A DNA stretch of 30,722 nt from Thermoplasmata archaeon (GTDB taxonomy: Archaea > Thermoplasmatota > Thermoplasmata > Lutacidiplasmatales > UBA184): the NCBI GenBank assembly GCA_030044695.1, contig JASIDM010000102.1, positions 1 through 30,722 on the forward strand, in the 5' to 3' direction. The notes under the pieces are model-generated. The model was not told the origin of the DNA and did not search any database. It saw only the letters and a list, made by a program, of their open reading frames with translations. Below, piece after piece: positions 1-30,722 of the stretch; position 1 is the stretch's first letter, and each line of letters starts with the position of its first letter. Made by a program: the position numbers and the translations under genes.

Positions 1-1
1 C

Positions 2-418
2 TGCGTCGGGAACGCGTGCCGCTCGCTGATGGCCGAGGCGATGTTCAACGCGCGGCCTCCTCCCGGATGGACGGCGGTCTCGGCCGGCACTCAGCCTGCG
101 GGCGCGGCGAACCCCCGGACCTCCCCGATGCTGGCGGAGATCGGCCTCACGGTCCCCGGTCATCCACCTCAGCTCCTGACCGAGGCGATGATGGACGAGG
201 CCCGTGTGAGGATCACCATGGGCTGCCTCGACGACGGGAGCTGTCCGGCGCACCTGAAGGGGCTCGAGCTGCGGGACTGGGCGCTTCCCGACCCTGCTCG
301 GCTGGACGACGCGGGGTTCCGACGGGTGCGCGAGCAGCTGCGGGGCCACGTCGAGGGCCTCCGCCGCGAGCTCCTCCTCGCCGACCGGCGCCGGGCCGCG
401 TTGCTCGCCCACCCGTAG
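2..418 (+). CDS. arsC: Arsenate reductase, LMW-PTP (thioredoxin-coupled) type; 5'-truncated by the window edge
   Basis: The frame is open from nt 2 and reads CVGNACRS-LMAEA (CX5R P-loop). It also has SAGT, a redox Cys pair MGCLDDGSCP, and WALPDP...FRRVREQL. Confidence 0.88.
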   Translation, partial: CVGNACRSLMAEAMFNARPPPGWTAVSAGTQPAGAANPRTSPMLAEIGLTVPGHPPQLLTEAMMDEARVRITMGCLDDGSCPAHLKGLELRDWALPDPARLDDAGFRRVREQLRGHVEGLRRELLLADRRRAALLAHP

Positions 419-424
419 CTTCCG

Positions 425-1120
425 GTGCCGCCCTCGGTGGCCGCCCGAGGCCTCGCCGAGATCGCCGGCACCGCCCTGCTGGTCGGGATCGGCACCGGCA
501 CTATCGTCGGTGCGGGTCGGATCGGAGGTGTTCCGCCGTGGCTGATGGGGCTGGCCTGGTTCGCCGCCGTGCTGCTGCCGATCGTCCTGTTCGTTCGGCG
601 CTCGGGGGCGCATCTGAACCCGGCGGTCACGCTGGCGCTGGCCGCGAGCGGTCGGCTGGCCTGGAAGGAGGTCCCGGGGTACTGGGGCGCCCAGTTCGCG
701 GGCGCGTTCCTCGCGAGCGCGACCGTCCTCCTCGCGCTGGGCGGCGGAGACCACCTCGGCGCGACGGTCCCGTCGAACGGGGACCTGCTCCGCGCGTTCC
801 TCGCGGAGGCCGGCTTCACGGCGCTGCTCATCGGAACCGTGTTCGTGGTGGCTGACCGGGGCGAGGGTCATCACCGTTGGAGGTTGCTGCTCCCCCCGGG
901 CGCCGTGGGGCTCTCGACGTTCGTCATCGGACCCTGGACCGGCAGCTCCCTGAACCTCGCGCGGACGATCGCCCCGGCGGTTCTCTCCGGCACCTACACG
1001 GACCTGTGGGTGTACCTGACCGCGGTCCCGCTGGCGGCCCTGATGATGGCGGCGGTGTGGAAGCCCCGGGCCGTTGACATCGAGGACCGGGGGCTGGGTC
1101 GTACGCTCGACACCCGTTGA
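425..1120 (+). CDS. MIP/aquaporin family channel, probably arsenic-related
   Basis: SGAHLNPAVT first NPA box, second box GSSLNLAR, six hydrophobic segments; starts 6 nt after the arsC stop. Confidence 0.9.
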   Translation: MPPSVAARGLAEIAGTALLVGIGTGTIVGAGRIGGVPPWLMGLAWFAAVLLPIVLFVRRSGAHLNPAVTLALAASGRLAWKEVPGYWGAQFAGAFLASATVLLALGGGDHLGATVPSNGDLLRAFLAEAGFTALLIGTVFVVADRGEGHHRWRLLLPPGAVGLSTFVIGPWTGSSLNLARTIAPAVLSGTYTDLWVYLTAVPLAALMMAAVWKPRAVDIEDRGLGRTLDTR

Positions 1121-1158
1121 GCGGGTCCGGTCGCCGCCGAGCTCCCGGGGAACGTGCC

Positions 1159-1800
1159 CTAACCTGAGTCCCGCGGCCCGAGACGGCTCCGCGCCGCGCG
1201 CTTCACGGCTCGGGGTCGCCGCGCGGCACGCACCTCACGGACGACCACCCACCGACGCTGGGCGATCTGGCGCGATCGGCGGAACCCGGCCTTGTCGAAC
1301 ATCCCGAGCGTCCCGCTGCAGAGGAAGGAGCTCGACGTTCGCTCTCCCGTGTAGTCCTCAGGGTACGCCTCCACCGTCCCACCCCCGGCCTCGGCGATGT
1401 ATCGGAGGGCCTCACGCAGGGCGCGGGAGGCGACGCCCCCACCCCGACGTTCTCGATCGACGAAGAAGCAGGTGATCCGCCAATCCGGGAGCGTCCGCAG
1501 ACCCTCCTCGTAGGCCTTGCGGCTTCGGATGTTCGGCAGCTCCGCGGTGGGCCCGAACTGACACCACCCCACCGCCTCGGAGCCGTCGAAGACCAGGGCC
1601 GCGTGGGCCCGACCTTCTCGGACGCGAGTTTCCTTCAACGCGCGATACCGACCGGCCCACTGCTTGTTCTCCCCCGGCAGGAGATGGAAGGAGATGCACC
1701 AACACCCCCCGAAGATCCCGCCGTGCTTCTCGACGAGCCGAGCGAACGCCGGCCAGGTGCGCGGCGAGAGGGGCGCGGACGTCAGCGGGGAACCTGCCAC
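1159..1800 (-). CDS. GNAT family N-acetyltransferase
   Basis: GGCWC, AVGWCQFGP, WRITCFFVDRERRGGGVA (acetyl-CoA binding motif A), VEAYP, GTLGMFDKAGF. Confidence 0.85.
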   Translation of the reverse strand: MAGSPLTSAPLSPRTWPAFARLVEKHGGIFGGCWCISFHLLPGENKQWAGRYRALKETRVREGRAHAALVFDGSEAVGWCQFGPTAELPNIRSRKAYEEGLRTLPDWRITCFFVDRERRGGGVASRALREALRYIAEAGGGTVEAYPEDYTGERTSSSFLCSGTLGMFDKAGFRRSRQIAQRRWVVVREVRAARRPRAVKRAARSRLGPRDSG

Positions 1801-1968
1801 AAGAGGCCGGGAGCAGCAACATCTACGAGAGCGTTTGCCTGGCTGCTTCGAGGCAGGGGCGGGCTGAGGCGCCGTCGTGAGGGCGCGACGGGTCGGCGAC
1901 GGAACTCGAAGCCGTGCTCGGCCCTTGGCCGGCGACGGCGCATCCTACGGCCCCCCACCCTCGGGGAC

Positions 1969-2640
1969 CTACAGCGCCGTCCCGCAGGCAGGACAGGTCG
2001 AGTACTGACCGACCGGCCAGATCTTGCCGCAGCGCGCGCACCCAACGGCGGTCCGGCCGTTCACCGACACCGGCGGGGGCGGCTCCGGAGGGCGCGCGGC
2101 GACCGTAGGGCGGGGGATCGCGCGGGGACGAGGCCGAGGCGCGGCTCTCCCCGAGCGCGACGGCGCGGCCGCCTCGTCCTCGGAGCGCACGCTCGGGCGG
2201 AACCCCAGGATGATGAGCACCACGCTCAGCGGGATCAGCACACCGGCGATCACGTCCCCGATCGTCACGCCGCCGGAGACGGTGAGCGTGAAGTTCGCGG
2301 CCTCGTGCGTGGAGCCGCTGCAGGCGTACAGGGAGTAGGTCGTCCCCGGCTGGAGCGTGGCGGAGAACGACCCGGCCTGGGCGTCGCCGCTCGCGAGGGC
2401 ATTCGCCGGCCCCGGGCACAGCGCCGCGCCGCTGACCAGGTACGCCTGGGTGTCAGGACTGCCGGCCGACCACGATACGCGGGCCGAGGTGGAGGTCACC
2501 GCGAACGGCGTGATTCGCCACGCCGAGCCGGCGGCGACCTGTTCGGAGGTCGCGCTGAAGCCCGCCAGGGCGCTCGCAAGCAGCAACGCCGCGCCGACCA
2601 CGAGCAGGGCGAGCCCGAGACCGAACCGCACCCAGCGCAC
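1969..2640 (-). CDS. Membrane protein with extracellular beta-rich domain and C-terminal zinc ribbon
   Basis: N-terminal signal/TM, second TM (VIAGVLIPLSVVLIILGF), Pro/Arg linker, terminal CARC-x11-CPAC. Confidence 0.7.
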   Translation of the reverse strand: MRWVRFGLGLALLVVGAALLLASALAGFSATSEQVAAGSAWRITPFAVTSTSARVSWSAGSPDTQAYLVSGAALCPGPANALASGDAQAGSFSATLQPGTTYSLYACSGSTHEAANFTLTVSGGVTIGDVIAGVLIPLSVVLIILGFRPSVRSEDEAAAPSRSGRAAPRPRPRAIPRPTVAARPPEPPPPVSVNGRTAVGCARCGKIWPVGQYSTCPACGTAL

Positions 2641-2769
2641 GTACCTTGAGCGCCCCGGATTGAGTTAATTTTGGCGGTCCTCCTCAAGGGGCGATTCGGA
2701 GCTCGGCGGACGGGGGGACCCGGAGCGATATCCGCGGCCGGAGCGTCCCCCTCCCGGTCGGTGGGGACG

Positions 2770-5700
2770 ATGAGCGGCGCTCGCTCTTCCCGCAGACGTT
2801 GGCCGCGGCGCCCGCGGGTCCCGAGGACCGTCCTCGTACTCGCCGTGCTGCTCCTCCTGGCCTCGGTCACCTTCCCGGTGGGCCGGACGCCACCACCCCG
2901 CGGTACGCTCGGTGAGGTGGCGGCGCTCCAGCCGTCGACCCCCCGCGGATCGGAGCCAGCGCCGGCAGCTCCCGTGGCACTTCAGGTGTCGAGCGACCCG
3001 CTCAGCACGACCGACACGCTCGACCTGAACAACGGGTCGCTCATGGCAGGGAACCAGATCCTAGCGGGCTCGAGTCCCGACCCGTGGTACGTCGCCTTCG
3101 ACCCGACCCTCGATCGGCTCTACGTAGCGTCCTACTGCTCGGTGTTCGTCCTCGATCCATCGACGCTGACGGTCGAGGGGACCCTCACCGCGGCCCAGGG
3201 ATGTGCGATCCTTTACCTCCCGTCCACGGGGGACCTGTACCTGAGCAGCCCGGGCAACGTGACGGTCGTCGATCCCGCCACGGCGGCGGTCGTCACCCGG
3301 ATCCCCGCTTCCGACGCGGGCGCCGTCGAAGGACTGTTCGTCTACGTTCCTCGGGCCAACGCGATCCTGGTCGGCGACGAGCTCGGCGAGAGCGCCAACG
3401 TCGTGAACCTGACGCTCGGGCGTGTCACCACGAACGTCACGACGGGGCTCTACGTCGACGACGGAGCGTACGATCCCGACAACGGCAACGTCTACCTGAA
3501 CGGCTACGAGAACGACACGGTCGAGATGGTGAACTCGTCGACCTGGGCGGTGAGGTTCCTGCCGCTGCCGTCGGATCTGTTCGGCTTCCTGGAGGGCGTG
3601 GGCGTGGACACTCGGACCGGCAACGTCTACGCGAGCTCCGCGTTCTACTGCACGGGGTGCGGCTACGAGGATCTCGTCGAGCTCTCGGGGGAGAATGGTT
3701 CGGTGCTCGCCGTCCACGGCCTCGGAGCTTACACCACCGGCATGGCGTACGACAACGCCACCAACCTGCTATTCGTCGCGGCTCCGGCCCGGGACGACGT
3801 CTTCGCCGTGGACCCGGACAACATGTCGGTATTCACCACCGTGCACCTCCCGACGACCGCGGTCCCGCTCCTGATCGAACCCTGGTCGCCGGCGTACGTG
3901 CCCCAGCTGAACACCATCTACCTCCCGACGGCCTCGCAAGGGTACCTCTTCGCGCTCTCGGACCGGACCCTCGAGGTCTACCGAACGTGGGGAGGCCAGG
4001 CGGACCCCCTCAGCGAGACCTGGGACACGGCCTGCGGCTGTCTCGTGGTCGGCGACTACCTCGAGAACGTGCTGTACTACGTGAACGGGACCAGTTACCA
4101 GATCCTGGAGACGGTGCCGCTCTCCGGCTCGGTCCGCGGCGTCACGTACGACGACCAGACCGATCAGCTGTGGGTCGGCCTGGGGTTCATCACCGGTTCC
4201 GGGGGCGTGGCGATCCTCAACGGCGCCAACGGCAGCCTCGTGACCACGCTCGACACGGCCGTGTGGGCGAACGCCCCGGCGTTCGACCCGGTCGATCAGC
4301 GCATGTTCGTGCCGGTGGTGACGCCCGGCCAGGTCGACATCTACAACGCGACGAACCTGACGGAGCTGGCGGAGGTCCCCGACACCGCCGCGACGAACGC
4401 GGTGTGGGACTCGGCGAACGATCGCGTCTACGTCTCGGACTGGGAGGCGAACAACGTGACCGTGCTCGACGGCGCCACGGGGGCCGTCGTGACGACGATC
4501 ACGGACGTGCCGGGGCCGGACGCGATCGTTGTCGACCCGACGACCTCGCGGGTCTACACGGGCGACCAGAACTCCCCCGAGATCTCCGTCCTCGACCCGA
4601 ACGACGATCTCGTGGTCGGCAACCTCTCCTTCCCACCCTACGCCGCCGGACTCCTGGTCGCTCCGTCAGGGGAGCAGCTGTACGTGACGAGCGAGGGCGC
4701 GAACCTGACCGTCCTCAACCTCACGGGCAACGGTTCCACAACGGTCCCTGCCGGCGCGGAGACCTACGCGATCGCGACGCTGCCCTCCGGCGTCGTCGCG
4801 CTCACGGACCTGGAGGGCGGGGTCTACTTCCTCGCCTCCGGGGGACCGTACCCGTTGACGACCCCCGTCCTGAGCATCCAGCCGAGCTACGTCGCCATCA
4901 ACGCGTCCTTCACGATCTCGGTCGCCGTCGCGGGGGGTACGGGAGGGCTCACGTACTCCTACTCCGGTCTTCCGTCCGGCTGCGTGGGCGCCGACGTGAG
5001 CACCCTCGTCTGCTCGGCGAGTCAGGGCGGACAGTTCGACGTGGGCGTTACCGTCAACGACTCCGCCGGGGATCGAACGAGCAGCTCCGCCACGCTCTGG
5101 GTCGCCTGGCCGACCTACGTGACGTTCGTGGAGCAGGGGCTTCCCGCCGGCACCGCCTGGAATGTGACGCTGGGCGGCGTGACCGTCTCGTCGACCACGA
5201 ACACGGTCCTCGTCGGGGTGCTCAACGGGACCTTCCGCTACACCGTCGGTACCTCCGACCGTCAGTTCGAAGCCGCAGGAGGCTCGTTCACCGAGACCGG
5301 CGTGGCGTTGACCGAGTCGGTGGTCTTCCACCTGGTCACGTTCGCCGTGAGCTTCCTGGAGACCGGCCTACCCCTCGGCACCCCCTGGTCCGTGGTCGTG
5401 GGGGGGACGAGCTTCGCCGCGAGCGGAACGGCGGTCGTCGTGGAGGAACCGAACGCCAGCTACGTGTACCACGTCACGACACCGGACACCGACTACACCG
5501 CGAGCGTCGGCAGCTTCACGGTGGCCGGGGCTCCCCTCACCGAATCGGTCGTGTTTCGCCCGGTGACGTTCACGGTCACGTTCACCGAGACCGGTCTCCC
5601 CTCGGGGACCTCCTGGACCGTGGTCATCGGCGGGGTGGCGCATGCCTCCACAGGGTCGTCGATCACCCTCGAGGAGCCGAACGCGAGCTACCGCTTCACG

Positions 5701-5934
5701 GTCGGCGCCGTCTCGGGATTCTCCGCGAGCCCCTCCACCGGGACCTTCACCGTGGACGGTTCGAGCGTGGACCAGGTGCTGGCGTTCTCCGCAGCCTCAC
5801 GGCCCGCGACCCTCCTCGGTCTCCCACCGACCGACTTCTACGCCCTCGTGGGGGGCGTCGCGGCGGCCGCCGTCGGTGCCGCGGCCCTCCTTCGGTGGAG
5901 AAGAGGGCGCTTTCGCCCACCCGGTTCGCCGTAG
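2770..5934 (+). CDS. Surface glycoprotein: YncE-type beta-propeller blades, an Ig/PKD-like domain, 3 thermopsin-type repeats and a C-terminal TM anchor
   Basis: ATG 2770 precedes a basic region plus hydrophobic signal. Repeated (A)YDxxNxxLYV / VxVID blades, many NxS/T sequons, C-terminal TM followed by RWRRGR. The ORF track starts upstream at 2671. Confidence 0.85.
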   Translation: MSGARSSRRRWPRRPRVPRTVLVLAVLLLLASVTFPVGRTPPPRGTLGEVAALQPSTPRGSEPAPAAPVALQVSSDPLSTTDTLDLNNGSLMAGNQILAGSSPDPWYVAFDPTLDRLYVASYCSVFVLDPSTLTVEGTLTAAQGCAILYLPSTGDLYLSSPGNVTVVDPATAAVVTRIPASDAGAVEGLFVYVPRANAILVGDELGESANVVNLTLGRVTTNVTTGLYVDDGAYDPDNGNVYLNGYENDTVEMVNSSTWAVRFLPLPSDLFGFLEGVGVDTRTGNVYASSAFYCTGCGYEDLVELSGENGSVLAVHGLGAYTTGMAYDNATNLLFVAAPARDDVFAVDPDNMSVFTTVHLPTTAVPLLIEPWSPAYVPQLNTIYLPTASQGYLFALSDRTLEVYRTWGGQADPLSETWDTACGCLVVGDYLENVLYYVNGTSYQILETVPLSGSVRGVTYDDQTDQLWVGLGFITGSGGVAILNGANGSLVTTLDTAVWANAPAFDPVDQRMFVPVVTPGQVDIYNATNLTELAEVPDTAATNAVWDSANDRVYVSDWEANNVTVLDGATGAVVTTITDVPGPDAIVVDPTTSRVYTGDQNSPEISVLDPNDDLVVGNLSFPPYAAGLLVAPSGEQLYVTSEGANLTVLNLTGNGSTTVPAGAETYAIATLPSGVVALTDLEGGVYFLASGGPYPLTTPVLSIQPSYVAINASFTISVAVAGGTGGLTYSYSGLPSGCVGADVSTLVCSASQGGQFDVGVTVNDSAGDRTSSSATLWVAWPTYVTFVEQGLPAGTAWNVTLGGVTVSSTTNTVLVGVLNGTFRYTVGTSDRQFEAAGGSFTETGVALTESVVFHLVTFAVSFLETGLPLGTPWSVVVGGTSFAASGTAVVVEEPNASYVYHVTTPDTDYTASVGSFTVAGAPLTESVVFRPVTFTVTFTETGLPSGTSWTVVIGGVAHASTGSSITLEEPNASYRFTVGAVSGFSASPSTGTFTVDGSSVDQVLAFSAASRPATLLGLPPTDFYALVGGVAAAAVGAAALLRWRRGRFRPPGSP
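5119..5802 (+). repeat. Three intragenic 76-aa (228-nt) thermopsin-type repeats
   Basis: VTFVEQGLPAGTAW at 5119, VSFLETGLPLGTPW at 5347 and VTFTETGLPSGTSW at 5575 give an exact 228-nt period. Confidence 0.85.
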
Positions 5935-6054
5935 GAAGGGGGAACGCTCCGGCCGGGGCGGTCGAAGGTACTGACACCGGTTCCTCATCCTCGGATCCGA
6001 ACTCCCCGGTCCCGGGGATCCGAGTCGTCGTCGGGCCGTGCCCTCCGGACTGGC

Positions 6055-6528
6055 TCAGGCGCTCTGGAAGGCCGCTTTGGCGTCGTCCTCGGCGGCGATC
6101 CCGCGGAGGGCCCGATCCCAGCCGAGCGTTCCACCCGCCAGCGCGAGCACGCCGAAGGCTGCCAGGGCGAGGGGAACGACGGGGAGGAGCGAGCCGGAAT
6201 CCAAGGCGAGGACTCCGACCCCGATGCCGACCCCGGCGGCCCCGAGGAGCGCGAGCGTCGTCTCGGTGTAGCCGAGCCACGTGGTCGGCAGCGCCGGGAG
6301 CACCAGGAGGAGACCAACACTGATCAACGGTACGCGCCCGCCGAGGAGGAGTCCCTCGACCGTGACGAGCCCGCCGAAAAGGGCTACCGCTTTCCAAGCC
6401 GCCAGGGAGTCTTCGACGTAGGCGACATCGGGACTCTCGAAGGGGTCCTCGGGTTCGGTCGACTGGCCGTACGCCGAGGTGGGGAAGGCCTCCGGGACGA
6501 TCGGCCGAAGATTCGTCCCACCGCCCAT
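6055..6528 (-). CDS. Hypothetical membrane protein (about 4 TM)
   Basis: ATG start, acidic N-terminus, four hydrophobic stretches, host-like codon usage. Confidence 0.65.
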   Translation of the reverse strand: MGGGTNLRPIVPEAFPTSAYGQSTEPEDPFESPDVAYVEDSLAAWKAVALFGGLVTVEGLLLGGRVPLISVGLLLVLPALPTTWLGYTETTLALLGAAGVGIGVGVLALDSGSLLPVVPLALAAFGVLALAGGTLGWDRALRGIAAEDDAKAAFQSA

Positions 6529-6895
6529 GGACGTGGCCTCGTGGACGATTAGCGACCTCGGACTCTTCAGCGTGATGGTCGAGGACTTGACACGGCCCTC
6601 ACGAGCCCTGTCGAGTCTCCCTCGTCAGGGCGAGGGCAGCTGACGCTCAAGGCGCGGGCTTGGTGACCTCGGGAGAAGGCACCCCGACGCGCTTCGAGTC
6701 GAACTACGGCTCGACTCCTTGAGACCGTCGGACCAACCGGGCGCACACCAGCCCTCGTCTGCCGCCCGCTTCGCGTGGTAACGGTTCTTGAAGAGGATCA
6801 GCGAACAGCGAGCTTTATCGACAACCCTATCTGCGACCTGACTCGGGTTCGTGCCGCCGAAACCGCATGAGTCCCCGTGGTGTTAATCTGGCGAC

Positions 6896-7390
6896 TTGGA
6901 TGAGGGGCGCAGGGTGGTCCAGATGGGGTTCAGTGACATGCTGAACACTGTGCCGAACAGGGCTTGGCCGTGGCTCCTCCTGACTCTTGGCGTGGTCGCC
7001 TCCCCGGCGCTCGTAGCGATTCTCGCTAGTTTGGATTTCGGACCACACCTTTCGCCGGGAAGACTATGGATAGGCGTAGTTTTCATATCTGCAATCTACG
7101 CAGGCGTCGTAGGAGTGTTCACCTGGGCCTACTCGTACAGAGCTCCGACGAGCGTTGTCATCACAGACTCCGGGGTGCGATGCGTCATCCGATTCTCGCC
7201 CCTAAAGCGATTTGCGCCCAGGAGTCTCGACATCGCCTTCGATCAGGTACGCTCCATACATGCGTTGTTTCCGTTCTGGGCCGTACGTTTCAATACGCCC
7301 GTAGGCGGGACATGGTTTGTGTACTTGTCGCGGAAGAACGCCCTGACGGCTCGAGAAGCGTGGAAGACGTGGAAATCCAGCGTAGGATGA
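6896..7390 (+). CDS. 2-TM protein with PH-like soluble domain; putative orphan immunity protein
   Basis: Two TMs followed by RAPTSVVITDSGV, resembling SAPMALSIGDSAA in 14581. GC is visibly lower than the flanks. The real start may be ATG 6923. Confidence 0.6.
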   Translation: MDEGRRVVQMGFSDMLNTVPNRAWPWLLLTLGVVASPALVAILASLDFGPHLSPGRLWIGVVFISAIYAGVVGVFTWAYSYRAPTSVVITDSGVRCVIRFSPLKRFAPRSLDIAFDQVRSIHALFPFWAVRFNTPVGGTWFVYLSRKNALTAREAWKTWKSSVG

Positions 7391-7793
7391 TCCGCTAGTT
7401 CCCGCGAGTTGCGGGCGCGGCACGAGCGCACGTCGAGTCGTCGGGAGGGCTCGCACTAGGACAGTTTCTCCGACACCTGGGCCCAGATGACCCCGTGGGG
7501 CGGAGTGCTGTTGAGCCCATCGTATCGAGTACTGCCCCCGAACTCCTCTCCCCGCCTTCGAACCGGTAGGTTCACGATCCCGCGCGTGCTCCGTGCAACC
7601 TCACGACTCGGGGCCATGACGACCCACGCTGCGGGGTGCAGGGGTAGCCCACCTCGTGGGGACCATCCCCCAGAACCGACAACCTGACCGAGGTGAACGC
7701 CACAATCGTGAGGCTGGACCAACCTCGGGATTTCGCCCGACGTCAGAACGTCTGGCAGCGGGAGCCGGCGTCCACGTTGGGCCCGGATCCCGC

Positions 7794-7837
7794 GCTCCGA
7801 TCGCGTCGCTCCTAAGGCCCTGTCTGAGCCGCCAGAG
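7794..7837. repeat. 44-bp direct repeat, distal att-like copy of the tRNA-Thr 3' end plus trailer
   Basis: GCTCCGATCGCGTCGCTCCTAAGGCCCTGTCTGAGCCGCCAGAG matches 16268-16311 at 42 of 44 nt. Confidence 0.92.
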
Positions 7838-8031
7838 GGGTACCTACCGAAAGTTCGGATCCCTCCTCAACGCCGGGTTCCGTCGGGTCCACCCCCCCCA
7901 CTGAGACTGGACCCATACCAAGGTGGCGGGTCGAGCATAGTTTCAATTCAGGCGCCGTACCTCGTTAGGACCTTCAGGGCCTGCCTCCCAGGGCAGCGAC
8001 AGACCTCAGGCGACGGCCACACCGCGTAGCC

Positions 8032-11000
8032 ATGGAGTACGGCAAGTGGCGGGCACGTACGTCACTGTTTCGAAACTGTCTGCCGAACTTGACGACTCCG
8101 ACATGTTTTTCTATCGATAGGCGGTCACCCCCGCTGGGGCAGCAGGGGTGCCGGGACCCCGGCTCGACTCCGAACGGAGGCGGAGTGGCCGACCCGGAGG
8201 AACGCGCTCGAGGGCCCGAGGGCCAGCCCGCGGTTCTCCAGCGCGGGCGTGACCCGAGGGTGCCTTGCATCCGAGAAGCTGACTTCAAGGCCGGGCCCGC
8301 GGAGTATCGGTCGCGGAAACGGTGGCCCGGTCGAGGAACCTACTGGGCCAGGGGCCGTTGGGTCGCCCTCGCCGTGTTCTGTTCCGCCCTGATGCTCCTC
8401 ACCTACCAGAGCCCGAACGTCGCGGCGGAAGGAGGTGGCGGCGGTTCGGGAGGGGGAGGGAACGACTCCATGACCGTGCCGTCGTACCCCTACGACGTTC
8501 CGGTCTCGGACTACCCGACGGCCGCCATGCTCCCTACCCGCTCGAACGTCACCGGGGTCGCCGTGGCGCTGCTCCCGGGCTCGCTGACCTCGTACGCCGT
8601 CGTCTTCGCGACAGCGAACAACTCCACGGGCGTGACCAACGCGACCCTGGACTACGCGCAGGCAAGCTACAGTCCCCTCGACGCGAAGGAGATCGTCGCG
8701 AACGGCAGCTGTGGGCTCACGTGTGGCGACCTCCCCATCAACTGGTCGGACAGTTCGGTCGTCGCCTCCTCCTCGAGTCCGTGGTCCGGCCTCCAGATCG
8801 CGGCCATGGGGACGGAACTCGTCGTCGGGGCCACGACGGGCAACGTTACGCATCTCTACAACTGGTCGACCGAGGCGACGGCGTGGGCACCGTTCGGACC
8901 CACCGCCCCGGGCGTCCTCTCCTCAATGGCCGCCGAGCCGTACGCCCTGGTCTTCGCCACGCTCGCGGGAGGCGAGACCGAGCTGAGCACCTTGGGAACG
9001 GAGGGAGCCCTGCTCGGACAGGCGGAACTGGGTCCCGGGCAGACCGAGGATCGAACCGTCCTCAACGCGAGCGTGGTGTTCGTTCCGGAAGGTTCGGGGT
9101 ACGACGAGGCGCTGGTGATCTCGGTCGCGTATCCGAGCCAGATCCTCTTCAGCCAGAGCGCCGACGGCACCTCGTTCTCCACCCCGACCCCCGTCGTGAA
9201 CTTCACTGCCTCCCTGTCAGACTCCCCGCTGCCGAGTGTCGGCCTGACCTCCACGGTCATCCCGGGAGGGCGGGCCGGTCAGCTCGATCTCACGGCGATC
9301 GGCGGCCAGCTGTTCCTGCTCTACACGACGGATGTCTCGGGCCAGACCGTGCCGGCGACGGAAGTGTCGGGGACCTACGGCAGCACCTGGAGCGGCCCGT
9401 ACTTCACCGGTCCCTTGAACGGGACCGCCGTCGACCCGGTGCTGTCGGTAGGACCCACGGGGATCGTCGACGCCGCCTGGCTCGACCCTGCCTACGACTC
9501 GGGGGCTATCGAGGTGGCAACCTACTTCGCCGACGGAACCCCGCTCGACGCCCCCGAGACGGTCCTCTCGTCCGTCGCGGTCGGCCCCACCGCGGAGGGG
9601 CCACCGGTGCTGGCGGTGGACGCCCTCGGTCGTCCCCTGGTCCTCTGGTCGTGGTCGGTGAACTCGACCCCCTCGCTCGGCTACACCGGCGGATATCTTT
9701 CCGCGGAGGCAGCCCTCGCGTATCTCGAGACCCAAGCGACGGAGAGCCTGGGCGGGCCGGACTTTGTGGGCGACCCCGGGGGTGTCTCGCCCGCCGAGGC
9801 GTCCTTCGACACCAACGTGAGCGGCACGGTGCCGCAAGCCGAGGCAGACCTCTCCTCGACCGGACTCTGTGACGCCCAGAACCTGACCCTTACCGTCTAT
9901 CAGAACGTCACGCACGACCCCCTGTCGGTCCAGAACGGCACGGGCACGGTCTGTGCGGCCGACGAGGCGCCCGGCACGGCGAGTTCGCCGCTTCTTACGA
10001 CCCAAGGCGAGGCCGCCCCCAACACCTACCTGGCCGTCTACACCGACTGGGCGCTCGAGGCCGAGGGAATCCCGGTCACCGGCTCGCCCCTGGCCGGGCT
10101 CGCCCCGATTGCCCCGTACGATGAACTGCTCCCGGTGGCCAGCCTGCCACCCACGTCCGAGGACCCAGAGACGGTCCAGGGCGAGACGATCTCGCTCGCG
10201 GCGACGCCGATCCCGTACAGCCCTACCTCCTACGAACTGGCGGTCTCCGGGACCCTGCCGGGGTGGCATCTCGAGGACAATCTTCCGGTCCGATGCCCGT
10301 CGGGAGAGGAGGGGGAGTATCGGACCGGCGGGTCGACCGCCGTGACGAGCGTCTGGGAGACCATCTGGGTCGACGGCGAGGAGCTGGGGACCGTCGACGG
10401 CACCACCTCCTACCCCTCGGTCTGGGTCTACGATCTTGTCCCCGACGAGTCGTACACCTGGTCAATCGGGTTCCACGCGTCCACAACGTCGACGGGCAGC
10501 ACGTACGACAGCTGCGATGGGGTCACCACCCCGTACAGCGCCTCGCCGGGCATACCCGAGGGCTTCGCCCTCTCGGTGAGCGGGAACTTCTCCACGACCC
10601 TGTCGATCACGGCAGGGTCGAGCCTCGTCACGGCGTCGTTCGATCCCGACCAGACCGCCGCCAGCCTATCGACGAGCTTCGGGACCACGCTGCCGACGCT
10701 CGCCTGGGCGAACCTGACGAACCTCTCCGGAGGAGCGCGTCAGTCGGTGGGATCGGACGGCTTCGCGACCTCGCAGGCGTTGACGCTCCCGGACGAACTC
10801 GGGTCCGGGCTCAACTACACGCTCAGCCTCGTGGGCACGAGCCGGCCGGGGACCTCGACCCCTCCCGGTTCGCCCGCCGTGGCCTACCCTGGGGACGGAA
10901 ACTCCTCGGCCGAGCGGGCGACCACGAGCTGCTCGTTCACCGTCTCCAGCAGCCTGCCCAGCGTCTGGACGGCCGCCGCCGGCCCGATCTGGGGGCAGGG

Positions 11001-14000
11001 CGGCTCCACCACCGTGGACGTCTCCTGGTTCTCCGACGTCGACGCCCCGGGGTTCCTCACCTACGGCGAACAGGGGTCGGCCCTCGACACCACGATCTCG
11101 GAGGTCCCGCCGACCTGGGAGAGTTCGGACGTCTGGAACTACACGGTCGAGCTGCACGGACTGGAGCCGACGGCGACGTACGTCGGCTCGGTCGGGGTCG
11201 AGACGCAGCAAGGCTGCCTCACGAACCAGGACGAGGTGCCGCTCCCCACGTTCGGCACGTCCTCCACCCTACTTCGGGGCGCCAAGCCGTGGACCGAAGA
11301 CCTGCCGTATGACTCGGTCACGCAGTCCGGAGGGGGGATCGAGGTCGAGTGGAGCCGTCCGAGCGGGCTGAAGAACGGGACCGTCGAGGGTGGGGTGGCC
11401 ACGATCAGCACCTCCAGCGCCGCCTGGCTGTTCCCGTTCGCCCCGGAACAGGTGACGGGAGGGTCCGGAGCTCCGTTCGAACTCGAACTTGCCCCTCCGT
11501 TCAACAACAGTCAGACGTATACTGTGAGTCTGGAGGTGAACTACACCACGTTCACGTCGCCCGTCTTCTCGAAGGTGTCCGACGAGGAGACCTACCACGC
11601 CGACACGAGCGGCAACGGGCTCACCGACGCCGAGCAGGTGGAGGGATGGGACGTGGACATCGAACCGTGCTCTGCCTACAACGGGACGAAGACGACCTGC
11701 GGGGTGCATGTGCACGCCAAGCAGGGGGCCTACTCGACGAACGGTCTGGCGAGCGACTATCTGGAGAAGGAGCTCGACCTCGATCCGAACACGTTCGACA
11801 CGGCCTCGAGCGGGATGCTCGACCTGTGGAACCTGACGTTCAGCTTGAACGGGAGTGGCGGGACCGAGGAGCCGCTGCCCGCCGGCGTCGAAGCGTGGTG
11901 GGAGAACGGGAGCCTCGATCCGTTCGCCGGGGCGGAGTATCCTGGTGGGCCCGTGCTCGGGGGGGTACCCCTGGCGACGAACCTAACGAACCTCTCGTGC
12001 TCGGCGTTCAGTTGCGCGGGCAACTCCTCGTGGTCTTCGGAGGTGCTCTGGTCGTACGCCGCGCTCCAGGCGTTCACGGAGATGGCGGGATACAAGGCGG
12101 CCACGAGCGACGGAGGGGTGCTGCGGGGCGTCGTGGGGTCGTGGAGGGGGGTTCCCACCCTGACGCTCTGGGGGAAGATGTCCTGGGGAGCGGACCCGCT
12201 CACCAGCTCGACCCCGGACGACGGGTTGGCCGACGGCCGTCGGGTCAACCCGACGGCCGTGGAGGATCTGGACCTGAACGTCAGCTGGGCTCAGGTCTGT
12301 GTCGGGAACCCTTACTCGTCCCCGTTCAACTGGGCGCTGCACTACACGGTCGCTCCCCGCGCGTTGCCGGGCTCTCCCGAGGACCAGGGCTACTCCTACG
12401 AGATCGAGACGACAGCCTACGGAGGAAGCTGTTCGGGGTTCAACTATCAGGTCACGCTCCCGGTCAACAACACCCGACCGTCCCAGAAGGTCACGTTCTC
12501 GTTCGTCGGGAACCTTCACGGGGACGTCGACGACCTGCTGCCGACCTCGACGTGCGCGCCGGAGCTGACGGTCGACTACGACCTGCTGGTCGGGGGCACC
12601 CAGAACCTATCGCTCGATGACAACTGCAACAGCTCGGAGCTGGCGTTCTCGCTCAACGTCTCGGTGAGCGCGGTGGACCTGGGGGCGAAGGTCCCGACGT
12701 ACCTCCTGGTGCCCCCAGGGGACGGCACGCTGAGGACGCTACCGGACGGACAGTCGGAGTATGTGGGGGAGGACGCCTTCGACGTGGTGGTCGTGAACGT
12801 GAACTCCACGACCCCGGTGACCTCGGACCCGATCCCCGAGCCGGACAGCGCCTCGACATACCAGCTGACGCTGCAGCCGGGACCGAACGCGTTCTTGGTC
12901 CCGAGGACCCAGTTCCTGAACACGACGCTGGGGTATGCCCTGCTGCGGAACGAACCGATGCCGGAGCCGAGCCCGTTCTGGAGCGACACGGCCCCGCTCA
13001 TCGGGTCGGCGGAGGCGGAGGCGATGCAGAACCTGACGGGCGACAACTGGGAGGGACCGTTGGGGTCGCTGTCGTGCTACTGGCAGCAGCGGTCCCTGCC
13101 GGAGACTCCAGAGGACAGCGACTCGTCCGGAGTCTGTGGCTTCCCGGAGGGCGGGGTGCTCGACACCAGCCCGGAGTTCGTGAACGTGAACCTCGACGGG
13201 GCGAACGCCACGAGCACGAACGCGGGGGGGTTGCCTTCCGACCCCACCCTGGAGGACGCGACGGATGCCGGGGGCTCGCTGCAGGGGCTCTTCCTGGTGA
13301 ACGTCAACAACACGACATACGACAACCTGACGACCGGTCAGGAGGTCAATCTCGGACCGGTGCCGAGCCTCGATCTCCTGCTGGCGGCGCTGCTGGACAA
13401 CACGACCGAGGGAGTCAACGGCACCATCCAGGAAGTGACTCCTCAGCTGTATGGGCTCGGCCTCTCGTGGGCGGTGCTCACGGCAATCCCCAACGCGACG
13501 CTGGTCTACTCGGCGGTCTACGGCCCACCGACGGAGGTCCAGACGTCGCAGACCGGCGGTTGTTCCTGGCTCGGATGCGTCTGGGAGGCGCTGACGAGCA
13601 TCCCGGAGTGGTTCGTCTACGGTGTGGGCTACTTCTTCTCGGGCGACTGGATCGTGACGTTCGAGGGTTGGGCGGCGTCGGTCAGCCCCGAGCTGTTCAA
13701 CATGCTCAATGGGTTCTTCGAGGGCGTCTGGCACCTGATCGTCGACTTCGCTTCGGTGGTAAACGGGCTCTTCACGGAATTCGGGCGCCTGGTGGAGGGG
13801 GCGTTGGACTCAGCCCTGAACCTCGTGATGGGCTTGGAGGAAAGGGTGCTCGATGCCGCACTGTCACCCTACAACTCCCTAAGATCTGCCTTCGGCAGCG
13901 GAGTCGATGGCGCGGTGGATCCGACGGGGTCGGGCCAGGTCTGGAGCTCACTCTCAGGCCCGCTCTTCTCCGGAGCGTTTCTGGTAGCAGTAGTACTTCA

Positions 14001-14553
14001 GATCGCTACCGGCGTTATCACGGCTCTGTCGCTCGGAGCCGACTTTTTGGTGAACATTCTAGTTAGTCTAGTGTTGGCACTTGGCGTGAGTGCCTTGCTC
14101 TACACTCTGCCTTCGCTAAGTTCCCCGTCCCCATCGATGGTTTATGCGTCTCAGGACTTCGCCGATGAATTCCACTCGCAGGCTGCCCAAGAGAGTAACT
14201 GGACAAGTTGGGCTGACGCCTTTGGGTATTGGGAGAATGGCCTGTCCGACTCTTACGCCGCAGGTCAACTGACTGCCGCTTGGTCCGATGTGAAGGTGAG
14301 TGACTTTGCGTTCGGTGCTCAAGCAGCCTCATTCGCATTCGCCTTAGAGGGGTCAGCTATGGAGTTCTACGCCCAGCACGGTGGCGGTATGCTGGCAACA
14401 ATCTCCGGTATCGTTCTCGGGATGATCAGCGTGCTGCTCGAGATTCCCGGGCTCCTTAAGCCGAGCCCGACGCGAATGCTCGACGGGGCAATATTTGGGC
14501 TGGATGGATCTACTGTTGGGATTAGCATCGCAGAACTAAAAGCTGGGTACTGA
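8032..14553 (+). CDS. Giant secreted protein; putative polymorphic toxin with hydrophobic helical C-terminal domain
   Basis: Signal-like RWVALAVFCSALMLLTY and a Gly linker. FN3/purple-acid-phosphatase-N-like segment (VDVSWFSD...LTYG...VELHGLEPTATY, about 11010-11200). Degenerate TSP3/DxDxDG-type motifs (DTSGNGLTDAEQ at 11602; GADPLTSSTPDDGLADG at 12187). Paired cysteines and a ~330-aa amphipathic/hydrophobic tail. The real start is probably GTG 8185 or 8260. Confidence 0.7.
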   Translation: MEYGKWRARTSLFRNCLPNLTTPTCFSIDRRSPPLGQQGCRDPGSTPNGGGVADPEERARGPEGQPAVLQRGRDPRVPCIREADFKAGPAEYRSRKRWPGRGTYWARGRWVALAVFCSALMLLTYQSPNVAAEGGGGGSGGGGNDSMTVPSYPYDVPVSDYPTAAMLPTRSNVTGVAVALLPGSLTSYAVVFATANNSTGVTNATLDYAQASYSPLDAKEIVANGSCGLTCGDLPINWSDSSVVASSSSPWSGLQIAAMGTELVVGATTGNVTHLYNWSTEATAWAPFGPTAPGVLSSMAAEPYALVFATLAGGETELSTLGTEGALLGQAELGPGQTEDRTVLNASVVFVPEGSGYDEALVISVAYPSQILFSQSADGTSFSTPTPVVNFTASLSDSPLPSVGLTSTVIPGGRAGQLDLTAIGGQLFLLYTTDVSGQTVPATEVSGTYGSTWSGPYFTGPLNGTAVDPVLSVGPTGIVDAAWLDPAYDSGAIEVATYFADGTPLDAPETVLSSVAVGPTAEGPPVLAVDALGRPLVLWSWSVNSTPSLGYTGGYLSAEAALAYLETQATESLGGPDFVGDPGGVSPAEASFDTNVSGTVPQAEADLSSTGLCDAQNLTLTVYQNVTHDPLSVQNGTGTVCAADEAPGTASSPLLTTQGEAAPNTYLAVYTDWALEAEGIPVTGSPLAGLAPIAPYDELLPVASLPPTSEDPETVQGETISLAATPIPYSPTSYELAVSGTLPGWHLEDNLPVRCPSGEEGEYRTGGSTAVTSVWETIWVDGEELGTVDGTTSYPSVWVYDLVPDESYTWSIGFHASTTSTGSTYDSCDGVTTPYSASPGIPEGFALSVSGNFSTTLSITAGSSLVTASFDPDQTAASLSTSFGTTLPTLAWANLTNLSGGARQSVGSDGFATSQALTLPDELGSGLNYTLSLVGTSRPGTSTPPGSPAVAYPGDGNSSAERATTSCSFTVSSSLPSVWTAAAGPIWGQGGSTTVDVSWFSDVDAPGFLTYGEQGSALDTTISEVPPTWESSDVWNYTVELHGLEPTATYVGSVGVETQQGCLTNQDEVPLPTFGTSSTLLRGAKPWTEDLPYDSVTQSGGGIEVEWSRPSGLKNGTVEGGVATISTSSAAWLFPFAPEQVTGGSGAPFELELAPPFNNSQTYTVSLEVNYTTFTSPVFSKVSDEETYHADTSGNGLTDAEQVEGWDVDIEPCSAYNGTKTTCGVHVHAKQGAYSTNGLASDYLEKELDLDPNTFDTASSGMLDLWNLTFSLNGSGGTEEPLPAGVEAWWENGSLDPFAGAEYPGGPVLGGVPLATNLTNLSCSAFSCAGNSSWSSEVLWSYAALQAFTEMAGYKAATSDGGVLRGVVGSWRGVPTLTLWGKMSWGADPLTSSTPDDGLADGRRVNPTAVEDLDLNVSWAQVCVGNPYSSPFNWALHYTVAPRALPGSPEDQGYSYEIETTAYGGSCSGFNYQVTLPVNNTRPSQKVTFSFVGNLHGDVDDLLPTSTCAPELTVDYDLLVGGTQNLSLDDNCNSSELAFSLNVSVSAVDLGAKVPTYLLVPPGDGTLRTLPDGQSEYVGEDAFDVVVVNVNSTTPVTSDPIPEPDSASTYQLTLQPGPNAFLVPRTQFLNTTLGYALLRNEPMPEPSPFWSDTAPLIGSAEAEAMQNLTGDNWEGPLGSLSCYWQQRSLPETPEDSDSSGVCGFPEGGVLDTSPEFVNVNLDGANATSTNAGGLPSDPTLEDATDAGGSLQGLFLVNVNNTTYDNLTTGQEVNLGPVPSLDLLLAALLDNTTEGVNGTIQEVTPQLYGLGLSWAVLTAIPNATLVYSAVYGPPTEVQTSQTGGCSWLGCVWEALTSIPEWFVYGVGYFFSGDWIVTFEGWAASVSPELFNMLNGFFEGVWHLIVDFASVVNGLFTEFGRLVEGALDSALNLVMGLEERVLDAALSPYNSLRSAFGSGVDGAVDPTGSGQVWSSLSGPLFSGAFLVAVVLQIATGVITALSLGADFLVNILVSLVLALGVSALLYTLPSLSSPSPSMVYASQDFADEFHSQAAQESNWTSWADAFGYWENGLSDSYAAGQLTAAWSDVKVSDFAFGAQAASFAFALEGSAMEFYAQHGGGMLATISGIVLGMISVLLEIPGLLKPSPTRMLDGAIFGLDGSTVGISIAELKAGY

Positions 14554-14580
14554 GGGCGCATCACTCCAGTTGGCAGCATC

Positions 14581-15141
14581 ATGGAAGCGTACGGGTTTCC
14601 GGAGCTCGCATCCGGTTTGGAGGCACTCAATCGACCGAAGCGACTCTTGTTGCTCGGCTGGGGGGTATTCAGCGTGATTGTTGGACTCGTTGGAGCGTGG
14701 TTGGCGCTGTCCGGTCTCTCGTTCGACTTTGCCATTCTCCTCATCGCCGGCGTTCCAGGCACGGGAGTCATCTGTTTTGCGGCGGTAATCGCCTTCCCGA
14801 GCGCGCCCATGGCCCTCTCGATTGGGGATTCGGCAGCAAGTTTCAGGATGCGCGACGGTTCCACTAGAGAACTCCACTGGGCGGACCCACCCTCAGACTT
14901 GCTCGTCTACGATATGAGGCCACTTGGTTCAACGTGGGAGGACAACGTCACCCCACGCACCATCGACTTTGTGCTCATAAGCTTCCGATCTCGGCTCCGC
15001 GCCGCTATCCCGCTCGACGCGATGCGTAGCCTGGTGATGACCGCGAGGGAAAACGGCGTAGTCGTTCTGGGGTGGGAAGATACCGTCTCGAACCTCGGCC
15101 CACCAATCAAGGTCCGATTCCGAGCGCGACCGCCCTCCTGA
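14581..15141 (+). CDS. 2-TM protein with PH-like domain; putative cognate immunity protein
   Basis: Starts 27 nt after the giant ORF. Two TMs, then beta-strand-like APMALSIGDSAASFRMRDGSTRELHW and the helix AAIPLDAMRSLV. Confidence 0.65.
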   Translation: MEAYGFPELASGLEALNRPKRLLLLGWGVFSVIVGLVGAWLALSGLSFDFAILLIAGVPGTGVICFAAVIAFPSAPMALSIGDSAASFRMRDGSTRELHWADPPSDLLVYDMRPLGSTWEDNVTPRTIDFVLISFRSRLRAAIPLDAMRSLVMTARENGVVVLGWEDTVSNLGPPIKVRFRARPPS

Positions 15142-15722
15142 CCGTGCTCACGATCGTGGAAGGCGTCGTCCCCGGGGCAGGCTTCATCTTGGGCCTGCTT
15201 GTGAGCGCGCTCGTGTCGGCGGGGGTGCAGGACGCGATCTCGCACTCTCCGCTCGGTGCTGCCTCGCTGGGAGAGTCCCGAGACATCGGCGATGCGGCGA
15301 CGGTGATCCGCGACGCCATCTGTTCGGTCGACCAAGCGAGCTATGAGGCCGCGTGTGGGAACTCCTCCCTCCTGGGCGGATTCTCGGCCGTGGGGTCCGC
15401 GGTTTCCGACGTCGGTGCCTATGCGAGTAGCGGCCTGGCCGGGGAGTTGATCGCCCAAGGGACCGCGAATGACCCCCTCTTCAACGTCGAAGTGGGGTTT
15501 GCCCTGGGGATCTGCGGCATCGCGTTCGCCGGCTATGCGTTTTCGAACAAGGACTGGCAGACTGCCCTCGTCGGCGCGGTAGTTTCCTGGACAGGGTTCA
15601 TCATCGATGAAATCACTCCAGACTTCAATGAACCGTCGCTTGACACCCTTGACACCCTGAGCACGTACATTGACTTCGCGACCGCTCTTGGCTCAACCGC
15701 AGAGTTGGTCGGCTCCTTGTGA
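15138..15722 (+). CDS. Orphan C-terminal module homologous to the last ~190 aa of the giant protein
   Basis: Aligned by eye: GAGFILGLLVSALVSAGV vs GADFLVNILVSLVLALGV, and LDTLSTYIDFATALGSTAEL vs LDGAIFGLDGSTVGISIAEL. Possible GTG start at 15144; may be untranslated. Confidence 0.7.
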   Translation: MTVLTIVEGVVPGAGFILGLLVSALVSAGVQDAISHSPLGAASLGESRDIGDAATVIRDAICSVDQASYEAACGNSSLLGGFSAVGSAVSDVGAYASSGLAGELIAQGTANDPLFNVEVGFALGICGIAFAGYAFSNKDWQTALVGAVVSWTGFIIDEITPDFNEPSLDTLDTLSTYIDFATALGSTAELVGSL

Positions 15723-16267
15723 GGTGGTTCGTGGCTCTCCCTTCCACCGTCCGCTTTGACCTACGTGAACTGCAGGCACGCGCGTGGCGGGCGAGGCAGG
15801 ATCGGCAGAAGTATTTTGTGATGATCGGTGGCCTCGTGCTCATCAATCTCCTGTTCTTCGCAATCTACTACGTCAGGTTCAGCACGCAAGGTCTGAACCC
15901 ATCCACCGAGTTTACTCTGCTTCCTCTCCCGTTCTTGGAAGTCCCGTTCGTCCTAGCACCACTCTCCCTGGCGCAAGGCGCCCACGAGTTGGTTCTGTTG
16001 GACAACGCCATCATACTCCTCTACCCGTCCTCGAAGCAGCGGGTCTACGATCTGACGCGCTCTCGGTGTCACCTAACGATTCGGGGCCATGACAATCCAA
16101 CCTATGGCGTGCGCCAATGGCGAATCTCGGGGGGCCTTCCGTTTAGATCCTACATCCCTCCCGAAGCCAAGGTCGCGATCCTGGACTTGGTCCAGCGTCG
16201 GGGGTTCCCACTACGTCAGAGGGCCTGGCAGGGCGAGACGGTGTTCACGTTCGGTCCGCGGTCCTGA
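15719..16267 (+). CDS. 2-TM protein with PH-like domain; putative immunity protein of the orphan module
   Basis: GTGA start/stop overlap with the orphan. VLLDNAIIL and SYIPPEAK match SIGDSAASF and AAIPLDAM in 14581. The stop abuts the direct repeat. Confidence 0.65.
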   Translation: MRWFVALPSTVRFDLRELQARAWRARQDRQKYFVMIGGLVLINLLFFAIYYVRFSTQGLNPSTEFTLLPLPFLEVPFVLAPLSLAQGAHELVLLDNAIILLYPSSKQRVYDLTRSRCHLTIRGHDNPTYGVRQWRISGGLPFRSYIPPEAKVAILDLVQRRGFPLRQRAWQGETVFTFGPRS

Positions 16268-16311
16268 GCTCCGATCGCGTCGATCCTAAGGCCCTGTCCG
16301 AGCCGCCAGAG
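16268..16311. repeat. 44-bp direct repeat, tRNA-proximal att-like copy
   Basis: Last 11 nt of tRNA-Thr plus 33 nt of 3' trailer; 42 of 44 identical to 7794-7837. Confidence 0.92.
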
Positions 16312-16373
16312 AGAATCGAACTCCCGACCTGCTGATTACAAATCAGCCGCTCTACCGACTGAGCTATGGCGGC
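16301..16373 (-). tRNA. tRNA-Thr(TGT)
   Basis: GCCGCCA/TGGCGGC acceptor stem, D arm, anticodon arm GCTGAT-TTGTA-ATCAGC, GGGAG-TTCGATT-CTCTC T arm; CCA not encoded. Confidence 0.96.
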
Positions 16374-16699
16374 ATTCGTCCAGCATAGGAGCGGGCTACC
16401 GGGGCTTTAGGACTACGCTCTAAGACGAGCCGCCGGACGCGACATCGTACGAAGAGGCCGAGCGCCCCCTGACGATCGAGCCCAGCCCGCAGACACTGGC
16501 GGCGCCTAGGTACGATCACCATACCGCATCAGGTTCGTGATGCGGACCGGAGCGGCGAAGTGAGCGACGGAGGGACGAGCTTCCGGCGAAGGAAGAGCCG
16601 ATCGCCCCCGGCGTCGTCGAGGGGCCGGCGCCACTCCTCCGTACGGTCGGTCAATTCTTATCCGAGGAGAGCATAGGCCGTGCCCGGCAGGGAATCGCG

Positions 16700-17485
16700 T
16701 TGGGACACTCAGCGAGGCACGGCCCGTCGTGGACGATCCCCGCTCTGGCGCTGTCGGCCTTCGCCCTGATGGCGCCGGTCGTGGGCTCGATGACCGGGGT
16801 TTCCGCGAACGCGCTCTACCCGACGGCCTCGCCCGCCCCCGCCGCGACGCAGGTCGTCGCAGGCGCGACGTGGGACGGCCATAACCTGACCAACGCCGGC
16901 ACCCCGGCGAAGGCGTTCTCCCTCTCCAAGGGGCAGAGCGCGACGCTCAACTTCAGCTACACGCAGATCTCGGGCGGGACGGTGACCAACGCGACGGTCG
17001 AGGTGCTGTACCTCGGCATCGTGCTGACAACCTCCAAGGCCGCGACGCGCGTCGTCGGCGGTCCGCCGATCGCCGGCGTGGCCGAGATCAACTGGTCGTT
17101 CGGCCCGCTGACCGATGCCCTCCAAGGCGTCCTGGAACTGAAGGCCAGCCTCCAGTTCTCCACGGGCGCGACGGCGTGGACCCAGTCGTTCTACGTCTTC
17201 GTGAAGACCCCGTACCTCCTGGAGTCCGCGGCGGTCATCGTCTTCCTGATCCTGACCGTGGCCGAGCTGTACTGGGGGATCGCCGCGGTTCGCGATGCGC
17301 GCCGGAGCCGTGGACCACCCGCGGCGGGGACCGAGCCTCCCAAGCCCTGGAAGGGACCCGCCGAGGGCGGCGCTAGCTCGTCGGGAGCTTCGCCAGCGTC
17401 CGCGGACGGATCGTCCACGTCGTCCCCACCACCGTCGTCCCCTCCCGGGTCCGGCACGGGGGGTGGCCCCCCAGGGTCGCCATGA
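16700..17485 (+). CDS. Hypothetical membrane-anchored secreted protein
   Basis: Signal-like N-terminus, beta-rich domain with sequons, TM ([19 protein letters not shown]), Pro/Ser/Gly-rich tail. Confidence 0.7.
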
Positions 17486-17685
17486 GCGCCACGTCGTCCG
17501 CCACCAGCTCGGGGGTCGTGCTGGGGATCGTGCTCGTGTTCCTCGCCCAACAGCTCGGATTCCTCGCGCTCTCGGACCTCGTGACCAGCATCCTCTACTT
17601 CGCCGTCGGGGCGATCGTCTTCGGCGTCATCTTCGGGATCGCGGCCCGCCTGGCCGGGCGTCGCCCACCGCCTTCCACGCCGTAA
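17482..17685 (+). CDS. Small 2-TM membrane protein
   Basis: ATGA overlap with the upstream gene; two hydrophobic helices and an RRPPP tail. Confidence 0.65.
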
Positions 17686-17750
17686 CGCGTCGGGCGCGAG
17701 GCCACCCTTCCCGAGGGGGACCTTACAAGCTCCGCGGAAATCCGGGGCCC

Positions 17751-19445
17751 GTGGCCGTCCAGCTCGGGGTGGGCCGTGTCGTGCGCGCCCCCCGGGGGGC
17801 CACGCGGACGTGCCGAGGCTGGAGCCAGGAGGCGGCCCTCCGCCTCCTCATGAACAACCTCGACCCGGACGTCGCCCGAGATCCGGAGCATCTGATCGTC
17901 TACGGCGGCCGGGGCAAGGCGGCCCGGGACTGGGCGTCGTTCGATCGGATCGTCGACGCGCTGCGCGAGCTGGGCGACGAGGAGACGCTGCTCATCCAGT
18001 CGGGCAAGCCGGTCGGGGTGTTCCCCACCCATGCCGACGCGCCGCGGGTCCTGATCTCCAACGCGGTCGTCGTGCCGAGGTGGGCCACGGACGAGGTGTT
18101 CTGGGACCTGGAGGCGCGGGGGCTCACCATGTACGGCCAGATGACCGCCGGTAGCTGGATCTACATCGGGACCCAGGGGATCCTCCAGGGGACGTACGAG
18201 ACCCTCGCCGCCCTCGCCCGGACCGAGTTCGGGGCGACCGACCTGCGGGGGCGCTGGATGCTCTCGAGCGGCCTGGGCGAGATGGGGGGCGCCCAGCCGC
18301 TGGCCGTAACCATGCTTGGCGGAGGCGCCCTCGTGGTCGACGTCGACCCGCGAGCCCTGGAGCGACGCCATCGCCTGCAGTTCCTGGACGAGATCGCCTC
18401 AGGGCTCGACGCCGCCCTGGACCGGGTCCGCGGGGCCGCGGCCGCGAAGGAGCCGATCTCGGTAGGGCTCTGCGCCAACGCGGCGGACGTCTACCCGGAG
18501 CTGGCTCGGCGCGGCGTGGTGCCGGACATCGTCAGCGACCAGACCGCCGCGCATGACCTGCGCGTCGGCTACATCCCGCAGGGCCTCACGGTGGAGGCGG
18601 CCGCTCGCGAGCGGGAGCGGGACGAGGCGGGGTACCTCGCCCGGGTCCGCGCCTCGCTCGCGGCCGAGGCCCGCGCGATCCTCGAGCTCCAGCGCCAGGG
18701 CGCCAAGGCGTTCGACTACGGCAACAGCTTCCGGGCCCGGGCGCAGGAGGCCGGCGTGGCGGACGCCTTCGAGATCCCGGGGTACGTCCCCCGCTACATC
18801 CGGCCGCTGTTCGCTGTCGGCAGCGGTCCGTTCCGTTGGCTGGCCCTCAGCGGCGACCCCGAGGACATCCGGCGGATCGACCGGGCGATCCTCGCCGAGT
18901 TCGCTTCCAACGAGCACCTCGCCCGCTGGATCCGGCTCGCGGGCGAACGGGTGCGCTTCCAGGGGCTCCCGGCCCGGATCTGCTACATGGGCTACGGGGA
19001 GCGGGAACGATTCGGCCACCTGGTCAACGCCCTCGTCCATGACGGGGAGCTCGCCGCGCCGGTGGCGATCGGCCGGGACCACCACGACTCCGGGGCCGTC
19101 GCCAGCCCCTACCGCGAGACCGAGGCGATGCGGGACGGTTCCGACGCCGTCGCGGACTGGCCGGTGCTGAACGCCCTGCTGAACGTCGCGAGCGGGGCGA
19201 GCTGGGTCGCCTTCCACCACGGAGGCGGCGTCGGGATCGGCAACGCCCTCCATGCGGGGCTGGTCGTCGTCGCCGACGGGACCGAGGGAGCCGACCGCCG
19301 CCTGGGCCGCGTGCTCCACAACGATCCCGGCCTCGGCGTGGCGCGGCACGCCGATGCCGGCTACGACGCGTCGGTCCGCCTGGCAGCCTCCGCGCGGTTC
19401 CGTATCCCGGGCTCCCGCTCCGAGGCGAGAGCGCGTCCACCCTGA
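17751..19445 (+). CDS. hutU: Urocanate hydratase
   Basis: [79 protein letters not shown]. Start set at GTG 17751. Confidence 0.96.
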
Positions 19446-19513
19446 GCCGGCCCCGCTCGCACCGTGAGAACCACCACGGCCGTCAGGTCCGGAGCTCACG
19501 ACGAGCGATTGGC

Positions 19514-19903
19514 CTAGTAAGCCTCTACCGCGAGCCCGGGGACTCGACCGGAGCCGACAGCTCCGGTGGCCAGGACACAGCGGTGACGGAGCGCCGTCGC
19601 CACGTTCCTGGCGTCGATCCTCGGAAGCGGTTCGCCTCGGGCCCGGGGCTCCGCTCGCGACTCTCCCGCCACCAGGCTACACTCTCGGTCGAAGGGGATC
19701 ACGTGACACTCGGAGATGCGTGGCATCGCTCGGGCAAGGTAGGGACCACCCGCCACGTGTGCTCCGTCGAGGAGGTCGGCGAGGACCGGGGCGGAGTCAG
19801 CAAGGACCTCCTCCGCGGCGTCCGACGCCTTCACCTTGGCCCCCGGGCCCCGATGCCCTCGAAGCACGTCGATCAGGAACGGGGTGTCGAGGGCACGGAC
19901 CAC
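19514..19903 (-). CDS. vapC: VapC-like PIN toxin with degenerate motifs
   Basis: LDTPFLIDVLRG, VIPFDRECSLVAGE, IDARNVATAL, VPGLAVEAY; directly follows the antitoxin stop. Confidence 0.75.
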   Translation of the reverse strand: MVRALDTPFLIDVLRGHRGPGAKVKASDAAEEVLADSAPVLADLLDGAHVAGGPYLARAMPRISECHVIPFDRECSLVAGESRAEPRARGEPLPRIDARNVATALRHRCVLATGAVGSGRVPGLAVEAY

Positions 19904-20149
19904 TCAACGCCCCTCGCGCATCCGCCGGCGGAACCGTTGCTCGTTGAGAGTCCGCAGTCGCGTGCGCTCCCCCTGGATCTCTCGGAACGTCTTCTCCGGT
20001 AGGTCCGCCCAGGCGCCCACGAAGCTCGACAGGGGACGGTGAGCGCCCGCGAGCCGCTTCACGACCTGGCTGAACGACTCCCCCGCGCGCTTGTGGTTCC
20101 GCAGCAGGTCGTAGGCCTCGCGATCCAAGGCGACCGACGTGGTCCCCAT
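19904..20149 (-). CDS. vapB: Archaeal VapB-type antitoxin (DUF217-like)
   Basis: TTSVALDREAYDLLRNHKRAGESFSQVVKRL followed by LSSFVGAW. Confidence 0.8.
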   Translation of the reverse strand: MGTTSVALDREAYDLLRNHKRAGESFSQVVKRLAGAHRPLSSFVGAWADLPEKTFREIQGERTRLRTLNEQRFRRRMREGR

Positions 20150-20368
20150 CGTCTATCTATGGCCAACACACGTGACTAACATACGATCTAGGGGTCGATC
20201 GTCCTCGTCCAAGTCGGCCGAGTCCGAGGAGGGCACGGGGAACGCTGGGGGCCGACCGTGCTAGGGCATGACAACCCGTCCAAGACCCCGGCCGTGCCGG
20301 CGAACACGCCCTTATCACCCTCCCCTACGAAATTCCTACCTGACGGGAGCAAGCCCGTCGCACAGAAC

Positions 20369-21745
20369 ATGCAGACGAAGAGAACGACGGCCCGCCTCGC
20401 GTCGATCGCCGTCGTGGCGCTGTTCGGCCTCGCGGTCGTCCCTGCCCTCGCCGGTGCGGCGGGGGCCTCGACGGTCGCGGCGAGCTCGAACCCCGCCGCG
20501 AACGGTCCGACGAGCTGGGCCTACGGAGGCCAAGGCTGGAACTCGGGAGGCTTCACGCTCGGTGGCGTGAGCTTCTCGTGGAACGCGACGCTGGGCGGCG
20601 CCGTGATCCTCAACGCGACGAACACGAGCGCGACCACGACCGAGCTCGCGCTGACCCGGACGGTGATGGAGTCGGTGACGATGAGCTACACCGCGCCCAA
20701 CGCGTCCTGGAACTACCACATGAAGGCGCTCGAGGTCGACCACGGCTACGCCAACCTCACCAACGCTTCGAGCGTGACGCTCTCGAACCTGACGACGGTC
20801 CCGGCGCTCGGGATCCTCAACGCCTCGCTGGACGCCAGCGTCTCCCTGCAGGCGTCCCTGGTCGGGACGCTCGGGAACAAGACCGCGAGCGACTACCTGA
20901 ACGTCTCGGGCTGGGCCCACGCCCAGGTCGGCTTCTCGCCGTCGCTCGGCCTGGTGCCGCTGAACCTCACCGGCGTGACGGGCTGGAGCTCCTCGGCGGT
21001 CGCCTCGGGCAGCGCCGCCTGGAACGTCAGCTGGGCGTTCGCGAACCACGGCTGGAACGGCACGAGCGCGAGCCGCAGCGGCGACATCAACGGCACCTGG
21101 TCGACGTCGACGACCGTGGTCCTGGTCGGGCACGTCGCGGGGACCTACGCCAAGTGGGTCGACCACCGCGTCCGCACCGCCCTAGCCCTCGGGCTGACCG
21201 GGCCGTTCGACCTCTACGCGGGCGTGCTGTTCGTCCCCCGCGGCTTCGACATCCTCGGCGCGGGCACCTCGGCCTACGCGGGCTCGGGGATCGGGGCGAC
21301 GGCGGTGACCTCGGAGTACCTGTTCGTCACCACGGGCTCCCACCACCTCTACGCGGGCGCGTTCAGCGCGGCGAACATGACCGGGGGCATCGGCAGCCCG
21401 GCGGCGCTCGCGCCGGTCGGCAGCGGCGGCATGACCCCTGCGGCCTCGAGCACCTCGAGCGTGGACCCGTCGGTCTACGAGCAGCCGGAGAGCGAGGGCG
21501 CGGCGGCGAGCCAGTTCCACTGCTTCGCCGTCGGCTGCTCGGCCGGCACGAGTCCGTTCTCGGGCCTGCTCGTCCCGCTGATCGTCGCGGGCGTGGCGGC
21601 CGCGGTCGTCATCGGACTGATCGCGAGCCGCCGCTCGCGCGGCCCCGGCGGGCAGCGCGCGGACGTCCCCCTCTCGGCGCAGGCCACCGTCCCGACCCCT
21701 CCCACCGGGGTCGAGCCGGCCGGCATCGTGCGCCCGCCGCAATAA
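20369..21745 (+). CDS. Hypothetical surface glycoprotein with C-terminal TM anchor
   Basis: ATG 20369 signal peptide (MQTKRTTARLASIAVVALFGL); Ser/Thr/Asn-rich with many NxS/T; TM followed by SRRSR. Confidence 0.75.
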   Translation: MQTKRTTARLASIAVVALFGLAVVPALAGAAGASTVAASSNPAANGPTSWAYGGQGWNSGGFTLGGVSFSWNATLGGAVILNATNTSATTTELALTRTVMESVTMSYTAPNASWNYHMKALEVDHGYANLTNASSVTLSNLTTVPALGILNASLDASVSLQASLVGTLGNKTASDYLNVSGWAHAQVGFSPSLGLVPLNLTGVTGWSSSAVASGSAAWNVSWAFANHGWNGTSASRSGDINGTWSTSTTVVLVGHVAGTYAKWVDHRVRTALALGLTGPFDLYAGVLFVPRGFDILGAGTSAYAGSGIGATAVTSEYLFVTTGSHHLYAGAFSAANMTGGIGSPAALAPVGSGGMTPAASSTSSVDPSVYEQPESEGAAASQFHCFAVGCSAGTSPFSGLLVPLIVAGVAAAVVIGLIASRRSRGPGGQRADVPLSAQATVPTPPTGVEPAGIVRPPQ

Positions 21746-21747
21746 AC

Positions 21748-21816
21748 GGGCCGCCCGCGCGGCCCCAGGAGGTGGGTCCTTCGGGACCCACCGTAACCCC
21801 TTCCCGGGAGTTTTTC
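21748..21816. terminator. Two hairpins plus a T tract between convergent genes
   Basis: GGGCCGC-CCGC-GCGGCCC at 21748-21765; perfect GGTGGGTCC-TTCG-GGACCCACC at 21771-21792; T6 at 21811-21816. Confidence 0.55.
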
Positions 21817-21835
21817 GAACCTCATCCTTGCGGCG

Positions 21836-22288
21836 CTATCGCCGCCCAGCCAGGACCCGTCGGGCCCCCTCGAGGACCGTGCGGTCCGTGACGTAGGGGA
21901 CCATGGGGAGCGCCGCCTCGAGTGTCACCCAGACGAACCGGTCGAACGTCGACTCCAGCGCGGGGACCCCTGCGGGCGACGTCCCGAGGAAGTAGACGCT
22001 CGTCTTGTGGACGTTCAGCCCTCGCGCGGGGGCGTAGAAGCGGTAGGAGACCTCCGCGACCTCGACGCCGAGGCGAACATCGTCCAGGCCGGTCTCCTCC
22101 CGAACCTCGCGGGCCGCCGCCGCCTCAAGGGACTCCCCGGGGTCGACGTGCCCCTTGGGCAGGCACCAGCGGTCCTCGCGCGGCTCGTGAAGCAGGAGGA
22201 GGCGGTCGTCGCGGATCACCACCGCGCCGGCCGCCAGCTCCGCCACGATCGGAGCGTTCGCGCGGTACGCTTGGTGCAAGGAAGGCAC
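21836..22288 (-). CDS. Nudix hydrolase (Ap4A-hydrolase-like)
   Basis: Complete Nudix box PKGHVDPGESLEAAAAREVREETGL. Confidence 0.92.
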   Translation of the reverse strand: MPSLHQAYRANAPIVAELAAGAVVIRDDRLLLLHEPREDRWCLPKGHVDPGESLEAAAAREVREETGLDDVRLGVEVAEVSYRFYAPARGLNVHKTSVYFLGTSPAGVPALESTFDRFVWVTLEAALPMVPYVTDRTVLEGARRVLAGRR

Positions 22289-22383
22289 GCCGACCGGCTA
22301 GCTCCCACGGCCATGAGCGCTTCGGCCGGGGGACGCCGGTCCGCGCACCACCGTTATGGACGCGCGGGGCTGGGACGGCCGGG

Positions 22384-23979
22384 ATGCTTGACGCCGGCGA
22401 GGAGTACCACGACCTCGCGACGTTGATCCGCGGCAAGGCGGCCAAGAACGGTCGGCGTCCCGCGCTCCGATTCGAACACCGCCGTCTCAGCTACGCGGAG
22501 CTTGACGTTGAGTCGGAGCGGGTCGCCGCGGGCCTGGCGGGTCGGGGCATCGCGCCCGGCGAGGGCGTGGCAGCCCTGCTGTTCAACACCCCCGAGTTCC
22601 CCCTCCTCTGGTTCGGCGCCGCCAAGGCCCGCGCGGTCCTGGTGCCGCTGAACACCGGCCTCAAGGGCGAGCTGCTCCGGTACGAGCTCGCCGACAGCGC
22701 CCCCAAGGCGATCGTGATCGACCGGCGCCTCTGGCCGGCGTACGAACCGCTGCGCGAAGCGCTCCGGATCCCGCTGGAGTTCGTCGTCGACCCGGCCGAG
22801 GGGGGGGCCGGGTCGCCGCCGTCCGGAGTCCTGCCGTTCACGGAGCTGCCCGCGGACGTGCCGTCGTCGCTGCCGGAACCGCCGCGGCCGAGCGACCCGG
22901 TCTCGGTGATGTACACGAGCGGGACGACCGGCCCGCCGAAGGGGGCGATCATCCCGCACCAGAAGCAGATCACCACCCCGCTGGAGATCGCCCGCCGGAG
23001 CCGCCTCGCGCCGGGGAGCGTGCTGTTCACCGGCCTGCCCCTGTTCCACTGCAACGCCCAGGAGATGACGACGCTCTGCGCGCTGCTGCACGACCTCGAG
23101 GCGGCCTTCGACGAGCGGTTCCACGCGAGCACCTACTGGGAGACCGCCGCCCGGCTCGGCGCGACCCACGTGTCGCTGCTAATCGCGATGATCAACATCC
23201 TCTACAAGCAACCGGAGAAATCGACGGACCAGGGCCACGGCGTCCGGACCGCGCTGACCGCCGGGACCACCAAGGCGATCTGGGCGGACTTCGAGCGCCG
23301 GTTCGGCCTCACCATCGTCGAGCTGTACGGCATGACCGAGTGCGGGTGCACGACGCTCATGAACCCGCCCGAGGCGATCCGGCTCGGCTCGATCGGGACG
23401 CCGCTCGGCTTCGTCGAGGCCCAGGTCGTCGACGACGACGATCGACCCGTCGGCCCCCATGTGCGCGGCGAGCTGGTCGTGCGCCCCCGGGCGCCCCACA
23501 CGATGTTCCTCGGCTACCTCCACCAGCCCGAGAAGACCGCCGAGGCGTGGCGGAACCGCTGGTTCCACACCGGCGACACCGTGACCCGCGACGAGGACGG
23601 CTACTACTACTTCGTCGACCGCAAGAAGGACATCATCCGCCGGCGCGGGGAGAACCTGGCGCCGTACGACGTCGAGATGGTCCTGAACCGCCACCCCGGG
23701 GTCTTCGAATCCGTGGTCGTCGGCGTCCCGTCGCCGCTCGGCGAGGAGGACGTGAAGGCCTACGTCCAGGTCCGGCCGGGGACCCGGCTCGAGGCCAAGG
23801 AGCTGTTCGAGTACTGCGTGCGCGAGCTGCCGTTCTTCATGGTCCCGAAGCTCCTCGAGTTCGTCGACGAGATCCCGAAGACGGCGAACCAGAAGTCCCA
23901 GCGCTATCTGCTGCGCCAACGGACGGGAGGGACCGAGTACGACCGAGACCGGCTCGGCGTCGTCGTCCGCGCCCCGTAA
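22384..23979 (+). CDS. Acyl-CoA synthetase, CaiC (crotonobetaine/carnitine-CoA ligase)-like
   Basis: YTSGTTGPPKG, LPLFHCNA, YGMTE, WFHTGD, DRKKDIIRRRGEN; ATG 22384. Confidence 0.92.
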   Translation: MLDAGEEYHDLATLIRGKAAKNGRRPALRFEHRRLSYAELDVESERVAAGLAGRGIAPGEGVAALLFNTPEFPLLWFGAAKARAVLVPLNTGLKGELLRYELADSAPKAIVIDRRLWPAYEPLREALRIPLEFVVDPAEGGAGSPPSGVLPFTELPADVPSSLPEPPRPSDPVSVMYTSGTTGPPKGAIIPHQKQITTPLEIARRSRLAPGSVLFTGLPLFHCNAQEMTTLCALLHDLEAAFDERFHASTYWETAARLGATHVSLLIAMINILYKQPEKSTDQGHGVRTALTAGTTKAIWADFERRFGLTIVELYGMTECGCTTLMNPPEAIRLGSIGTPLGFVEAQVVDDDDRPVGPHVRGELVVRPRAPHTMFLGYLHQPEKTAEAWRNRWFHTGDTVTRDEDGYYYFVDRKKDIIRRRGENLAPYDVEMVLNRHPGVFESVVVGVPSPLGEEDVKAYVQVRPGTRLEAKELFEYCVRELPFFMVPKLLEFVDEIPKTANQKSQRYLLRQRTGGTEYDRDRLGVVVRAP

Positions 23980-24013
23980 GCCCCGATCCCCCCCGCGCAA
24001 GGGGAGCCTCGTC

Positions 24014-24418
24014 CTGATCGACACGAACGCCGCGCTACTCCCGTTCCGCGAGCATCTCGACCTTGCCGGCGAGGTACGGAAGGTCCTCCCCGGCGCCGAG
24101 CTCGCCGTGCCGACCGTGGTCCGGGCCGAGCTCGACGGACTGGTCGCGCGCGGGACCCCGGGCGCCGCCGCGGCCCGGACGTTCGCGCGCGCGCTGCGGC
24201 CGGTGCCGAGCCGAGGCCGCGGGGACGCCGGCGTCGTCGAGGCGGCCGTGCGGCTCCGGGCGACCGTCGTCACGGGCGACCGAGCCCTCGCGGAACGTCT
24301 GCGCCGCGCCGGCGTCGCCGTCCTCGTGCCCCGCGAGCACAGCCGGCTCGAGCTCAAGCTTCCGCGGCCCGGAGCACGACCGGCGCCGTCCCGGCGACCT
24401 CGCCGCCCCAAGGGTTAA
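24014..24418 (+). CDS. PIN-domain nuclease (Fcf1/Utp24-like archaeal type)
   Basis: The frame extends upstream of the track's GTG 24107 to LIDTNAALLPF. It has four acidic residues (DTN, AELD, GDAG, VTGD). No canonical start; CTG 24014 is proposed. Confidence 0.8.
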   Translation: MIDTNAALLPFREHLDLAGEVRKVLPGAELAVPTVVRAELDGLVARGTPGAAAARTFARALRPVPSRGRGDAGVVEAAVRLRATVVTGDRALAERLRRAGVAVLVPREHSRLELKLPRPGARPAPSRRPRRPKG

Positions 24419-24451
24419 GAATCGACCCCGGCTCGTCAGCGATCGGCGGCG

Positions 24452-25519
24452 ATGCGGGACGACGATCGGCTGCTCGACCTGCCCGACGCCGAGTTCGGGA
24501 GCGGGGTCATCGGGGTCTGCGACATCTGCGGTCAGCGCCAGGCGGTGATCGTGCTCCACAAGGAGCGCTACCGCCTCTGCGTCCTCGATTTCCTGAACAA
24601 GACCTGGATCAAGAGCGAGAAGAAGCCGACCGCCCCGCCACCGGTCTATCGCAGCGAGCGGATCTGGTTCCCGACCGAGGCCGTGGCCGGGGGCCGGGCA
24701 CCCGCGATCGTCCTGACCCCGACCAAGGTCGTTCGGCACCCGGTCGTGCTCGTGACGCCGGACGTCTACGGGATCACCACGACCCTCCTGGACGGGGCGA
24801 TCCGTCTCGCCCGAGAGGGCTGCGAGGTGCTCCTCCCGGACGTCGGCAAGACGAACGGCATCGGCGTCGGCGCCCACCTCGCGCTGCGCTCCGGCCGGCT
24901 CGCTCGCGGCGGGGTGCCGGTCGCCTCCCCGAAGGTCGCCGAGCTCGTCGCGCTGTACCGGGACGGGCTGCGGTACCTGCTCACCCGGGAGATGGTCGAC
25001 CCGAACCGCTCGGCGGTCTTCGGCGCCTCCTACGGCGGGGCCCTCGCCCTCGCCGTCGCGGCGGAGAGCACTTCGCTCACCGCGGTCGCGCTGGCCTATC
25101 CCGTTCCCATCGCGCCGGAGACCCTGCCCGGTCTCGTCACCGCACCCCTGCTGCTGGTCCGGGGGGAGGGGGACCGGCTCGCCGAGAAGGCGGAGCGGCA
25201 GATCCGGTCCAGCTCGGCGGGGGCCGGCGCGACGTTCCTCGCCCTGCCCGGCGCCGGCCACGGCTTCCTGGCACGGGACCTTCGGGCGTACGACCTTCCC
25301 CTCGCGGAGCGGGCGTGGGGCGAGATCGTGGCGTTCCTCAGGGCCCGCCTCCTTCCGCCGCCTCCTCCGCCCCCACCCCCACCGGTGAAGCAGGCCGCCG
25401 TCGCCGTCACGCCCGCGACGGCACCGCCGGCTCCCTCGGCGATCGCGCCCCCGCCGACGAGGCCGACCGGATCGTCCCCGTCGGCGTCGCCCGGGGCCGG
25501 ACGGAACGCCGCGACCTAG
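24452..25519 (+). CDS. Dienelactone-hydrolase-family alpha/beta hydrolase with N-terminal Cys-rich domain
   Basis: PDVYG, GASYGG nucleophile elbow, GEGD, AGHGF; N-terminal CDICG-x17-CVLD; Pro-rich tail. Confidence 0.8.
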
Positions 25520-26505
25520 CCGCCCGAGCTTGCACCGGGAAGGCCCGGGTAGTCGTAGAACCCCCGGCCCGTCTTCCGGCCAAGGTGTCCCGCCGCCACC
25601 ATCCGTCGCAGGAGCGGGGCAGGCCGGTACTTCGGGTCCCCGAAGTCGCGCGCGAGCGTCTCGGCGACGTCGAGCGCCACGTCCAGCCCGATCAGGTCCG
25701 CGAGCTCGAACGGACCCATCGGCATCCCCGCGCCGGCCTTCATGGCGAGGTCGATCTCCCGGGCCGACGCGACGTGCTCGTCGAGGGCGAAGCAGGCCTC
25801 GTTGAGGACCGGGATCAGCAAGCGATTGACGACGAACGCCGGCGACTCCTTGGTGTGCACCGGCACGAGCGACGAGCGATGGTTCCGCAGGCCCTGGAGG
25901 AAGTCGATCGTCTCCTGGACGACCTCGTCGTCGGTGTCGAGGCCTCCCGCGACCTCGACCAGCGGGAGCGTCGCCGGCGGGTTGAAGAAGTGGGTCACCA
26001 CCACGCGCCGCGCATGGCGGAGTCCGCGGGCGAGCCGGCTCACCGACAGCGACGAGGTGTTCGTCCCCAGGACGGCGTGGTCGGCCACGACCGCGTCGAG
26101 CGCCTCGAGGACCGGCCGCTTGACCTCCTCGCGCTCGAACACCGCCTCGATGACGAGGTCCGCGTCGCGGAAGGCGTCGTAGTCGGTGACCCCGCGCACC
26201 CTTCGGACGACCTCGTCGCCCCGCTCGCGTGAGAACTTCGGGGCCAGGGCCGCGCGGATCCGGCCCTGCTGCGCTTCGGTGAGCTCACCGGCTTCCTCCG
26301 CGACCCGGGCGAGCTCCTTGGCGGCCCGACCGGCGTGGTAGGCGACGAGCTCCTCGACGATCCCCCGGATGCGGGCGAGGCCCCGGTCCACCGTGGGGCG
26401 ATCGACGTCCTTGAGGACCACCTCGATCCCGTTGTAGGCGAGCAGTTCGGCGATCGCGGCGCCCATCGTCCCGGCACCCACGACCCCGGCCCGAACGACC
26501 CGCAC
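25516..26505 (-). CDS. 3-hydroxyacyl-CoA dehydrogenase
   Basis: [65 protein letters not shown]; GGAGG Shine-Dalgarno-like site before the GTG. Confidence 0.94.
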
Positions 26506-26672
26506 GCGCGCGACCTCCGCCCCGGACCGGCGGGAGCTTACTTAACCGACAGGGGACCGCGCGGCAACGCCCTGGCGCGGCCTTGCGGCCCGGGAAGGTT
26601 GCCTCGGCTGGAATCTCCGCGAGGGAAGCCCAACCGGCCCCCGGCGCGCCCCCGGGTACGCCGCCGTCGGGC

Positions 26673-27983
26673 CTACGGCGTCTCGGGGCCCGCCGAGCCC
26701 GCGACCCGCAGCTCGACGGCCGCGGCGGAACGAGGCGTCCGCGACGCGGTAGCCGCGCCCGAGTCGGTCGTATCGAGTGCGGGCCGCTCGAAGCGAGCCA
26801 CCGTGGCCAGGAGCGGTCGGAAGACGATCTCCGGCCGAACGACGGCGGCCAGGGCGAATCCTGCCGTCAGCACGTACTCGAGTCCCCAACGGGCCAGCAG
26901 CGCCGGACCCCCGACCGCTCCCACCGGGATCGCTCCCCAGGCGGTCGGGGCCCCGAGCGCGCCGAGGATCTCTCCGCCGAGGCTGTCGAGTCCCGCGGAC
27001 GCCAGCGGCGCGGGCCACCAGAGGAGCAGCGAGAGCGCCGCCCCCGCGATCACGACACCCCCGACCCGTCCCCACCCCCGGTGGAGCGCCACGGCGAACT
27101 GGCGCGCTCCCTCGGGGAAGAACGCGGCGGCGAGGGCGAAGCCGGCGACGACCTGATGCTCCACGATCCAGCGGAACCACCACCCCGCCCCCGCCGTTAG
27201 CGGGTCGTGGACGGTCCACTCGGCGAACATGGAGAGCGACCACAGCAGCCCCCCGACCGCGAGCGCGGCCCGGAGGGTGGCGCCCAGCGCCCAGCGACGG
27301 TCCGCCGGAGGGGCCACGACGCGGCCGCGCGAGCCCCGGTCCCCCCCCAGCCCGAGGAGGCCCCCGTAGACCGTGAGCAACAGCTCCTGGCCGAAGAGGG
27401 CGGCCCAGACGACCGCCACCTGCGCGACGCCGAGGTACCAGTTGTTGAGGAGGAGGCTCGAGGTCGACGAGCCCGAGGCCTGCGCGATCAGCCCGATCCC
27501 ACCGGTCGCGACCGCCGTCGTCGTGCAGCAGGAGCCGAGCGTCACGAGGCTGATCATGGCGGGGGTGAGTCCCGTGATCGCGCCGACGGCCTTCGAGCGA
27601 GCGACCTCCTGGGGCGTCGGTCGGAGCAGCCGCACGATCAGCAGGACGGCGACGGCCATCCCGAGGCCGACGCCGATCGCGACGGCGATCATGGCGAGCG
27701 TCGCGACGAACGGCAGCGCGACGATCCCCCACGGCGCGACGACGAGCAGCCCCGGATAGTTCCACCAGCCCTGGCCGGTGCCGCTGCCGGTGAGGATCTC
27801 GATCGACGTCCCGCCGCGCAGCGGCGCCAGCGTCAGCATCCCGCCGTACAGCATCGACCCGAGCGCGTACAGAACCGCGAGGAACGTGGCGAGGCCCAGC
27901 GCATGCGAGCGGCGGAGGAAGCTCCGTACCTCGCCGAAGTACAGGGCGCCGCGAAGGTCGATGCCGGCGGGGGACCCCGACAC
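26673..27983 (-). CDS. Hypothetical polytopic membrane protein with intramembrane GSCC motif
   Basis: About 10 hydrophobic segments; LVTLGSCCTTTAV. Confidence 0.72.
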   Translation of the reverse strand: MSGSPAGIDLRGALYFGEVRSFLRRSHALGLATFLAVLYALGSMLYGGMLTLAPLRGGTSIEILTGSGTGQGWWNYPGLLVVAPWGIVALPFVATLAMIAVAIGVGLGMAVAVLLIVRLLRPTPQEVARSKAVGAITGLTPAMISLVTLGSCCTTTAVATGGIGLIAQASGSSTSSLLLNNWYLGVAQVAVVWAALFGQELLLTVYGGLLGLGGDRGSRGRVVAPPADRRWALGATLRAALAVGGLLWSLSMFAEWTVHDPLTAGAGWWFRWIVEHQVVAGFALAAAFFPEGARQFAVALHRGWGRVGGVVIAGAALSLLLWWPAPLASAGLDSLGGEILGALGAPTAWGAIPVGAVGGPALLARWGLEYVLTAGFALAAVVRPEIVFRPLLATVARFERPALDTTDSGAATASRTPRSAAAVELRVAGSAGPETP

Positions 27984-28056
27984 GGCCGCCGGACCCAGGT
28001 CTTACTTAAGTTCCGTAGGTTCGGACGTCGGCGTGCCGGTGGCGGTGGGACCCACG

Positions 28057-28063
28057 TTTTAAG
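28057..28063 (+). promoter_or_regulatory. TATA box of tRNA-Ser
   Basis: TTTTAAG in a GC-rich context, 25 nt before the tRNA 5' end. Confidence 0.7.
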
Positions 28064-28088
28064 CCCGGGGCGGGGGTGGGGCCGCCAA

Positions 28089-28203
28089 GCGGGGATGGCC
28101 CAGCCCGGTAAGGCGCTGGATTGCTAATCCAGTGGTGATTTCACCTCGGGGGTTCAAAGGGAGGTCGGGTCCCCCCGACCTTCGGAACGTCCCCCTCCCC
28201 GCG
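28089..28203 (+). tRNA. tRNA-Ser(GCT) with 31-nt intron at 59/60 (28159-28189)
   Basis: GCGGGGA/TCCCCGC acceptor stem plus G73; CTGGA-TTGCTAA-TCCAG anticodon arm; long variable arm GGTG/CACC; GGGGG-TTCAAA[31 nt]T-CCCCC T arm. Confidence 0.9.
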
Positions 28204-28539
28204 TCCGTCTTCCTCCGGCGGCATCGGGTGGGCGCGGTAGATCGCTCCGTCGGCGACCACCTGGACCAGCGCGCCAACCCCGGGTAGCGGCGGGTCGGAG
28301 GCCACCAGCAGCCGGACCCCGTCCTCGACCTCCACGAGCGCGAGAAGGTGCGGGGAGGGCCACCCCGGCGGCGGGACCTCGAGCGCGGTGGCGGCGAGGA
28401 CCCGGCCGACACCGCGGGCGGCGTACGTCTCGGTGCCGGCGGAACCGCAGCGGGGACAGGGGCCGTCGATCGGCACGAACCGGGCGTGGCAACTGGGGCA
28501 CTTGCCGAGCTGCAGGGTGGGCGACGGGGCCGGGGTCAT
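28141..28539 (-). CDS. DUF35 zinc-ribbon/OB-fold thiolase partner protein
   Basis: CPSC-x10-CPRC, GVGRVLAAT, ALVEVEDGVRLL; ATGA overlap with the thiolase stop (ATG 28539). Confidence 0.85.
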   Translation of the reverse strand: MTPAPSPTLQLGKCPSCHARFVPIDGPCPRCGSAGTETYAARGVGRVLAATALEVPPPGWPSPHLLALVEVEDGVRLLVASDPPLPGVGALVQVVADGAIYRAHPMPPEEDGRGEGDVPKVGGTRPPFEPPR

Positions 28540-29669
28540 GGACCGCCTGTGCCGAGGATCGTCACGAAGTTCTGGACTCCCAGGCCGGCCATCGAGTGCG
28601 CGAGGCCGATCTTGGGACGCTTCGCGGTGGCGGTCGGCCCGGCCTCGCCCCGAAGCTGGAGCGCCACCTCCGCGATCCCGGCCAATCCCGATGCCCCGAC
28701 CGGGTGTCCACGGCCGAGGAGGCCTCCCCCCGGGTTCACGGGTAGGCGAGCGTCCGGGGCGACCCAGCCCTGAACGTACCACGACGACCCCTCCCCCGGT
28801 CCGCAGAAGCCGAGGTCCTCGAGATGGATGCACGCCAGCGGCGCGAACGCGTCGTGGAGCTCCACGACCTCGATGTGCTTGCGGGTCAACCGCCCCTCCT
28901 CGTACGCGCGCCGGGCCGCCAGCCGGGTCGCCACGAACCCGGTGAGGTCGTCTCGGTCGATCAGCCGGAGGGCGTCGAACGCCTGGCCGATGCCCAGCAC
29001 GGTCGCCGGACCCCGACCTCGCTCGATCACGACCGCGGCCGCCCCATCGGTGATCGGCGCGCAGTGCAGGAGGCGCAACGGAAGGGCGATCGGCCGGCTC
29101 GCCGCCACCTCGGCCTCCGTCACGGGCGTGCGGAGGTGGGCGTTCGGGTTCCGGGCGGCCTGCGCGCGGTCGTGGACCGTCACCGCCGCCAGGCGCTCCG
29201 GGGCGAGCCCGTGCCGGTCGAGGTACCGCTGGGCGACCAGCGCGCCGAGCCCGGGCATCGTCGCCCCGGCGGCGGCCTCGCTCTCGTGCAGGGCGGCCGC
29301 GAGCTCCCCCGTCAGCTCGGCCGTCGGGCGATCGGTCATCTTCTCCGCCGCGACGACGAGGGCCCGCTCGTAGCGACCCGACGCGACCGCGAGCGCCGCC
29401 ACGTGGAACGTCATCCCCCCGGTCCCGCTCGCCGACTCCGCGCGATAGCCGGACGCGGACTCGAGCCCCAGGCGACCGGCGAGACGCGGCAGCAGCGCCT
29501 CGGGCCCGTGGGGACCGTGGGACATCATCGAGCCCACGACCAAGAGGTCGATCGGCTTGCGGCCGACCCCGTCGAGGGCAAGGACAGCGGCCTCGGCCGC
29601 CAGGTCGACCAGCGTCTCGCTGCGCTTGCCGTAGCGCCCGGTCCCGACCGCGGCGATGTGGACGCTCAT
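28536..29669 (-). CDS. Thiolase-family protein (SCP2/archaeal type)
   Basis: AAEKM, CAPITDGAAAVV, ELHDAF, VNPGGGLLGRGHPVGASG. ATG 29669 overlaps the hjc stop; real gene lies within the longer track ORF. Confidence 0.9.
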   Translation of the reverse strand: MSVHIAAVGTGRYGKRSETLVDLAAEAAVLALDGVGRKPIDLLVVGSMMSHGPHGPEALLPRLAGRLGLESASGYRAESASGTGGMTFHVAALAVASGRYERALVVAAEKMTDRPTAELTGELAAALHESEAAAGATMPGLGALVAQRYLDRHGLAPERLAAVTVHDRAQAARNPNAHLRTPVTEAEVAASRPIALPLRLLHCAPITDGAAAVVIERGRGPATVLGIGQAFDALRLIDRDDLTGFVATRLAARRAYEEGRLTRKHIEVVELHDAFAPLACIHLEDLGFCGPGEGSSWYVQGWVAPDARLPVNPGGGLLGRGHPVGASGLAGIAEVALQLRGEAGPTATAKRPKIGLAHSMAGLGVQNFVTILGTGGP

Positions 29670-30220
29670 GTCGCCCCCCGGGCCGCCGGCTCCGCGATGC
29701 TCCGCACCGTCAGGAGGAACCGCGAGAGCGGCATCCCCTCCTCCCACCGCAGGATGCCGTGGCCCTCGCGCGTCGTGCTGACCGACGGCAGACGCCGGCA
29801 GATGTAGCGGAGCGAACCGGCGGTCGGCACGTCGCTGCCGAGGTAGATGCGCCACGGCTCCTCGGTGCGGCGACCGAGACGGCGGTACGCGTAGAGGACC
29901 GTCAGCCCGACGCGGTGCACGGCGCGTCGGTGCGCCGCGAGCTGCTGGTCGGCGCGCCCGCTCGCGTCGGCGAACCGGATCACGTCGCCCGAGGTCGCCT
30001 TCACCTCGAGCGGGAACGCGAGCTCGCGGCGGAGCGCGACCAGGTCGAAGCCGAGCGAGCCGGCGCCCCGTACCACGAGGAAGGGCTCGTGGACGATCCG
30101 CTCGAACGCGGCGCGCTCCTCCGGCACGAGGATGCGCAGGTAGGAGCGGACCGCGGATTCGTCCCCCTCGAGCAGGGTCCTGAGCTCGCGCTCGTACGCC
30201 GACGAGCCCCGACCGACCAC
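29666..30220 (-). CDS. hjc: Holliday junction resolvase-like PD-(D/E)xK nuclease
   Basis: SAYERELR, VRGAGSLGFDLVAL, PLEVK. GTG 30220 fits TATA spacing better than the track's ATG 30244. Confidence 0.75.
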   Translation of the reverse strand: MVGRGSSAYERELRTLLEGDESAVRSYLRILVPEERAAFERIVHEPFLVVRGAGSLGFDLVALRRELAFPLEVKATSGDVIRFADASGRADQQLAAHRRAVHRVGLTVLYAYRRLGRRTEEPWRIYLGSDVPTAGSLRYICRRLPSVSTTREGHGILRWEEGMPLSRFLLTVRSIAEPAARGAT

Positions 30221-30242
30221 GGGTTCGCACTCTCGAGGGCCC

Positions 30243-30252
30243 ATTAATATAA
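30243..30252. promoter_or_regulatory. Shared bidirectional TATA element
   Basis: ATTAATATAA lies 22 nt from GTG 30220 (-) and 24 nt from GTG 30277 (+). Confidence 0.6.
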
Positions 30253-30276
30253 GACGGTCGGACGGTAGCGAGCCCC

Positions 30277-30722
30277 GTGGCCGCGGCCGGTTCCCTCGAG
30301 CTGGTCGAGCCGGATGTCGCGGTCGCGCGCGTGCTGATCGGGGTCGTCGCGGACGCGGACCGACGCCGCACAGTGCGCGGCGTGGCGTCGCAGCCGGCCC
30401 GCTTTCGCCTCACGGAACTGCGGGCGCGGCTCCTGCGCGAGCGCGTCTTCGAGGACACCAACCGGCTCCTGACCCGGCTCAAGCGCCGGGGACTGCTGGT
30501 CGAGCTCCCCGAGGGCCACGGGGACAAGCTCTTCCAGGTGCCGTACCCGCTCGAGCTCCGACAGTTGCTCCTCGACGAGGTCGGCCGGTCCGAGACGGTC
30601 GAGCCGTCCGCGCTGCAGCCGGTCCCGGACGAACCCGCCGAGATCCGGGGAATGGACTCGCAGTTCCTCGACCTGCTGAAGGAGATCGTCCGCAGCCGGC
30701 TCGACGCGACGGTCGAGTTCGG
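30277..30722 (+). CDS. Hypothetical protein, 3'-truncated by the window edge
   Basis: Not in the track. Open from GTG 30277 to the end (MAAAGSLELVEPDV...DSQFLDLLKEIVRSRLDATVEF) with host-like codon usage. Confidence 0.65.
   Translation, partial: MAAAGSLELVEPDVAVARVLIGVVADADRRRTVRGVASQPARFRLTELRARLLRERVFEDTNRLLTRLKRRGLLVELPEGHGDKLFQVPYPLELRQLLLDEVGRSETVEPSALQPVPDEPAEIRGMDSQFLDLLKEIVRSRLDATVEF

What the first reader, a model, noticed from the sequence alone, without database searches (positions are those of the whole stretch)
8032..16267. Candidate archaeal polymorphic toxin-immunity system with a membrane-active tip
The order on one strand is giant secreted protein, 2-TM gene, orphan C-terminal homologue, second related 2-TM gene. 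This is the toxin / immunity / orphan-CT / immunity layout established for CDI, Rhs and MafB loci. The trunk lacks Rhs, FHA and Hint signatures and instead has FN3-like and TSP3-like Ca-binding motifs. The variable tip is a hydrophobic helical bundle with no nuclease motif, and the partners are membrane proteins, as for pore-forming colicins. I do not recognise this family. Toxicity and immunity are inferred; a kin-recognition or adhesion system is the alternative.
Basis: partly seen in the sequence, partly recalled or inferred. Interest (0 to 1): 0.92.

Follow-up and report, generated by a model that had tools for sequence, protein, structure and literature searches.

The report
Archaeal giant protein with swappable tail
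A peat-soil Thermoplasmata archaeon carries a giant surface glycoprotein whose last ~270 residues, a water-repelling helical tail, are exchanged as a unit with a matching small membrane protein, with spare tail-plus-partner cassettes stored nearby: the gene layout of bacterial contact-dependent toxin/antidote systems, built from parts with no known relatives.

Summary

Pairwise BLASTP does not link the two tails or the two partners. Profiles built without this genome do, and a paralogue on another contig carries the window's pre-tail (94% DNA identity) fused to the orphan tail and partner (89%).

- In four independent intragenomic pairs, identity collapses about 270 residues from the C-terminus.
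- Across 15 pairs, tail similarity tracks partner similarity (Mantel r 0.93) but not pre-tail similarity.
- All 40 related loci lie in Thermoplasmata MAGs, nearly all with a 2-TM partner directly downstream.
- Partner genes occur in 48 of 81 congeneric genomes and the trunk in 13. Genomes without a giant hold diverse partner-only arrays.

No component matches any Pfam, NCBIfam or PDB family.

Best reading (about 0.55): a polymorphic, contact-dependent, membrane-targeting effector with in-membrane immunity. Toxicity is untested, and self-recognition is the main rival.

This scan has already found the same family in other genomes. I found no description of it in the papers searched.

The parts
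8032..14553 (+). Giant surface glycoprotein gene (2173 aa as the longest ORF; the true start is uncertain, and a public gene call starts at M147)
   Evidence: ORF and GC3 of 0.85. 50 sequons and an acidic trunk. Paralogues and homologues found.
8338..8409 (+). Signal-peptide-like hydrophobic segment (residues ~103-126, RWVALAVFCSALMLL...)
   Evidence: Read from the translation. Homologues have an N-terminal hydrophobic segment at the same relative place. Whether it is cleaved or acts as an anchor is not determined.
8449..10191 (+). N-terminal trunk region (residues 140-720), possibly a BNR/sialidase-like beta-propeller
   Evidence: The nearest named ESM-Atlas clusters are all BNR families, at scores of 0.77-0.80, which is a lead only. 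An Asp-box-like SGTYGSTW motif was read. No Pfam or PDB sequence match.
10990..11205 (+). FN3-like stretch (residues 987-1058)
   Evidence: Sub-threshold Pfam hit to Pur_ac_phosph_N, E 1e-5, 26.5 bits against a cut-off of 30.
11584..12291 (+). Most conserved trunk block (residues 1185-1420): DGLTDxEK / TNGLxxDY / LDPNTxDT Ca-binding-like motifs, LDLWNLTF and WGKxSWGA
   Evidence: Alignments. Used as the probe that retrieved 40 Thermoplasmata loci.
12529..13566 (+). Pre-tail domain (residues 1500-1845), beta-rich and conserved across the family
   Evidence: Alignment A2. AF2 pLDDT 70-85 over residues ~1550-1820. 94% DNA identity to paralogue C103, with dN/dS of 0.16.
13567..13749 (+). Constant start of the all-helical C-terminal module (residues 1846-1906)
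   Evidence: AF2 secondary structure. Still about 95% identical to C103 up to nt 13750.
13750..14550 (+). Variable tail (residues 1907-2173): helical, with a ~52-residue hydrophobic hairpin (1976-2026) and a last hydrophobic helix (2115-2138)
   Evidence: Identity to C103 collapses here. GC3 falls to 0.78 and then 0.60, against 0.88-0.91 in the trunk. Hydropathy. A leave-out profile scores it at 25.6 bits.
14581..15141 (+). Partner 1 (186 aa): N-terminal beta strand, 2 TM helices and a beta-rich domain with a C-terminal helix; cognate of the giant's tail
   Evidence: AF2 pLDDT 82, pTM 0.72. Leave-out family profile 59.6 bits. 29% identical to C94_s1, whose adjacent orphan tail is 32% identical to this giant's tail.
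15125..15722 (+). Orphan tail cassette (ORF from GTG 15072, 216 aa; homology starts at 15125): no trunk and no signal peptide
   Evidence: 91% protein and 89% DNA identity to the tail of paralogue C103_big. dN/dS 0.36. Leave-out helical-module profile 16.1 bits against a best shuffle of 6.3.
15719..16267 (+). Partner 2 (182 aa, 2 TM plus soluble domain), cognate of the orphan tail; its start overlaps the orphan's stop (GTGA)
   Evidence: 86% identical to C103_s1. Leave-out profile 56.6 bits. dN/dS 0.27.
7779..7837 (.). Left copy of a 59-nt direct repeat bracketing the whole module
   Evidence: 86% identical to 16253-16311.
16253..16311 (.). Right copy of the direct repeat; overlaps the 3' end of tRNA-Thr by 12 nt
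16300..16373 (-). tRNA-Thr(TGT) at the module's edge
   Evidence: ARAGORN. A tRNA gene lies within 500 bp of the module edge in 8 of 32 loci, against about 2% expected.
6896..7390 (+). Stand-alone partner-like gene (164 aa, 2 TM plus beta-rich domain) outside the repeat, with no tail beside it
   Evidence: Translation. Leave-out partner profile 15.4 bits against a best shuffle of 8.2. Its C-terminal motif resembles the partner directly behind a giant in L049. hhalign to A1 is weak, at 4.6% probability.

Best explanation
The locus is one copy of a Thermoplasmata-specific polymorphic effector/immunity system.

SHOWN:
- A giant exported glycoprotein has a conserved trunk and pre-tail and ends in an all-helical, partly hydrophobic module. 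Its last ~270 residues are replaced by recombination at one defined junction.
- Each tail travels with its own downstream 2-TM protein, and tail and partner co-vary independently of the trunk.
- Trunk-less tail-plus-partner cassettes are stored in the same genome.
- Partner genes alone accumulate as diverse arrays in related genomes that have no giant.

INFERRED:
- The trunk, via its N-terminal BNR-like region and Ca-binding-like motifs, holds or contacts a neighbouring cell.
- The helical tail enters the neighbour's cytoplasmic membrane and damages it, by pore formation or depolarisation through its hydrophobic hairpin.
- The partner is an immunity protein. Charge bias places its N-terminus and its basic soluble domain in the cytoplasm. 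It would bind the cognate tail inside the membrane through its TM hairpin, both in the producer (self-protection) and in kin.
- Orphan cassettes serve as a reservoir for switching tails.
- Partner-only arrays protect against other strains' tails.

The route by which the tail would reach another cell is unknown.
For: - Mosaic paralogue: C103 nt 462-1655 equals window 12557-13750 at 94%, then the match breaks. C103 nt 1912-3065 equals window 15125-16278 (orphan plus partner 2) at 89% (proteins).
- Both loci sit at equal depth in four peat metagenomes, so they are paralogues within one genome.
- The junction lies at the same place, about 270 aa from the C-terminus, in four independent intragenomic pairs: W/C103, C37, L058 and L072.
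- Tail versus partner similarity over 15 pairs gives Mantel r 0.93, p 2e-4. Pre-tail versus partner gives rho -0.04. The reverse case also exists: P0007 and G004 have diverged trunks but similar tails (0.62) and partners (0.47).
- The tail and partner 1 have lower GC3 (0.60 and 0.70) than the trunk (0.88-0.91), which fits a cassette brought in from elsewhere.
- Orphan and partner are under purifying selection, with dN/dS of 0.36 and 0.27.
- Of 40 Thermoplasmata loci, nearly all have a 2-TM partner directly downstream. Arrays with orphan tails occur in L049, L058 and L072, and arrays with several partners in L037, L050 and L073.
- The partner family is present in 48 of 81 congeneric genomes and the trunk in 13. 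The 2-contig genomes G007 and G010 have 8 and 9 partner genes and no trunk.
- Their arrays have no tail beside them, and their members are at most 37% identical to one another. These resemble the polyimmunity loci of Zhang et al. 2012 (PMC3482391).
- Two-TM immunity proteins are known for membrane-acting polymorphic toxins: Imm-CdiI and Imm17 (PMC3482391).
- Partner topology: 3.4 K+R in the 15 aa before TM1, a short uncharged loop, and a C-domain with net charge +5.
Against: - No toxin, pore-forming or processing domain is detectable in the tail. The AF2 model of the tail is unreliable (pLDDT 30-45), so 'pore former' rests on hydropathy alone.
- All tails are divergent members of ONE helical family and all partners of ONE family. 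That fits a co-evolving lock-and-key pair (recognition) as well as a toxin/immunity pair.
- A Sec-exported protein with ~20-residue hydrophobic helices should stay anchored in the producer's own membrane, and no release or delivery mechanism is visible.
- The helical modules are acidic and lack positive-inside bias, so their membrane topology is unclear.
- The partner family could have a function of its own, unrelated to giants.
- No partner in a partner-only array is closely similar to a sampled tail-linked partner (at most 35% identity).
- No tail polymorphism was seen within the four peat samples.
Confidence: 0.55

Rival explanations
1. A self/non-self recognition (kin discrimination or selective adhesion) system with no lethal toxin. 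The variable membrane-embedded tail and its 2-TM partner would form a lock-and-key identity pair, functionally like IdsD/IdsE of Proteus or polymorphic adhesins such as TraA. Matching pairs would permit stable contact, fusion or cooperation.
For: - All tails belong to one helical family and all partners to one family, each diversified in sequence, not swapped for unrelated folds.
- Tail and partner co-vary strongly.
- The trunk looks like an adhesin: sequon-rich, with BNR-like and Ig/FN3-like leads.
- No toxin domain is present.
- The authors of the analogous Thermococcales VARTIG module also kept self/non-self recognition open as a hypothesis (PMC8416519).
Against: - Diverse partner-only arrays in genomes that lack any giant are what is expected of acquired immunity, and are hard to explain for an identity tag.
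- Stored trunk-less tail cassettes under purifying selection are typical of toxin reservoirs.
Confidence: 0.22
2. A structural anchor plus a dedicated membrane chaperone or insertase. The helical tail would simply anchor a giant surface (S-layer-like) glycoprotein in a possibly wall-less cell, and the 2-TM partner would help insert or stabilise it. Variation would be a by-product of recombination among paralogues or of pressure from viruses.
For: - The hydrophobic helices should act as stop-transfer anchors.
- Membrane PH-domain proteins (DdE/DdF) act in transport of a membrane-active bacteriocin, not in classic immunity (PMC13262744; PMC8657885 listed).
- Genes are tightly coupled: overlapping stop/start at C153 and at orphan/partner 2.
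Against: - An anchor gives no reason for a sharp, conserved recombination junction, hypervariability confined to the buried tail while the exposed trunk is conserved, trunk-less orphan cassettes, or partner genes kept in genomes without any giant.
- The PH/bPH_2 kinship of the partner is not supported.
Confidence: 0.12
3. A cargo module of tRNA-integrating mobile islands. The giant would promote cell contact or fusion, helping the element or its host exchange DNA, and the partner would act as an exclusion factor against redundant contact.
For: - A 59-nt direct repeat brackets the module and overlaps tRNA-Thr.
- A tRNA gene lies within 500 bp of the module edge in 8 of 32 loci, against about 2% expected.
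- L046 provides a second repeat-bracketed case.
- Distribution within the genus is patchy: the trunk is found in 13 of 81 genomes.
Against: - There is no integrase, replication or DNA-transfer gene inside the repeat-bounded segment.
- No excised form appears in four metagenomes.
- Mobility is equally typical of toxin/immunity islands, so it does not favour this reading.
Confidence: 0.07

Closest known systems
Bacterial polymorphic toxin systems with orphan cassettes (CdiA-CT/CdiI, Rhs-CT/RhsI, MafB), as defined by Zhang et al. 2012 (PMC3482391)
   Same: - A large exported protein with a conserved body and a recombining C-terminal module.
- A cognate small gene directly downstream that co-varies with the module.
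- Trunk-less orphan module-plus-partner cassettes.
- Arrays of partner genes alone, like polyimmunity loci.
- Patchy, island-like distribution.
   Different: - None of the defining domains is present: no TPS/FHA, Rhs/YD, Hint, PT-TG, LXG or VENN, and no known toxin or immunity family.
- The variable part is one diversified helical membrane module, not a set of unrelated enzymatic toxins.
- The host is an archaeon, and the family was found only in Thermoplasmata MAGs (one record is titled 'bacterium').
- Toxicity has not been demonstrated.
Membrane-acting toxins with membrane immunity proteins: CdiA-CT/CdiI of E. coli EC93 (Imm-CdiI, two TM helices), Tox-WTIP, and pore-forming colicins with their integral-membrane immunity proteins
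   Same: A hydrophobic helical effector part, including a helical hairpin, is paired with a small integral-membrane partner that could recognise it within the bilayer. Two-TM immunity proteins are documented (PMC3482391).
   Different: - No sequence or fold match to the colicin pore domain, Tox-WTIP or CdiI.
- The partner carries an extra ~110-aa cytoplasmic beta-rich domain.
- The colicin comparison rests on my general knowledge and on hydropathy only.
VARTIG module of Thermococcales (Makarova et al. 2021, PMC8416519)
   Same: An archaeal, lineage-specific locus with a large surface protein whose C-terminal part is hypervariable through recombination, followed by variable downstream genes. 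Its organisation resembles a polymorphic toxin system and its function is unknown.
   Different: - In VARTIG the variable part is an Ig domain and the downstream genes differ.
- Here the variable part is a helical membrane module with one dedicated 2-TM partner family.
- No homology between the two. That paper reported no VARTIG counterparts outside Thermococcales.
IdsD/IdsE self-recognition pair of Proteus mirabilis
   Same: A co-varying pair in which specificity lies in or near membrane-spanning segments, and the partner is a small integral membrane protein.
   Different: - Ids proteins are delivered by a type VI secretion system.
- No homology.
- Partner-only arrays and orphan cassettes are not a feature of Ids, as far as I know.
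bPH_2 / YdbS-YdbT-like membrane PH-domain proteins (PF03703), including DdE/DdF of the enterocin DD14 cluster
   Same: Two N-terminal TM helices followed by a small beta-rich domain ending in a helix. They are linked to handling of a membrane-active peptide (PMC13262744). ESM-Atlas neighbours include bPH_6 and bPH_7 clusters at 0.93.
   Different: - No Pfam hit in any of 16 partners.
- hhalign against the genuine single-copy bPH_2 proteins of the same genomes gives 3% probability.
- Foldseek gives no significant hit.

Membership tests
Polymorphic toxin system (sensu Zhang et al. 2012) | Exported multidomain protein with an N-terminal secretion or trafficking signal | tested here: met
   Signal-like hydrophobic N-terminal segment, 50 sequons and an acidic trunk. 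Export itself is inferred.
Polymorphic toxin system (sensu Zhang et al. 2012) | Conserved body with a C-terminal module diversified by recombination at a defined junction | tested here: met
   a sharp break about 270 aa from the C-terminus in four independent pairs.
Polymorphic toxin system (sensu Zhang et al. 2012) | Cognate gene directly downstream that co-varies with the C-terminal module | tested here: met
   Mantel r 0.93, and a partner behind nearly every module in 40 loci.
Polymorphic toxin system (sensu Zhang et al. 2012) | Stand-alone (orphan) module-plus-partner cassettes | tested here: met
   Window 15125-16267; C94, C103 and C37 in the same genome; L049, L058 and L072 elsewhere.
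Polymorphic toxin system (sensu Zhang et al. 2012) | The C-terminal module is a toxin (homologous to a known toxin domain, or shown to be toxic) | tested here: inconclusive
   No homology to any toxin family. Toxicity cannot be tested with these tools.
Polymorphic toxin system (sensu Zhang et al. 2012) | The downstream protein neutralises the toxin | not testable with these tools
   Only indirect support: partner-only arrays in genomes without a giant.
CDI (CdiB/CdiA/CdiI) or Rhs/YD toxins | TPS and FHA repeats with a VENN junction and a CdiB transporter; or YD/Rhs repeats with a PxxxxDPxGL junction | tested here: not met
   No such Pfam or NCBIfam domains in the giant. The host is an archaeon with no outer membrane.
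Pore-forming colicin domain | Ten-helix bundle with a buried hydrophobic hairpin (Pfam Colicin pore domain) | tested here: inconclusive
   No Pfam hit. The module is predicted all-helical with a hydrophobic hairpin, but pLDDT is 30-45 and Foldseek gives no hit.
bPH_2 (PF03703) membrane PH-domain proteins | Match to the bPH_2 profile / PH fold after two TM helices | tested here: not met
   No Pfam hit in 16 partners. hhalign probability 3%. Foldseek best E 0.35. Only the overall architecture is alike.
VARTIG (Thermococcales, arCOG07710) | Large protein with several Ig domains and a hypervariable C-terminal Ig domain | tested here: not met
   No Ig-family Pfam hits other than one sub-threshold FN3-like stretch. 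The variable part is helical and hydrophobic.

The most novel reading that the evidence does not exclude
An intramembrane toxin/immunity or identity system peculiar to Thermoplasmata. Giant adhesins would bring two cells' cytoplasmic membranes into contact. The polymorphic helical tails would pass laterally into the neighbour's bilayer, a membrane-exchange route with no secretion machine. Their fate would be decided there by helix-helix recognition with a matching 2-TM partner. That would be a delivery and recognition principle not described for any archaeon, and the first archaea-born polymorphic conflict system not derived from bacterial ones.
Probability: 0.2. Interest if true: 0.92.

Novelty: new variant of a known kind. 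Interest (0 to 1): 0.8.

Why it matters
Contact-dependent competition and kin discrimination are well understood in bacteria. In archaea, a haloarchaeal type-six-like contractile injection system has been shown to mediate contact-dependent antagonism (PMC11566945, abstract). Archaeal polymorphic toxin systems, however, were still only predictions when PMC8416519 was written (2021), and Zhang et al. 2012 regarded the few they saw as acquisitions from bacteria.

This family is large: 681 clusters at 50% identity match the C-terminal module. It was found only in Thermoplasmata MAGs of peat and soil (one record is titled 'bacterium'). It is built entirely from undescribed domains, yet it reproduces every genetic hallmark of polymorphic toxin systems, including polyimmunity-like arrays.

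If the tail is a membrane toxin, this would be an independent archaeal invention of the strategy, with a new membrane-active domain and a new in-membrane immunity fold. If it is a recognition pair, it would be a first molecular handle on self/non-self discrimination in these archaea. Either way, cognate and non-cognate pairs are now defined well enough to be tested directly.

Tried and rejected
- Direct BLASTP of orphan against giant and of partner 1 against partner 2: not significant. Homology needed profiles and paralogues.
- Pfam and NCBIfam on all four proteins and on 16 partners: nothing beyond one sub-threshold FN3-like hit.
- PDB sequence profiles for trunk, pre-tail plus tail, and partner: nothing credible. 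A tape-measure hit at E 0.0015 over a helical stretch is taken as compositional.
- Foldseek against PDB with the partner model (pLDDT 82) and with the pre-tail/tail model: no match at E <= 0.001.
- ESM Atlas on the tail: best score 0.82, at chance level.
- bPH_2 kinship of the partner: rejected at sequence-profile level.
- C103 as a strain variant of the window locus: rejected. Its flanks differ and both forms have equal depth in four samples.
- Excision of the repeat-bounded island: no joint seen.
- The search for related loci with the whole C-terminal alignment failed for lack of a conserved block. A trunk block was used instead.
- Makarova et al. 2019 (mBio) could not be read because it is not held, so I could not check whether this family is listed there.
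- C153_s1 and C37_s2 share the 2-TM-plus-domain architecture but are not separable from shuffles with the leave-out profile. Their family membership rests on position and architecture only.
Full report
WHAT IS THERE

The window is contig C134 of a 1.32-Mb MAG that is 72% complete and about 70% GC. The same sequence is held by four peat metagenomes.

On the + strand, high third-position GC marks the real genes:
- a 2173-codon ORF, 8032-14553
- a 186-codon ORF, 14581-15141 (W_s1)
- a 216-codon ORF, 15072-15722 (W_orph)
- a 182-codon ORF, 15719-16267 (W_s2), whose start overlaps the previous stop

The giant has a signal-like hydrophobic N-terminal segment. Its trunk holds 49 of the 50 N-x-S/T sequons and is strongly acidic (188 D+E against 32 K+R). 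Strongly hydrophobic helices occur only in the last ~200 residues. Both small proteins have two N-terminal TM helices followed by a ~110-residue soluble part.

Pfam and NCBIfam find nothing in any of the four proteins, apart from a sub-threshold FN3-like hit at residues 987-1058. The neighbouring genes are ordinary metabolism: aquaporin, GNAT acetyltransferase, urocanase, acyl-CoA synthetase, 3-hydroxyacyl-CoA dehydrogenase and thiolase.

ARE THE REPEATED PARTS REALLY RELATED?

Pairwise BLASTP says no: orphan against giant gives E 0.17, and W_s1 against W_s2 gives E 0.77. The genome itself answers the question. It holds:
- three full-length giants: the window, C153 and C37
- two long trunk-less fragments: C103_big (716 aa) and C37_935 (935 aa)
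- two short orphan tails: W_orph and one on C94

Each of these is followed by its own 2-TM gene.

C103_big is 94% identical in DNA to window 12557-13750. The match then breaks. From C103 nt 1912 onward it is 89% identical to window 15125-16278, which is the orphan plus W_s2. So the orphan cassette in the window is found elsewhere joined to the same pre-tail the window's giant carries.

C103 is a separate locus in the same organism. Its flanks differ, and the C103-type junction has the same depth as the window in four samples.

Profiles built without any sequence of this genome recognise both partners and both tails:
- W_s1 59.6 bits and W_s2 56.6 bits, against a best shuffle of 8.2
- the giant's tail 25.6 bits and W_orph 16.1 bits, against a best shuffle of 6.3

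All tails are therefore divergent members of one helical family, and the partners are members of one family.

A DEFINED JUNCTION AND CO-VARIATION

In four independent intragenomic comparisons (W/C103, C37 giant/C37_935, L058 and L072), identity in 30-residue windows falls from 76-100% to 23-43% at the same place, about 270 residues from the C-terminus. In the window this is residue ~1906, nt 13750.

Between W and C103 the rates are:
- pre-tail: dS 0.16, dN/dS 0.16
- the next 113 codons: dS 1.4
- orphan tail: dN/dS 0.36
- its partner: dN/dS 0.27, so both are under constraint

GC3 falls from 0.88-0.91 in the trunk to 0.60 in the tail and 0.70 in W_s1, as expected for a cassette brought in from elsewhere.

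Over 15 tail/partner pairs, tail similarity predicts partner similarity (Mantel r 0.93, p 2e-4). Pre-tail similarity does not (rho -0.04). In both directions there are clear cases:
- same pre-tail with different tail and partner: W/C103, C37g/C37o, P0007/P0009
- diverged trunk with similar tail and partner: P0007/G004

THE FAMILY ELSEWHERE

A word-based search found only 11 full-length relatives. A profile of the C-terminal 670 residues found 681 clusters at 50% identity, 251 of them at E <= 1e-30. In the 150 hits listed, the match runs to within about 60 residues of the C-terminus in all but one (P0156, which ends ~130 residues short). They are either proteins of 1.8-2.7 thousand residues or module-only proteins of 370-930 residues.

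A conserved trunk block (WGKxSWGA, LDLWNLTF) retrieved 40 loci from species-representative genomes. All are Thermoplasmata MAGs, one of them labelled Candidatus Lutacidiplasmatales and one titled 'bacterium'.

In nearly every locus that extends far enough, the module is followed at once by a partner. The partner is either a profile match or, in a second subfamily, a 150-250-residue ORF with two TM helices and a beta-rich domain. Six contigs found through the protein database show the same pattern. Arrays also occur:
- giant-partner-orphan-partner in L058 and L072
- a giant followed by three orphan modules in L049
- a giant with two or three partners in L037, L050 and L073

Trunk identity to the window is 30-57%, pre-tail about 20-25%, and tail 6-23% (mostly 10-20%), which is undetectable by pairwise BLASTP.

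PARTNERS WITHOUT GIANTS

In 81 genomes of the genus, the partner profile matches in 48 and the trunk profile in 13. Ten genomes have both and 38 have partners only. Incomplete assembly is unlikely to be the sole explanation. G007 and G010 are 2-contig genomes (90% and 78% complete) with 8 and 9 partner genes and no trunk.

Their partner genes lie in clusters on both strands with no tail beside them. Members are at most 37% identical to one another, so they are diverse repertoires, not recent duplicates. This is the pattern of polyimmunity loci described for bacterial polymorphic toxins (PMC3482391).

The window itself has such a stray gene at 6896-7390. It scores 15.4 bits with the leave-out profile, and its C-terminal motif resembles the partner behind a giant in L049.

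STRUCTURE AND TOPOLOGY

With 16 partners as the alignment, AF2 gives a confident model of W_s1 (pLDDT 82, pTM 0.72). It has a short N-terminal strand carrying the family's FDL motif, two long TM helices, six strands, a helix and two further short strands. Foldseek finds no significant PDB match. The nearest named ESM-Atlas clusters are bPH_6 and bPH_7. However, hhalign against the genuine single-copy bPH_2 proteins of these genomes gives 3% probability. 'PH-like' therefore remains an impression, not a membership.

Charge bias places both ends of the partner in the cytoplasm: 3.4 K+R before TM1, a short neutral loop, and a C-domain with net charge +5.

The giant's pre-tail (1550-1820) is modelled as beta-rich at pLDDT 70-85. 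Residues 1846-2173 are predicted all-helical, including one ~70-residue helix, but at pLDDT 30-45, so no fold can be claimed. Hydropathy shows a ~52-residue hydrophobic hairpin (1976-2026) and a last hydrophobic helix (2115-2138). Across 51 modules, the last 330 residues are acidic (7.9 K+R against 21.8 D+E) with no positive-inside signal. That is unusual for a plain polytopic anchor.

The N-terminal 580 residues may be a BNR-type propeller; all Atlas neighbours are BNR families at about 0.8, which is a lead only.

MOBILITY

A 59-nt direct repeat (86% identical) brackets the module exactly, at 7779-7837 and 16253-16311. The right copy overlaps the 3' end of tRNA-Thr.

A tRNA gene lies within 500 bp of the module's edge in 8 of 32 loci (Thr, Val x2, Gly x3, Arg, Leu), against about 2% expected. 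The binomial P is about 1e-7, but relatedness of the genomes inflates it. L046 has a comparable 60-nt repeat overlapping tRNA-Arg.

There is no integrase inside the segment, and no excised form appears in the metagenomes.

INTERPRETATION

Shown:
- a modular, recombining tail-plus-partner cassette system on a conserved giant surface protein
- orphan cassettes
- partner-only arrays

Inferred: what the pair does. I favour a contact-dependent membrane-targeting effector with in-membrane immunity (about 0.55). The partner-only arrays and stored orphan cassettes fit a weapon-and-shield economy best, and two-TM immunity proteins are known for membrane-acting polymorphic toxins.

The main rival is non-lethal self-recognition (about 0.22). 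It is favoured by the fact that tails and partners are each a single diversified family. An anchor-plus-chaperone reading (about 0.12) and a mobile-element contact/exclusion reading (about 0.07) explain fewer observations. How a Sec-exported, hydrophobic C-terminus would reach another cell is unexplained under any reading.

COMPARISON AND NOVELTY

The system works like a polymorphic toxin locus but fails every domain-level membership test for CDI, Rhs, colicin and bPH_2. The nearest archaeal analogue, VARTIG of Thermococcales, varies an Ig domain and has other partners. A full-text search for Thermoplasmata together with polymorphic toxins found no description of this family. Makarova et al. 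2019 could not be read.

This scan has met the same family in other genomes and reached similar readings. Those notes are not independent evidence.
- the genus-wide excess of partners over giants
- the partner-only arrays
- the common junction position
- the leave-out profile tests
- the selection and composition figures
- the tRNA association

Noticed in passing
window 7779-7837 and 16253-16311; tRNA-Thr 16300-16373 (-); also L046:7345-7404 / 13824-13883: The whole giant-plus-cassette module is bracketed by a 59-nt direct repeat (86% identical) whose right copy overlaps the tRNA's 3' end. A tRNA gene lies within 500 bp of the module edge in 8 of 32 loci, against about 2% expected. A second repeat-bracketed case overlaps tRNA-Arg in L046. 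There is no integrase inside the segment, and no excised form in four metagenomes.
   Followed up: partly
window 6896-7390 (+): A stand-alone 2-TM plus beta-rich-domain gene lies just outside the left repeat, with no tail beside it. It is a weak but above-shuffle match to the partner family, and its C-terminal motif resembles a partner directly behind a giant in L049. Likely an orphan partner.
   Followed up: partly
L075:4646-5293, L076:2737-3411 (-), L078:708-1343 (-), L032:2857-3363: A recurrent ~170-225-aa gene with the motif VRIPGSPRTYEVRDVLRGMGLRWDP..H.WHG sits inside the partner-only arrays of several genomes that lack a giant. It has no Pfam match and its function is unknown. It may mark a mobile or variable island.
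   Followed up: partly
window 2671-5934 (+): A second large secreted protein (1087 aa). It has an N-terminal signal, many sequons, repeated '...VxVLD/VxVVD' units suggesting a beta-propeller, Ig-like repeats and a single C-terminal TM helix with a basic tail. No Pfam hit. It is unrelated to the giant.
   Followed up: no
window 8032-8470: The public gene call for this protein (2027 aa) starts at M147, downstream of the signal-like hydrophobic segment (residues ~103-126). Database versions of this family may therefore lack their signal peptides.
   Followed up: no
last 330 residues of 51 family members; partner C-terminal domains: The helical modules are acidic (mean 7.9 K+R against 21.8 D+E) with no positive-inside bias. 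The partners' cytoplasmic domains are basic (net +5). This may reflect charge complementarity between the pair, or a soluble-to-membrane switch of the tail.
   Followed up: no
window 3084-6323, 20578-21891, 24035-25261 and others: Long overlapping ORFs in alternative frames or on the antisense strand have their high GC at codon position 1, not position 3. They are artefacts of the 70% GC content, not genes.
   Followed up: yes
window 19514-19903 (-): A small ORF with a weak PIN-domain match (E 0.0016, below the cut-off). It may be a toxin-antitoxin remnant and is unrelated to the finding.
   Followed up: no

What the first reader, a model, noticed from the sequence alone, without database searches (positions are those of the whole stretch)
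15138..15722. Orphan tip is a divergent homologue of the giant protein's C-terminus and is itself mosaic
Near-gapless matches by eye: GAxFxxxxLVSxxxxxGV; FAFALEGSAMEFYA vs FALGICGIAFAGYA; LDxxxxxxDxxTxxxSxAEL at both termini. It starts right at the upstream TGA with no trunk. GC falls from about 68% at the 5' end to 64/120 at 15541-15660, hinting at nested replacements. Its stop overlaps the next start (GTGA), preserving coupling to its partner.
Basis: seen in the sequence. Interest (0 to 1): 0.78.

Follow-up and report, generated by a model that had tools for sequence, protein, structure and literature searches.

The report
Displaced truncated tip of archaeal giant protein
The small reading frame is the leftover rear two-thirds of an older C-terminal "tip" that was pushed downstream, together with its intact partner gene, when a new tip-plus-partner cassette was spliced into a giant surface-protein gene of a peat Thermoplasmata archaeon. 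This is the orphan-module pattern known from bacterial polymorphic toxins, here built from undescribed protein families.

Summary
The quoted motifs, GC values, upstream TGA and GTGA overlap are all in the sequence.

Homology to the giant's C-terminus is real but not provable pairwise (BLASTP E 0.007; shuffle z 2.5-3.8). It is established in two ways:
- A profile built only from 32 homologues from outside this genome scores the giant tip at 260 bits and the orphan at 90 bits. Shuffles of the orphan reach at most 7.
- A second contig of the same genome, C103, carries the intact version. It is 91% identical to the orphan and is fused to a trunk fragment 94% identical to the giant.

The orphan covers only profile positions 96-283 of 286. 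Homology begins at 15125, inside partner1's last codons and in the middle of the first membrane helix. GTG-15144 is a conserved internal valine codon, not a demonstrated start.

Mosaicism is real, but the GC dip is not what shows it. The C103 copy shares the dip, and third-position GC stays high until about 15590. Block-wise synonymous divergence from the C103 copy ranges from 0.017 to 1.85.

Best reading: a displaced remnant of a polymorphic tip/partner cassette system. The tip is probably membrane-active and the partner immunity-like, but that function is inferred, not shown. It is a new variant of a known kind.

The parts
8032..14553 (+). Giant surface-protein gene (2173 aa). The glycosylation-sequon-rich trunk runs to about 13750. 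Tip1 is 13751-14553.
   Evidence: The trunk has 49 N-x-S/T sequons and the tip has 1; the tip carries hydrophobic helices. Relatives are annotated as IPT/TIG or hypothetical proteins of Thermoplasmata archaea.
12557..13750 (+). Trunk segment shared with contig C103 (94.4% nt identity, sharp edges on both sides). It is a potential 5' homology arm.
   Evidence: dS 0.162, dN 0.026.
13751..15124 (+). Incoming cassette: tip1 plus partner1. It replaces the 256 nt that encode the first 85 residues of tip2 in C103.
   Evidence: GC3 is 0.64 (tip1) and 0.70 (partner1) against 0.88 in the trunk.
14581..15141 (+). Partner1: two membrane helices plus a beta-rich domain. Its last five codons and its stop lie in tip2-derived DNA.
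   Evidence: It scores 57.9 bits against a partner HMM built from six partners outside the window; shuffles reach at most 8.6.
15125..15722 (+). Orphan: the 5'-truncated tip2 remnant.
   Evidence: It is 91% identical in protein to the C103 tip. It covers HMM positions 96-283 of 286 at 90 bits. Contigs from four peat runs bridge the 15125 junction with no mismatch.
15621..15826 (+). Hypervariable patch 1: the last ~33 codons of the orphan tip plus the first ~36 codons of partner2.
   Evidence: Identity to C103 is about 70% and dS is 0.49-0.58, against 0.13 upstream.
15719..16267 (+). Partner2, intact. The start conserved with C103 is probably GTG 15731.
   Evidence: It scores 46.1 bits against the partner HMM; shuffles reach at most 5.4. 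The AF2 model has pLDDT 78.7.
15827..16058 (+). Near-identical block between the window and C103 copies, read as recent gene conversion.
   Evidence: There are 2 mismatches in 232 nt. The longest mismatch-free run is 170 nt, against a permutation maximum of 108 in 10,000 trials. dS is 0.017.
16059..16143 (+). Hypervariable patch 2, inside partner2 (about residues 114-142).
   Evidence: Identity is 60-70% and dS is 1.85.
16253..16311 (+). Right copy of a direct repeat (left copy at 7779-7837). The pair brackets the whole 8.47-kb unit and abuts tRNA-Thr (16300-16373, minus strand).

Best explanation
Window 15125-15722 is a displaced, 5'-truncated remnant of an older C-terminal 'tip' (tip2).

Proposed history:
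- An ancestral gene read trunk, then tip2, followed by partner2. That arrangement survives on contig C103.
- A lower-GC3 cassette carrying tip1 and partner1 (13751-15124) recombined in. On its 5' side it joined at the trunk/tip boundary. On its 3' side it joined illegitimately inside tip2's first membrane helix.
- The rear two-thirds of tip2 and the intact partner2 gene were pushed downstream.

Consequences:
- The remnant is most likely not an independent effector gene.
- Partner2 is kept intact. By inference it acts as an immunity-like or specificity protein against neighbours that display tip2.
- The remnant plus partner2 forms 1.15 kb of homology to C103, and the trunk supplies a further 1.19 kb. 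A double crossover or gene conversion with C103 could therefore restore a trunk-tip2 gene.
- The 232-nt near-identical block shows that exchange between the two loci has happened.

What is shown: the homology, the truncation, the junctions, the mosaic pattern, the conserved tip-to-partner adjacency, and recurrent truncated tips and arrays in related genomes.

What is inferred: that the helical, hydrophobic tip is a membrane-active polymorphic effector or recognition domain, that the 2-TM partner neutralises or recognises it, and that cassette switching actually occurs.
For: - Sharp homology breaks. C103 462-1655 matches window 12557-13750 at 94.4% and C103 1912-3065 matches 15125-16278 at 88.9%. 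Between them lie 256 nt in C103 and 1374 nt in the window.
- Tip2 is contiguous in C103 and in an independent metagenome contig, L012. This makes the window copy the derived, truncated one.
- The external-only HMM scores the giant tip at 259.6 bits, C103 tip2 at 145.4 bits and the orphan at 90 bits, the orphan over positions 96-283 only.
- dS of the orphan's 5' part (0.128) is close to dS of the trunk segment (0.162), so the two diverged together. Other blocks range from 0.017 to 1.85.
- GC3 is 0.64-0.70 in the incoming cassette against 0.88 in the trunk.
- Nine of 11 tip loci in other genomes of the order have a partner-family ORF directly downstream.
- 46 of 151 genomes of the order carry the tip family. 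Many of these matches are C-terminal-only fragments or tandem arrays.
- L012 has one tip, four partner genes and a transposase.
- The main form and the C103 form occur at about 1:1 depth in four peat runs, and the 15125 junction is bridged without mismatch.
- The bacterial precedent: orphan rhs-CT fragments lack initiation and export signals and are reactivated by recombination over a 522-bp region of 95% identity (PMC3967940).
Against: - No toxin domain, known fold or known family was recognised in the tip. Pfam, PDB sequence and Foldseek searches were all negative.
- A Sec-exported protein that ends in hydrophobic helices would by default simply be membrane-anchored.
- No delivery machinery was identified.
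- The orphan frame is still open. ω is 0.20 against C103, and the orphan branch shows no excess of amino-acid changes (3 against 5). A residual function of its own is therefore not excluded.
- C103 and C134 are linked only by binning and equal depth, not by a single molecule.
- Some tip loci (L011, L023) lack a recognisable partner.
Confidence: 0.75

Rival explanations
1. The orphan is a functional stand-alone gene. A roughly 190-residue membrane protein is translated from GTG-15144 (or 15072) by coupling to partner1's stop, and works with partner2.
For: - The frame is open for 192-216 codons.
- ω is 0.20 over 15141-15620.
- The orphan branch shows no excess of amino-acid changes.
- Only 2 nt separate partner1's TGA from the GTG.
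Against: - It lacks about 95 of 286 family positions and half of the first membrane helix.
- GTG-15144 is an internal Val codon in the intact copy.
- The frame has no ATG and there is no Shine-Dalgarno-like motif upstream.
- Open frames are long by chance at this GC content.
- The low ω can be inherited from the still-functional C103 lineage and from recent divergence.
Confidence: 0.12
2. The tips are ordinary C-terminal membrane anchors of giant surface glycoproteins and the partners are membrane accessory proteins. The truncated copies are neutral debris of duplication and recombination, with no role in conflict or recognition.
For: - The trunk is exported and sequon-rich, while the tip has a helical hairpin plus a third hydrophobic helix.
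- No toxin fold was found.
- The complex prediction gave no verdict.
Against: - A plain anchor has no evident reason to combine a 94%-identical trunk with a tip only about 30% identical at a sharp junction.
- The tip type co-varies with the partner type.
- Partner-only arrays sit beside a transposase.
- The distribution is patchy, 46 of 151 genomes.
- The cassette has lower GC3 than the trunk.
- Hypervariable patches are concentrated at the tip's C-terminus and in the partner.
Confidence: 0.2
3. The arrangement is an artefact of assembly or binning: a chimeric contig joining two strains' alleles.
For: The genome is a 182-contig, 72%-complete MAG. Logan contigs break at 15163, where the two copies become near-identical.
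Against: - Contigs in four runs span 13627-15163 with 0 mismatches, reaching 38 nt past the junction.
- C103 has a different, unrelated 5' flank: a divergent minus-strand gene beginning 140 nt upstream of the trunk homology. Its 3' flank also differs.
- Both forms have about equal depth in all four samples.
Confidence: 0.03

Closest known systems
Orphan rhs-CT/rhsI and cdiA-CT/cdiI modules of bacterial polymorphic toxin loci (e.g. Salmonella Typhimurium STM0292; PMC3967940)
   Same: - A large exported protein with a conserved body and a sharply variable C-terminus.
- A small cognate gene directly downstream.
- Displaced, 5'-truncated CT fragments with intact downstream partners.
- A high-identity stretch that permits recombination with the main gene: 1.19 kb at 94% here, 522 bp at 95% in Salmonella.
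   Different: - The host is archaeal (Thermoplasmata).
- The trunk has no Rhs/YD, FHA, VENN, PAAR or LXG signature.
- The tip is an undescribed all-helical hydrophobic domain rather than a nuclease, deaminase or similar enzyme.
- The short orphan keeps no trunk sequence at all. The trunk-bearing donor sits at a second locus.
- Toxicity and immunity are untested.
Pore-forming or ionophoric polymorphic effectors with membrane immunity proteins (pore-forming colicins with Cai/Cia/Cei, CdiA-CT of E. coli EC93, T6SS effectors such as Tse4/Ssp6). This comparison rests on general knowledge.
   Same: A hydrophobic helical effector paired with a small integral-membrane partner.
   Different: No sequence or fold similarity was detected. 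The partner has 2 TM helices plus a beta-rich, possibly PH-like, cytoplasmic domain.
Proteus mirabilis IdsD/IdsE self-identity pair (general knowledge)
   Same: A membrane-embedded variable protein is recognised by a cognate variable membrane partner. Variability is concentrated in short patches.
   Different: There is no homology, the Ids proteins are delivered by a T6SS, and there is no giant trunk.
VARTIG module of Thermococcales (PMC8416519)
   Same: An archaeal large surface protein with a recombining hypervariable C-terminus and variable downstream genes. The authors compare it to polymorphic toxin systems.
   Different: The VARTIG variable part is an Ig domain, whereas here it is a helical membrane domain with a 2-TM partner. 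That study reported no VARTIG-like modules outside Thermococcales.

Membership tests
Polymorphic toxin-type locus with orphan modules (architecture class) | A conserved body joined to a sharply divergent C-terminal domain | tested here: met
   Nucleotide identity of 94.4% up to 13750 falls to about 32% amino-acid identity beyond it.
Polymorphic toxin-type locus with orphan modules (architecture class) | A small cognate gene immediately downstream of each C-terminal domain | tested here: met
   Partner1 and partner2 belong to one family, at 57.9 and 46.1 bits. Nine of 11 tip loci in other genomes have a partner ORF directly downstream.
Polymorphic toxin-type locus with orphan modules (architecture class) | Displaced 5'-truncated CT fragments that keep their downstream partner | tested here: met
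   The orphan covers HMM positions 96-283 of 286. Further fragments occur on C94 and in many related genomes.
Polymorphic toxin-type locus with orphan modules (architecture class) | The C-terminal domain is toxic and is neutralised by the cognate partner | not testable with these tools
   This needs expression or competition assays. The complex prediction gave no verdict.
Rhs / CdiA / LXG / MafB toxin families | Family-specific trunk or pre-toxin signatures (YD repeats, FHA, VENN, PAAR, LXG, Hint) | tested here: not met
   Pfam finds only a sub-threshold FN3-like Pur_ac_phosph_N match in the giant and TIG domains in relatives.
Thermoplasmata C-terminal helical 'tip' domain (unnamed family defined here) | A significant match to a profile of family members, located at the protein's C-terminus | tested here: met
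   The orphan scores 90 bits against a shuffle maximum of 7.2. There are 91 representatives with E<=1e-3, and the match reaches the C-terminus in most of them.
Thermoplasmata C-terminal helical 'tip' domain (unnamed family defined here) | Full-length domain (about 286 positions, including the long N-terminal helix and both hairpin helices) | tested here: not met
   The orphan starts at profile position 96, in the middle of the first hairpin helix.
Colicin-type pore-forming domains | The ten-helix globin-like bundle fold, or sequence similarity to it | tested here: not met
   No PDB or AFDB match has E<1, and TM-scores are below 0.35 by the query. The model has moderate confidence (pLDDT 70.5).
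Bacterial 2-TM + PH (bPH) proteins, considered for the partner | A PH-like beta-sandwich with a C-terminal helix, following two TM helices | tested here: inconclusive
   The AF2 model shows strands plus a helix after the TM region. The best AFDB hits are named PH-domain proteins, but only at E 0.03-0.35 with TM below 0.35. There is no Pfam hit. The atlas search gives a lead to bPH_7 and DUF5381 only.
VARTIG (Thermococcales) | A hypervariable C-terminal Ig domain | tested here: not met
   The tip model is entirely helical.

The most novel reading that the evidence does not exclude
The main locus and C103 form a two-locus cassette-switching system in an archaeon.
- C103 is a promoter-proximal but export-signal-less donor carrying a complete tip2-partner2.
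- It is flanked by 1.19 kb of homology to the trunk and 1.15 kb of homology to the orphan plus partner2 at the expression locus.
- The short orphan is therefore retained as the 3' homology arm that lets the cell swap the displayed tip, much as silent cassettes do in antigenic variation.
- The tip family would be a new class of membrane-inserting, contact-dependent effector or identity determinant of Thermoplasmata.
Probability: 0.25. Interest if true: 0.75.

Novelty: new variant of a known kind. Interest (0 to 1): 0.55.

Why it matters
Polymorphic toxin-like systems in archaea are known almost only from computational surveys, and none of this membrane-tip type is described.

This locus preserves both the "before" state (C103: trunk-tip2-partner2) and the "after" state (window: trunk-tip1-partner1-Δtip2-partner2) of a tip replacement. 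The junctions are mapped to within a few bases, and there is evidence of later gene conversion between the two loci.

The locus also defines two unannotated protein families in peat Thermoplasmata: a helical tip of about 286 residues and a 2-TM partner. Both could be tested directly for contact-dependent antagonism or kin recognition in archaea.

Tried and rejected
- Direct BLASTP and Smith-Waterman comparison of the orphan with the giant's C-terminus was too weak to decide.
- BLASTP of partner1 against partner2 was not significant (E 0.77). The question was settled only by a profile.
- Pfam on the giant, orphan, partners and 47 tip sequences found no family.
- A PDB sequence search with the tip profile returned only an E 0.05 hit to a 66-residue Rhs1 transmembrane fragment. 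This was judged compositional.
- Foldseek of the tip model against PDB and AFDB clusters gave nothing below E 1.
- Foldseek of the partner model gave only weak PH-like leads.
- The protein-atlas search of the tip was at noise level.
- Complex prediction on the orphan plus partner2 gave no verdict (score 0.00). It is not evidence either way.
- A metagenome-contig scan for close tip2 relatives found none.
- A search of 179 other genomes of the family for the tip2 type found none at E<=1e-10.
- A Shine-Dalgarno pattern scan was uninformative at this GC content.
- The Makarova 2019 mBio paper on archaeal polymorphic toxins could not be retrieved.

Full report
**Layout**

On the + strand the window carries, in order:
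- a 2173-residue ORF at 8032-14553, called the giant here;
- a 186-residue ORF with two hydrophobic helices at 14581-15141 (partner1);
- the finding, an open frame from 15072 or 15144 to 15722;
- a 182-residue 2-TM ORF at 15719-16267 (partner2);
- a tRNA-Thr on the minus strand at 16300-16373.

The window is contig C134 of a 1.32-Mb, 182-contig, 72%-complete MAG with 72.6% GC. The nearest named relatives of the giant are hypothetical or IPT/TIG proteins of Thermoplasmata archaea. The runs that hold the sequence are peat metagenomes.

**Checking the observation**

The GC figures are right: 0.708 at 15120-15239 and 0.533 at 15540-15659. The TGA at 15139-15141, the GTG at 15144 and the GTG/TGA overlap at 15719-15722 are all in the sequence.

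Taken pairwise, the similarity is only marginal:
- BLASTP gives E 0.007 over 44 residues.
- Smith-Waterman scores lie 2.5-3.8 SD above shuffles, and 4-14 of 500 shuffles reach the observed score.

**Homology is nevertheless real**

Two independent routes establish it.

First, the same genome holds contig C103.
- Its 719-codon open frame ends in a tip 91% identical to the orphan.
- That frame matches the giant's residues 1880-2173 end to end (32% identity, E 1.5e-14).

Second, a profile search of 1.84 billion representatives with the genome's tips found 91 proteins at E<=1e-3, of 54-2618 residues. The match reaches the C-terminal end in most of them. I built an HMM from 32 of these external sequences only and scored the following:

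| Sequence | Bits | Profile positions |
|---|---|---|
| Giant's tip | 259.6 | 13-286 |
| C103 tip | 145.4 | 8-283 |
| Orphan | 90.0 | 96-283 |
| 1000 shuffles of the orphan | at most 7.2 | - |
| Giant's trunk | about 0 | - |

**What the orphan is**

DNA comparison gives the anatomy.
- C103 462-1655 equals window 12557-13750 at 94.4%, with sharp edges on both sides.
- C103 1912-3065 equals window 15125-16278 at 88.9%, without gaps.
- Between these matches C103 has 256 nt that encode the first 85 residues of a contiguous tip2. The window has 1374 unrelated nucleotides instead, namely tip1 plus partner1.

An independent metagenome contig, L012, also has the tip2 type as one contiguous domain followed by a partner2-like gene. 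Contiguity is therefore ancestral and the window copy is the truncated derivative.

The 3' junction at 15125 lies inside partner1's last five codons. Partner1's stop codon is itself tip2-derived sequence read in another frame. The junction also lies in the middle of tip2's first hairpin helix. GTG-15144 is an internal valine codon present identically in C103, and the frame has no ATG.

C103's own frame begins about 37 codons upstream of the trunk homology, next to a divergent minus-strand gene, and has no signal peptide. C103 is therefore a long orphan that keeps 1.19 kb of trunk.

**Assembly check**

- In four peat runs, contigs cover 13627-15163 or similar spans with no mismatch, which bridges the junction.
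- The C103-type join appears in all four runs at depths of 23.9, 11.1, 10.8 and 5.5. The main form has depths of 29.5, 13.2, 9.8 and 5.7, roughly 1:1, as expected for two loci of one genome.
- Depth roughly doubles over the shared 15.1-16.05 kb region.

These are contigs from a single study, so they support the arrangement but do not prove it.

**Mosaicism**

The 128 mismatches between the window and C103 copies are strongly clustered.
- 15827-16058 has 2 mismatches. Its longest perfect run is 170 nt, against a maximum of 108 in 10,000 permutations.
- 15621-15826 and 16059-16143 are only 60-75% identical.

Synonymous divergence differs by two orders of magnitude between blocks:

| Block | dS |
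|---|---|
| Trunk, 12557-13750 | 0.162 |
| Orphan, 15141-15620 | 0.128 |
| Orphan, 15621-15719 | 0.49 |
| Partner2, 15722-15826 | 0.58 |
| Partner2, 15827-16057 | 0.017 |
| Partner2, 16058-16144 | 1.85 |
| Partner2, 16145-16264 | 0.35 |

Because dS itself varies, this is a recombination mosaic and not merely uneven constraint. The orphan's 5' part has a dS close to the trunk's, which fits one duplication of trunk-tip2-partner2 followed by local exchanges.

The GC argument is weaker.
- The dip is identical in the C103 copy.
- GC3 stays at 0.77-0.90 until about 15590, so much of the dip reflects an Asp/Asn/Ile/Phe/Thr-rich sequence.
- GC3 falls to 0.67 only in the last ~43 codons, which overlap hypervariable patch 1.

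**Direction and age of the replacement**

GC3 is 0.88 in the trunk, which is host-like (the urocanase gene has 0.86). It is 0.64 in tip1, 0.70 in partner1, 0.79 in the orphan and 0.74 in partner2. This fits tip1-partner1 being the more recent import.

**Is the remnant decaying?**

ω is 0.20 over 15141-15620. With L012 as outgroup, 3 amino-acid changes fall on the orphan branch and 5 on the C103 branch. There is no sign of decay, but the numbers are small and divergence is recent. A residual function cannot be excluded.

**The system around it**

Partners form one family. An HMM of six partners from outside the window scores partner1 at 57.9 bits and partner2 at 46.1 bits, with shuffles at or below 8.6. 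They share three features:
- an N-terminal R-F-D-L-like strand;
- two TM helices;
- a beta-rich domain ending in a conserved helix.

The AF2 model of partner2 has pLDDT 78.7 and gives only weak PH-like leads.

The tip model is all-helical, with a long N-terminal helix, a hydrophobic hairpin and three further helices. Its pLDDT is 70.5. It has no Pfam, PDB-sequence or fold match.

The genome holds at least two further giant paralogues:
- C153;
- C37, which has its own partner and a 941-codon long orphan.

C94 carries another truncated tip plus partner next to an IS3-like transposase.

Across 151 genomes of the order, 46 carry the tip family. Matches include giants, mid-length long orphans, many C-terminal-only fragments and tandem arrays. 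In 9 of 11 fetched loci a partner-family ORF follows the tip directly. L012 carries one tip, four partner genes and a DDE transposase. The tip2 type itself was not found in 179 other genomes of the family.

**Mechanism**

The architecture is that of bacterial polymorphic toxin loci with orphan modules, in which displaced CT fragments lack initiation and export signals and are reactivated by recombination with the main gene (PMC3967940). I therefore read the finding as a displaced tip remnant.

Its likely significance is twofold. Both points are inferred.
1. It marks a past tip replacement, and the intact partner2 is retained for protection or recognition.
2. Together with partner2 it provides the 3' homology that, with the trunk homology, would let C103 convert the expression locus back to tip2.

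Topology reasoning places three elements on the cytoplasmic side:
- the tip's last ~35 residues;
- the partner's N-terminus;
- the partner's beta-domain.

These are exactly where the hypervariable patches lie, which is compatible with a specificity interface. This is inference only, because the complex prediction gave no verdict. Whether the tip is a membrane-damaging toxin, an identity determinant or only an anchor is open.

**Correction on coupling**

The GTGA overlap is real. In C103, however, an in-frame TAG precludes any start before GTG 2518, which corresponds to window 15731. That GTG is preceded by TGAGGTG in the window and TGAGGTA in C103. The conserved partner2 start is probably 15731, 8 nt after the orphan's stop.

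**Verdict**

- The object is a new variant of a known kind: an orphan module of a polymorphic C-terminal cassette system, in an archaeon and built from undescribed families.

Noticed in passing
window 7779-7837 and 16253-16311; tRNA-Thr 16300-16373 (-): A 59-nt direct repeat (86% overall, with a nearly identical 44-nt core) brackets the whole 8.47-kb giant/partner/orphan/partner unit. The right copy abuts the 3' end of tRNA-Thr, which gives island-like boundaries.
   Followed up: partly
window 13751-13940: Homology to C103 breaks at about 13750, but GC3 stays near 0.90 until about 13850 and drops to 0.53-0.63 only from about 13940. Tip1 may therefore itself be composite.
   Followed up: partly
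window 6896-7390 (+): A 164-codon ORF with hydrophobic helices lies outside the left repeat. It scores only 8.9 bits against the partner-family HMM, against a shuffle maximum of 8.5, so membership in the partner family is not supported by this test.
   Followed up: partly
G000 contig C94 4858-6019 (-) (L009 1858-3019): Another truncated tip (about 110 residues, 33% identical to the giant's tip1 C-terminus) is followed by a partner 33% identical to partner1. It sits next to an IS3-like transposase gene.
   Followed up: partly
G000 contig C37 9506-21037 (-) (L008): A second giant (2429 codons) is followed by a partner, and then by a 941-codon long orphan (trunk fragment plus full tip). This is the same array logic as at the window locus. 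C153 carries a third giant (2262 codons).
   Followed up: partly
L012 (JGI metagenome contig, 5135 nt): A tip2-type orphan (54% identical to the window's orphan) has a partner whose start overlaps its stop (GTGA). Three further partner-family genes without tips and a DDE transposase fragment follow, an arrangement like an immunity-gene array.
   Followed up: partly
window 8032-13750: The trunk has 49 N-x-S/T sequons (2.6 per 100 residues), against one in the tip. This fits a heavily N-glycosylated extracellular body with a non-exposed tip.
   Followed up: no
L010 (C103) 1-330 (-): A divergent minus-strand gene for a small membrane protein starts 140 nt upstream of the trunk homology. This leaves an intergenic region that could hold a promoter for the export-signal-less 716-residue C103 frame.
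   Followed up: no

What the first reader, a model, noticed from the sequence alone, without database searches (positions are those of the whole stretch)
28153..28195. Non-canonical T-loop (59/60) intron in tRNA-Ser(GCT) with relaxed BHB
The 31-nt insert parses as G | GGAGGTCGGG-TCCC-CCCGACCTTC | GGAA | CG. This gives a 10-bp intron helix, a central helix of T54-T55-C56-A57 with GGAA (3 pairs plus an A.G mismatch), and 3-nt bulges A58-A59/G and C-G/T60, closed by G53-C61. Cutting after the second base of each bulge restores TTCAAAT. Non-canonical introns are established mainly in lineages with broad-specificity (alpha-beta)2 or epsilon2 splicing endonucleases, so one in a probable Thermoplasmata genome implies an unusual EndA or a recent intron gain. 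Standard scans could miss this tRNA.
Basis: partly seen in the sequence, partly recalled or inferred. Interest (0 to 1): 0.75.

Follow-up and report, generated by a model that had tools for sequence, protein, structure and literature searches.

The report
T-loop intron in serine tRNA gene
This is a real serine tRNA gene interrupted in its T-loop by a 31-base intron shaped for the ordinary archaeal splicing enzyme. It is one of about nine such genes in this peat-soil archaeon, an unusually high load for its group (Thermoplasmata).

Summary
Window 28089-28203 (+) is a tRNA-Ser(GCT) gene. Deleting 28159-28189 (31 nt, between A59 and T60) gives a perfect 84-nt class II tRNA. ARAGORN and Rfam at its gathering score both miss the unspliced gene.

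The insert folds as a near-canonical bulge-helix-bulge (BHB) motif:
- T-stem of 5 bp
- two 3-nt bulges
- central helix T54-A57 against GGAA (3 pairs plus A.G)
- 10-bp intron helix

The gene is single-copy and carries the intron in 56/56 sampled species of the genus. The exons are almost invariant. Nine of the 10 intron-helix pairs show compensatory changes.

It is not an isolated oddity. Nine tRNA genes in this bin have an intron at the same 59/60 site, and a 100%-complete congener has 14 among about 43 tRNA loci. About half of 151 sampled genomes of the class have at least one.

The splicing endonuclease (EndA) is the ordinary two-unit alpha'2 type, with no specificity-loop insertion. So "unusual EndA or recent gain" is not supported. 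The motif is strict enough for a standard enzyme, and the intron is old. Splicing itself is inferred, because no spliced RNA was seen.

The intron is a new member of a known kind. Strict and relaxed 59/60 introns are published for ARMAN-2. Earlier notes of this scan report the same phenomenon on other Thermoplasmata DNA.

The parts
28057..28062 (+). A/T-rich TTTTAA box about 30 nt upstream of the tRNA 5' end; likely archaeal TATA-type promoter element
   Evidence: Read directly from the sequence, in DNA that is about 70% G+C. Similar TTTAAG or A/T boxes sit at the same distance upstream of the other interrupted tRNA genes and of the G061 orthologue. Promoter function is inferred.
28089..28158 (+). 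Exon 1 of tRNA-Ser(GCT): acceptor 5' strand, D-arm, anticodon arm (anticodon GCT at 28123-28125), long variable arm, T-stem 5' strand (28148-28152), T54-A59
   Evidence: ARAGORN cloverleaf of the spliced sequence. Exon 1 is 84-94% identical across the pre-tRNA in congeners and nearly invariant.
28153..28156 (+). 5' strand of the central BHB helix H (T54 T55 C56 A57)
   Evidence: Pairs with 28184-28187 (GGAA): T-A, T-A, C-G, A.G. In 28 species, positions 54 and 55 always face A or G, C56 always faces G, and A57 faces G in 27 of 28 and T in one.
28157..28159 (+). 5' bulge (A58 A59 G); predicted cut between 28158 and 28159
   Evidence: Geometry of the motif. A cut after the second bulge base restores TTCAAAT, the T-loop of intron-less orthologues in sister families.
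28159..28189 (+). 31-nt intron
   Evidence: Its deletion restores the tRNA. Length is 30-32 nt in 31 orthologues.
28160..28183 (+). Intron hairpin h': arms 28160-28169 and 28174-28183 (10 bp, one G.U), loop TCCC 28170-28173
   Evidence: Minimum-free-energy fold. Nine of 10 pairs show compensatory double changes across species.
28184..28187 (+). 3' strand of helix H (GGAA)
28188..28190 (+). 3' bulge (C G T60); predicted cut between 28189 and 28190
   Evidence: The two intron bases vary freely between species, while T60 is invariant.
28190..28203 (+). Exon 2: T60, T-stem 3' strand (28191-28195), acceptor 3' strand (28196-28202), discriminator G (28203); CCA not encoded
   Evidence: Invariant in 28 species.

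Best explanation
Window 28089-28203 encodes the serine tRNA that reads AGY codons, in a GC-rich peat/soil Thermoplasmata (a UBA184-like lineage). The gene is transcribed as a 115-nt precursor.

In the precursor, the universal T-loop bases T54-T55-C56-A57 pair with GGAA near the 3' end of a 31-nt insert. The rest of the insert forms a 10-bp hairpin. The T-stem closes the other side. Together these make a bulge-helix-bulge motif with two 3-nt bulges, four positions apart, on opposite strands.

The cell's homodimeric alpha'2 splicing endonuclease (EndA) cuts after the second base of each bulge, that is after A59 and before T60. The RtcB ligase then joins the exons. This restores the T-loop TTCAAAT and a normal 84-nt tRNA.

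Shown here: the gene, the motif, its conservation and covariation, the absence of any intron-less copy, the enzyme type, and the genome-wide and class-wide recurrence of the same layout. Inferred: transcription, cleavage at those bonds by EndA, and ligation.

The central helix uses bases common to all tRNAs, and the outer helix is the T-stem itself. An intron ending in YGRR-NN can therefore work at 59/60 of any tRNA, which plausibly explains why this site is hit so often in this lineage.
For: - Splicing in silico gives a perfect tRNA-Ser(gct).
- The motif has a 5-bp T-stem, 3-nt bulges, a central helix of 3 pairs plus A.G, and a 10-bp intron helix.
- Across 28 species, 9 of 10 intron-helix pairs have changes on both sides. 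Paired cells are 88.7% against 46-71% when partners are slid, and 0 of 500 shuffles reach the covariation score.
- The exons are invariant while intron bases outside the helices vary.
- The gene is single-copy, and its whole-length match includes the intron in 56/56 genus genomes. A match is found in 74/74 family genomes. No intron-less Ser(GCT) is found.
- Nine tRNA genes of the bin have the same layout. Five of them have a perfect 4-bp central helix, and for two the BHB is the minimum-free-energy fold.
- Model R2 finds all nine at 33-60 bits, with noise at 19 bits or less.
- R2 finds 5-14 hits per genome in 15/15 family genomes, and at least one hit in 73/151 genomes of the class. Thirty hits inspected in five genomes are all T-arm BHB introns followed by an acceptor strand.
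- EndA is present with the Tyr/His/Lys catalytic motifs in its second unit.
- RtcB is present in 5/5 near-complete congeners.
- Alpha4 and alpha2 enzymes are reported to require only a strict 3-4-3 hBHBh' motif (PMC3239211).
Against: - No spliced RNA was seen. The four RNA libraries that hold this tRNA contain only unspliced contigs of relatives with genomic flanks, which may be DNA carry-over or precursor.
- The central helix has an A57.G mismatch next to the 5' bulge, so the motif is not textbook-strict. The BHB fold is 2.9 kcal/mol above the minimum-free-energy fold.
- Wild-type A. fulgidus alpha'2 EndA barely cut a relaxed T-loop intron in vitro (PMC3488258), so tolerance of the mismatch by this lineage's enzyme is assumed.
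- RtcB was not found in this 72%-complete bin.
- The bin holds two divergent copies of this locus, so the window and the EndA contig may come from two congeners.
Confidence: 0.9

Rival explanations
1. The motif is cut by EndA, but only because the enzyme of this lineage has widened its specificity. This would have happened through point substitutions or a partner protein rather than a recognisable loop insertion, letting it accept the A57.G mismatch and, in sister families, hairpin-loop mini-introns.
For: - All A57 tRNAs of the family put G, not U, opposite A57: 4/4 in this bin and 8/8 in G061.
- A sister family carries 11-13-nt Ser(GCT) introns with no intron helix. These are the hBH type that needed a broad-specificity enzyme in ARMAN-2.
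- The catalytic unit has arginines in the loop that matches A. fulgidus K175 (YGSRVGGR).
Against: - There is no insertion at the specificity-loop site and no family-specific indel within the class.
- Five of the nine introns here are perfectly strict.
- Low-GC relatives with the same enzyme type pair A57 with U. This suggests base-composition drift tolerated by the enzyme rather than a new requirement.
Confidence: 0.15
2. The insert is not removed by EndA. Either it stays in the mature RNA as an expanded T-loop, or it is removed by some other route.
For: No spliced read was observed.
Against: - The T-loop sequence and length are needed for the tRNA elbow.
- The insert is selected for exactly the 3-4-3 BHB geometry in many different tRNAs and families. 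A retained extension has no reason to keep that geometry.
- The bulge bases inside the intron vary freely.
Confidence: 0.04
3. It is a disrupted tRNA pseudogene, or a relic of a mobile-element insertion.
For: Generic tRNA finders reject it.
Against: - It is the only Ser(GCT) gene in every congener.
- The exons are invariant and the insert covaries.
- An A/T promoter box is kept upstream.
- 31 nt with no repeats or coding capacity is not a mobile element.
Confidence: 0.01

Closest known systems
59/60 introns of ARMAN-2 (Ca. [quoted passage not shown] 2011, PMC3239211; Hirata et al. 2012, PMC3488258)
   Same: Same insertion site in the T-loop and the same use of the T-stem as the outer helix. 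The strict form has both bulges and both flanking helices, as here. The 11-13-nt Ser(GCT) mini-introns of the sister family resemble the Cys intron.
   Different: ARMAN-2 has a three-unit epsilon2 EndA with a specificity loop, and cleavage was shown in vitro. This lineage has a plain two-unit alpha'2 EndA with no such loop, and nothing has been shown biochemically.
Non-canonical and multiple BHB introns of Thermoproteales, other Crenarchaeota and Thaumarchaeota (tRNAscan-SE 2.0 census, PMC8450103 Table S7)
   Same: Protein-spliced BHB introns outside 37/38. The load per genome is high: 0.84 introns per gene in Thermoproteales, compared with about one third of genes interrupted at 59/60 alone here.
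   Different: Those lineages have (alpha-beta)2 EndA with a Crenarchaea-specific loop, many relaxed motifs and many insertion sites. Here the dominant site is a single one (59/60), and the motifs are strict or nearly so.
Published baseline for Thermoplasmata (PMC8450103 Table S7)
   Same: Same class. A few non-canonical introns are already predicted: 6 in 138 tRNA genes of 3 Methanomassiliicoccales, and 1 in 231 genes of 5 Thermoplasmatales.
   Different: This family carries 5-14 T-loop introns per genome, roughly ten times that density. I found no paper describing it.
Canonical 37/38 archaeal tRNA intron
   Same: The architecture is identical if shifted by 22 positions. T-stem pair 53:61 plays the role of 31:39, T54-A57 that of 32-35, A58-A59 that of 36-37, and T60 that of 38.
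   Different: The central helix is built from universal T-loop bases instead of the anticodon. The same intron design therefore fits any tRNA.

Membership tests
Archaeal EndA-spliced (BHB) tRNA intron | Removing the insert restores a complete cloverleaf tRNA | tested here: met
   84-nt tRNA-Ser(gct) after deleting 28159-28189. The junction gives the TTCAAAT loop of intron-less orthologues.
Archaeal EndA-spliced (BHB) tRNA intron | [quoted passage not shown] | tested here: met
   5-bp T-stem, 3-nt bulges and 10-bp intron helix. The central helix has 3 standard pairs plus A57.G. The same layout has 4 perfect pairs in five other tRNAs of the bin.
Archaeal EndA-spliced (BHB) tRNA intron | Structure, not sequence, of the intron is conserved | tested here: met
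   Nine of 10 intron-helix pairs have compensatory double changes in 28 species, and 0/500 shuffles reach the score.
Archaeal EndA-spliced (BHB) tRNA intron | The genome encodes the splicing endonuclease and the RtcB ligase | tested here: met
   EndA is on contig C102, with two N+C units and the catalytic residues. RtcB is missing from this 72%-complete bin but present in 5/5 near-complete congeners.
Archaeal EndA-spliced (BHB) tRNA intron | Spliced product or excised intron observed | tested here: inconclusive
   RNA-library contigs hold only unspliced relatives. No joint was seen, and contigs cannot show absence.
Relaxed (HBh', hBH/BHL) non-canonical introns that depend on a broad-specificity EndA | One bulge or one flanking helix is missing | tested here: not met
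   Both bulges and both flanking helices are present.
Relaxed (HBh', hBH/BHL) non-canonical introns that depend on a broad-specificity EndA | The host has (alpha-beta)2 or epsilon2 EndA with a CSL/ASL-type loop | tested here: not met
   There is one ORF with two PF01974 units in 58 of 61 class genomes, and no second gene. The alignment to A. fulgidus EndA is gapless across its K175 loop. No family-specific insertion was found.
tRNA pseudogene | Sequence decay, and/or an intact paralogue that takes over the function | tested here: not met
   The exons are invariant, and there is one copy per genome in 56/56 congeners, always with the intron. The second copy in this bin (C151) also has the intron and lies on a 72%-identical syntenic contig.

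The most novel reading that the evidence does not exclude
A whole family of GC-rich soil and peat Thermoplasmata has about a third of its tRNA genes interrupted at the single site 59/60 by strict or near-strict BHB introns. It processes them with a plain alpha'2 endonuclease that has no specificity loop. If so, large-scale spread of tRNA introns to a non-canonical site does not need a broad-specificity enzyme, contrary to the usual co-evolution account. It needs only a site where universal tRNA bases (T54-R57 plus the T-stem) can supply half of a strict motif. The constant G opposite A57 would then show that this enzyme type tolerates a purine-purine pair next to the 5' bulge.
Probability: 0.55. 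Interest if true: 0.65.

Novelty: new member of a known kind. Interest (0 to 1): 0.52.

Why it matters
- **Annotation.** This is the only tRNA for AGY serine codons in the lineage, and generic finders miss it. They also miss most of the other T-loop-interrupted tRNAs: in a complete congener, 11 of the 14 such genes score below Rfam's threshold or are not hit at all. Genomes of this group will therefore look as if they lack many tRNAs, and completeness or codon-usage inferences will be skewed.
- **Biology.** The textbook link between "non-canonical introns" and broad-specificity endonucleases is really a link with relaxed motifs. This lineage is a natural test case showing that a strict motif at another site can spread widely under a standard alpha'2 enzyme. 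It offers simple substrates for testing how much mismatch that enzyme tolerates.

Tried and rejected
- **Direct evidence of splicing.** Two run searches and one read-laying run on four RNA libraries gave only unspliced contigs of relatives with flanking DNA, and no joint. This is inconclusive and does not argue against splicing.
- **ARAGORN 'tRNA-Ser(gct)' on contig C79.** Rejected as a false positive. It is 77 nt, sits in coding-like sequence, and has no Infernal hit even at E<=10. ARAGORN with -i gives dozens of spurious long-intron calls in this 72.6% G+C genome.
- **First structure model R1 (Ser genes only).** It found only the A57-type introns. It was rebuilt as R2 from a model-guided alignment of all nine.
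- **MAFFT alignment of different tRNAs' T-arms (A2).** It mis-registered the 3' ends and was not used.
- **Deletion scanning with ARAGORN to map the D-arm inserts of Arg(GCG) and Lys(TTT).** ARAGORN accepts too many variants, so exact boundaries were not determined.
- **Alternative registers for the central helix and other splice positions (58/59, 60/61).** Considered by hand and rejected. They give 6- or 8-nt T-loops, or need bases that are not conserved.
- **Sequence similarity between introns of different tRNAs.** Beyond the YGRR end, which is forced by pairing, similarity was not tested statistically. I make no claim about copying between genes.

Full report
**What is there.**
- The + strand from 28089 to 28203 reads as a class II tRNA, up to TTCAAA at 28153-28158.
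- A 31-nt insert follows (28159-28189), and the tRNA resumes with T CCCCC TCCCCGC G.
- Deleting the insert gives an 84-nt tRNA-Ser(gct) with a flawless cloverleaf.
- ARAGORN finds only tRNA-Thr(TGT) in the window, and so does Rfam at gathering score. With permissive settings Infernal gives the Ser locus 26.8 bits, below the 29-bit cut-off.

**Anatomy.**
- The T-stem (28148-28152 with 28191-28195) is the outer helix.
- T54 T55 C56 A57 (28153-28156) face GGAA (28184-28187): T-A, T-A, C-G, A.G.
- A58 A59 plus the first intron base form a 3-nt bulge. The last two intron bases plus T60 form the opposite 3-nt bulge.
- Bases 28160-28169 and 28174-28183 form a 10-bp hairpin with loop TCCC.
- This is the hBHBh' layout of archaeal splice sites. 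It is the exact T-arm counterpart of a 37/38 intron: 53:61 stands for 31:39, 54-57 for 32-35, 58-59 for 36-37, and 60 for 38.
- Cutting after the second base of each bulge gives TTCAAAT. That is the T-loop of intron-less Ser(GCT) genes in sister families.
- The nearest-neighbour energy model leaves the 3-bp central helix open. The BHB fold is 2.9 kcal/mol above the minimum-free-energy fold.

**Is it selected?**
- A search of 60 relatives found a whole-length match, intron included, in 33 of 36 congeners. The three without a match are 59-83% complete.
- A wider draw found one copy in each of 74/74 genomes of the family. In 56/56 genomes of the genus it aligned over the whole precursor.
- In 31 orthologues the intron is 30-32 nt long.
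- In an alignment of 28 species, the exons, T60 and the G opposite C56 never change, and the two bulge bases inside the intron vary freely.
- Nine of the 10 hairpin pairs change on both sides while staying paired. 88.7% of cells are paired, against 46-71% when partners are slid by 1-3 columns. None of 500 shuffles reaches the covariation score.
- T54 and T55 always face A or G. A57 faces G in 27 species and T in one.
- No intron-less Ser(GCT) gene exists in any of these genomes, so the interrupted gene must supply the AGY-reading tRNA.
- This rules out a pseudogene and argues strongly for removal of the insert.

**It is one of many.**
- Weak or truncated Infernal hits in the genome turned out to be tRNA genes with an insert at the same place.
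- The set is: Asn(GTT), Arg(TCT), Arg(TCG), Lys(TTT), Asp(GTC), His(GTG), a Gly(TCC)-like tRNA, and a second Ser(GCT).
- All nine share the T-stem / 3-nt bulge / 4-position helix / 3-nt bulge / 7-10-bp hairpin layout, with introns of 26-38 nt.
- Of the five tRNAs with G57, four have a perfect 4-bp central helix (C opposite G57); the fifth, Asn, keeps G57-C but has a C.C mismatch at C56.
- The four with A57 have G opposite it.
- For Asp and Arg(TCG), the BHB is the minimum-free-energy fold.
- A covariance model of T-arm plus intron (R2) recovers all nine at 33-60 bits, and the best other hit in the genome scores 19 bits.
- Among the 30 tRNA loci seen in this 72%-complete bin:
  - 9 carry a 59/60 intron;
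  - 2 carry D-arm inserts (one of them also has a 59/60 intron);
  - 2 carry anticodon-loop introns.

**Distribution.**
- R2 on 151 genomes of the class found 9-14 hits per genome in the genus and 5-10 in other genera of the family (15/15 genomes). It found 0-5 elsewhere, and 73/151 genomes have at least one.
- I inspected 30 hits from five genomes of five families. Every one is T-stem + TTCRAA + BHB insert + T + T-stem + acceptor strand.
- A 100%-complete congener (G061) has 14 such introns. Infernal sees 27 full-length tRNAs there, plus 13 weak hits, most of which are the interrupted genes. That is 14 of about 43 loci.
- Low-GC relatives pair A57 with T. The GC-rich families put G there.
- Ser(CGA) is interrupted in G061 but intact in this bin, so gains or losses continue within the genus.
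- For Ser(GCT) itself:
  - a sister family of the same order has 11- and 13-nt inserts at 59/60 with a perfect TGAA:TTCA helix but no intron hairpin;
  - another family has a 37-nt insert at the same site;
  - another has an insert on the 5' side of the anticodon arm;
  - two have 37/38-type introns, and many have none.

**Organism and enzymes.**
- EndA relatives at 69-85% identity are all named 'Thermoplasmata archaeon'. They are soil, peat and wetland MAGs, including UBA184.
- A 2022 paper on the Terrestrial Miscellaneous Euryarchaeota Group (Lutacidiplasmatales) mentions UBA184 (PMC9287336, found). I did not read it, so the order-level name is a guess.
- DNA runs holding the window are peat metagenomes.
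- The bin has one EndA ORF with two tandem units, each an N domain plus a catalytic-type C domain. Its N-terminus is cut by the contig end, and a congener's gene is about 346 aa.
- The same single two-unit ORF is found in 58 of 61 genomes of the class, with no second subunit gene. This is the alpha'2 architecture known from Thermoplasma and Archaeoglobus.
- The best solved relatives are the M. kandleri fusion (5x89) and A. fulgidus EndA (1r0v, 2gjw).
- Hirata et al. grafted the ARMAN-2 specificity loop at A. fulgidus Lys175 and so widened its specificity (PMC3488258). In the alignment, that loop (YGSEKGD) matches YGSRVGG here without a gap.
- An alignment with EndAs of four other families of the class shows no insertion special to the intron-rich family. 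The Tyr, His and Lys catalytic motifs are present in unit 2.
- RtcB is missing from the bin but present in all five near-complete congeners tested.

**Comparison with the literature.**
- Fujishima et al. state that alpha4 and alpha2 enzymes need a strict 3-4-3 hBHBh' motif, while (alpha-beta)2 and epsilon2 enzymes also cut relaxed motifs. They describe 59/60 introns in ARMAN-2: strict in Pro(GGG), and a 13-nt hBH in Cys(GCA) (PMC3239211).
- Kaneta et al. repeat that only the loop-bearing types remove relaxed introns (PMC5829648).
- The tRNAscan-SE 2.0 census lists 25 non-canonical introns in 6,970 euryarchaeal tRNA genes. These include 6 in three Methanomassiliicoccales and 1 in five Thermoplasmatales (PMC8450103 Table S7).
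- So a 59/60 BHB intron is a known kind of object, and a few non-canonical introns are already predicted in Thermoplasmata.
- I could not find in the searchable literature the density seen in this family, or the fact that it coexists with a plain alpha'2 enzyme.
- Earlier notes of this scan report the same pattern on other Thermoplasmata genomes. They are unchecked AI notes. My counts and enzyme analysis were made independently and agree with them.

**Verdict on the interpretation.**
- The structural reading is right.
- "Recent gain" is contradicted by genus- and family-wide conservation.
- "Unusual EndA" is contradicted by architecture and alignment.
- The motif is near-strict, so a standard enzyme is expected to cut it. 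The constant A57.G mismatch is the one feature that might need extra tolerance, and I keep that as a 15% rival.

**Limits.**
- Splicing is inferred, not observed.
- The bin contains a second contig (C151) that is syntenic with window 27727-30722 at 72% identity. Two congeners are therefore mixed at this locus, and the EndA contig need not come from the same cell line as the window. All congeners share both features, so the conclusion does not depend on this.
- tRNAscan-SE 2.0 was not available, so "missed by standard scans" holds only for ARAGORN and Rfam/Infernal.

Noticed in passing
G000 contigs: C99:14526-14640 (+), C118:5700-5817 (-), C178:1562-1717 (+), C147:1280-1378 (-), C119:14409-14525 (+), C66:8586-8690 (+), C92:6715-6829 (-), C151:362-476 (+): Eight further tRNA genes of the same bin carry a 26-38-nt BHB intron at 59/60: Asn GTT, Arg TCT, Lys TTT, Gly TCC-like, Asp GTC, Arg TCG, His GTG and a second Ser GCT. 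The Asn intron keeps a C.C mismatch at C56 in two species.
   Followed up: yes
G000:C37:21190-21301 (-) and G000:C178:1562-1620 (+): tRNA-Arg(GCG) and tRNA-Lys(TTT) have inserts of about 30-37 nt inside the D-arm. The Lys gene therefore has two non-canonical introns. Exact boundaries were not determined.
   Followed up: partly
window 27727-30722 versus G000:C151:1-2988: Contig C151 (3.6 kb, 73% G+C) is syntenic with the end of the window at 72% nucleotide identity, and it carries its own intron-bearing Ser(GCT). All 56 congeners have one copy. The bin probably mixes two related populations at this locus.
   Followed up: partly
L035 (G038) and L036 (G040), sister family of the same order: Here tRNA-Ser(GCT) has only 13- and 11-nt inserts at 59/60 (A ATTTTT TGAA AA and A ATTT TGAA AA). 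The 4-bp central helix is perfect but there is no intron hairpin, so this is a bulge-helix-loop motif like the ARMAN-2 Cys intron. These genomes also have a two-unit alpha'2 EndA.
   Followed up: partly
L051, L052, L053 (G042, G037, G039; another family of the order): Here tRNA-Ser(GCT) has no T-loop intron. Instead it has an insert of about 40 nt on the 5' side of the anticodon arm, bounded by a CGGATT direct repeat. A fourth genome of that genus (G041) has no intron at all.
   Followed up: no
G000:C147:1280-1378 (-) and L163 (G061): The tRNA that ARAGORN calls Gly(TCC) has the anticodon loop CCTCCAA, which puts C rather than the near-universal U at position 33. This is conserved in two species.
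   Followed up: no
T-loop introns of GC-rich families (f1, f27) versus low-GC families: When position 57 is A, the GC-rich lineages always place G opposite it (12/12 in two f1 genomes, 3/3 in G142). Low-GC relatives place T there (5/5). When 57 is G, the partner is always C.
   Followed up: partly
RNA runs X15, X16, X18 laid on window 28040-28250: Metatranscriptome assemblies from rhizosphere, root and peat contain contigs of relatives' Ser(GCT) genes. These still hold divergent, compensated introns and genomic flanks. They may be precursor RNA or DNA carry-over.
   Followed up: partly
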